Shown piece by piece: positions 1 through 64,000 of a DNA stretch of 64,000 bases. The notes beneath the pieces were generated by a model. The model was not told the origin of the DNA and made no database searches. It saw only the letters and a program-made list of their open reading frames with translations. Source of the stretch: an uncultured Clostridium sp. (GTDB taxonomy: Bacteria; Bacillota; Clostridia; TANB77; CAG-508); NCBI GenBank assembly GCA_902406115.1, contig CABPCL010000004.1:23995-87994 (forward strand), given 5' to 3'. Position numbers and translations under genes: made by a program. How positions within the stretch are numbered: position 1 is the first letter of the stretch; every line of letters starts with the position of its first letter.

Positions 1-16
1 AATAAATAAATAATGA

Positions 17-44
17 TTTACAATTAAAAATAATATGATATAAT
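17..44 (+). promoter_or_regulatory. putative sigma-A promoter of ychF (TTTACA-16-TATAAT)
   Basis: tttaca at 17-22, tataat at 39-44, about 50 nt upstream of the ychF start. Confidence 0.3.
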
Positions 45-92
45 AATAGAATATGAATTATTAAATAAAGTAAAAAAGAAGGGAATAACAAT

Positions 93-1181
93 ATGAAAAT
101 AGGAATTGTTGGCTTACCAAATGTTGGAAAGAGTACAATGTTTAATGCAATTACAAATGCAGGAGCTGAATGTGCAAATTATCCATTTTGCACTATAGAA
201 CCAAATGTGGGAGTAGTTCCAGTGCCAGATGAAAGATTAGATGTACTAACACAAATGTATAAACCAGAAAAAACAACACATGCTATAATTGAATTTGTAG
301 ATATTGCAGGATTAGTAAAAGGAGCAAGTAAGGGAGAAGGTTTAGGTAACAAATTTTTATCACATATTAGAGAAGTTGATAGTATTGTAGAAGTTGTAAG
401 ATGCTTTAACGACCCTAATATTGTGCATGTTGATGGAAGTATAAATCCAGTAAGAGATATTGAAACAATTAACTTAGAACTTATATTTGCAGATATAGAA
501 ACTATAGATAAAAAAATAGATAACGTTAAGAAAAAATTAAAAGCAGATAAAAAATGTCAAGAAGAACTAGATCTATTGGAAAAAGTAAAGAAAACACTAG
601 AAGAAGGCAAATCAGCTAGAACAATACAATTAACAGACGAAGAAAAAGAATTATTAAAAGAATCATTTTTACTAACGATGAAACCAATATTATATATTGC
701 TAACGTTTCAGAAGAGCAATTATCAAATGAAAATGATGAGAATGTAAAACAAGTAGAAGAGTACGCAAAACAAGAAAATGCACAAGTAATACCATTATGC
801 GTAAAAATAGAGGAAGAACTTGCAAGTCTTGAAGGAGAAGACAAAAAAGAAATGCTGGAAGCATTAGGAATTAAAGAATCGGGATTAGATAAAGTTATAA
901 AAGCAAGTTATGACTTATTAGGCTTAATGTCATTTCTAACAGCAGGTGAGCCAGAAGTTAGAGCGTGGACGATAAAAAAAGGAACTAAAGCTCCACAAGC
1001 AGCAGGTAAAATACACAGTGATATTGAAAGAGGATTTATACGCGCAGAGATTGTGTCTTATGAAGATTTGATTAAAGAAGGAAGCATGGTAGCAGCAAAA
1101 GAAAAAGGCTTAGTAAGATCAGAAGGAAAAGAATATATTATGCAAGATGGAGATATTGTATTGTTTAGGTTTAATGTTTAG
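93..1181 (+). CDS. ychF: ribosome-binding ATPase YchF (Obg-family GTPase)
   Basis: 362 aa; N-terminal GxPNVGKST P-loop; TGS/YchF C-terminal domain; typical length. Confidence 0.93.
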   Translation: MKIGIVGLPNVGKSTMFNAITNAGAECANYPFCTIEPNVGVVPVPDERLDVLTQMYKPEKTTHAIIEFVDIAGLVKGASKGEGLGNKFLSHIREVDSIVEVVRCFNDPNIVHVDGSINPVRDIETINLELIFADIETIDKKIDNVKKKLKADKKCQEELDLLEKVKKTLEEGKSARTIQLTDEEKELLKESFLLTMKPILYIANVSEEQLSNENDENVKQVEEYAKQENAQVIPLCVKIEEELASLEGEDKKEMLEALGIKESGLDKVIKASYDLLGLMSFLTAGEPEVRAWTIKKGTKAPQAAGKIHSDIERGFIRAEIVSYEDLIKEGSMVAAKEKGLVRSEGKEYIMQDGDIVLFRFNV

Positions 1182-1351
1182 ATTATCTTGTAAAAATATA
1201 TCGAAAAATAAAAAAAATACTTGACTAATAGCGTAAATAAGAGTACAATAAAAATGTAGAATTTATTGGATAAAAAATAAAAAACAATAAATAATAAGTA
1301 TAAGTAGTAAATAATTAATTTTATCTAAAGAAAAAGGAGAAAAAAAATATT

Positions 1352-1726
1352 ATGAAAAATAAAACAATGTCAATAATAGTAGTACTTGTAATTTCATTAT
1401 TATTTGTAATGGCTTGTGAGGTAAGAGCAACAAGTGATAATCCTATAACATTAAATTTAACAACAGGAGACACAACTGCAAATACAACAACAAATGTAGT
1501 TGAAAATAATATAGTTGAAAATACAAATACAAATTCAAATACAGAAGTGGCAAACAATACACAAGTAATACAACCAAACACAAATAAAACTGCTACAACA
1601 ACTGATAAAGGAAATACACTTCCTCAAACTGGTGTAACAGAAGATATAACAGTAATGTTCTTCATTATAGTTTGTGCTGTATCAGCAATATATGCATATA
1701 AGAAAATAAGAGATTATAGAGTGTAA
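1352..1726 (+). CDS. small secreted Asn/Thr-rich LPXTG cell-wall-anchored protein (sortase substrate)
   Basis: signal peptide; low-complexity T/N-rich core; LPQTG motif followed by a hydrophobic segment and a KKIRDYRV positive tail (classic sorting signal). Confidence 0.8.
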   Translation: MKNKTMSIIVVLVISLLFVMACEVRATSDNPITLNLTTGDTTANTTTNVVENNIVENTNTNSNTEVANNTQVIQPNTNKTATTTDKGNTLPQTGVTEDITVMFFIIVCAVSAIYAYKKIRDYRV

Positions 1727-1740
1727 TCTAAAATAGAGTT

Positions 1741-1770
1741 AAAAGGAGATAGTTAATATCTCCTTTTTTA
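1741..1770. terminator. bidirectional rho-independent terminator between the convergent LPQTG gene and the sortase gene
   Basis: aaaaggagata / tatctcctttttt hairpin. Confidence 0.6.
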
Positions 1771-1775
1771 TGTTT

Positions 1776-2465
1776 TTATTTAAGTGTAGCCTTTGCAACT
1801 ACTACTAACCTTTTGCCAGAAACATTATTACAAGTAAGGAGTGTGACTATAGTCTCTCCATTTGTTTCTTGATATGTGCAAGAAGTATCATTAACTTTAA
1901 CTTCATATTTTTTAAAAATGGAATATTCCATAACATTACCATTTAAATCATAAATTAAAAATTTATCTTTAACATTAAGTTCATGAAGTCGACTAAAAAG
2001 TTTGTAATCAACGTAGTTGTGACCTGCAATGCAAAGATTGCCTACTTTATTTGGCATTGGACCAGCAAAACGACAAAGTGAAATTTCAAGTAGTTCTTTA
2101 TTACTTTCAGAAAGAATGGGATAATTTATACCTATCTTATCAATCTTAAGCATTCCTATAACAAAAGGATCCTGTGTGTTAGACTCATTATTAACATTAG
2201 TTTCAGAATTACTTTGAAGTAATTGTGCAGAATAATTAGTGGTATTAGAGTATAAAGTAGAAATATGATATTTACTAACTAATTGATTTGAAAGCTTTTC
2301 GTTTTTATTTATTTTATATATTCGAACAAAAAATAAGACAACAAAACAAAATGCAATAAACGAAGAAACTATTAATTGTATTTTGTGAAATTTTATTCTA
2401 GTATATTTATTATTCGAATCTAAATCATCAGATTGGTTAATGTTTGGTTTTAATATTTGATTCAT
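1776..2465 (-). CDS. sortase (transpeptidase, SrtB-like)
   Basis: 229 aa; N-terminal membrane anchor; AGH catalytic His context; TLLTC active-site Cys motif; convergent with the LPQTG substrate gene. Confidence 0.8.
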   Translation of the reverse strand: MNQILKPNINQSDDLDSNNKYTRIKFHKIQLIVSSFIAFCFVVLFFVRIYKINKNEKLSNQLVSKYHISTLYSNTTNYSAQLLQSNSETNVNNESNTQDPFVIGMLKIDKIGINYPILSESNKELLEISLCRFAGPMPNKVGNLCIAGHNYVDYKLFSRLHELNVKDKFLIYDLNGNVMEYSIFKKYEVKVNDTSCTYQETNGETIVTLLTCNNVSGKRLVVVAKATLK

Positions 2466-2674
2466 TTTATCCTCTTATTCATAGATATATAAATTTTGAT
2501 AAGAAACATACAATATTTCTTTTTTTATGTATATTATCTGCAGTAGTTGATAAATTATAATAAGAATACAATTAAAAAATAAAATATTAATAAATTTTAA
2601 AAAAATAATGCAAAATTATATAGTTATATGATAGAATATAAAAAGTTAAATTAAATATAAGGAGAGTGTTAATC

Positions 2675-3379
2675 GTGCCAGATACAAAATACAAAAGAGT
2701 ATTACTAAAGTTAAGCGGAGAAGCATTAGCAGGAGAAAATAAAACAGGAGTAGATTTTGAAACAGTAAATAAGATATGTGATCAAATAAAAGAACTTACA
2801 GAAATGGGAATAGAGGTAGCAATTGTTGTTGGAGGTGGAAACTTCTGGAGAGGTGCAAAAGTAAAAATGGATAGAACAACATCTGACTATATGGGAATGC
2901 TTGCTACAGCTATGAATGGATTGGCATTACAAAGTGCATTAGAAGAAAAAGGTGTATATACAAGATTACAAACAGCTATAGAAATGAAAGAAATTGCAGA
3001 ACCATACATAAAAAGGAGAGCAACCAGACACCTAGAAAAAGGAAGAGTTGTAATATTTGGATGTGGAACAGGTAATCCATATTTTACAACAGATACTGCA
3101 GCCGCACTAAGAGCAGCTGAAATTGGTGCAGAAGTAATTCTTGTAGGAAAAACAATCGATGGAGTATATTCAGCAGATCCAAAACAAGATGAAAGCGCTG
3201 TAAAATATGATCAAATAAGTTACTTAGATATTTTAAGCAAAGATTTAAAAGTAATGGATTCGACAGCCATCTCATTATGCAAAGATAATAATATTGAACT
3301 TATACTATTTGAGCTTGCTAAGCCAGATAATATTATAAAAGCAGTTAAAGGTGAAAAAGTAGGTACTTTAATTAAATAG
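2675..3379 (+). CDS. pyrH: UMP kinase
   Basis: [13 protein letters not shown]-terminus and full-length similarity to PyrH; GTG start at 2675 with AAGGAG RBS 9 nt upstream (ORF track start 2666 is an upstream GTG). Confidence 0.92.
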
Positions 3380-3749
3380 CAAATAAGTTATAAATTATAT
3401 ATTTAATTATTATTTTAAGATTATTATTTTGAAAGTAGTATCTTTGATTAATTTTTTTATAAAACTATTTTTAAATTATTATTATAAGACCATTTTTTAA
3501 TTATTATTTTCGCAATTTTGCGCAGTTTGCTGATTCAAAGAATCAGCAGTAAAAAATAAGAAAATAATAATTAAAAAATAAAGATAATAAATAAGAATAA
3601 TAAATAGGAATTAAAAAACAAGAATAAAAAAATAATAATAAAAATGAGAGTAAAATATGAGCAAAAATAAGAAGTTTAGTAATTTAATAAATTTAATAAT
3701 AAAATTATAAAGTAATATCAAAATTGAAAAATTTTAGGAGGAAATTAAA

Positions 3750-4298
3750 ATGGAATATAATAAAATTGAAGAGAAAATGACAAAAACAATAAGTGTATTT
3801 GAGGAAAATTTATCAGAAATAAGAGCAGGAAGAGCAAACCCTGCAATATTAAATAAGGTTATGATTGACTATTATGGAACACCAACACCAATAAATCAAG
3901 TAGCGGGAATTTCTGTACCTGAAGCAAGAATGATAGTAATTCAACCATGGGATGCAAGTATATTAAAAGACATAGAAAAAGAAATATTAAAATCTGACAT
4001 AGGAATTAACCCTAATAACGATGGAAAAGTAATAAGACTAGCATTTCCTGAATTAAATGAAGAAAGAAGAAAAGAAATTGTAAAAGATATTAGAAAGATG
4101 GCAGAAGAAGCAAAAGTTGCAATAAGAAGTATTAGAAGAGATGGAATAGATGAGGCAAAAACTATGCAAAAGAATTCAGAGATATCAGAAGACGATTTAA
4201 AAGTTGCAGAAGAAAAAATTCAAAAATTAACAGATAAATATGTAGAAAACATAGACAAAATATTAGAAACAAAAGAAAAAGAAGTTATGAGTATATAA
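3750..4298 (+). CDS. frr: ribosome recycling factor
   Basis: 182 aa; VRAGRANPAILNKV motif; AGGAGG RBS 8 nt upstream. Confidence 0.93.
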   Translation: MEYNKIEEKMTKTISVFEENLSEIRAGRANPAILNKVMIDYYGTPTPINQVAGISVPEARMIVIQPWDASILKDIEKEILKSDIGINPNNDGKVIRLAFPELNEERRKEIVKDIRKMAEEAKVAIRSIRRDGIDEAKTMQKNSEISEDDLKVAEEKIQKLTDKYVENIDKILETKEKEVMSI

Positions 4299-4325
4299 AA
4301 TAAAAGAAGAAAAGGAAAATATAAT

Positions 4326-5048
4326 ATGACTATAAACGATATTAATAAAGAAAATATGCCACAGCATATAGCAATAATAATGGACGGAAATAGAAGATGG
4401 GCAAAAGAAAAAGGAATTGAGACAAAGTTAGGACATAAAGCGGGTGCAGAAACTTTAGAAAAACTTGCTAATTTTGCAAATGATATTGGACTAAAATATC
4501 TAACTGTATATGCTTTCTCAACTGAAAATTGGAAAAGAACTAAAGAAGAAGTTGGAGCTTTGATGCTCCTATTAAAATCATATGTAGATAAATTTTTAAA
4601 AAGAGCTAATACAAATAATATAAAAATAAGGGTATTAGGTGATTTAGAAAGAATAGATAGTGGATTAAGAGAAAGTATAGCTGAAATTGTAGAAAAAACT
4701 AGCAATAATACGGGGCTTACATTAAATATTGCTTTTAATTATGGCGGAAGAGACGAAATAACAAATGCAGTAAAACATATAGCAAAAGATGTTGAAAACG
4801 GAAAAATGAAAATTGACGAAATTGATGAACAGGTTATTTCAAATAAATTATATACATGTGGAGAACCAGATCCTGATTTATTAATACGTACAGGAGGGGA
4901 ACTTCGTATTAGTAATTTCTTGTTATGGCAACTTGCTTATACAGAATTTTTATTTGTAGATAAATACTGGCCAGATTTTTCAGAAGAAGATCTATTAAAT
5001 GCCATACATACATTCCAAACTAGAAAAAGAAGATTTGGTGGAAAATAA
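4326..5048 (+). CDS. uppS: undecaprenyl diphosphate synthase (cis-prenyltransferase)
   Basis: HIAIIMDGNRRWA catalytic motif; 240 aa. Confidence 0.93.
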   Translation: MTINDINKENMPQHIAIIMDGNRRWAKEKGIETKLGHKAGAETLEKLANFANDIGLKYLTVYAFSTENWKRTKEEVGALMLLLKSYVDKFLKRANTNNIKIRVLGDLERIDSGLRESIAEIVEKTSNNTGLTLNIAFNYGGRDEITNAVKHIAKDVENGKMKIDEIDEQVISNKLYTCGEPDPDLLIRTGGELRISNFLLWQLAYTEFLFVDKYWPDFSEEDLLNAIHTFQTRKRRFGGK

Positions 5049-5087
5049 TATACAAAAACATATAAAATAAAGTGGAAGGAAATTAAT

Positions 5088-5894
5088 ATGAACGTAAAGA
5101 GATTTTTATCTGGGATATTACTATTCCCAATTTTCGCTGTTATTATGATATTTGGAAACAAATACATAATAGATATTTCAGTTAGTATTATAGCTATTAT
5201 GAGTTTACATGAATTTTATAAAGCATTTAGAGGAAAAGCGAAACCAATAGGATGGATAGGCTACATAATAGCAGCACTCATAGCTGTAATACATATAATA
5301 CCATCAAATTTAATATTACCAATAATTGGAGCAATAATACCAATTTCTATTATGGTATTATTTGCAAGAGTAATATTTAGTAATATGAAATTCAATATAG
5401 TTGATATATCAATAACATTTTTTGGAATATGCTATATAGTATTATTTTTAATGTTTGCACCTATAATAAGAGAAAATATAACCAATGGAAAAATATTAAT
5501 CTGGTATGTATTTTTAGCATCTTGGGGAACAGACATATTTGCCTATCTTATAGGAAAACATTTTGGAAAACATAAATTTACTCAAATTAGCCCAAACAAG
5601 TCAATAGAAGGATGCGTCGGTGGTATTTTAGGAGCTGTAGTAGCTATATTGATATATACATTTGTATGTAACAATGTATTTAATATGAGTATCAATTATT
5701 TCTATGCTATATTTATTTCAATATTATTAAGTTGCATTAGCCAAATAGGTGATTTAGCAGCATCTAGTATTAAAAGATATTGTGGAATAAAAGATTATAG
5801 TAACCTAATTCCAGGACATGGAGGAATGTTAGATAGAATAGATAGTGTTATATTTGTTTTACCATTTGCATATTTTTTATTGATGATAATTTAA
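5088..5894 (+). CDS. cdsA: phosphatidate cytidylyltransferase
   Basis: 268 aa polytopic membrane protein with the C-terminal CDP-diglyceride synthase signature (SIKRxxGIKDxSxLIPGHGGxLDRIDS). Confidence 0.9.
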   Translation: MNVKRFLSGILLFPIFAVIMIFGNKYIIDISVSIIAIMSLHEFYKAFRGKAKPIGWIGYIIAALIAVIHIIPSNLILPIIGAIIPISIMVLFARVIFSNMKFNIVDISITFFGICYIVLFLMFAPIIRENITNGKILIWYVFLASWGTDIFAYLIGKHFGKHKFTQISPNKSIEGCVGGILGAVVAILIYTFVCNNVFNMSINYFYAIFISILLSCISQIGDLAASSIKRYCGIKDYSNLIPGHGGMLDRIDSVIFVLPFAYFLLMII

Positions 5895-5915
5895 TTATGT
5901 AAGGAGAATTTTAAT

Positions 5916-6647
5916 TTGTTTTTTATTATAAATGCTATAAAAATTATATTTATATTAGGATTCTTAGTTTTAATTCATGAAACAGGACATTTTCTAGTAG
6001 CAAAACTATGTAAGGTAACAGTAAAAGAATTTGCTATTGGGTTCGGACCTACAATATGGAAAAAACAAGGAAAGGTAACCAAATATGCCTTAAGACTAAT
6101 TCCTTTAGGAGGCTTTGTTAGTATGGAGGGAGAAGAAGAACACTCTGATAAAGAGGGTTCTTTTAGCAAAAGCAGTATTCCAAAAAGAATTGCAATAGTT
6201 ATGGCAGGAGGGTTAGTTAATATTATATTTGCTTTAATTACATATGTAATATTAATTACAGTAATGACTGGAAGTATTAACCGTGCAATAGACTCAACAG
6301 GTAGATTTGCTTTTTCAATTATTGAAAGCTTAAAGTTATTATTCTCAGGAGGGGTTACTGTTAATCAATTAATGGGACCAGTAGGAATATCTGAAATAAT
6401 AGTTCAAACAAGTGGAATAGAAGAGTTTGTGTATATTATGGCACTTATATCAATGTCCTTAGGAGTAACAAATTTATTACCATTTCCTCCTTTAGATGGA
6501 GGAAAAGTAGTATTACTATTAATAGAGGCGATAAGAAGAAAGCCAATAAAAGAGAATACAGAAATAAAAATACAAATGATTGGATTTGTGGTGTTGATCA
6601 CATTATCTATTATTGTTACATTTAACGATATCACAAGGATTTTTTAA
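5916..6647 (+). CDS. rseP: M50-family site-2 protease (RseP/RasP-like) lacking the PDZ domain
   Basis: HETGHF (HExxH) in TM1; LDGG motif near the C-terminus; conserved position between cdsA and polC; only 243 aa, so the ~90-aa PDZ insert is absent; TTG start with AAGGAG RBS. Confidence 0.8.
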   Translation: MFFIINAIKIIFILGFLVLIHETGHFLVAKLCKVTVKEFAIGFGPTIWKKQGKVTKYALRLIPLGGFVSMEGEEEHSDKEGSFSKSSIPKRIAIVMAGGLVNIIFALITYVILITVMTGSINRAIDSTGRFAFSIIESLKLLFSGGVTVNQLMGPVGISEIIVQTSGIEEFVYIMALISMSLGVTNLLPFPPLDGGKVVLLLIEAIRRKPIKENTEIKIQMIGFVVLITLSIIVTFNDITRIF

Positions 6648-6699
6648 AGTATTAGTAAAATTATGATTATTATATTCCAACAATTAGGAGATGCAGTTA

Positions 6700-9600
6700 A
6701 TGGAAAAAACAGTCAAGACGATAAAAGAAATTTTTAAAGATCATAACTCAAGTAGTTTCGCATTGAATGCAGCAAAGATTAAATCAATTAATTTATTTAG
6801 AAAAACCAATAAATTAGAAATTGATATAACTGCATATGAGTTTATAAAGATAGCTGATTTATATGCTTTTGAAAGATATCTAGAAAAAAGATTTAATATT
6901 AAAGAAGTTATAATTAAAATTGAATATGAAAATGAAATAGAAATTAACTTAAAAGAGGAATGGAATGATATAGTAAAATATATGTCATTCAAACATCCAC
7001 TAGCAAAAGCGATATTAAAAAATAGTACAGTAGAGATAGAAAATAATAATATTATTGTTAACTTAGCATTTAAAGGAAAAGAAGTGCTACAAGCTAGAGG
7101 ATTTGACAAAATATTAGAAGAGATAATACAAAACATCTACGAGAAAAAAGTAAAAGTAAAATACACAGAAAATATTACAGATGAAATGATAAAACTGATA
7201 CAAGAACAAGTAGAGCAAAACGAAAGAGAAGCGGTAAAACAAGCACAAAGGGAAGCAGAAGAATTTGCAAGAGAAATGGTGGAGAAGTCTGGAAAAAAAG
7301 TTAAAAATGATAAATATGCTCAAGGAGAACAGAAAACACAACAGACTGTGGCAGGAGAAGTTTTACCTTTTAATGTTGAAGAACCACAGCAACATACTGA
7401 GCCAGAAGAAAAAACACCACTAATATATGGAAGAAGTTTAAAAATAAAAGAACAATTAGTTAAGGTTGCGGATTTAAGCATAGATAGTGGAAAAGTCTTA
7501 TTAGACGGAGAGGTACTAAATACAGATTCTAGAGAATTAAAATCTGGTAAAGTTCTTGTTATGTTTGATTTGTATGATGGAAGTAGTACTATTACTTGCA
7601 AGGCATTTGTCGAAGGAGATAAATCAAAAGAAACATTAAAGAAACTCAAAGATGCTAAAGGAGTAAAAGTAGAGGGAACAGCACAATTTGATCCTTTTGC
7701 AAAGGAACTTGGGGTTATAGCCAACACTATTATAGAAAGTACAGGAATCAAAAGAGAAGTACGCAAAGATGAGGCAAAAGAAAAGAGAGTAGAACTTCAT
7801 ATGCATACACAGATGAGTCAAATGGATGGTATGACAGCAGCTACAGATTTATTAAAAAGAGCAGTTAAATGGGGAATGAAATCAATAGCTATAACAGACC
7901 ATGGTGTTGTACAAGCATTCCCAGAAGCACATAAATACTTAGAAAAGGATCATCCTGACTTAAAAGTAATATATGGAGTAGAAGCATACTTAGCACCAGA
8001 CAAAACTCCTTGTGTATCATTTCCAAGAGGACAAAGTATAGACACAACGTATTGCGTATTAGATTTAGAAACCACAGGCTTATCATTTAGAACGGAAAAA
8101 ATTACAGAAGTAGGTATAATGAAAATAAAAGATGGTGAAGTAATAGATGAATTCTCTTGCTTTGTAAATCCAGAAAAACCTATACCACAAAAAGTAGTTG
8201 AAGTTACTAATATTACAGATGATATGGTAAAAGATGCTGAGACAATAGATAAAGTCTTTCCTAAAATCTTAGAATTTGTGGGAGATTCTATATTGGTTGC
8301 ACATAATGCAGATTTTGATATTGGATTTTTAAAATACAATGCTAAAGAGCTAGGTTATACGTTAGACAATACATACATAGATACATTAAGACTTGCAAAA
8401 GATTTATTCCCTGATTTCAAAAAATATAAATTAGGAATTATTGCGGACAAATTAGGAATAACAGTTGAAGTAGCACATAGAGCATTAGATGATGTAGATA
8501 CCACAGTTAAAGTATTCAATGTAATGATAAAAATGCTAAAAGAAAAAGGAGCAAAAAAAATAGAAGATATTGATACTTTAGAAAGCGGAAAAGCAGACTT
8601 TAGAAAATTGCAAACTTACCATGCAATAATACTTGCTAAAAATTATGTAGGATTAAGAAATTTATATAAATTAATATCGTATTCACATTTACACTACTTT
8701 TATAAAAAACCTCGTATATTAAAATCAATGTATAAAAAATATTCTGAAGGACTTATTCTAGGCAGTGCCTGTGAAGCAGGTGAATTATATCGTGCCATAG
8801 TTGCAGGAAAAGCCGATGAGGAAATAGAATCTATTGCTAACGATTATGATTACTTAGAGATTCAACCAAATGGAAATAATATGTTTATGGTTAGAAATGG
8901 TACAGTACCTGATGTTGAAGCACTTCAAGACATAAACAGAAAGATAGTAGAACTTGGAGAAAAATTAGGTAAACTAGTAGTTGCAACTTGCGATGTTCAC
9001 TTTATGGATCCACAAGATGAAATTTATAGAAGAATTTTAATGGCAGGTCAAGGCTATGATGACGCAGATGAACAAGCACCTCTATATCTTAGAACAACAG
9101 AAGAAATGCTAAAAGAGTTCGAATATTTAGGTGAAGAAAAAGCATATGAGGTAGTTGTAACAAATACAAATAAAATTGCAGATATGTGCGAAAAAATAAG
9201 CCCTATATCTCCAGAAAAATGTCCACCACATATTGATGGCTGTGAACAAACAATTAAAGACATTGCATATGATAAAGCACATAAGCTATATGGAGACCCA
9301 TTACCTGATATAGTACAAGACAGATTAGATAAAGAATTAAATTCTATTATAAAAAATGGATTCTCAGTTATGTATATTATTGCACAAAAATTAGTATGGA
9401 AATCAAATGAAGACGGTTACATTGTAGGATCAAGAGGATCCGTTGGATCATCATTTGTTGCAAACATGACAGGTATTACAGAGGTTAATTCGCTACCGCC
9501 ACATTATAGATGTCCAGAATGTAAGTATTCAGATTTTACAGATTATGGCCATCAATGTGGATTTGACTTGCCAGATAAGAATTGTCCAAAATGTGGGCAT

Positions 9601-18319: not shown

Positions 18320-20944
18320 ATGAGCAATAAGTATGTATATCTATTTAAAGAAGGAAATGCATCAATGCGTGAATTATTAGGTGGAAAGGGTGCAAACTTA
18401 GCAGAAATGACTAACCTTGGACTTCCGATACCACAAGGATTTACAGTTACAACAGAAGCGTGTACACAATACTATAACGATGAACAAAAAATTTCAGAAG
18501 AAATTAAAACACAAATATTTAATACTTTATCAGAATTAGAAAAAATAACAGGTAAGAAATTTGGAAGTACAGAAAATCCATTATTAGTTTCTGTTCGTTC
18601 AGGAGCCAGAGCATCAATGCCAGGAATGATGGATACAATATTAAATCTAGGATTAAACGAGGATGTTGTAAACACATTGGCACAAAAAAATGAAAGATTT
18701 GCTTATGATAGTTACAGAAGATTTATTCAAATGTTTAGCGATGTTGTTATGGAAATACCAAAAGCTTTATTTGAAGAAGCTATTGACAAAATGAAACAAA
18801 CAAGAGGAGTTAAATTAGATACAGAATTAACAGCAGATGACCTAAAAGAATTAGTAAAAATATTTAAAGACATATATAGAAAAAAACAGGGAAGTGAATT
18901 TCCTACAAATCCATCAGAACAATTAATTCAAGCTGTTGAAGCAGTATTTAGATCATGGAATAACCCAAGAGCAATAACTTATAGAAGATTAAATGATATT
19001 CCTGGGGACTGGGGAACAGCTGTAAACGTACAAGAAATGGTGTTTGGAAATATGGGAGATGACTGTGGAACAGGTGTTGCATTTACACGTAACCCTGCAA
19101 CAGGTGAAAATAAAATATTTGGAGAATACTTAATGAATGCTCAAGGTGAAGATGTTGTAGCCGGAGTTAGAACGCCAGAGCCAATTGCAAAACTTGAAAG
19201 TACAAATAAAAAAGCTTATGACGATTTTATAATGTATGCTAATAAATTAGAAAGACACTATAAAGATATGCAAGATATGGAGTTTACAATTGAACATGGA
19301 AAGCTATTCTTTTTACAAACAAGAAATGGCAAAAGAACAGCAAATGCAGCGTTAAAAATTGCAGTTGATTTAGTAGATGAGGGAATGATTACAGAAAAAG
19401 AAGCAGTACTTAGAGTAGAGCCAAATCAATTAGATCAATTATTACATCCAAATTTTGATAGTGAAAAATTAAAAGAAGCAACACCAATAGCAACAGGTCT
19501 AGCAGCATCACCAGGAGCTGCAACAGGTAAAGTTGTTTTCACAGCAGAAAGAGCAGTGGAGTTGCATAATCAAGGTGAAAAAGACTTAATTCTAGTAAGA
19601 CTTGAAACATCACCAGAAGATATTGATGGTATGAATGTATGCCATGGTGTATTAACAGTAAGAGGAGGTATGACATCGCATGCAGCTGTTGTAGCTCGTG
19701 GGATGGGAACATGCTGTGTAGCTGGATGTGGAGATATTTTGGTTTCAGAAGAAGATAAAACATTTACACTTGAAAATGGTAATAAATATCATGAAGGAGA
19801 TTGGATTTCTTTAGATGGATCTACAGGAAAAGTTTATGGAGAAAAAATAGATACTATAGAGGCTTCTGTATCAGGAAACTTTGCAAAATTTATGGGATGG
19901 GCAGACAACTATAGACAAATGGAAGTAAGAGCAAATGCAGATACACCAAGAGATGCTAACCAAGCACGTAAATTTGGAGCACAAGGAATTGGATTGTGTA
20001 GAACAGAGCATATGTTCTTCGCACCAGAGAGAATTGCAGCTATAAGAGAGATGATAGTTTCAAAAACTGTAGAACAACGTAAAAATGCTTTAGAGAAAAT
20101 TTTACCTATGCAAAGAGAAGATTTTGAAGGATTATTTAAAGCGATGGACGGTTTACCTGTTACTATAAGATTGTTAGATCCACCATTACATGAATTTTTG
20201 CCACACACAGACGAAGAAATAAGAGATTTAGCTAAAGACATGGACATGAGCTTTGAAGAATTAAAAAATGTAGTCACAGAACTTCATGAATTTAACCCAA
20301 TGATGGGACATAGAGGCTGTCGTCTAGATGTAACATATCCCGAAATAGGAGAAATGCAAACAAGAGCAATTATACAAGCAGCAATAAATGTTTCAAAAGA
20401 AGGAATAAAAGTAAAACCAGAAATAATGATACCATTAGTTGGAGCTATTAAAGAATTAAAATATGTAAAAGATATTATAACTAAAACTGCAGTAGAAGTA
20501 ATGGAAGAAGAAAATATGCGTGTAGACTACATGATTGGAACTATGATAGAGATACCTAGAGCTGCACTTTTAGCTGATGAAATTGCAAAAGAGGCAGAGT
20601 TCTTCTCATTTGGAACAAATGACTTAACTCAATTAACATTTGGATTTAGTCGTGATGATGCTGGAAAATTCTTAGGAGATTATTATGATAAGAAAATATA
20701 TGAATTTGATCCATTTAAGAAAGTAGATCAAAATGGAGTAGGTAAATTAGTAGAAATGGCATCTGAATTAGGAAGAGAGGTAAGGCCAAATATTGAGCTT
20801 GGAATATGTGGTGAACATGGAGGAGAACCATCATCAGTAGAATATTGCCATAACATAGGATTAACATATGTATCTTGCTCACCATTTAGAGTTCCTATAG
20901 CGAGACTAGCAGCTTCACAAGCAGCAATAAAAAATCCAAGATAG
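18320..20944 (+). CDS. ppdK: pyruvate, phosphate dikinase
   Basis: 874 aa; PEP-utilising enzyme mobile domain (GGMTSHAAVVARGMG); C-terminal TIM barrel (LCRTEHMF); full-length PPDK architecture. Confidence 0.95.
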   Translation: MSNKYVYLFKEGNASMRELLGGKGANLAEMTNLGLPIPQGFTVTTEACTQYYNDEQKISEEIKTQIFNTLSELEKITGKKFGSTENPLLVSVRSGARASMPGMMDTILNLGLNEDVVNTLAQKNERFAYDSYRRFIQMFSDVVMEIPKALFEEAIDKMKQTRGVKLDTELTADDLKELVKIFKDIYRKKQGSEFPTNPSEQLIQAVEAVFRSWNNPRAITYRRLNDIPGDWGTAVNVQEMVFGNMGDDCGTGVAFTRNPATGENKIFGEYLMNAQGEDVVAGVRTPEPIAKLESTNKKAYDDFIMYANKLERHYKDMQDMEFTIEHGKLFFLQTRNGKRTANAALKIAVDLVDEGMITEKEAVLRVEPNQLDQLLHPNFDSEKLKEATPIATGLAASPGAATGKVVFTAERAVELHNQGEKDLILVRLETSPEDIDGMNVCHGVLTVRGGMTSHAAVVARGMGTCCVAGCGDILVSEEDKTFTLENGNKYHEGDWISLDGSTGKVYGEKIDTIEASVSGNFAKFMGWADNYRQMEVRANADTPRDANQARKFGAQGIGLCRTEHMFFAPERIAAIREMIVSKTVEQRKNALEKILPMQREDFEGLFKAMDGLPVTIRLLDPPLHEFLPHTDEEIRDLAKDMDMSFEELKNVVTELHEFNPMMGHRGCRLDVTYPEIGEMQTRAIIQAAINVSKEGIKVKPEIMIPLVGAIKELKYVKDIITKTAVEVMEEENMRVDYMIGTMIEIPRAALLADEIAKEAEFFSFGTNDLTQLTFGFSRDDAGKFLGDYYDKKIYEFDPFKKVDQNGVGKLVEMASELGREVRPNIELGICGEHGGEPSSVEYCHNIGLTYVSCSPFRVPIARLAASQAAIKNPR

Positions 20945-20955
20945 TAAAATATTAT

Positions 20956-20990
20956 AAAAAGGTACTTTACATAAAAGTACCTTTTTATAG
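20956..20990 (+). terminator. rho-independent terminator after ppdK
   Basis: aaaaggtac...gtaccttttt hairpin. Confidence 0.6.
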
Positions 20991-21062
20991 CATGATTGAC
21001 TTTTATTTTTATGTGTGATATTCTAAAGAATATAAATAGAAATATAAATAATAGAGGATGAA

Positions 21063-21920
21063 ATGATAAATTTACTTTTGTGTGGGAATAAAAAGGTTTT
21101 TGATGGAGCACTTACACAACTTCTGTCTATTACTAATAGAACAAAAGAAACCATAAATTGTTATATATTCACAATGGATGCTTCAAGATTAAAACCAGAA
21201 TATACATGTATAACAGATGAGCAAATAGACTTTTTAAATAAAGTGGTAAAATCAAAAAATAAAAATAATATAGTAAAAAAAATAGATGTTACCCAATTAT
21301 ATGAGCAAGAGTTTTTAAATTGTGCGAATGAAAGTGCATACTGTACGCCATATACATTACTAAGATTACTTGCAGATAAAGTACTTGATATACCAGATAA
21401 GCTGTTATATTTAGACATTGATATAATGGTAGGAGATGATATATCTAAGTTATATAATATTGATGTTTCAAAATATGAGTATGCTGCAGTAAAAGAAAAA
21501 TATGGATCTTGGTTTATAAGACCAGATTATATAAATGCAGGTATGCTATTATTTAATATGAAAAAAATAAAAGAGACAGGTCTTTTAGAAAAAGCAAGAG
21601 AACTAATAAAAAAGAGAAAGTTACTATTTGCAGATCAAGATGCAATCTTTTGGTCAACAACTAAAAAATTGCTCTTGCCAAGAATTTATAACGAACAATC
21701 TAAGTTTAATAAAAAAGATACTGTAATTTGCCATTTTTGTAAAAGGTTAATGCTTAGGCCATATCCTCATACCGAAAATTACAAGCAGTGGCAGGTCGAT
21801 GAAATACATAAATATTTAAAATGTTATTATTTTGACCAAGATCTAGAAGAATATTTAGAATTAAAAGAAGAATTTAACAAAGAAAATAAAAAAGAAATAA
21901 GAGGAGAACATGGAGAATAA
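21063..21920 (+). CDS. GT8-family glycosyltransferase (divergent N-terminal motif)
   Basis: 285 aa; DxD at YLDIDIMVGDD; NAGMLLFN motif characteristic of GT8 (RfaJ/GspA-like); overlaps the next ORF by 11 nt. Confidence 0.65.
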   Translation: MINLLLCGNKKVFDGALTQLLSITNRTKETINCYIFTMDASRLKPEYTCITDEQIDFLNKVVKSKNKNNIVKKIDVTQLYEQEFLNCANESAYCTPYTLLRLLADKVLDIPDKLLYLDIDIMVGDDISKLYNIDVSKYEYAAVKEKYGSWFIRPDYINAGMLLFNMKKIKETGLLEKARELIKKRKLLFADQDAIFWSTTKKLLLPRIYNEQSKFNKKDTVICHFCKRLMLRPYPHTENYKQWQVDEIHKYLKCYYFDQDLEEYLELKEEFNKENKKEIRGEHGE

Positions 21921-23784
21921 TTTAGAGGTAATACCAATATTTTTTGCAGTTGATGATGGATATATACCATTTTTAGCTGTTGCTTTACAGTCTTTAATAG
22001 AAAATTCATCAAAGAATTACTATTATTCAATTAAGATATTATATACAAATATTGAAGAGGAAAATAAACAGAAAATAAGCAAATATAAAAAAGAAAATGT
22101 AAACATAGAATTTGTTGACTTAAACTACTATATAAAAAAGGTTAAGGACAAATTATATACAAGGGACTATTATACAAAAACAACATATTTCAGATTGTTT
22201 ATTCCAAATTTGTACCCACAATATGATAAAGCAATATATTTAGATAGTGATATTGTTGTATTAGGGGATATTGCTGAGCTATATAATGTAAATATGGGAA
22301 ACAATCTAATTGCAGCAGCGCCAGATGACGTTATTCAAACGACTAAAGTTTTTCAAGAATATGCTGAAAAAGTTGTTGGAGTTGCAGATTATAGAAATTA
22401 TTTTAATGCTGGAATTCTTCTAATGAATTTAGATGAATTTAGAAAATTTAACTTTCAAGAGAAATTTTTATACCTATTAGAGACAATAAAATTTACTGTA
22501 GCACAAGACCAGGATTATTTAAACAGATTGTGCAAAGGAAAGGTAAAGATAATAGACAAAGCGTGGGACAGAATGCCAATTGCAATAGATGATATGAAAG
22601 AGGAAGATATAAAAGTAATTCACTATAATTTAGCGTATAAACCATGGCATTTTGAAAATGTACTATATAAAGACTATTTTTGGAAATATGCACAAAAAAC
22701 AGAATTTTATAAACAGATAGATGATATTAGAAAAAACTATACAGAAGAAGAAAGATTCAAAGATATGGAACAATATAAAAATTTACAAGACTTAGCTAAA
22801 AAAGAATCTGACTGTGTAGGCGATGATAGAAATTATAGAAAATCTAAGGAGAGCGCACTTCATAGAAAATATGGAAAATACTTCAAATACAAAAATTCAT
22901 TAAGAGAGGAAAAAAACATTCCAAAATCACAAAGTAGATTAGAGGTTCTAAAAAAAATAGAAGACTTAGAAAAAAATGGCATTTTTGATGTAGATGTAGA
23001 AGAAGATCCACCTACAATACCATTAGATGCAAAAGACGTAGATTATCTTAAGCAAAAAGAAACTAGCAAGATAATGAGAAGGGTTGCAATTAAGGTAGGA
23101 GAAGGCTTTGTAAATGTTTTGATGAGGAACAACAAATTAATTATAAAGCAAATAAATGGAATAGAAAATTTGCAAAATGTAAAAACAGGTGCAATGATAA
23201 CATGTAATCATTTTAATCCTTTTGACTCATTTACGGTTGAAAAAGTTTTTAGGATTTCTGGACAATCGAAATCAAAAAAATTATATAAAGTAATAAGAGA
23301 AGGAAATTATACAAACTTTTCAGGATTATATGGTTTCTTCTTTAGAAATTGTGATACATTACCATTAAGCTCAAACAAGAAAACAATGGTAGCTTTTATG
23401 AAAGCAGTAGATACAATATTAAAAAGAAAAGACTTTATATTAATATATCCAGAACAAAGTATGTGGTGGAATTATAGAAAACCAAAGCCTTTGAAAGATG
23501 GAGCTTTTAAAATAGCTGCAAGAAACAATGTTCCGGTTATACCTATTTTTATTACTATGCAAGATAGTGAAATAATAGGAGATGATGGATTTCCAGTTCA
23601 GGAGTATATTGTTAATATTGAAGAACCAATATATCCAGACGAGAAATTATCAGAAAAAGAAAATGCTAATATTATGAAAGATAAAAATTTTGAAGTATGG
23701 AAAAAGGTATATGAAGAATTTTATAATATGCCACTTCAGTATAATACTATAAAAGAAGACGATAAGGAATTTATAGATGAATAA
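21910..23784 (+). CDS. fusion protein: N-terminal GT8 glycosyltransferase plus C-terminal PlsC/LPLAT-type acyltransferase
   Basis: 624 aa; N-terminal IPIFFAVDDGY, YLDSDIVVLGD (DxD), NAGILLMN, HYNLAYKPW (GT8); residues around 400-624 carry CNHFNPFD (HX4D) and IYPEQS (acyltransferase motif III-like). Confidence 0.7.
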   Translation: MENNLEVIPIFFAVDDGYIPFLAVALQSLIENSSKNYYYSIKILYTNIEEENKQKISKYKKENVNIEFVDLNYYIKKVKDKLYTRDYYTKTTYFRLFIPNLYPQYDKAIYLDSDIVVLGDIAELYNVNMGNNLIAAAPDDVIQTTKVFQEYAEKVVGVADYRNYFNAGILLMNLDEFRKFNFQEKFLYLLETIKFTVAQDQDYLNRLCKGKVKIIDKAWDRMPIAIDDMKEEDIKVIHYNLAYKPWHFENVLYKDYFWKYAQKTEFYKQIDDIRKNYTEEERFKDMEQYKNLQDLAKKESDCVGDDRNYRKSKESALHRKYGKYFKYKNSLREEKNIPKSQSRLEVLKKIEDLEKNGIFDVDVEEDPPTIPLDAKDVDYLKQKETSKIMRRVAIKVGEGFVNVLMRNNKLIIKQINGIENLQNVKTGAMITCNHFNPFDSFTVEKVFRISGQSKSKKLYKVIREGNYTNFSGLYGFFFRNCDTLPLSSNKKTMVAFMKAVDTILKRKDFILIYPEQSMWWNYRKPKPLKDGAFKIAARNNVPVIPIFITMQDSEIIGDDGFPVQEYIVNIEEPIYPDEKLSEKENANIMKDKNFEVWKKVYEEFYNMPLQYNTIKEDDKEFIDE

Positions 23785-24556
23785 TAAAAAAATAATTTAT
23801 TATAAAGATGAATTAAATGATGAATTTTCTAAAGCAAAAATAATACCAAGAGAGATAAATGAAAATTATAAATACGAGCATAAAAACCCTTTGTGGAATT
23901 TATGCTCTCTGGTATTACAAAACATTTTAAGTGTACCCATAAAAACTTTATATGCTAAGGTAAAATTTAAAATAAAGTATGTTGGCAGAGAAAAATTAAA
24001 GCCTTATAGAAATATGGGTTATTTTATATATGGAAATCATACCCAACCATTTGCAGATACATTTATACCAAGTATTCCAATATACCCAAAAAGAAATTTT
24101 TTTATTGTAAACCCAGAAAATGTCTCAATGAAGCCATTTGAAACAGCAGTGGAAATGCTAGGAGCTTTACCGATACCAGGCAACAAAGCTGCAATGAAAA
24201 AATTCCTTGAATCAATAAAGAAAAAAATAAGAAAAGGACATGCTATTACAATATACCCAGAGGCACATATATGGCCTTATTATACAAGAATTAGACCTTT
24301 TAAATCGGTTTCTTTCAAATATCCTATAGAATTAGGGGTACCTTCATTTTGTATAACAAATACATATCAAAGATATGGAAAACGTAAAGACAGAATACAG
24401 ATAGTAAGCTATATTGATGGTCCGTTTTTCCATAATCCAGAGTTAAGCAAGAAAGACATGCAGCAAGACCTAAGGAACCAAATTTATAATTGTATGGTAG
24501 AAAGAAGCAAGAATAGTAATATTGAATATATAGAATATAAAAAGGCGAGTAATTAA
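23777..24556 (+). CDS. PlsC/LPLAT-family acyltransferase
   Basis: 259 aa; YGNHTQPFAD (H-x5-D variant) and IYPEAH motifs; overlaps the upstream fusion ORF by 8 nt (operon). Confidence 0.6.
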   Translation: MNNKKIIYYKDELNDEFSKAKIIPREINENYKYEHKNPLWNLCSLVLQNILSVPIKTLYAKVKFKIKYVGREKLKPYRNMGYFIYGNHTQPFADTFIPSIPIYPKRNFFIVNPENVSMKPFETAVEMLGALPIPGNKAAMKKFLESIKKKIRKGHAITIYPEAHIWPYYTRIRPFKSVSFKYPIELGVPSFCITNTYQRYGKRKDRIQIVSYIDGPFFHNPELSKKDMQQDLRNQIYNCMVERSKNSNIEYIEYKKASN

Positions 24557-24557
24557 A

Positions 24558-24592
24558 AAGAGGGTTCCTGTTTTAGGACACCCTCTTTCTAG
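24558..24592. terminator. bidirectional terminator between the GT8 operon and the crp/fnr gene
   Basis: aagagggt...accctctt GC-containing hairpin. Confidence 0.55.
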
Positions 24593-24662
24593 CGCGATTA
24601 TCTTCTATTATTTTACAGCCATTTTCTAAATAATAGGCTATTATTATATTTACTTATAATAA

Positions 24663-25286
24663 TTAAAGCAAAGTAATTTTATTTTTTGTTTTCTTAATTA
24701 TTTTCTCATCTTTTAATCTTTTAATTTCTCGCATCATAGCTGTTCTATCGATAATTAAATAATCAGATAGGTCAGTTAATGAAAACGGAAGTTCAAAGGT
24801 TTTACTATTATTTTTAATTGATAAATTATTAAAATATGTTAAAAGCTTTTCTCTTACACTTTTATTTGTCAATAGTAGCATCCTAAAGTTTTGCTCTGCA
24901 ATACTATGTAAGATTAAATCAGGCAAATTCCTCAATAGATCAATATGATAAGAACAATCTAAAGTGCAACGCTCTGCAGTATCATAAGGATAAAATAACA
25001 CTTTAGCTTTTTTATTTGCTAAAACAAACAACTCTCTATCCATATATATTTTGAATAAAGCTTCACCAAAAATATCATTCTTTTTATAATAATAAAGAAT
25101 TTTTTTATTTCCATCTTTATCGTATGTAATTAATTGTGCTTCACCTTCTAACAATATACAGAATTGATTTCTTTTTGTTAAGAAAGTAGTAATTACTTCA
25201 TTTGCTTGAAATTCTTTAGTTTCACATAATCTACAATTTGTCTTCAATTTGTTAACGAAATTGTCAACATCAAAATTCTTTTTCAT
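24663..25286 (-). CDS. Crp/Fnr-family transcriptional regulator (FNR-like, Cys-rich)
   Basis: cNMP-binding beta-roll plus C-terminal HTH (LTDLSDYLIIDRTAMMREIKRLKDEKII); Cys at CRLC, QFC and CTLDC; start at MKKNFDV (25286) preferred over track start 25334, which lies inside an operator palindrome. Confidence 0.8.
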   Translation of the reverse strand: MKKNFDVDNFVNKLKTNCRLCETKEFQANEVITTFLTKRNQFCILLEGEAQLITYDKDGNKKILYYYKKNDIFGEALFKIYMDRELFVLANKKAKVLFYPYDTAERCTLDCSYHIDLLRNLPDLILHSIAEQNFRMLLLTNKSVREKLLTYFNNLSIKNNSKTFELPFSLTDLSDYLIIDRTAMMREIKRLKDEKIIKKTKNKITLL

Positions 25287-25321
25287 AAAAAACCACCATA
25301 TTAATAATATATCACAAAATA

Positions 25322-25335
25322 GTTGCCATGGCAAC
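25322..25335. promoter_or_regulatory. GTTGC-N4-GCAAC palindrome (candidate Crp/Fnr operator, autoregulatory position)
   Basis: gttgccatggcaac, perfect 5-4-5 inverted repeat 36 bp upstream of the regulator start. Confidence 0.5.
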
Positions 25336-25464
25336 AGACAAAAAATAAAATATTGTTTTATTCAGCTATTTCTATGATAAAAAACTTGTAACAAAATTGT
25401 AATAAAAGATTTTTTACTAGAGATATGAGGGAAAAGAGAAAAAAATAAAATAAAAAACAAATTT

Positions 25465-25478
25465 GTTGCATTTGCAAC
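25465..25478. promoter_or_regulatory. GTTGC-N4-GCAAC palindrome upstream of nrdD (candidate class-II activator site)
   Basis: gttgcatttgcaac, perfect 5-4-5 inverted repeat centred about 29 bp upstream of a TATAAT at 25500-25505, i.e. near -41 of a putative +1. Confidence 0.5.
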
Positions 25479-25540
25479 AGAAAATAAATATAGTTACGAT
25501 ATAATTAAAACATAAGAATTGAGGGGGAGGATTATTAGAA

Positions 25541-27700
25541 ATGAAAATCATAAAAAGAGACGGAACAATTGTTGATTATAATTCAGATAAAATAAGAATT
25601 GCAATTGGTAAAGCTAATAATGAAGTTTCTAGAAAAGAAAAGGCTTCAGATGAACAAATAAATGAAATAATAGGATATATTGAAGATTTAAAGAAATCAA
25701 GAATATTAGTAGAAGACATACAAGATATAATTGAACAAAAATTGATGGAATTAAATAAATACCAATTAGCAAAAAAATATATTACATATCGTTATACAAG
25801 AGAATTAGTTAGAAAAGCAAATACAACAGATCAATCTATTAAAGAATTAATTGAAGGAGAGAGTGAATACTGGAATAACGAAAATTCTAATAAAAACGCA
25901 ACTGTAGTTACAACACAAAGAGATTATTTAGCTGGTATTACAAGTACAGATATTACCAGAAGATTTTTATTACCAGAAGATATTGTAAAAGCACATGACG
26001 AAGGAATAATTCATTTTCATGATGCCGACTATTTTGCACAAAATGCATTACATAACTGCGATTTAATTAACTTAGAAGATATGTTACAAAATGGAACAAA
26101 TATTAATGGCGTTATGATCGAAAAACCTCATAAATTCTTAACTGCAATGACTATTGCTACTCAGATAATTACTGCAGTAACATCTAGTCAATATGGTGGG
26201 GCAACAGTTACAATGACACATCTTGCTCCATTTGTAAGAGATAGTTACAACTTTTATTTAAAAAGATATAAAAATAGAAATTTATCACAAGAGCAATGTG
26301 AAAAGTTTGCAAAAGAAGATTTAGCAAAAGAAATAAAAGATGGAGTTCAAACATTCCAGTACCAAATTAATTCAATGACTACAACAAATGGTCAATCACC
26401 ATTTTTAAGTGTTTGTTTTTATTTGGGTGAAACAAAAGAGTATAAAGAAGAATTAGCAATGATTATAAAAGAATTCTTAGAGCAAAGAATCCAAGGAATG
26501 AAAAACGAGAAGGGTGTATATATTACTCCTGCTTTCCCAAAATTGTTATATGTATTAGAGGAAGACAATATACATAAAGATAGTAAGTATTGGTATTTGA
26601 CAGAGCTTGCTGCAAAATGTACAGCTAAGAGAATGGTACCTGATTATATTTCTGAAAAGAAAATGCTAGAGTTGAAAGTAGATAAGGATGGAAATGGAAA
26701 TTGTTATCCTTGTATGGGATGCCGATCATTCTTAACACCTTATATTGATCCTAAAACAAATAAACCTAAATATTATGGAAGATTTAACCAAGGTGTTGTA
26801 ACAATAAATCTAGTTGATGTTGCATTATCATCAGGAAAAAATATAGATAAATTCTGGAAGATTTATGAAGAAAGACTAGAGTTATGTCATAGAGCATTAC
26901 AAAAAAGACATGAGAGATTAGCAAAAGCAACAAGTGATGTTGCACCTATATTGTGGCAACATGGTGCTTTGGCAAGACTAAAAAAAGGTGAGAGTATACA
27001 CCCATTATTACATGGTGGATATTCAACAATATCATTAGGTTATGCAGGTCTTTATGAGTGCGTAAAATATATGACAGGGCATAGCCATACTGATAATGGC
27101 GCAGGTAAAGAATTTGCAGTTGAAGTTATGCAAAAAATGGACGATAAATGTAAAGAGTGGAAAGAAAAAGAGGATATTGACTATAGTGTATATGGAACTC
27201 CAATAGAATCAACAACATACAAATTTGCAAAATGTTTAAAAGATAGATTTGGAATTGTAAAAGGTATAACAGATAGAAATTACATTACAAATTCTTATCA
27301 TGTACCAGTATTTGAAGAAATCGATGCTTTCTCTAAATTGAAATTAGAAAGTGAATTCCAAAAATTAAGTCCAGGTGGTGCAATTTCTTATGTTGAAACA
27401 CCTAACCTACAAAATAACTTGGAAGTTGTTATACAAATAATTCAATTTATTTATGACAATATAATGTATGCAGAATTAAACACAAAATCTGATTATTGCC
27501 AACAATGTGGATATGACGGAGAAATATTAATTGATGATAACCTAGAATGGTATTGTCCAAATTGCGGAAATAGAGATCATAATACATTAAATGTTGCTAG
27601 AAGAACTTGCGGATATATAGGAAGCAATTTCTGGAATAAAGGAAGAACACAAGAAATAAAAGAAAGAGTGCTTCACATTGACAATAAAGATGATGAATAA
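25541..27700 (+). CDS. nrdD: anaerobic ribonucleoside-triphosphate reductase (class III, glycyl radical)
   Basis: 719 aa; ATP-cone N-terminus; C-terminal Zn ribbon (CQQCGY...CPNCGN) and glycyl-radical motif RRTCGYIGS. Confidence 0.93.
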   Translation: MKIIKRDGTIVDYNSDKIRIAIGKANNEVSRKEKASDEQINEIIGYIEDLKKSRILVEDIQDIIEQKLMELNKYQLAKKYITYRYTRELVRKANTTDQSIKELIEGESEYWNNENSNKNATVVTTQRDYLAGITSTDITRRFLLPEDIVKAHDEGIIHFHDADYFAQNALHNCDLINLEDMLQNGTNINGVMIEKPHKFLTAMTIATQIITAVTSSQYGGATVTMTHLAPFVRDSYNFYLKRYKNRNLSQEQCEKFAKEDLAKEIKDGVQTFQYQINSMTTTNGQSPFLSVCFYLGETKEYKEELAMIIKEFLEQRIQGMKNEKGVYITPAFPKLLYVLEEDNIHKDSKYWYLTELAAKCTAKRMVPDYISEKKMLELKVDKDGNGNCYPCMGCRSFLTPYIDPKTNKPKYYGRFNQGVVTINLVDVALSSGKNIDKFWKIYEERLELCHRALQKRHERLAKATSDVAPILWQHGALARLKKGESIHPLLHGGYSTISLGYAGLYECVKYMTGHSHTDNGAGKEFAVEVMQKMDDKCKEWKEKEDIDYSVYGTPIESTTYKFAKCLKDRFGIVKGITDRNYITNSYHVPVFEEIDAFSKLKLESEFQKLSPGGAISYVETPNLQNNLEVVIQIIQFIYDNIMYAELNTKSDYCQQCGYDGEILIDDNLEWYCPNCGNRDHNTLNVARRTCGYIGSNFWNKGRTQEIKERVLHIDNKDDE

Positions 27701-27723
27701 AATAATGTAAGAAGGAATTGACT

Positions 27724-28227
27724 ATGAGATACAATAAGATTAGAAAAATGGATATTTCAGATGGACCTGGTGTAAGAGTATCAATTTTTATGCAAGGGTG
27801 CACATTTAATTGCAAAAATTGTTTTAATCCAGAAACACATGATTTTAATGGTGGAAAAGAATTCACAGATTCTACTATCAACAGAGTTTTAGAATTATGT
27901 GATAATGAAAATGTAGAAGGCTTATCTATTTTAGGAGGAGAACCAATGAATCCTAAAAATATAGAAGGAACTACAAGATTAGCAAAGGCTTTTAAGGAAA
28001 AGTTTCCAAATAAAAATATATGGGCATGGTCTGGTTTTAAATTTGACAGAGACTTAAAAGATAAGGAAGTCCTAAAATATATAGATGTATTAGTAGATGG
28101 ACAATATGTTGATGCTCTTCATGATCCTACATTAGATTGGAGAGGATCTTCTAATCAAAGAGTTATAAATGTTCAAGAAAGTTTAAAAGAACATAAAGTT
28201 GTTTTAAAAGAAAAAGGCTTAATATAG
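27724..28227 (+). CDS. nrdG: anaerobic RNR activating protein (radical SAM)
   Basis: CTFNCKNC Cx3Cx2C motif; about 167 aa; immediately downstream of nrdD. Confidence 0.9.
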   Translation: MRYNKIRKMDISDGPGVRVSIFMQGCTFNCKNCFNPETHDFNGGKEFTDSTINRVLELCDNENVEGLSILGGEPMNPKNIEGTTRLAKAFKEKFPNKNIWAWSGFKFDRDLKDKEVLKYIDVLVDGQYVDALHDPTLDWRGSSNQRVINVQESLKEHKVVLKEKGLI

Positions 28228-28256
28228 GTTATAGGCATTGCAAGGGGAAAATAAAA

Positions 28257-29279
28257 ATGAAGGATAAAGGCAAATTTATTAAGAACTTATTGATTTTTGT
28301 GTTACTAATTATACTAACATTCTATATTTTGCTAAAAGATCAAAATATATTAGAAATATTTAGTATCATATCATCAATTAAAATACAATATATATTAGTT
28401 GGAATACTGTGCATGGCAATTTATATAATACTTGAGGCTGTTAATATAGGAAGAACTTTAAAAGCATTAAATGAGAAAAGCAATTTTTTAAGTAATATAA
28501 AATATGCTCTTATAGGTTTTTTCTTCAGTGCTATAACACCAGCAGCAAGTGGTGGTCAACCCATGCAAATATATTACATGTATAAAGACAATATATCTAT
28601 TTCAAATTCAACATTAGCTTTACTATTAAATTTGCTAAGTATGCAAATATCAACCATTGGAATAGCATTAGTTAGCTTAATATTTAATTATGGATATTTA
28701 AACAATTTTTTAATAGCATGTTTTGTGTTAGGAGTATTTCTTAACTCAACTGCATTAATATTATTATTAATAGCTATATTTTCAAAAAGAATGTCGGCAG
28801 GATTAATAAATATTGTAATAAAAGTTTTAAGATTCTTTAGAATAAAGAATATAGAACAGAAAAAAGAAAAATTTGAATATGAATTAAAGCAATATCAAGA
28901 AAATGCAGTATTTGTACGAAACAATGTTAGATTAATATTAAAAACTTTAGTGACTACACTAATTCAATTCTTGATATATTACAGTATCACATATTGGGTA
29001 TATTTATCATTTGGATTTACAGAGCATAACATATTGCAATTAATTTCAATGCAATCAGTGTTATACGCAACAGTTTCAGGTATTCCATCACCGGGAGCGG
29101 TTGGCGTAAGTGAAGGAGCATTTATGCAAATATTTAGACAGATATATCCAGAAACAACAATTAGTAGTGCTGTTTTACTAAATAGAGGGATAAATTTCTA
29201 TTTATTTGTTCTTGTTAGTGGAATAGTAATAATCATAAATCAATTAAGAATGAACAGGGAAGATAAAGTAAGGGAATAA
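28257..29279 (+). CDS. lysylphosphatidylglycerol-synthase-TM-like (flippase-like) membrane protein
   Basis: 340 aa; 8 TM helices with the MprF N-terminal / LPG_synthase_TM family pattern; no synthase domain. Confidence 0.6.
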   Translation: MKDKGKFIKNLLIFVLLIILTFYILLKDQNILEIFSIISSIKIQYILVGILCMAIYIILEAVNIGRTLKALNEKSNFLSNIKYALIGFFFSAITPAASGGQPMQIYYMYKDNISISNSTLALLLNLLSMQISTIGIALVSLIFNYGYLNNFLIACFVLGVFLNSTALILLLIAIFSKRMSAGLINIVIKVLRFFRIKNIEQKKEKFEYELKQYQENAVFVRNNVRLILKTLVTTLIQFLIYYSITYWVYLSFGFTEHNILQLISMQSVLYATVSGIPSPGAVGVSEGAFMQIFRQIYPETTISSAVLLNRGINFYLFVLVSGIVIIINQLRMNREDKVRE

Positions 29280-29284
29280 ATATA

Positions 29285-29320
29285 AAGGAGAAAACTCTTT
29301 AATGTAGTTTTCTCCTTTTG
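29285..29320. terminator. bidirectional terminator (LPG_synthase_TM-like gene / asnB)
   Basis: ggagaaaac...gttttctcc hairpin. Confidence 0.6.
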
Positions 29321-29375
29321 TAATTGTATAGGAAAAACTTAAGTTCTTTATATATGCAATAAAGATAAGTCTAAT

Positions 29376-31223
29376 TTACAATTCAATTTTAGGCTGATAC
29401 CTTTCAAGCCACATGTTAACCTGGCAAAGATATGCCATGAGCTGAGGACCTGTCATAAGTTGACCAAACCATGGTCTTGTGAAAGCATTTCCATCAGTAT
29501 CTAATATTTCCAGAATATATTCACGATTTAATAAATTATTGATAGGAGCATTTTTGTCCTCCATTATTTTGCTTAGCATTTCTTTTACTTTTTTTAAATA
29601 AGTCGGATTCCAGGTTTTAGGATATGGACTTTTTTTTCTATCAACAATTTCAGAAGGGAGGATATCCTTCATAACATAACGTAATAAGCCTTTTTCTCTA
29701 CCATTTAAAGATTTCATTTCCCATGGAATATTCCATACATACTGAGCCAATCTATAATCACAGAAAGGAACTCTTATCTCAAAACCGTTATACATACCCA
29801 TCTTATCTGACCTATCCAATAAAGTCTGCATAAACCAATTTAGTGTAAGATGTGATATCTTTCTTTTTTCTGCTGTTTCAGAAGTATCATCATCTAAGAT
29901 TTCAACATTAGATAAACTTTCATTATAACGAAAATCTATATATTCTTTTAAATCCACTTTCTCAGCTATACTTGGATTTAATAGTTGTTGCCTTTCTTGC
30001 AATGCGATAGACCAAGGAAACGTTCCGCTTCTTAAAGCATCTTCTCTAAAGAACCATGGATATCCTCCAAAAATTTCATCAGCACATTCACCAGTAAGTG
30101 TAACAGTTGCTTCATTTTTAACATGTTTACAGAATAACAATAAAGAAGAGTCTACATCAGCCATACCGGGAAAATCTCTTGCAATCATTGCATCCTCTAA
30201 ATTGTTAGCAAGTTCAGGAGTATCTAAAATGACAGTATGATGATTTGTTCCAAGTTTATGACGCATTAAATCTATATAGTAATTATCAGAATTTGGCTGA
30301 AAATCAGTTTTTACAAAATTCTTATCATTATCTACATAATCAACAGAATAAGTATTTAAAGGGGGAAGGTTATGCTCTTTGCAATAATTAGCAGCATATA
30401 AACCTATAATACTTGAATCCAATCCACCCGATAAAAAAGTACAAAGAGGAACGTCAGACACTAACTGCCTTTTTATAGCGTCTTCCAATAAATAACGTAC
30501 TGTCTCACAAGTTTTTCCTAAACTGTCAGTATGAGGTTTACTAACTAGTTTCCAATACTGGTGAAGTTCAATTTCATTATTAAAATATGATAGTTTATGA
30601 GCAGGTTTTAGCTCATAAATATTTTTAAAGGCAGTCGTTCCTGCTGTATGTGCAGGACCAATACCAAATAGTTCACAAATTCCTTGTTTATCTAATCTGG
30701 CAGATATACCAGGAAATTTTAAAATTGCTTTTATCTCAGAGGCAAATATAAAATGATTATTTATAAAACAATAGTATAATGGTTTTACACCAAAATGATC
30801 TCTAGCCATAAAAAGCCTCTTGTTTTTAGAATCCCACACAGCAAAAGAGAAAATACCATTTATCTTGTTAACCACATTCTCTTTAAAACAAATATAAGCC
30901 TTTAGTAAAACTTCTGTGTCAGAATGGCTATCAAACGTAAAGCCATATTGCTTTAATTCTTCACGAAGCTCTTTCGTATTATATAATTGTCCGTTATATA
31001 CAAGAGTATATGTATTTCCCATATACTCATAAGTCATAGGTTGCTTACCACCATCAGGATCAATAACAATTAATCTCCTGTGACCTAATAATATATTATC
31101 CTCTGTATAGTAACCACATTCATCTGGACCACGGTTACTTAGAGTTTTGTTCATGTCAATGATAATTTGTTTTTTATCAGAAATATTCTGTTTTAAATTT
31201 ACAATACCTACAAAACCACACAT
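29376..31223 (-). CDS. asnB: asparagine synthetase B (glutamine-hydrolysing)
   Basis: 615 aa; MCGFVGIV Ntn-glutaminase N-terminus; SGGLDSS PP-loop. Confidence 0.93.
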   Translation of the reverse strand: MCGFVGIVNLKQNISDKKQIIIDMNKTLSNRGPDECGYYTEDNILLGHRRLIVIDPDGGKQPMTYEYMGNTYTLVYNGQLYNTKELREELKQYGFTFDSHSDTEVLLKAYICFKENVVNKINGIFSFAVWDSKNKRLFMARDHFGVKPLYYCFINNHFIFASEIKAILKFPGISARLDKQGICELFGIGPAHTAGTTAFKNIYELKPAHKLSYFNNEIELHQYWKLVSKPHTDSLGKTCETVRYLLEDAIKRQLVSDVPLCTFLSGGLDSSIIGLYAANYCKEHNLPPLNTYSVDYVDNDKNFVKTDFQPNSDNYYIDLMRHKLGTNHHTVILDTPELANNLEDAMIARDFPGMADVDSSLLLFCKHVKNEATVTLTGECADEIFGGYPWFFREDALRSGTFPWSIALQERQQLLNPSIAEKVDLKEYIDFRYNESLSNVEILDDDTSETAEKRKISHLTLNWFMQTLLDRSDKMGMYNGFEIRVPFCDYRLAQYVWNIPWEMKSLNGREKGLLRYVMKDILPSEIVDRKKSPYPKTWNPTYLKKVKEMLSKIMEDKNAPINNLLNREYILEILDTDGNAFTRPWFGQLMTGPQLMAYLCQVNMWLERYQPKIEL

Positions 31224-31312
31224 AAAACCAATCCTTTCATATATTTTCTCATATAGGTATCATATGTTATTTATAATATTTTGTTGCTATTCGAAGTAAA
31301 TAAAAATATAAG

Positions 31313-31341
31313 TATTGACAAAGTGTAAAAAAATTAGTATA
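31313..31341 (+). promoter_or_regulatory. consensus sigma-A promoter of rpmF (TTGACA-17-TATAAT)
   Basis: ttgaca at 31313-31318, tataat at 31336-31341. Confidence 0.55.
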
Positions 31342-31415
31342 ATTTTATAGTATCAATTTTGAGACGCTATGTAAATAGATATATACAATAGATAACAGTC
31401 AAGGGGGGAATTAAA

Positions 31416-31598
31416 ATGGCACAACCAAAAAGAAGATGGTCTAAAGCAAGAACTGGTTTAAAAAGATCAACATGGAAATTAGAAAACCAAAATTTAGTTG
31501 AATGTTCACATTGTCATGAACTAATAAAACAACATAGAGTATGTCCAACTTGTGGATACTATGATGGAAAAGAAGTAGTTGCTAAATCAGAAAATTAA
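31416..31598 (+). CDS. rpmF: 50S ribosomal protein bL32
   Basis: 60 aa; MAQPKRRWSKART... with CxxC...CxxC zinc ribbon; matches the Firmicute L32 pattern. Confidence 0.9.
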   Translation: MAQPKRRWSKARTGLKRSTWKLENQNLVECSHCHELIKQHRVCPTCGYYDGKEVVAKSEN

Positions 31599-31610
31599 TT
31601 ATAAAATAAG

Positions 31611-31642
31611 TTAACAGCATTATATATGCTGTTTTTTTATTG
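31611..31642 (+). terminator. rho-independent terminator after rpmF
   Basis: aacagcat...atgctgttttttt. Confidence 0.6.
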
Positions 31643-31702
31643 CAAAAAAAAATAAAGTTTGATAATATATAATATATTAGATTTTAGGAGAAAAACAAAC
31701 AA

Positions 31703-33451
31703 ATGAAAGATATAAAAGAATACATAAATAATAATAAATGGATAAAATATCTGATAATTTCAATAATAGGTATAATTGTGTCAATACCTCTATTTTGGAT
31801 TCAAATAAAAGAAACAGATGATGGTTGGTTTCATTTAATACGATTAATTGGACTGGATAATTCTATTCAAGATAGTAGTTTTCCTTTCTTAATTGCACCA
31901 TATTTATGTAGAAACTTTGGATATAGCATAAATGTATTCTATCCACCAATAGTTACATATGTTCCATATATAATAGGGGCAATTCTAGGAAGCTTTAATA
32001 TAGGACTAAAAATATTTACAAGTTTGACAATAATATTCTCAGGAATATTCATGTATAATTTCGTAAATGAAGTAACAAAAAATGATAAGATTTCTTTTTT
32101 GGCAGCATTTGTTTATATGGTAATACCTTACAGGTTTGAAGTTATTTACAATAGATTTGCAATAGGAGAATTCACGGCATTTGTTTTTATACCTATAGTA
32201 TTCCAAGGACTATATAATTTATTAAATGGCGATAGAAAAAAACATTTTTACATTGCAATAGGTGCAATAGGATTGCTCCTTTCACATACAATTTCCACAT
32301 TATATACTGCTTTGTTCTGTGCAATTTATGTAATATATAATATAAAGAAATTCTTTAATAAAGATGTAATAAAAAAATGTATAGTTAATGTAGTGTTTAT
32401 CTTATTAGTATCTGCATTTTTTATCATTCCAATGTTTGAGTTTAAAGGACAAGCAAAATATTCAATCTTTGAACCTACTATTATGAAAACGAGTGGAAAA
32501 TATACACAAAGGAATGCTATAGAATTATGGCAATTATTAAAAGATAAAGGTGAAAAAAATGGAGTATCATTTGTAGTTGGTGTACCTACATTAGTTATGT
32601 TTTTCATAAGCATACTAGCATATAAACACATTGATAAAACAAAAAGAAACTTCTGGATTGAAAATTTCATATTTGGAATATTATCACTATTTATGTGTAC
32701 AAAAGCTTTTCCATGGCTACATATGCCACAGATTCTATGCAATATTCAATATCCTTGGAGGTTAATAGGCTTTGCAATGTTTTTCTTTGCACCTGTCTTT
32801 GCAATAAACATTTACTATCTTTTAGAACTTATAAAAAAAGAAAAGATTAAAAAAATTGTTTATATTATAGTTATAGCCATAATTTTGGTATTCACTATAC
32901 TTAGATTAAGCATATACCCAGTGCCTGGCAATACAAGTTTGGACGAGATAGATGAAAAAAGTTTAAGAGAAGATTCAAAGATTTCTCATCTTAGTCTAAT
33001 CAGAGATTATTTACCTCTTAACGCAATATTGAAACAGCATACATACATGATTTACAGAACTGATAACGTATATGTCTTAGATGGAGAAGCAACGATTAAA
33101 AATGAGGATAAAGATGAATTAAATATGACATTTGATATAATAGATGCCAGTAAAAATTCGGTTTTAGAGTTGCCATACATCTTTTATCCGGGATATAATG
33201 TAATATTAAAACAAGATAATGAGATTAGTACAAATCTTTATACAGAAGAATCTAAAAATGGATTTTTAAAGGTTACACTGCCAGAAGATGTAAAAAAAGG
33301 AACTATCACTATAAAATATACTGGCACGACAATAGAAAAAATATCATATATAATCTCAGCATTTTCTCTAATTGGATTTATATCGTATATTATATATTAT
33401 AAAAATAAGACGAAAAAAGAGGATTTAAATATAGATGAAAGAAAAAATTAA
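31703..33451 (+). CDS. polytopic membrane protein, candidate GT-C-fold glycosyltransferase (YfhO/ArnT-like), paralog 1
   Basis: 582 aa; about 12 TM helices, DD in first extracytoplasmic loop (IKETDDGWFHLIRL); C-terminal about 150-aa beta-rich soluble domain then a final TM. Confidence 0.45.
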   Translation: MKDIKEYINNNKWIKYLIISIIGIIVSIPLFWIQIKETDDGWFHLIRLIGLDNSIQDSSFPFLIAPYLCRNFGYSINVFYPPIVTYVPYIIGAILGSFNIGLKIFTSLTIIFSGIFMYNFVNEVTKNDKISFLAAFVYMVIPYRFEVIYNRFAIGEFTAFVFIPIVFQGLYNLLNGDRKKHFYIAIGAIGLLLSHTISTLYTALFCAIYVIYNIKKFFNKDVIKKCIVNVVFILLVSAFFIIPMFEFKGQAKYSIFEPTIMKTSGKYTQRNAIELWQLLKDKGEKNGVSFVVGVPTLVMFFISILAYKHIDKTKRNFWIENFIFGILSLFMCTKAFPWLHMPQILCNIQYPWRLIGFAMFFFAPVFAINIYYLLELIKKEKIKKIVYIIVIAIILVFTILRLSIYPVPGNTSLDEIDEKSLREDSKISHLSLIRDYLPLNAILKQHTYMIYRTDNVYVLDGEATIKNEDKDELNMTFDIIDASKNSVLELPYIFYPGYNVILKQDNEISTNLYTEESKNGFLKVTLPEDVKKGTITIKYTGTTIEKISYIISAFSLIGFISYIIYYKNKTKKEDLNIDERKN

Positions 33452-35135
33452 AAGTTATATTTTTATTGTTATAGTATCAATTATAGTATCTATTCCACTA
33501 TATAAAGCAGACTTTAACATTTTGGTTGATGATGGAATACAGCATGTGTGTAGACTTATGGGGACATACCAATCAATTAATGAAGGACAAACATTTCCTG
33601 TAATCATGTCCAATTTTTGCAATAATTTTGGATACTCTTGGAACATATTCTATAGCCCTATTACAGCATATGTACCGCTTCTATTTAGATTAATTACAGA
33701 CTCATACATAAACTGTTTAAAAGCATTTATTTTATTACTTACCATCTTAACTGGAATTTCAATGTATGAGTGTGTTTATAAAATAACAAAGAACAGATTA
33801 ATTGGATTATTGGCATCTACAATATATATTTTTGCACCATATAGGCTAACAGATATATACAAAAGAGTTGCAATAGCAGAAACTGCGTCATTTATTTTTT
33901 TACCAATGATATTTCAAGGTGCTTATACTATCTTTGACGATGAAGAAACAGGAAAGAAAAAATCAGGTTTGCTTTTAATATTTGGAGCAACAGGATTAAT
34001 ATTAACACACACGGTTATTGCAATGTATACAGCTATTTTTGGATTTCTGTATGTAATTATAAACATAAAAAAATTAAAGGATATGAATATAATAAAAAAA
34101 TTATTAATTGTTTTAATTTTTACTATTAGTATAACTAGTTTTTTCTGGGCACCAATGCTTGAACATAAATTAAATACAGAATATGAAGTATTTAAAGAAG
34201 GACGAATGGAAAGATCTATATATTACGAATTGGACTTATTAGATCTTGTTTATACAGAACATGGAACAAGAACGTATCAAATAGGGCTTGTTACAATAAT
34301 AGGAATTATTCTTACTCTTTTAGCATTTAAAAAGATAGATAAAAGATATAAAAAAATATATATCTTTTCACTAGTTGCTGGTATATTTAGTATTATCATG
34401 GCAATGAAATGGTTTCCATTTGAAAAGTTACCAAGTATTTTAAAATTATTGCAATTCCCATACAGAATGTTAGAATTTTCATCATTTTTCTTAGCTATAG
34501 TGGCAAGTATAAATTATGGAATATTAATTAAAAATTTTAGAGCAAGAGATGTTTTTGTGTTAAGTTGTATAATAATACTTTTGGTGGTTCCATTAAAGAA
34601 CAATATAGAATATAAAGAAGTAAAAGAAGATAAATTATGGCCAGCTGTTCCAGTTTCACAATATACAGGAAGAGTACATGCTGGATGTGCGACTTTTGAA
34701 TATTTACCAAGTAAGGCATTTGAAAATTTAAATTATGTTAAAACTAGAGAGAATAGAGTATATGTATTACAGGGAGAATCAAGCGTATATAACGAGCAAA
34801 AAAATGGATGTAATATGTCATTTGATATTTCAAACGTAAAAGAGGGAACAATTTTAGAACTTCCATATATATATTATCTTGGATATTCAGTAACACTAAA
34901 AGAAACTGATAAAACAAGTGTAAAATTAAATACAGAAGAATCGAAAAATGGATTTATACAAATACAAATAAATAAAGATATAACAGATGGAAAAATAGAA
35001 GTAAAATATGAAGGTTCATTAATAATGAAAATATCAATGTGTGTTTCAATTTTATCATTCACATTGCTTATGATTTACTATCTAAAAACTTTAGAGAAAA
35101 ATGAAAACGCAAAAACAGAAGTTGTAACAGAATAA
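33435..35135 (+). CDS. polytopic membrane protein, candidate GT-C-fold glycosyltransferase, paralog 2
   Basis: 566 aa; same architecture and about 35% identity to the upstream ORF (ILVDDGIQHVCRL...); 17-nt overlap with paralog 1. Confidence 0.45.
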   Translation: MKEKIKSYIFIVIVSIIVSIPLYKADFNILVDDGIQHVCRLMGTYQSINEGQTFPVIMSNFCNNFGYSWNIFYSPITAYVPLLFRLITDSYINCLKAFILLLTILTGISMYECVYKITKNRLIGLLASTIYIFAPYRLTDIYKRVAIAETASFIFLPMIFQGAYTIFDDEETGKKKSGLLLIFGATGLILTHTVIAMYTAIFGFLYVIINIKKLKDMNIIKKLLIVLIFTISITSFFWAPMLEHKLNTEYEVFKEGRMERSIYYELDLLDLVYTEHGTRTYQIGLVTIIGIILTLLAFKKIDKRYKKIYIFSLVAGIFSIIMAMKWFPFEKLPSILKLLQFPYRMLEFSSFFLAIVASINYGILIKNFRARDVFVLSCIIILLVVPLKNNIEYKEVKEDKLWPAVPVSQYTGRVHAGCATFEYLPSKAFENLNYVKTRENRVYVLQGESSVYNEQKNGCNMSFDISNVKEGTILELPYIYYLGYSVTLKETDKTSVKLNTEESKNGFIQIQINKDITDGKIEVKYEGSLIMKISMCVSILSFTLLMIYYLKTLEKNENAKTEVVTE

Positions 35136-35144
35136 AGAAACGGA

Positions 35145-35178
35145 AAATAGCAAGAATTCCTTGCTATTTTTTTTTATG
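35145..35178 (+). terminator. rho-independent terminator after the membrane-protein pair
   Basis: atagcaag aatt cttgctat then T9. Confidence 0.6.
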
Positions 35179-35217
35179 TATAGTAAAATATTAGTTGAAT
35201 AAAAAGAGGTGAAGTAT

Positions 35218-36549
35218 ATGAGCAAACCAACAGTAGCAATAGTTGGAAGACCAAATGTAGGTAAATCTACATTTTTTAATTATATTGTAGGAAAAAGAAT
35301 ATCAATAGTAGAAGATACACCAGGGGTTACAAGAGATAGAGTTTATGCAGATGCTAACTGGAGAGGTAGAAATTTTACATTAATTGACACAGGCGGAATT
35401 GAACCTGAATCTGATGATGTTATACTATCTCAAATGAGAGAACAAGCTAACTTAGCAATCTCAATGGCAGATGTAATAATATTTGTTACAGACATAAAAC
35501 AAGGGATAACAGCAGCTGACAATGATATTGCATTAATGCTTAGAAAGTCAAAAAAACCAATAGTTTTAGTATGTAATAAGGCAGACAACTATGGAAAAGT
35601 ACCAGATGAATTATATGAATTTTATAACCTAGGATTAGGAGAACCTCATAGAGTTTCTTCTGTTAATGCAATAGGAATAGGTGATGTGTTAGATGCAATT
35701 TATGATGAATTGCCACCAAAAAGTGAAGACGAAGAAGACGACGATGTTATTAAGGTAGCAATTATAGGAAAACCAAATGTTGGAAAATCATCACTTGTTA
35801 ACAAAATCTTAGGAGAAAAAAGAGTTATCGTAAGTGATATCGCAGGTACAACAAGGGATGCAATTGATTCTGAATTTGAAAATGAATTTGGAAAATATGT
35901 ATTCATAGATACAGCCGGAATTAGAAAAAAGAATAAAGTATCAGAAAAATTAGAAAAATATAGTGTTATGAGAAGCTTACTAGCAGTAGAAAGAGCCGAT
36001 GTATGTCTTTTGATGATAGATGCAAATGAAGGTGTAACAGAACAAGATACAAAAATAGCAGGGGAAGCACACGAAGCTGGAAAAGGCATTATAATAGTAG
36101 TAAATAAATGGGATGAATATGAGAAAGATAATGGAACTGTAGAAAAATATAAAAAGCAAGTATATGACAAATTGTCATATTTATCATATGCACCAATATT
36201 ATTTATATCAGCGAAAACCGGTCAAAGAGTAAACAAACTTTTTGAGTTGATTAATAGCGTGGCAAGTCAAAATGCTATGAGAGTATCTACATCTGTATTA
36301 AATCAAGTATTAAATGAGGCGATTGCGATTGTACAACCTCCAACAGATAAAGGAAGAAGACTAAGACTATTTTACATGACACAGGCAAGTACAAAGCCAC
36401 CAACATTTGTTGTGTTTGTTAATGATAAAGATTTATTTCATTTTTCATATGAAAGATATTTAATAAATCAAATAAGAAAAGAATTTGATCTAACTGGAAC
36501 ACCAGTTAGAATGATTGTACGAGAGAAAAGTGAAAAAGAGGGGGAATAG
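35218..36549 (+). CDS. der: ribosome-assembly GTPase Der (EngA)
   Basis: two tandem GTPase domains (GRPNVGKST and GKPNVGKSS) plus C-terminal KH-like domain; ATG at 35218 with AAGAGG RBS. Confidence 0.93.
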   Translation: MSKPTVAIVGRPNVGKSTFFNYIVGKRISIVEDTPGVTRDRVYADANWRGRNFTLIDTGGIEPESDDVILSQMREQANLAISMADVIIFVTDIKQGITAADNDIALMLRKSKKPIVLVCNKADNYGKVPDELYEFYNLGLGEPHRVSSVNAIGIGDVLDAIYDELPPKSEDEEDDDVIKVAIIGKPNVGKSSLVNKILGEKRVIVSDIAGTTRDAIDSEFENEFGKYVFIDTAGIRKKNKVSEKLEKYSVMRSLLAVERADVCLLMIDANEGVTEQDTKIAGEAHEAGKGIIIVVNKWDEYEKDNGTVEKYKKQVYDKLSYLSYAPILFISAKTGQRVNKLFELINSVASQNAMRVSTSVLNQVLNEAIAIVQPPTDKGRRLRLFYMTQASTKPPTFVVFVNDKDLFHFSYERYLINQIRKEFDLTGTPVRMIVREKSEKEGE

Positions 36550-36552
36550 AGT

Positions 36553-37161
36553 ATGATACCATATATTATAATTGCAGTTATTGCATATTTAATAGGTAGT
36601 ATTAATTTTTCAGTTATTATAAGTAAAAAAGTAGCTGGATTTGATGTAAGAGAAAAAGGAAGCGGAAATGCAGGAAGCACAAATGTACTAAGAACAGTAG
36701 GGAAAAAAGCTGCAATAGTTACTTTAATTTGTGATATTTTAAAAGGAGTAATTTCTATATTACTTGCAAAACTTATGGGAAATATATGGGGAGAATTAGA
36801 CAAAGAATTACTAATACAGTTGGCTGGAATATTTGTTATATTAGGACATACATTTCCAATCTTCTTTAAATTTAAAGGGGGCAAAGGAGTTGCTACATCT
36901 TTAGGAGTTATTCTTACAACAAACTGGCAAATAGGTTTAATATGCTTAGTATTTGCTTTAGTGTTAATGGCACTAACACAAATGGTATCTGTAGGATCAG
37001 TAGCAGCTGCAATATTATATCCAGTATTAACTATTTTTATGGCTGGAAGTTACACTATCTCAGCTATAGTAGTTGCAGTTTTGGTAGTTTTTAATCATAG
37101 AGAAAATGTGAAGAGAATATTAAGCGGAACAGAAAACAAAATAAGTTTTAAAAAGAATTAA
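36553..37161 (+). CDS. plsY: glycerol-3-phosphate acyltransferase PlsY
   Basis: 202 aa; GSGNAGSTNVLR motif; conserved der-plsY-gpsA synteny. Confidence 0.92.
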   Translation: MIPYIIIAVIAYLIGSINFSVIISKKVAGFDVREKGSGNAGSTNVLRTVGKKAAIVTLICDILKGVISILLAKLMGNIWGELDKELLIQLAGIFVILGHTFPIFFKFKGGKGVATSLGVILTTNWQIGLICLVFALVLMALTQMVSVGSVAAAILYPVLTIFMAGSYTISAIVVAVLVVFNHRENVKRILSGTENKISFKKN

Positions 37162-37176
37162 AACAAGGAGAGTAAT

Positions 37177-38160
37177 ATGAAGAAAATATGTATTATAGGA
37201 AGTGGCAGTTGGGGAGTAGCACTTGCAATTCATACAGCTAAAATGGGAAATCAAGTTAAAATCTGGTCATTTTTAGAAGAGGAAGCAGATTTAATTAATA
37301 ATAAGAGAAAATGCAAATTTCTACCAGGCATAACAATTCCAGAAAATATAACTTGTACAACTAATATAGAAGATGCAGTAAAAGGAAGCGATATAATCCT
37401 ACATGTTACACCTTCGAAGTTTACAAGAGAAACAATAAAAAAGTACAAACAATATGTAGAGGATCAACCTGTTATCATTTGTTCTAAAGGATTTGAAAAA
37501 GATACTTTATATACATTAAGCGAAGTAGCATCTGAGGAAATGCCAAATGCAAAAATAGGAGTATTCACAGGCCCAAGTCATGCTGAAGAAGTATCTTTGG
37601 AAATACCAACAGCAATAGTAATTGCTTCTAAAAATATGGACATACTATATAATATACAAGATACATTCATGAATGAAAACATGAGAATATATACTACTTC
37701 AGACGTAATAGGAGCAGAACTAGGTGGAGCATTAAAAAACATTATTGCTTTTTGTGCTGGAATAACATCTGAATTAAATTTAGGAGATAACACAACAGCT
37801 GCTTTAATTACAAGAGGTCTAACAGAAATTTCAAGATTAGGTGTGGCAATGGGTGGAAACCATAATACATTTTATGGTTTGTCTGGATTAGGAGATTTAA
37901 TAGTTACGTGTTTAAGTGAACACAGTAGAAATAGACAAGCTGGAAAATGTATTGGAAGAGGTTTATCTGTAGAAGAAACTCAAAAAGAAGTTGGTATGAC
38001 AATAGAAAGCATCGATAACATAGAAGTTGCATATGAATTATCAAAAAAATATAATATTGAAATGCCAATTGTAAGTACAGTATATAATGTATTATATAAT
38101 GGATTAAAACCATCAGAAGCAGTAAAAATGCTTATGACACGTGAAAAAAAATGTGAATAA
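37177..38160 (+). CDS. gpsA: NAD(P)H-dependent glycerol-3-phosphate dehydrogenase
   Basis: 327 aa; N-terminal GSGSWG Rossmann motif; full-length GpsA similarity. Confidence 0.93.
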   Translation: MKKICIIGSGSWGVALAIHTAKMGNQVKIWSFLEEEADLINNKRKCKFLPGITIPENITCTTNIEDAVKGSDIILHVTPSKFTRETIKKYKQYVEDQPVIICSKGFEKDTLYTLSEVASEEMPNAKIGVFTGPSHAEEVSLEIPTAIVIASKNMDILYNIQDTFMNENMRIYTTSDVIGAELGGALKNIIAFCAGITSELNLGDNTTAALITRGLTEISRLGVAMGGNHNTFYGLSGLGDLIVTCLSEHSRNRQAGKCIGRGLSVEETQKEVGMTIESIDNIEVAYELSKKYNIEMPIVSTVYNVLYNGLKPSEAVKMLMTREKKCE

Positions 38161-38190
38161 AATAGCAGATAGATAATAATAAAAACAAAT

Positions 38191-38487
38191 CTACCATGGA
38201 TATCTTTCATAAATGTAACGAATTAGTTTATCAGCATTTTGATCTGTTACATTAATGAAAACATCTTTATCTAAGCTGATCCACATATTAATTTTATATT
38301 GATCATTATTTTCAATAAAAGTACCAATCATATCTACAATTTCAAGTGGATTTTGGTACTTTTTTTGCCACTCTAATAAATTATTTTTTTCTATAATTTG
38401 GTTATCTTTTTTAGAAAAGAAACTTTTTAAAAATCTATTAATTTCATTTTCTGTATTACTATATAACATTACGATTAATTCCATCAA
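38191..38487 (-). CDS. hypothetical protein (98 aa, no recognisable motif)
   Basis: compact ORF convergent with gpsA; no family recognised by eye. Confidence 0.4.
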   Translation of the reverse strand: MMELIVMLYSNTENEINRFLKSFFSKKDNQIIEKNNLLEWQKKYQNPLEIVDMIGTFIENNDQYKINMWISLDKDVFINVTDQNADKLIRYIYERYPW

Positions 38488-38643
38488 AATCCTCCAAAAA
38501 ATTTATTTATATATAGTATTTTTCAAATATAAATAATAATACCAGAGAATAAAAGGCAATTTTTTTGGTAATAATATGAACAATAAAAAAGATGAATTTG
38601 CTAAAAAAAGTAAATTTTAACAAATGGAGGTTTTTTCCAATAT

Positions 38644-64000: not shown

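Follow-up and report, generated by a model that had tools for sequence, protein, structure and literature searches.

Paralogous pairs of family-8 glycosyltransferase and acyltransferase domains in a conserved three-gene module of gut Clostridia: a putative assembly line for an acylated membrane glycolipid

The window (the whole 64,000-nucleotide stretch of DNA that was analysed) contains three overlapping genes on the plus strand, referred to here as the trio. The first, GT8a (21063-21920), encodes a stand-alone family-8 glycosyltransferase of 285 aa, predicted to be of the retaining, GT-A type. The second (21910-23784) encodes a 624-aa fusion, GT8b::ATb, in which a GT8 domain (residues 1-290, 21910-22779) is followed by a variable, charged linker predicted to be disordered (approximately residues 291-338, 22780-22923) and by an acyltransferase module (residues 339-624, 22924-23784) made up of an N-terminal extension and an LPLAT/PlsC-fold core with an HX4D motif. 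The third, AT3 (23777-24556), encodes a stand-alone LPLAT-type acyltransferase of 259 aa. GT8a and the fusion overlap by 11 nt and the fusion and AT3 by 8 nt, and the Shine-Dalgarno sequences AAGAGGAG and AAGGAA precede the ATG codons of the fusion (21910) and of AT3 (23777), respectively. An earlier note on this DNA had described a three-gene operon; its coordinates are exact, all three genes lie on the plus strand, and with these overlaps and internal Shine-Dalgarno sequences the operon is real.

Upstream of the trio lies ppdK (18320-20944). A palindromic hairpin (20953-20989, assigned to neither strand) with a 16-bp stem between A/T tracts stands directly 3' of the ppdK stop codon; it was picked up by a terminator scan, can also be read directly in the sequence, and is likely a bidirectional terminator that sets ppdK apart from the trio. 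A sigma-70-like promoter candidate on the plus strand (20996-21024; TTGACT, 17 nt, TATTCT, with TG ahead of the -10 hexamer) is followed by a GAGGA ribosome-binding site ahead of the GT8a ATG at 21063. This site is a candidate by consensus match only, and promoter-like sites are no more numerous in this region than expected from shuffling. Directly 3' of the AT3 stop codon, a GC-containing hairpin on the plus strand (24560-24588; GAGGGTTCCT...AGGACACCCTC, then TTT) was found by eye and is possibly the operon terminator; its T tract is short, and the terminator scan passed over it for that reason. The earlier note had placed the trio directly downstream of ppdK, which is correct as to position. 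As to relevance it is not: ppdK is not a conserved neighbour in 80 related loci, the hairpin and promoter-like site lie in between, and the adjacency is incidental.

Both glycosyltransferases match PF01501 in Pfam, GT8a with E=2.3e-18 (67.1 bits against a gathering cut-off of 24.3) and GT8b, over residues 9-248 of the fusion, with E=2e-47 (162.4 bits, same cut-off). The LYLDxD, NAG, FADQ and HFxKRL...PYP motifs of GT8a are invariant in 64 orthologues, and the DSD (D112/D114) and NAG (166-168) motifs of GT8b are invariant across 36 sequences of 47-89% identity. Identity between the two domains is about 30%. GT8b has PDB sequence matches to WbbM (6u4b, E=4e-23) and LgtC (1g9r, E=1e-20), and GT8a has sequence matches to the same entries. 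Similarly, Foldseek matched the GT8b part of the fusion model, which has pLDDT mostly above 85, to WbbM 6u4b (E=5e-21) and LgtC (TM 0.77, target-normalised), and for this part the model predicts a GT-A fold that superposes on those of solved GT8 enzymes. Neither GT8a nor GT8b matched the GT-B families PF00534 and PF13439 or GT28 in Pfam, where PF01501 was the only match beside a weak one to PF18404, and no NCBIfam glycolipid-synthase model matched among the glycosyltransferases of the trio. Among solved enzymes, the LgtC/WbbM-type GT8 alpha-galactosyltransferases stand closest to GT8b and have DxD, NAG and H...KPW in common with it. They differ in extending LOS or O-antigen glycans in Gram-negatives, in their low identity (25-27%) and in having no acyltransferase association.

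The two acyltransferases match PF01553 (Pfam), ATb over residues 415-548 of the fusion (E=1.5e-12, 47.9 bits against a cut-off of 23) and AT3 with E=1.7e-7 (31.5 bits, same cut-off). Across the same 36 sequences, the HX4D block of ATb (CNHFNPFD, with N433-H434 and D439) and its YPEQS motif (513-517, within P514-E-Q-S-M-W-W) are invariant. R463-E-G-N is invariant as well, and the N-terminal extension is conserved as RLEVLKKIxxLExxGxFDxDVExDPP. AT3 departs from the HX4D spacing, having H88-T-Q-P-F-A-D94 (H-x5-D). This NHTxxxxD block reaches at least 90% conservation among 110 representatives of the AT3 family, which comprises 1095 representatives at 50% identity (E<=1e-3), and the motif PEAHxWPYY is also strongly conserved. 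The earlier note had read from the letters a 285-aa GT8 with DxD and NAG motifs, a 624-aa GT8::acyltransferase fusion with CNHFNPFD and YPEQS, the domain boundaries of that fusion and a stand-alone acyltransferase with an H-x5-D motif, and these profile matches and invariant motifs bear out all four; the C-terminal part of the fusion is an acyltransferase by its PF01553 match and its PlsC-like fold.

The ATb domain model (pTM 0.79) has PlsC from T. maritima (5kym) as its best PDB match (E=3.8e-8, TM 0.51/0.60), followed by LpxM, GPAT and PatA, and the matches to PlsC 5kym, LpxM, plant GPAT, PatA and human GPAT1 range in E from 4e-8 to 5e-5. The HX4D dyad and PF01553 are common to PlsC and ATb. 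However, PlsC is only 18% identical to ATb, scores against its family model TIGR00530 are 39.7 bits for ATb and 21.7 bits for AT3 (cut-off 102.95), and the score against NF011593, also PlsC, is 17 (cut-off 501). The block III EGTR motif of PlsC is absent from both acyltransferases, which have PEQS (ATb) or PEAH (AT3) and no Arg there; AT3 differs further in its H-x5-D motif, and both are fused to or co-inherited with glycosyltransferases. Moreover, PlsC carries a hydrophobic two-helix anchor where ATb has its charged N-terminal extension. By the sub-cut-off scores and the missing EGTR, ATb and AT3 fall outside PlsC proper. Mutagenesis of PlsB/PlsC assigned a phosphate-binding role to the EGTR arginine, and its absence, together with scores far below cut-off, is evidence against a glycerol-phosphate acceptor. 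Membership of the PatA/LpxL type (PF03279) was rejected, with no Pfam match at E<=0.1 for either acyltransferase and similarity at fold level only (11-13% identity). ATb and AT3 may nevertheless work like PatA.

Scans found no hydrophobic segment in GT8a, no TM segment in AT3 and none in any of the three trio enzymes. AT3 is strongly basic (K+R 44, D+E 23, net charge about +21), as is usual for proteins that bind anionic membranes peripherally, and from charge and homology we infer membrane association of the trio enzymes.

At least 574 species genomes of gut Clostridia, including Roseburia, Agathobacter and Lachnospira, carry the GT8b::ATb fusion in unbroken form. In 12 of 80 related loci a genuine stop, Shine-Dalgarno sequence and ATG within the linker divide it into two genes. 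A frameshift artefact is thereby refuted, the fused form being the majority state in relatives and the splits clean; judged from sequence, the fusion is genuine. The linker varies in length across the fusion alignment, its residues 304-335 have pLDDT <50, and the whole fusion model reaches pTM 0.51, so that the inter-domain geometry is not confidently predicted. All 80 fetched loci keep the trio, in two gene orders, and no other neighbour was universally conserved among them. Furthermore, other natural fusions occur, namely GT8a::GT8b::ATb (P0159) and AT3::GT8a (P0255, P0319, P0379), and in the predicted proteins these fusions tie together all four catalytic domains. The trio forms a self-contained biosynthetic module whose four catalytic domains make up two paralogous pairs, each of a GT8 and an LPLAT. 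In addition, the same AT3-type acyltransferase is found in a large family of GT4::AT3 fusions in Bacilli, Erysipelotrichia and Izemoplasmatales, which occur as stand-alone single genes. The weak best NCBIfam matches of their GT4 domains include IagA/BgsA, GlcNAc-PG synthase, Mgs and Dgs, far below cut-offs and among many other GT4 families.

A further gene of the window (28257-29279, plus strand) encodes a flippase-like membrane protein of 340 aa with about eight hydrophobic (TM) segments, which matches PF03706 (E=4.5e-35) and TIGR00374 (77.4 bits against a cut-off of 43.2). It is not adjacent to the trio in the window genome. In 13 of 80 loci its orthologue (54-64% identity) stands directly upstream of GT8a and often overlaps it; these loci all fall in one part of the tree, and the Lachnospiraceae loci lack it. 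The gene is therefore a candidate partner of the trio. The protein and its trio-adjacent orthologues belong to the same TM-domain family as MprF, from which they differ in that the C-terminal aminoacyl-phosphatidylglycerol synthase domain is missing, PF03706 being the single Pfam domain, and in that the gene associates with only part of the trio-bearing lineages.

The reading that we favour, with slightly better than even confidence, is that the trio works as an assembly line on the cytoplasmic face of the membrane, making a di-glycosyl glycolipid with multiple acyl groups. This is suggested by the domains and their conserved motifs, co-inheritance, repeated fusions and adjacency of a flippase-like gene, and by the fusion of an AT3-type acyltransferase to GT4 domains with weak glycolipid-synthase matches. 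Members of PF01553 use lipids as acceptors for the long acyl chains that they transfer, and the fold of ATb resembles those of PlsC, LpxM, GPAT and PatA; there is precedent in PatA, and the acceptors of LgtC and WbbM are lipid-anchored and are glycosylated on the cytoplasmic side of the membrane. The absence of TM segments and the charge of AT3 would fit peripheral membrane binding. The earlier note had proposed an acylated glycoconjugate, with a glycolipid among its examples; the four-domain fusions, the PF03706 adjacency and the GT4::AT3 fusions strengthen this reading, with a glycolipid as the probable product. Against it, we know of no GT8 that glycosylates diacylglycerol, and the characterised bacterial glycolipid synthases known to us are GT4, GT28, GT2 or GT21 enzymes. 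The restriction of the PF03706 adjacency to 13 of 80 loci and the sub-cut-off, mixed matches of the GT4 partners also weaken it, as does the low-confidence inter-domain geometry where channelling and a shared membrane face are concerned.

We infer the donor sugars, acceptor lipid, order of steps, position of acylation, product and cellular role from this evidence as follows. GT8a and GT8b, as predicted retaining, DxD/metal-dependent GT-A enzymes, would each add an alpha-linked hexose from a UDP-sugar to a membrane-embedded lipid, most plausibly diacylglycerol or glycosyl-diacylglycerol. ATb (His434/Asp439) and AT3 (His88/Asp94) would then draw on acyl-ACP or acyl-CoA to attach long-chain acyl groups to hydroxyls of the new sugars, with putative channelling of the glycosylated intermediate from GT8 to acyltransferase in the fusion. 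The product would then reach the outer leaflet, carried across by the PF03706 flippase-like protein in genomes that have it beside the trio or elsewhere.

The closest known parallel is the early mycobacterial phosphatidylinositol-mannoside pathway (PimA/PimB/PatA), in which a membrane lipid is glycosylated by two enzymes and acylated twice on the cytosolic side; PatA is peripheral, belongs to the same fold superfamily and attaches a long acyl chain to a sugar of the glycolipid (PMC8519569). The second acyltransferase is unidentified in that pathway, and the Pim enzymes are unfused, unlike GT8b::ATb. PimA and PimB are GT4 enzymes (GT-B) that use GDP-mannose, whereas the two glycosyltransferases of the trio are GT8 (GT-A). 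We take PatA to be of the LpxL/HtrB type (PF03279), whereas the trio acyltransferases match PF01553 only and are 11-12% identical to PatA, and we know of no phosphatidylinositol lipids in Clostridia, the hosts of the trio. GT4/GT28 glycosyl-diacylglycerol synthases (A. laidlawii MGS/DGS, BgsA/BgsB, IagA, UgtP) perform the task presumed for the trio, making di-glycosyl glycolipids at the cytoplasmic face, with a GT-B rather than a GT-A fold. Acylated glycosyl-diacylglycerols occur in mollicutes and lactic acid bacteria, and to our knowledge no acyltransferase gene has been assigned to them.

An unlikely alternative is that the product is a glycolipid but ATb and AT3 act on its lipid anchor rather than on the sugars, acylating the glycerol of a glycosyl-glycerol or lyso-glycolipid and so making or remodelling di-glycosyl-diacylglycerol by another route. 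Two glycosyltransferases and two acyltransferases would yield exactly two sugars and two acyl chains, the best structural match of ATb is the glycerol-backbone acylator PlsC, and the invariant R463, in a VIREGN motif, occupies the LPLAT motif II position. However, ATb and AT3 lack the EGTR arginine and fall far short of the cut-offs set for the PlsC and AGPAT families, no conserved nearby enzyme would supply a glycosyl-glycerol precursor, and the single-gene GT4::AT3 fusions are more easily explained by glycosylation of an existing lipid and subsequent acylation of the sugar.

It is improbable that the module instead modifies a protein or a surface glycan, lipid-linked or polymeric (a lipoteichoic-acid-type polymer, a capsule or an undecaprenyl-linked glycan), with the GT8 domains extending the glycan and the acyltransferases supplying a lipid anchor or acyl decoration. 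Relatives of the GT8 domains do include WbbM (O-antigen) and GlyE (serine-rich-repeat protein glycosylation), and a MurJ/Polysacc_synt-family gene lies 4 kb upstream in the window, but neither this gene nor any other envelope gene is a conserved neighbour, and no polymerase, priming transferase, secA2/SRRP genes or LTA synthase stand beside the trio in the 80 loci. Moreover, glycan O-acylation is normally performed by acyltransferase-3, MBOAT, hexapeptide-repeat or SGNH types rather than PF01553. More doubtful still is a non-membrane product, a glycerol-free acylated disaccharide that is secreted or stored and acts as a surfactant, signal or antimicrobial. A diacyl disaccharide would agree with a stoichiometry of two sugars and two acyl groups, the enzymes have no TM segment, and Roseburia sp. 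499 has an RND/MMPL-type exporter and a TetR regulator directly downstream of the trio. Yet this RND neighbour is not conserved, the sole recurrent neighbour is a lipid-flippase-like protein, and the trio is not accompanied by a sugar-phosphate or disaccharide synthase that could provide a free acceptor. Finally, although homologues are publicly annotated as '1-acyl-sn-glycerol-3-phosphate acyltransferase', and the window genome has a PlsY pathway (plsY, 36553-37161) with no canonical plsC among the tested window ORFs, it is very improbable that the acyltransferases are housekeeping PlsC enzymes beside unrelated glycosyltransferases, given covalent fusions in several combinations and lineages, co-inheritance even with rearranged gene order, overlapping start and stop codons, scores three- to five-fold below PlsC cut-offs and H-x5-D and PEAH/PEQS motifs that are divergent yet strongly conserved.

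No published characterisation of the module was found, and it carries only generic annotations. We suggest tentatively, with confidence well short of even, that gut Clostridia use the two paralogous GT8-acyltransferase pairs to make a structurally undescribed class of lipid, either an alpha-diglycosyl lipid with three or four acyl chains or a diacyl-disaccharide lipid free of glycerol. The hosts meant are Roseburia, Agathobacter, Lachnospira and many uncultured lineages, which are abundant in the human and animal gut.

The module spans at least 574 species genomes, and butyrate-producing genera that rank among the most abundant in the gut are included. Its natural fused and split variants offer a clean system for asking why glycosyl and acyl transfer become covalently coupled. 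The chemistry of sugar O-acylation in Gram-positive glycolipids is known, and we are aware of no gene assigned to it. If an acylated glycolipid is made, the module would provide such a gene, GT8 would join the families that build bacterial membrane glycolipids, and gut commensals would have a new surface lipid of possible immunological relevance. Furthermore, if the lipid is indeed novel, the AT3/ATb clade would represent the missing sugar-acylating enzymes of Gram-positive glycolipids, and their product would rank as a candidate ligand of lipid sensors in the host.

The three genes considered here overlap one another, and their coordinates as claimed in the earlier note match exactly the ORFs in the window, all on the + strand. 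ORF1 (GT8a, 285 aa; 21063-21920) encodes a family-8 glycosyltransferase, ORF2 (624 aa; 21910-23784) a fusion of a second such enzyme with an acyltransferase module (GT8b::ATb), and ORF3 (AT3, 259 aa; 23777-24556) a stand-alone acyltransferase. The ORF1 stop codon TAA (21918-21920) falls 11 nt inside ORF2, which has AAGAGGAG upstream of its ATG at 21910, and the ORF2 stop codon TAA (23782-23784) overlaps ORF3, which has AAGGAA ahead of its ATG at 23777. A 16 bp palindromic hairpin (20953-20989), found by terminator scan and sequence reading, follows the ppdK stop codon, and between this hairpin and the ORF1 ATG lie a promoter-like TTGACT-17-TATTCT and then a GAGGA ribosome-binding site. Furthermore, a GC-containing hairpin 3' of the AT3 stop codon was read by eye and was not flagged by the terminator scan. 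Given the overlapping ORFs, the ribosome-binding sites, the flanking hairpins and the promoter-like site, the trio is most simply read as one translationally coupled transcription unit separate from ppdK. A functional tie to ppdK was ruled out by the hairpin between them and by the neighbourhood comparison described below.

Between the DUF1294 gene and ppdK there are two short adjoining + strand ORFs in different frames (17527-17817 and 17852-18118), the latter with a weak DUF6273 match (E=0.002), and the pair may be left over from a disrupted gene. On the other side of the trio, a Crp/Fnr-family regulator (24663-25334, - strand) is convergent with AT3 and divergent from nrdD-nrdG (anaerobic ribonucleotide reductase and activase; 25541-28227, + strand), and is probably an nrd regulator unrelated to the trio.

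All Pfam matches of the trio exceed gathering scores: PF01501 (GT8) in ORF1 (E=2.3e-18) and in residues 9-248 of ORF2 (E=2e-47), and the PF01553 acyltransferase domain in residues 415-548 of ORF2 (E=1.5e-12) and in ORF3 (E=1.7e-7). Among PDB sequences GT8b matches WbbM (E=4e-23) and LgtC (E=1e-20), and the same two are matched by fold. A model of the C-terminal 290 residues of the fusion alone (pTM 0.79) has PlsC (5kym, E=3.8e-8) as its best fold match, followed by LpxM, plant GPAT, PatA and human GPAT1. The proposed composition of a GT8, a GT8::acyltransferase fusion and a second acyltransferase is thereby borne out, as is the assignment of the C-terminal part of the fusion. AT3 had no PDB sequence match even at E<=1, and none of the three proteins has an NCBIfam model of its own. 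In alignments at 47-89% identity the fusion motifs DSD, NAG, H238...KPWH, NHFNxxD, VIREGN and YPEQSMWW are invariant, while the GT8a motifs LYLDxD, NAG, FADQ and HFxKRL...PYP are kept in 64 orthologues. The H-x5-D variant noticed earlier in the stand-alone acyltransferase (NHTxxxxD) is a family-wide feature of AT3, together with PEAHxWPYY.

Neither acyltransferase counts as PlsC proper: TIGR00530 scores are 39.7 (ATb) and 21.7 (AT3) against a cut-off of 102.95, and the EGTR block gives way in both to motifs that have no arginine. All three enzymes have zero transmembrane segments, AT3 is strongly basic (K+R 44 vs D+E 23), and the three resemble peripheral cytoplasmic enzymes. In the full-length model of the fusion (pTM 0.51) the linker (residues 304-335) is predicted to be disordered, and the orientation of GT8b relative to ATb, and with it that of the two active sites, is predicted without confidence. 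Elsewhere in the window, at 2666-6647 and 35209-38160, there are housekeeping lipid and envelope genes such as an amino-acid-kinase-family ORF, probably pyrH (2666-3379), uppS (4326-5048), cdsA (5088-5894), an M50 protease gene, probably rseP (5916-6647), and plsY (36553-37161). The presence of plsY indicates that the organism uses the PlsY route to phospholipids; none of 10 tested window ORFs of suitable size is a canonical plsC.

The GT8b::ATb fusion is real and old. About 68 of the 80 species loci carry it intact, and thousands of proteins have the same fused form; this rules out a frameshift or assembly artefact and upholds the fusion in relatives. At least 574 genomes encode a relative in a scan of one genome per species, and among the matches listed by protein searches more than 3000 homologues share the PF01501+PF01553 architecture. 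The exact protein of the window is present on 44 contigs, and the window locus recurs in an ENA metagenome scaffold. All three components were found in the 80 fetched loci wherever the contig reaches far enough, in the order GT8a-fusion-AT3 in nearer Clostridia and AT3-GT8a-fusion in Lachnospiraceae (Roseburia, Agathobacter, Lachnospira).

The fusion is divided into two genes in the remaining 12 loci (L016, L018, L020, L021, L026, L034, L046, L053, L055, L057, L059 and L069). In every one of these the linker has a genuine stop codon and a Shine-Dalgarno-like sequence, with an ATG 3-60 nt further on, a pattern that rules out an alternative genetic code or sequencing error behind the in-frame stops. 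The acyltransferase gene is always in the reading frame of GT8b, the gaps all being multiples of 3; the junction AATAGGAGATAGTTT..ATG is common to several split loci, and in most the stop is a TAG that forms part of a TAGGAG Shine-Dalgarno sequence. The pattern is consistent with the split and fused states arising from one another as a single stop codon was gained or lost, and read-through of that codon may yield both fused and separate proteins. As the split point lies immediately before the conserved element RLxVLxKIxxLExxGxFDxDVExDPP, this element belongs to the acyltransferase module. Other fusions include a GT8a::GT8b::AT protein (P0159, 875 aa) and AT3::GT8a proteins (P0255, P0319 and P0379), and these independent events, linking all four catalytic domains, are strong evidence that the four act in one pathway.

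When 1353 ORFs of the 80 loci were clustered all against all, only the trio proved to be universally conserved. One neighbour recurs: a PF03706/TIGR00374 (MprF-type) flippase-like gene, directly upstream of GT8a and often overlapping it in 13/80 loci. The clustering found no other conserved neighbours, so that neither ppdK nor the Crp-family regulator nor nrdDG belongs to the conserved surroundings of the trio. The window encodes an orthologue (28257-29279, + strand) with 54-64% identity to the 13 trio-adjacent copies and about eight hydrophobic segments, 3.7 kb downstream of the trio and 29 nt after nrdG; from the position of these 13 copies, a rearrangement seems to have separated the gene from the trio in this lineage. 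In Roseburia sp. 499 (CP135164.1, locus L082), the trio is followed immediately by genes for a 1267-aa RND/MMPL-family transporter, a possible lipid exporter, and for a TetR regulator (11983-16424), an arrangement that is not conserved in other loci.

An exhaustive search returned 1095 AT3-family representatives at E<=1e-3 and 212 at E<=1e-30, the longer members being fusions with GT8a-type domains or GT4 glycosyltransferases. This acyltransferase type thus pairs time and again with glycosyltransferases from two families, GT8 and GT4, both of them retaining, and one glycosyltransferase plus one acyltransferase appears to be the functional unit. The GT4::AT3 architecture (P0266 family) forms a large family in Bacilli, Erysipelotrichia and Izemoplasmatales MAGs, and in all three loci compared (L084 7001-8974, L085 850-2817, L086 7001-8941) the gene stands alone beside a divergent HTH_3 (XRE-type) regulator. 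The best NCBIfam matches of the GT4 domains, all far below cut-off, are to IagA/BgsA (LTA-anchor glycolipid transferases), GlcNAc-PG synthase, mono- and di-glucosyl-DAG synthases and other GT4 families. These proteins are candidate one-protein enzymes that glycosylate and then acylate a glycolipid. A further protein, P0264 (1079 aa), carries an AT3-type domain C-terminal to a P-type ATPase (E1-E2 ATPase and HAD domains), and may be an artificial fusion produced by gene calling or assembly rather than a genuine protein.

PF01553 enzymes move long acyl chains from acyl-ACP or acyl-CoA onto lipid acceptors, and the closest GT8 relatives use lipid-anchored acceptors at the cytoplasmic membrane face. 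The most economical reading is that the trio would form an assembly line whose end product is an acylated di-glycosyl glycolipid, with acceptor, donors and product that we infer. GT8a and GT8b would put two alpha-linked hexoses onto a membrane lipid, ATb and AT3 would attach acyl chains, and the finished glycolipid would then be flipped outward. Acylation is most likely on the sugars because the phosphate-binding motif is missing and GT4::AT3 proteins provide a precedent; that they would instead acylate a glycosyl-glycerol or lyso-glycolipid on its glycerol backbone, giving the same product class by other chemistry, is unlikely if still credible. It is rather improbable that the module targets a surface polymer or protein, as polymerase, priming enzyme and secretion genes do not co-occur with the trio and PF01553 is not known as a family of glycan O-acyltransferases. 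That the product is a soluble or secreted acyl-sugar is more doubtful again, and a housekeeping PlsC merely co-located with unrelated glycosyltransferases is very unlikely because of the covalent fusions and the sub-threshold PlsC scores.

In function, the proposed glycolipid assembly line most resembles the early PIM pathway, which likewise has two glycosyltransferases and two acylations: PimA and PimB attach two mannoses, PatA and an unidentified second acyltransferase the two acyl chains, all at the cytosolic membrane face (PMC8519569). The trio lies outside the Pim families, having GT8 enzymes where PimA and PimB are GT4, and its acyltransferases match PF01553 with no match to PF03279, unlike the PatA family.

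Public homologues are named only 'glycosyltransferase', 'lipopolysaccharide biosynthesis glycosyltransferase' or '1-acyl-sn-glycerol-3-phosphate acyltransferase', and full-text literature searches turned up no published work on the module, although reports in subscription journals may exist. The component families themselves are familiar, and databases already display the architecture; the novelty lies in recognising a conserved four-domain GT8/LPLAT module with its fusion-fission series, together with its flippase association and the parallel GT4::AT3 family. Nothing about the module, which we infer to be of the kind that assembles glycolipids at the cytoplasmic face with sugar acylation, is at odds with current understanding, and its biology could matter for gut commensals.

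Follow-up and report, generated by a model that had tools for sequence, protein, structure and literature searches.

A putative local Crp/Fnr-type regulator and paired GTTGC-N4-GCAAC palindromes at the nrdDG locus of an uncultured Clostridium

The intergenic region between nrdD–nrdG and a divergently oriented gene on the minus strand (24663-25286) contains two palindromes through which the 207-aa product of that gene probably acts as a dedicated, local regulator of both nrdDG and itself. Based on comparative sequence evidence, we give this reading a probability of about 0.72. In the proposed circuit, a dimer of the regulator would bind GTTGC-N4-GCAAC by way of an invariant helix, R181-(S/T)-A-M-M-R186-E187; at site 2 (center near −41, with a good −10 and no −35) it would recruit RNA polymerase and activate nrdDG in class II fashion, and at site 1 (center near −29.5, over the −35 and the spacer) it would shut off its own transcription. 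The relevant features of the window—the whole 64-kb stretch of DNA analyzed here—are as follows.

24663..25286, minus strand: regulator gene, Crp/Fnr superfamily, 207 aa (Pfam cNMP_binding and HTH_Crp_2)
25293..25297, minus strand: ribosome-binding site GGTGG of the regulator gene, 6 nt 5′ of the ATG at 25286 (sequence read)
25306..25314, minus strand: predicted extended −10 element of the regulator promoter, TGaTATATT (promoter scan)
25322..25335, no strand: site 1, GTTGCCATGGCAAC, predicted autoregulatory operator (sequence, pattern search and promoter scan)
25387..25403, plus strand: direct repeat TGTAAC-aaaat-TGTAAT with an 11-bp period (conserved island, alignment of 15 intergenic regions)
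25465..25478, no strand: site 2, GTTGCATTTGCAAC, predicted class II activator site of the nrdDG promoter, center near −41 (sequence and pattern search)
25500..25505, plus strand: predicted −10 hexamer TATAAT of the nrdDG promoter (sequence read)
25521..25530, plus strand: ribosome-binding site GAGGGGGAGG of nrdD (sequence read)
25541..27700, plus strand: nrdD, anaerobic (class III) ribonucleoside-triphosphate reductase with ATP-cone (Pfam NRDD, E = 1.3e-187; ATP-cone; Gly_radical)
27718..28227, plus strand: nrdG, radical-SAM activase of NrdD (Pfam Fer4_12 and Radical_SAM)

A pattern search of the window recovers GTTGCCATGGCAAC at 25322-25335 and GTTGCATTTGCAAC at 25465-25478 as exact 5-4-5 palindromes, in keeping with an earlier, sequence-only reading of this DNA that described two perfect inverted repeats with a common half-site. 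Allowing at most one mismatch to GTTGC-N4-GCAAC, the window holds 6 matches against 0.56 expected, a count reached in 0 of 100 shuffles. A third exact copy (44596-44609) falls within coding sequence and was rejected as an operator and taken as chance; one-mismatch palindromes at 1786, 42610 and 48121, each in coding sequence or between convergent genes, were likewise set aside. The distances given in that reading also hold: the regulator start and the closer edge of site 1 are 36 nt apart (it had estimated about 36 bp), and the center of site 2 lies 28.5 nt before the TATAAT hexamer (estimated at about 29 bp, and near −41), which begins 21 nt past the site. It had further placed the first in-frame ATG inside site 1, which proved incorrect; the ATG there (minus strand, 25329-25327) is out of frame, and the in-frame codon within the palindrome is TTG (25334). 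The translation start was set at the ATG at 25286 because all homologues in the alignment begin with MK(K/R)NFDV at this point.

The divergent arrangement of regulator and nrdD is kept in 66 related genomes, in which the regulator is 45–83% identical. Conservation of both palindromes, proposed earlier as a check together with that of the arrangement, is borne out: among 67 intergenic regions (the 66 relatives and the window), 54 have two sites, 12 have one and one has none, for a total of 109 exact sites. Motif scanning covered 64 kb of this genome and flanks of about 8 kb in other genomes; in 624 kb of related loci, all 127 exact motifs fall upstream of the regulator or nrdD, and 107 of these are concentrated in 19.5 kb of intergenic DNA with a G+C content of 24%. 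Hundreds of uncultured Clostridia share this predicted circuit. The palindrome also persists where nrdD is replaced by a 26%-identical type, where nrdD lies downstream of the regulator on the same strand (loci L028, L030 and L031), and upstream of the regulator alone at a locus without nrdD (L029). These last cases bear on the idea that a different transcription factor, encoded elsewhere, binds the palindromes and that the Crp-type gene is a bystander. The operator assignment is a prediction from sequence, and a 5-4-5 geometry is not confined to Crp/Fnr sites; but the motif stays with the regulator gene where nrdD is missing or rearranged, it follows regulator homologues to unrelated targets, and its invariance is matched by that of the recognition helix. 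We consider a bystander role very improbable.

Still less credible is the suggestion that the palindromes are RNA hairpins, serving as weak intrinsic terminators or attenuators rather than as protein sites. A terminator scan does flag both on the minus strand, as stems followed by a T-rich tail; these stems, however, are only 5–6 bp long, no upstream gene on the minus strand would require termination, and site 2 precedes the predicted nrdD start and thus falls outside the nrdD transcript. Moreover, the half-site sequence does not change across about 120 sites and shows no compensatory substitutions, while the 4-nt spacer (the would-be loop) varies—a pattern that fits a protein site and not an RNA stem. 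An Rfam scan of the window recovered RNase P RNA only, with no riboswitch in the nrdD leader.

The spacing of the two sites relative to their predicted promoters is similarly constrained. On the nrdD side, the distance from site to −10 hexamer is 21–22 nt in 52 of 61 related regions, and the −35 matches only 0–2 of 6 bases in 56 of 61; the window promoter itself lacks a −35, with ACAGAA at 17-bp spacing. Promoters that have neither a −35 nor an extended −10 normally require an activator. The nrdD side thus has the predicted layout of a class II Crp/Fnr-dependent promoter, in which a site near −41.5 replaces the −35, the −41 position of site 2 deriving from predicted −10 boxes; the transcription starts predicted in this way fall near 25512 for nrdD and near 25299 for the regulator. 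On the regulator side, the −10 hexamer follows the site by 10 nt in 56 of 59 related regions and the −35 falls within the half-site; in the window, TTGCCA (25334-25329, minus strand) is at once the half-site and the −35, and the center of site 1 is near −29.5 relative to the predicted promoter. These positions support an activator location for the nrdD-side site and a repressor location for the regulator-side site, as judged from predicted promoters.

It is also conceivable, though improbable, that the same regulator uses the same sites to repress nrdDG as well, blocking the −35 region until a signal inactivates the protein and relieves repression. Site 2 would cover about −48 to −35, which is also a possible repressor position, and repression by this protein is already predicted at site 1. 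Yet the nrdD promoters are those without a −35, whereas the regulator promoters have one; and the 21–22 nt distance is held across very different genomes and three unrelated target types, which fits the geometry of protein–polymerase contact. Activation of nrdDG from site 2 is therefore the preferred reading of this promoter.

The regulator itself has the hallmarks of the Crp/Fnr superfamily: a cNMP-type beta-roll, a long dimerization helix and a C-terminal Crp-type helix-turn-helix. Pfam scores are 37.5 bits for PF00027 (cutoff 27.5) and 27.4 bits for PF13545 (cutoff 27), and a predicted structure (mean pLDDT 79.7) shows an N-terminal helix, a beta-strand roll, a long helix at 114–140 and a helix-turn-helix. 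Assignment within the superfamily is less straightforward. Foldseek returns a probability of 1.00 to CprK, NtcA, Clr, FNR, HcpR and CRP; the fold resembles CprK, NtcA, FNR, HcpR and CRP about equally, and the fold search cannot separate them. A sequence search of the PDB finds remote relatives only, the best being Lmo0753 (E = 8.7e-06). NCBIfam matches to CRP, FixK, FnrL and Fnr are all far below threshold, so no curated family covers the protein, and the sequence comparisons suggest an undescribed and apparently large Crp/Fnr branch. All 81 relatives carry an unchanged recognition helix (D180-R-T-A-M-M-R-E187 in the window), and it is for the most part retained among representatives that share less than 50% identity.

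The cysteines are of particular interest as candidate sensor residues. The sequence-only reading had pointed to Cys at CxxC, QFC and CxxxC as compatible with an Fe-S redox sensor, and all three are present in the window protein (C18-x2-C21, Q41-F42-C43 and C107-x3-C111). That proposal withstands comparison only in part: C21 occurs in just 7 of 81 relatives, such that the CxxC is not conserved and C18 is the sole conserved N-terminal Cys, and H114 had been overlooked; C18, C107 and C111 are conserved. These three residues are jointly present in 80 and jointly absent in 34 of 123 representatives (Fisher p = 7e-22, not corrected for shared ancestry), and H114 accompanies C107 and C111 in 80 of 83. 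The conserved set is therefore C18, C107, C111 and H114, with C43 or C94 as an accessory. This Cys/His site, lying where the N-terminal helix meets the beginning of the dimerization helix, would most likely set the activity of the regulator; we infer a role as a redox sensor, in which the site would probably hold an Fe-S cluster or carry out thiol chemistry, and nrdDG would thereby track oxygen or redox status.

An unlikely but more serious alternative leaves the circuit as proposed and assigns the Cys3His set to a structural zinc, the signal then being a small-molecule ligand of the cNMP-type pocket, such as a nucleotide that reflects the demand for dNTPs. A cNMP_binding domain is indeed detected, G74-E75 and an R/K at position 84 are reminiscent of the phosphate-binding cassette of CRP, and roughly one in four members of the wider family has none of the cysteines and yet retains the recognition helix. 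The Arg at position 84, however, is not strictly conserved, and nearly all neighbors in the wider family have a link to oxygen (NrdD, flavodiiron protein, rubredoxin and rubrerythrin). The Cys/His set also sits in what we take to be the place where FNR and FLP-type sensors carry redox-active cysteines. A redox role for the site is thus preferred.

Relatives about 30–40% identical to the window regulator, from other gut anaerobes, use the same palindrome, as a single shared site located, at most of ten loci, 21–22 nt from the target −10 and 9–10 nt from the regulator −10. The divergent targets in this wider branch are nrdD at four loci, flavodiiron protein and rubredoxin at five, and rubrerythrin at one; no hcp gene was found among its 11 annotated loci. 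These neighbors point to an oxygen or redox signal for the regulator, of either sign. Activation of O2-reductase genes would suggest an oxidant-activated protein, and analogy with FNR an anoxia-activated one. It is possible, if tentative, that the regulator is an oxygen-stress activator with a sign opposite to that of FNR, whose oxidized form binds TGTTGC-N4-GCAACA and induces flavodiiron protein, rubredoxin and rubrerythrin and, in lineages like this one, replacement synthesis of NrdD; it would then be the founding example of a widespread, unrecognized Cys3His Crp/Fnr branch in Clostridia and related Firmicutes. The glycyl radical of NrdD is destroyed by oxygen. Were this oxidant-activated reading true, nrdDG would be an oxygen-induced repair regulon in strict anaerobes, and not an anaerobiosis-induced one.

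Among the closest parallels to the proposed circuit is E. coli FNR, likewise a Crp/Fnr dimer with a cysteine-based sensor, which activates the anaerobic reductase operon via two 5-4-5 palindromes and represses its own gene. The FNR sites of E. coli nrdDG lie at −33.5 and −64.5 (PMC10425943); at the window locus, in contrast, nrdD and the regulator's own promoter would have one site each. FNR, whose dimerization is under the control of an oxygen-labile [4Fe-4S] cluster, acts globally, whereas the window regulator looks local. The two also differ in ligands (C20, C23, C29 and C122 in FNR; C18, C107, C111 and H114 here), helix (E-x-x-S-R versus R-(S/T)-A-M-M-R-E) and box (TTGAT-N4-ATCAA versus GTTGC-N4-GCAAC). 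Alignment to E. coli FNR (an approximate query sequence) spans the DNA-binding domain only, where T182 pairs with FNR E209; no alignment is obtained for the sensor domains, and the regulator's cysteines therefore cannot be equated with those of FNR. FNR proper was rejected as an identity, since the ligand motif of an N-terminal C-x2-C-x5-C plus a C122 equivalent, the E-x-x-S-R helix and the FNR box are all absent, as was a Bacillus-type Fnr, since the protein ends in KTKNKITLL at residue 207 with no C-terminal Cys, where that type has a cluster of three. The earlier proposal of a dedicated FNR-type activator is thus retained insofar as a local regulator and its motif travel together, and set aside as regards FNR membership; "FNR-like" would describe the mode of action rather than the lineage.

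Other Crp/Fnr groups offer partial likenesses. HcpR2 comprises local regulators of Clostridia and other anaerobes with the box GTAAC-N4-GTTAC (Rodionov et al., 2005; PMC1274295); similarly, they are encoded beside a redox-stress target, and their 5-4-5 box shares the outer GT and the inner C. However, HcpR2 targets hcp-frdX, and the window-regulator family nrdD or O2-reductases; and HcpR2 has Pro at the equivalent of CRP E181, where this family has Ser/Thr. Helix residue 181 has been linked to motif changes (PMC1274295). HcpR2 membership was rejected because the neighbors are nrdD, flavodiiron, rubredoxin and rubrerythrin genes, the box differs at two of five half-site positions, and the Pro is absent. 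FLP of Lactobacillus casei and CprK of Desulfitobacterium are also Gram-positive Crp/Fnr proteins with cysteine-dependent activity, with CprK ranking among the closest in sequence and fold. The cysteines of FLP and CprK are located close to the N-terminus and toward the end of the sensor domain. These are two disulfide-forming cysteines, as opposed to a Cys3His set, and both proteins have other DNA boxes and other targets. A Desulfovibrio Zur motif, ATGCAAC-N3-GTTGCAT (PMC545781), was rejected for its different geometry.

Strict gut anaerobes need the oxygen-sensitive class III reductase for DNA precursors, and its regulation in these organisms is mostly attributed to NrdR. NrdR controls ribonucleotide reductase operons, including nrdDG, in many bacteria, as the window regulator is proposed to do; but it is an unrelated protein (zinc ribbon and ATP-cone) with unrelated tandem 16-bp boxes. 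The sequence-only reading saw no NrdR box here, and we concur: the best match to acaCwAtATaTwGtgt within 25287-25540 is 12 of 16, in AT-rich sequence, no nrdR gene is present in the 64-kb window, and k-mer analysis of the 67 regions recovers no other conserved element of the NrdR-box kind. An NrdR regulon at nrdDG was accordingly rejected. The claim of a previously unreported half-site is also upheld in that no paper in the literature library searched mentions the motif, and searches on nrdD/nrdDG, Crp/Fnr, Clostridia, rubrerythrin and flavodiiron turned up no account of a regulator of this kind. Known clostridial regulators of flavodiiron, rubredoxin and rubrerythrin defenses are PerR, sigma-B, OseR and Rex (PMC11481553); OseR of C. 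difficile, a Spx/YusI-family protein, was rejected as a match. The present family, unrelated to these four, is linked to the same oxygen defenses. This study therefore offers a concrete circuit—regulator, 14-bp operator, promoter geometry and candidate sensor residues—in which the Cys3His site would represent a new candidate redox-sensor design on the Crp fold, and the operator is directly usable for regulon prediction in metagenome-assembled genomes.

A third conserved element, which the earlier reading had missed, is the WalR-like TGTAAY direct repeat at 25387-25403. It is absent from the nrdD loci of the wider regulator branch and occurs in about 55 of the 67 intergenic regions, always in nrdD orientation and phased 58, 68 or 78 nt from site 2; 60 copies lie inside intergenic regions and 13 outside, most of the latter also adjoining nrdD. 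The repeat TGTAAC-aaaat-TGTAAT exactly fits the WalR-type direct-repeat consensus, TGTWAH-N5-TGTWAH (PMC9210968). Such repeats probably bind an OmpR-family response regulator, to judge from this likeness, with the OmpR-family proteins of this genome, such as that encoded at 57180-57851, as candidates, and may provide a second, lineage-specific input to nrdDG about 70–80 nt upstream of site 2.

The 254-bp intergenic region between the regulator gene and nrdD holds, as read from the sequence, two exact 5-4-5 palindromes of the motif GTTGC-N4-GCAAC, both where the sequence-only reading had placed them.

Features of the regulator–nrdD region (window positions)
24663-25286, minus strand: regulator gene, 207 aa, Crp/Fnr superfamily (Pfam cNMP_binding and HTH_Crp_2)
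25322-25335: site 1, exact 5-4-5 palindrome GTTGCCATGGCAAC
25334 to 25306, minus strand: predicted regulator promoter, TTGCCA-17-TGaTATATT
25387-25403, nrdD orientation: TGTAAC-N5-TGTAAT direct repeat, between the two palindromes
25465-25478: site 2, exact 5-4-5 palindrome GTTGCATTTGCAAC
25500-25505: predicted -10 TATAAT of the nrdD promoter
25541-27700, plus strand: nrdD (ATP-cone, NRDD and glycyl-radical domains)
27718-28227: nrdG, radical-SAM activase

With up to one mismatch allowed, the motif has 6 matches in the window against 0.56 expected, a number reached by 0 of 100 shuffles. A chance origin is very unlikely, because six of its ten fixed positions are G or C in DNA of low G+C content (28% in the window, 24% in related intergenic regions). 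A third exact copy (44596-44609) lies within coding sequence, where it terminates at the first of two +1 frameshifts that interrupt a Flavoprotein-family (PF02441) gene at 44329-44900 and take its frame from 0 to 1 to 2. Each shift is an added C right before GGAAAT (ACT-C-GGAAAT near 44609, AAC-C-GGAAAT near 44690), and this identical context suggests either that the gene is a real pseudogene or that the sequencing erred systematically. The ATG within site 1, previously read as in frame with the regulator, is not in its frame; the in-frame codon at that spot is TTG 25334. The true start is ATG 25286, with GGTGG ahead of it, since all homologues open with MK(K/R)NFDV.

Scanning a single genome from each species yielded 80 loci, all from uncultured gut Clostridia, that encode relatives 45-83% identical to the regulator. 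Both the divergent arrangement and the paired palindromes, whose conservation had been proposed as a check, are widely kept: nrdD is divergent from the regulator across a gap of 50-1000 bp in 66 of the 80 loci, and the 67 intergenic regions (window included) hold two sites in 54 cases, one in 12 and none in 1, with 109 sites exact. Exact motifs number 127 in 624 kb of fetched locus DNA; 107 fall inside 19.5 kb of defined intergenic regions, and the remaining 20 lie directly upstream of the regulator or nrdD in loci with a different gene order, so that all 127 stand ahead of one gene or the other. From region to region the 4-nt spacer varies (TTTT, AATT, AAAT, TATA, CATA and others), while the ten fixed bases show essentially no variation, and the motif is therefore predicted to be a site bound by protein and not the stem of an RNA hairpin. 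In 81 of 81 relatives the recognition helix R181-(S/T)-A-M-M-R186-E187 is unchanged.

The link between regulator and site outlasts three natural "experiments," in which nrdD is swapped, moved or absent from the locus. Some relatives 75-83% identical to the regulator are paired with an nrdD just 26% identical to that of the window; across the close-relative loci L002-L020, compared with window 25541-27700, regulators in this identity range accompany an nrdD that is either ~80% or only 26% identical. The reductase gene has been exchanged, with the regulator and both operators left in position. In three further loci (L028, L030, L031) nrdD follows downstream of the regulator in the same orientation and both genes retain a site of their own, and in L029 there is no nrdD in the locus and a site still lies upstream of the regulator. 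In the close relative L001 (2691-3966), whose 766-aa nrdD is of the 26%-identical type, a 156-aa ORF is inserted between nrdD and the regulator. The locus has three palindromes: one pair adjoins nrdD with the window's spacing of 143 bp, and another directly precedes the relocated regulator, whose promoter region has apparently been duplicated.

The spacing of predicted promoter elements supports the earlier assignment of the two operators to autoregulatory and class II positions, here counted from predicted -10 boxes. On the nrdD side, a -10 hexamer (TATAAT in 44) lies 21-22 nt past the site in 52 of 61 regions, which would centre the site near -41, the class II activator position; a -35 is lacking at the canonical 17-bp distance, where 56 of the 61 score 0-2 of 6 matches. 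On the regulator side, the -10 hexamer falls exactly 10 nt past the site in 56 of 59 regions, and the half-site TTGCxx itself acts as the -35 (3-5 of 6 matches). A dimer at site 1, centred at about -29.5, is predicted to exclude RNA polymerase, implying negative autoregulation. No NrdR box is present in the nrdDG promoter region, as had been noted.

The designation "FNR-like" needs qualification. The regulator scores far below threshold with the NCBIfam models for CRP, FixK, FnrL and Fnr; among solved structures its sequence finds distant relatives at best (Lmo0753 at E = 8.7e-06, followed by CprK and CRP), and its AlphaFold model (mean pLDDT 79.7) fits CprK, NtcA, Clr, FNR, HcpR and CRP with little to choose between them, at 14-20% identity. 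Against the E. coli FNR sequence, the DNA-binding domain alone aligns, with T182 at the position of FNR E209 and R181 at that of CRP R180. The FNR cysteine motif, helix and box are all missing. What stands is a dedicated Crp-type regulator that probably works like FNR without belonging to its family, and the closest functional precedent is E. coli FNR itself, which activates nrdDG via two FNR boxes at -33.5 and -64.5 (PMC10425943). In anaerobes, HcpR2 regulators have a box of similar 5-4-5 form (GTAAC-N4-GTTAC) that adjoins hcp, and changes at the CRP-181 position accompany changed motifs (Rodionov et al., PMC1274295); the window regulator has Ser/Thr at that position and a different box. Among the freely accessible papers searched, none contains the motif and none describes such a regulator. 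The sequence-only interpretation is supported in its main points, namely a dedicated Crp-type regulator, operators at an autoregulatory and a class II position, the lack of an NrdR box and a new half-site.

The proposed cysteine sensor is retained in altered form. C18, C43, C107 and C111 are invariant in the window's clade (80 or 81 of 81 sequences); C21, and with it the CxxC suggested as a ligand motif, is not conserved among relatives. An exhaustive profile search returned 61 clusters (50% identity) at E <= 1e-30 and 1587 at E <= 1e-10. Among 123 full-length representatives, the helix D-R-S-A-M-M-R-E is widely retained, and C18, C107 and C111 are all present in 80 and all absent in 34 (Fisher p = 7e-22, without correction for phylogeny); H114 goes with C107 and C111 in 80 of 83 cases. 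Most of the wider family has Cys at position 94 and Gly at position 43, whereas in the window's clade it is C43 that is fixed, and position 94 varies (Ala in the window). According to the model, the N-terminal helix ends at C18, and C107-x3-C111-x2-H114 sits at the entry of the long dimerisation helix. We read C18, C107, C111 and H114 as a candidate Cys3His site for Fe-S or zinc, joined by an accessory cysteine whose position shifts.

Eleven diverse members of this Cys-bearing branch, ~30-40% identical to the window regulator, were placed on contigs. For four the divergent neighbour is nrdD, accompanied by nrdG and/or dut (L083, L088, L090, L091); for five it is a flavodiiron-protein operon with rubredoxin or an acyl-CoA-dehydrogenase/ETF/rubredoxin fusion (L082, L085, L086, L087, L089); for one it is rubrerythrin (L081); and one has no obvious partner gene (L084). 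The scan covered the ten loci other than L084, and in these each intergenic region carries a single TGT(T/G)GC-N4-GCAACA palindrome, 21-22 nt from the target -10 on one strand and, in most, 9-10 nt from the regulator -10 on the other. This shared predicted geometry implies an ancestral module in which a single palindrome serves both an activated target and a regulator that represses itself; the window's clade would have divided it between two sites separated by 143 bp. Oxygen is the theme common to the targets, NrdD being inactivated by oxygen and the others reducing oxygen or its products, which supports an oxygen or redox signal for the family. Activation of O2-reductases argues for an oxidant-activated protein; the analogy with FNR argues for one activated by anoxia. 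Known clostridial O2-reductase regulators are PerR, sigma-B, the Spx-type OseR and Rex (PMC11481553), none of them a Crp/Fnr protein. The circuit design is ordinary, and the regulator branch is large and uncharacterised; the circuit supplies that branch with an operator and with candidate residues for sensing, and it connects anaerobic ribonucleotide reduction with the oxygen defences of gut Clostridia.

A second conserved input was missed in the earlier account of the promoter elements. Midway in the intergenic alignment (15 regions) lies an island of TGTAAY-N5-TGTAAY direct repeats, with an 11-bp period and 2-4 copies. The repeat occurs in ~55 of 67 regions, every time in nrdD orientation; 60 copies are within intergenic regions and 13 outside, most of which also adjoin nrdD, including in loci with nrdD downstream of the regulator. 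The proximal copy begins 58, 68 or 78 nt ahead of site 2, a helical phasing. The repeat matches the WalR consensus TGTWAH-N5-TGTWAH (PMC9210968) and, more broadly, the kind of site that OmpR-family response regulators bind. It was not found at nrdD loci of the wider regulator branch and is therefore predicted to be a lineage-specific input.

Four head-to-tail TGTAAT copies, again with an 11-bp period, lie at 52990-53028, ~80 nt upstream of the extended -10 (TGgTATAAT, ~53104-53112) of an ABC exporter gene (53178-54896), which suggests that nrdD and the exporter share a response-regulator input. An OmpR-family response regulator (57180-57851), possibly the binder of the TGTAAY repeats, precedes a small histidine kinase (57848-58870), an ORF of ABC ATPase size (59134-59775) and a 704-aa FtsX-type permease (59753-61867), a layout that we take to be typical of peptide-antibiotic sensing modules. 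Elsewhere in the window, a Y-family DNA polymerase gene (impB/mucB/samB domains) precedes a YolD-like gene that overlaps it by 1 nt (55160-57069), and the two form a translesion-synthesis pair. A single 591-aa ORF (47776-49551) fuses a MatE/polysaccharide-synthesis membrane domain to a cytidylate-kinase-like domain (PF13189); because the fusion is unusual and the start codon TTG, it is perhaps two genes or has a mis-set start. The sole Rfam family detected in the window is bacterial RNase P RNA class A (39617-39965, 282 bits).
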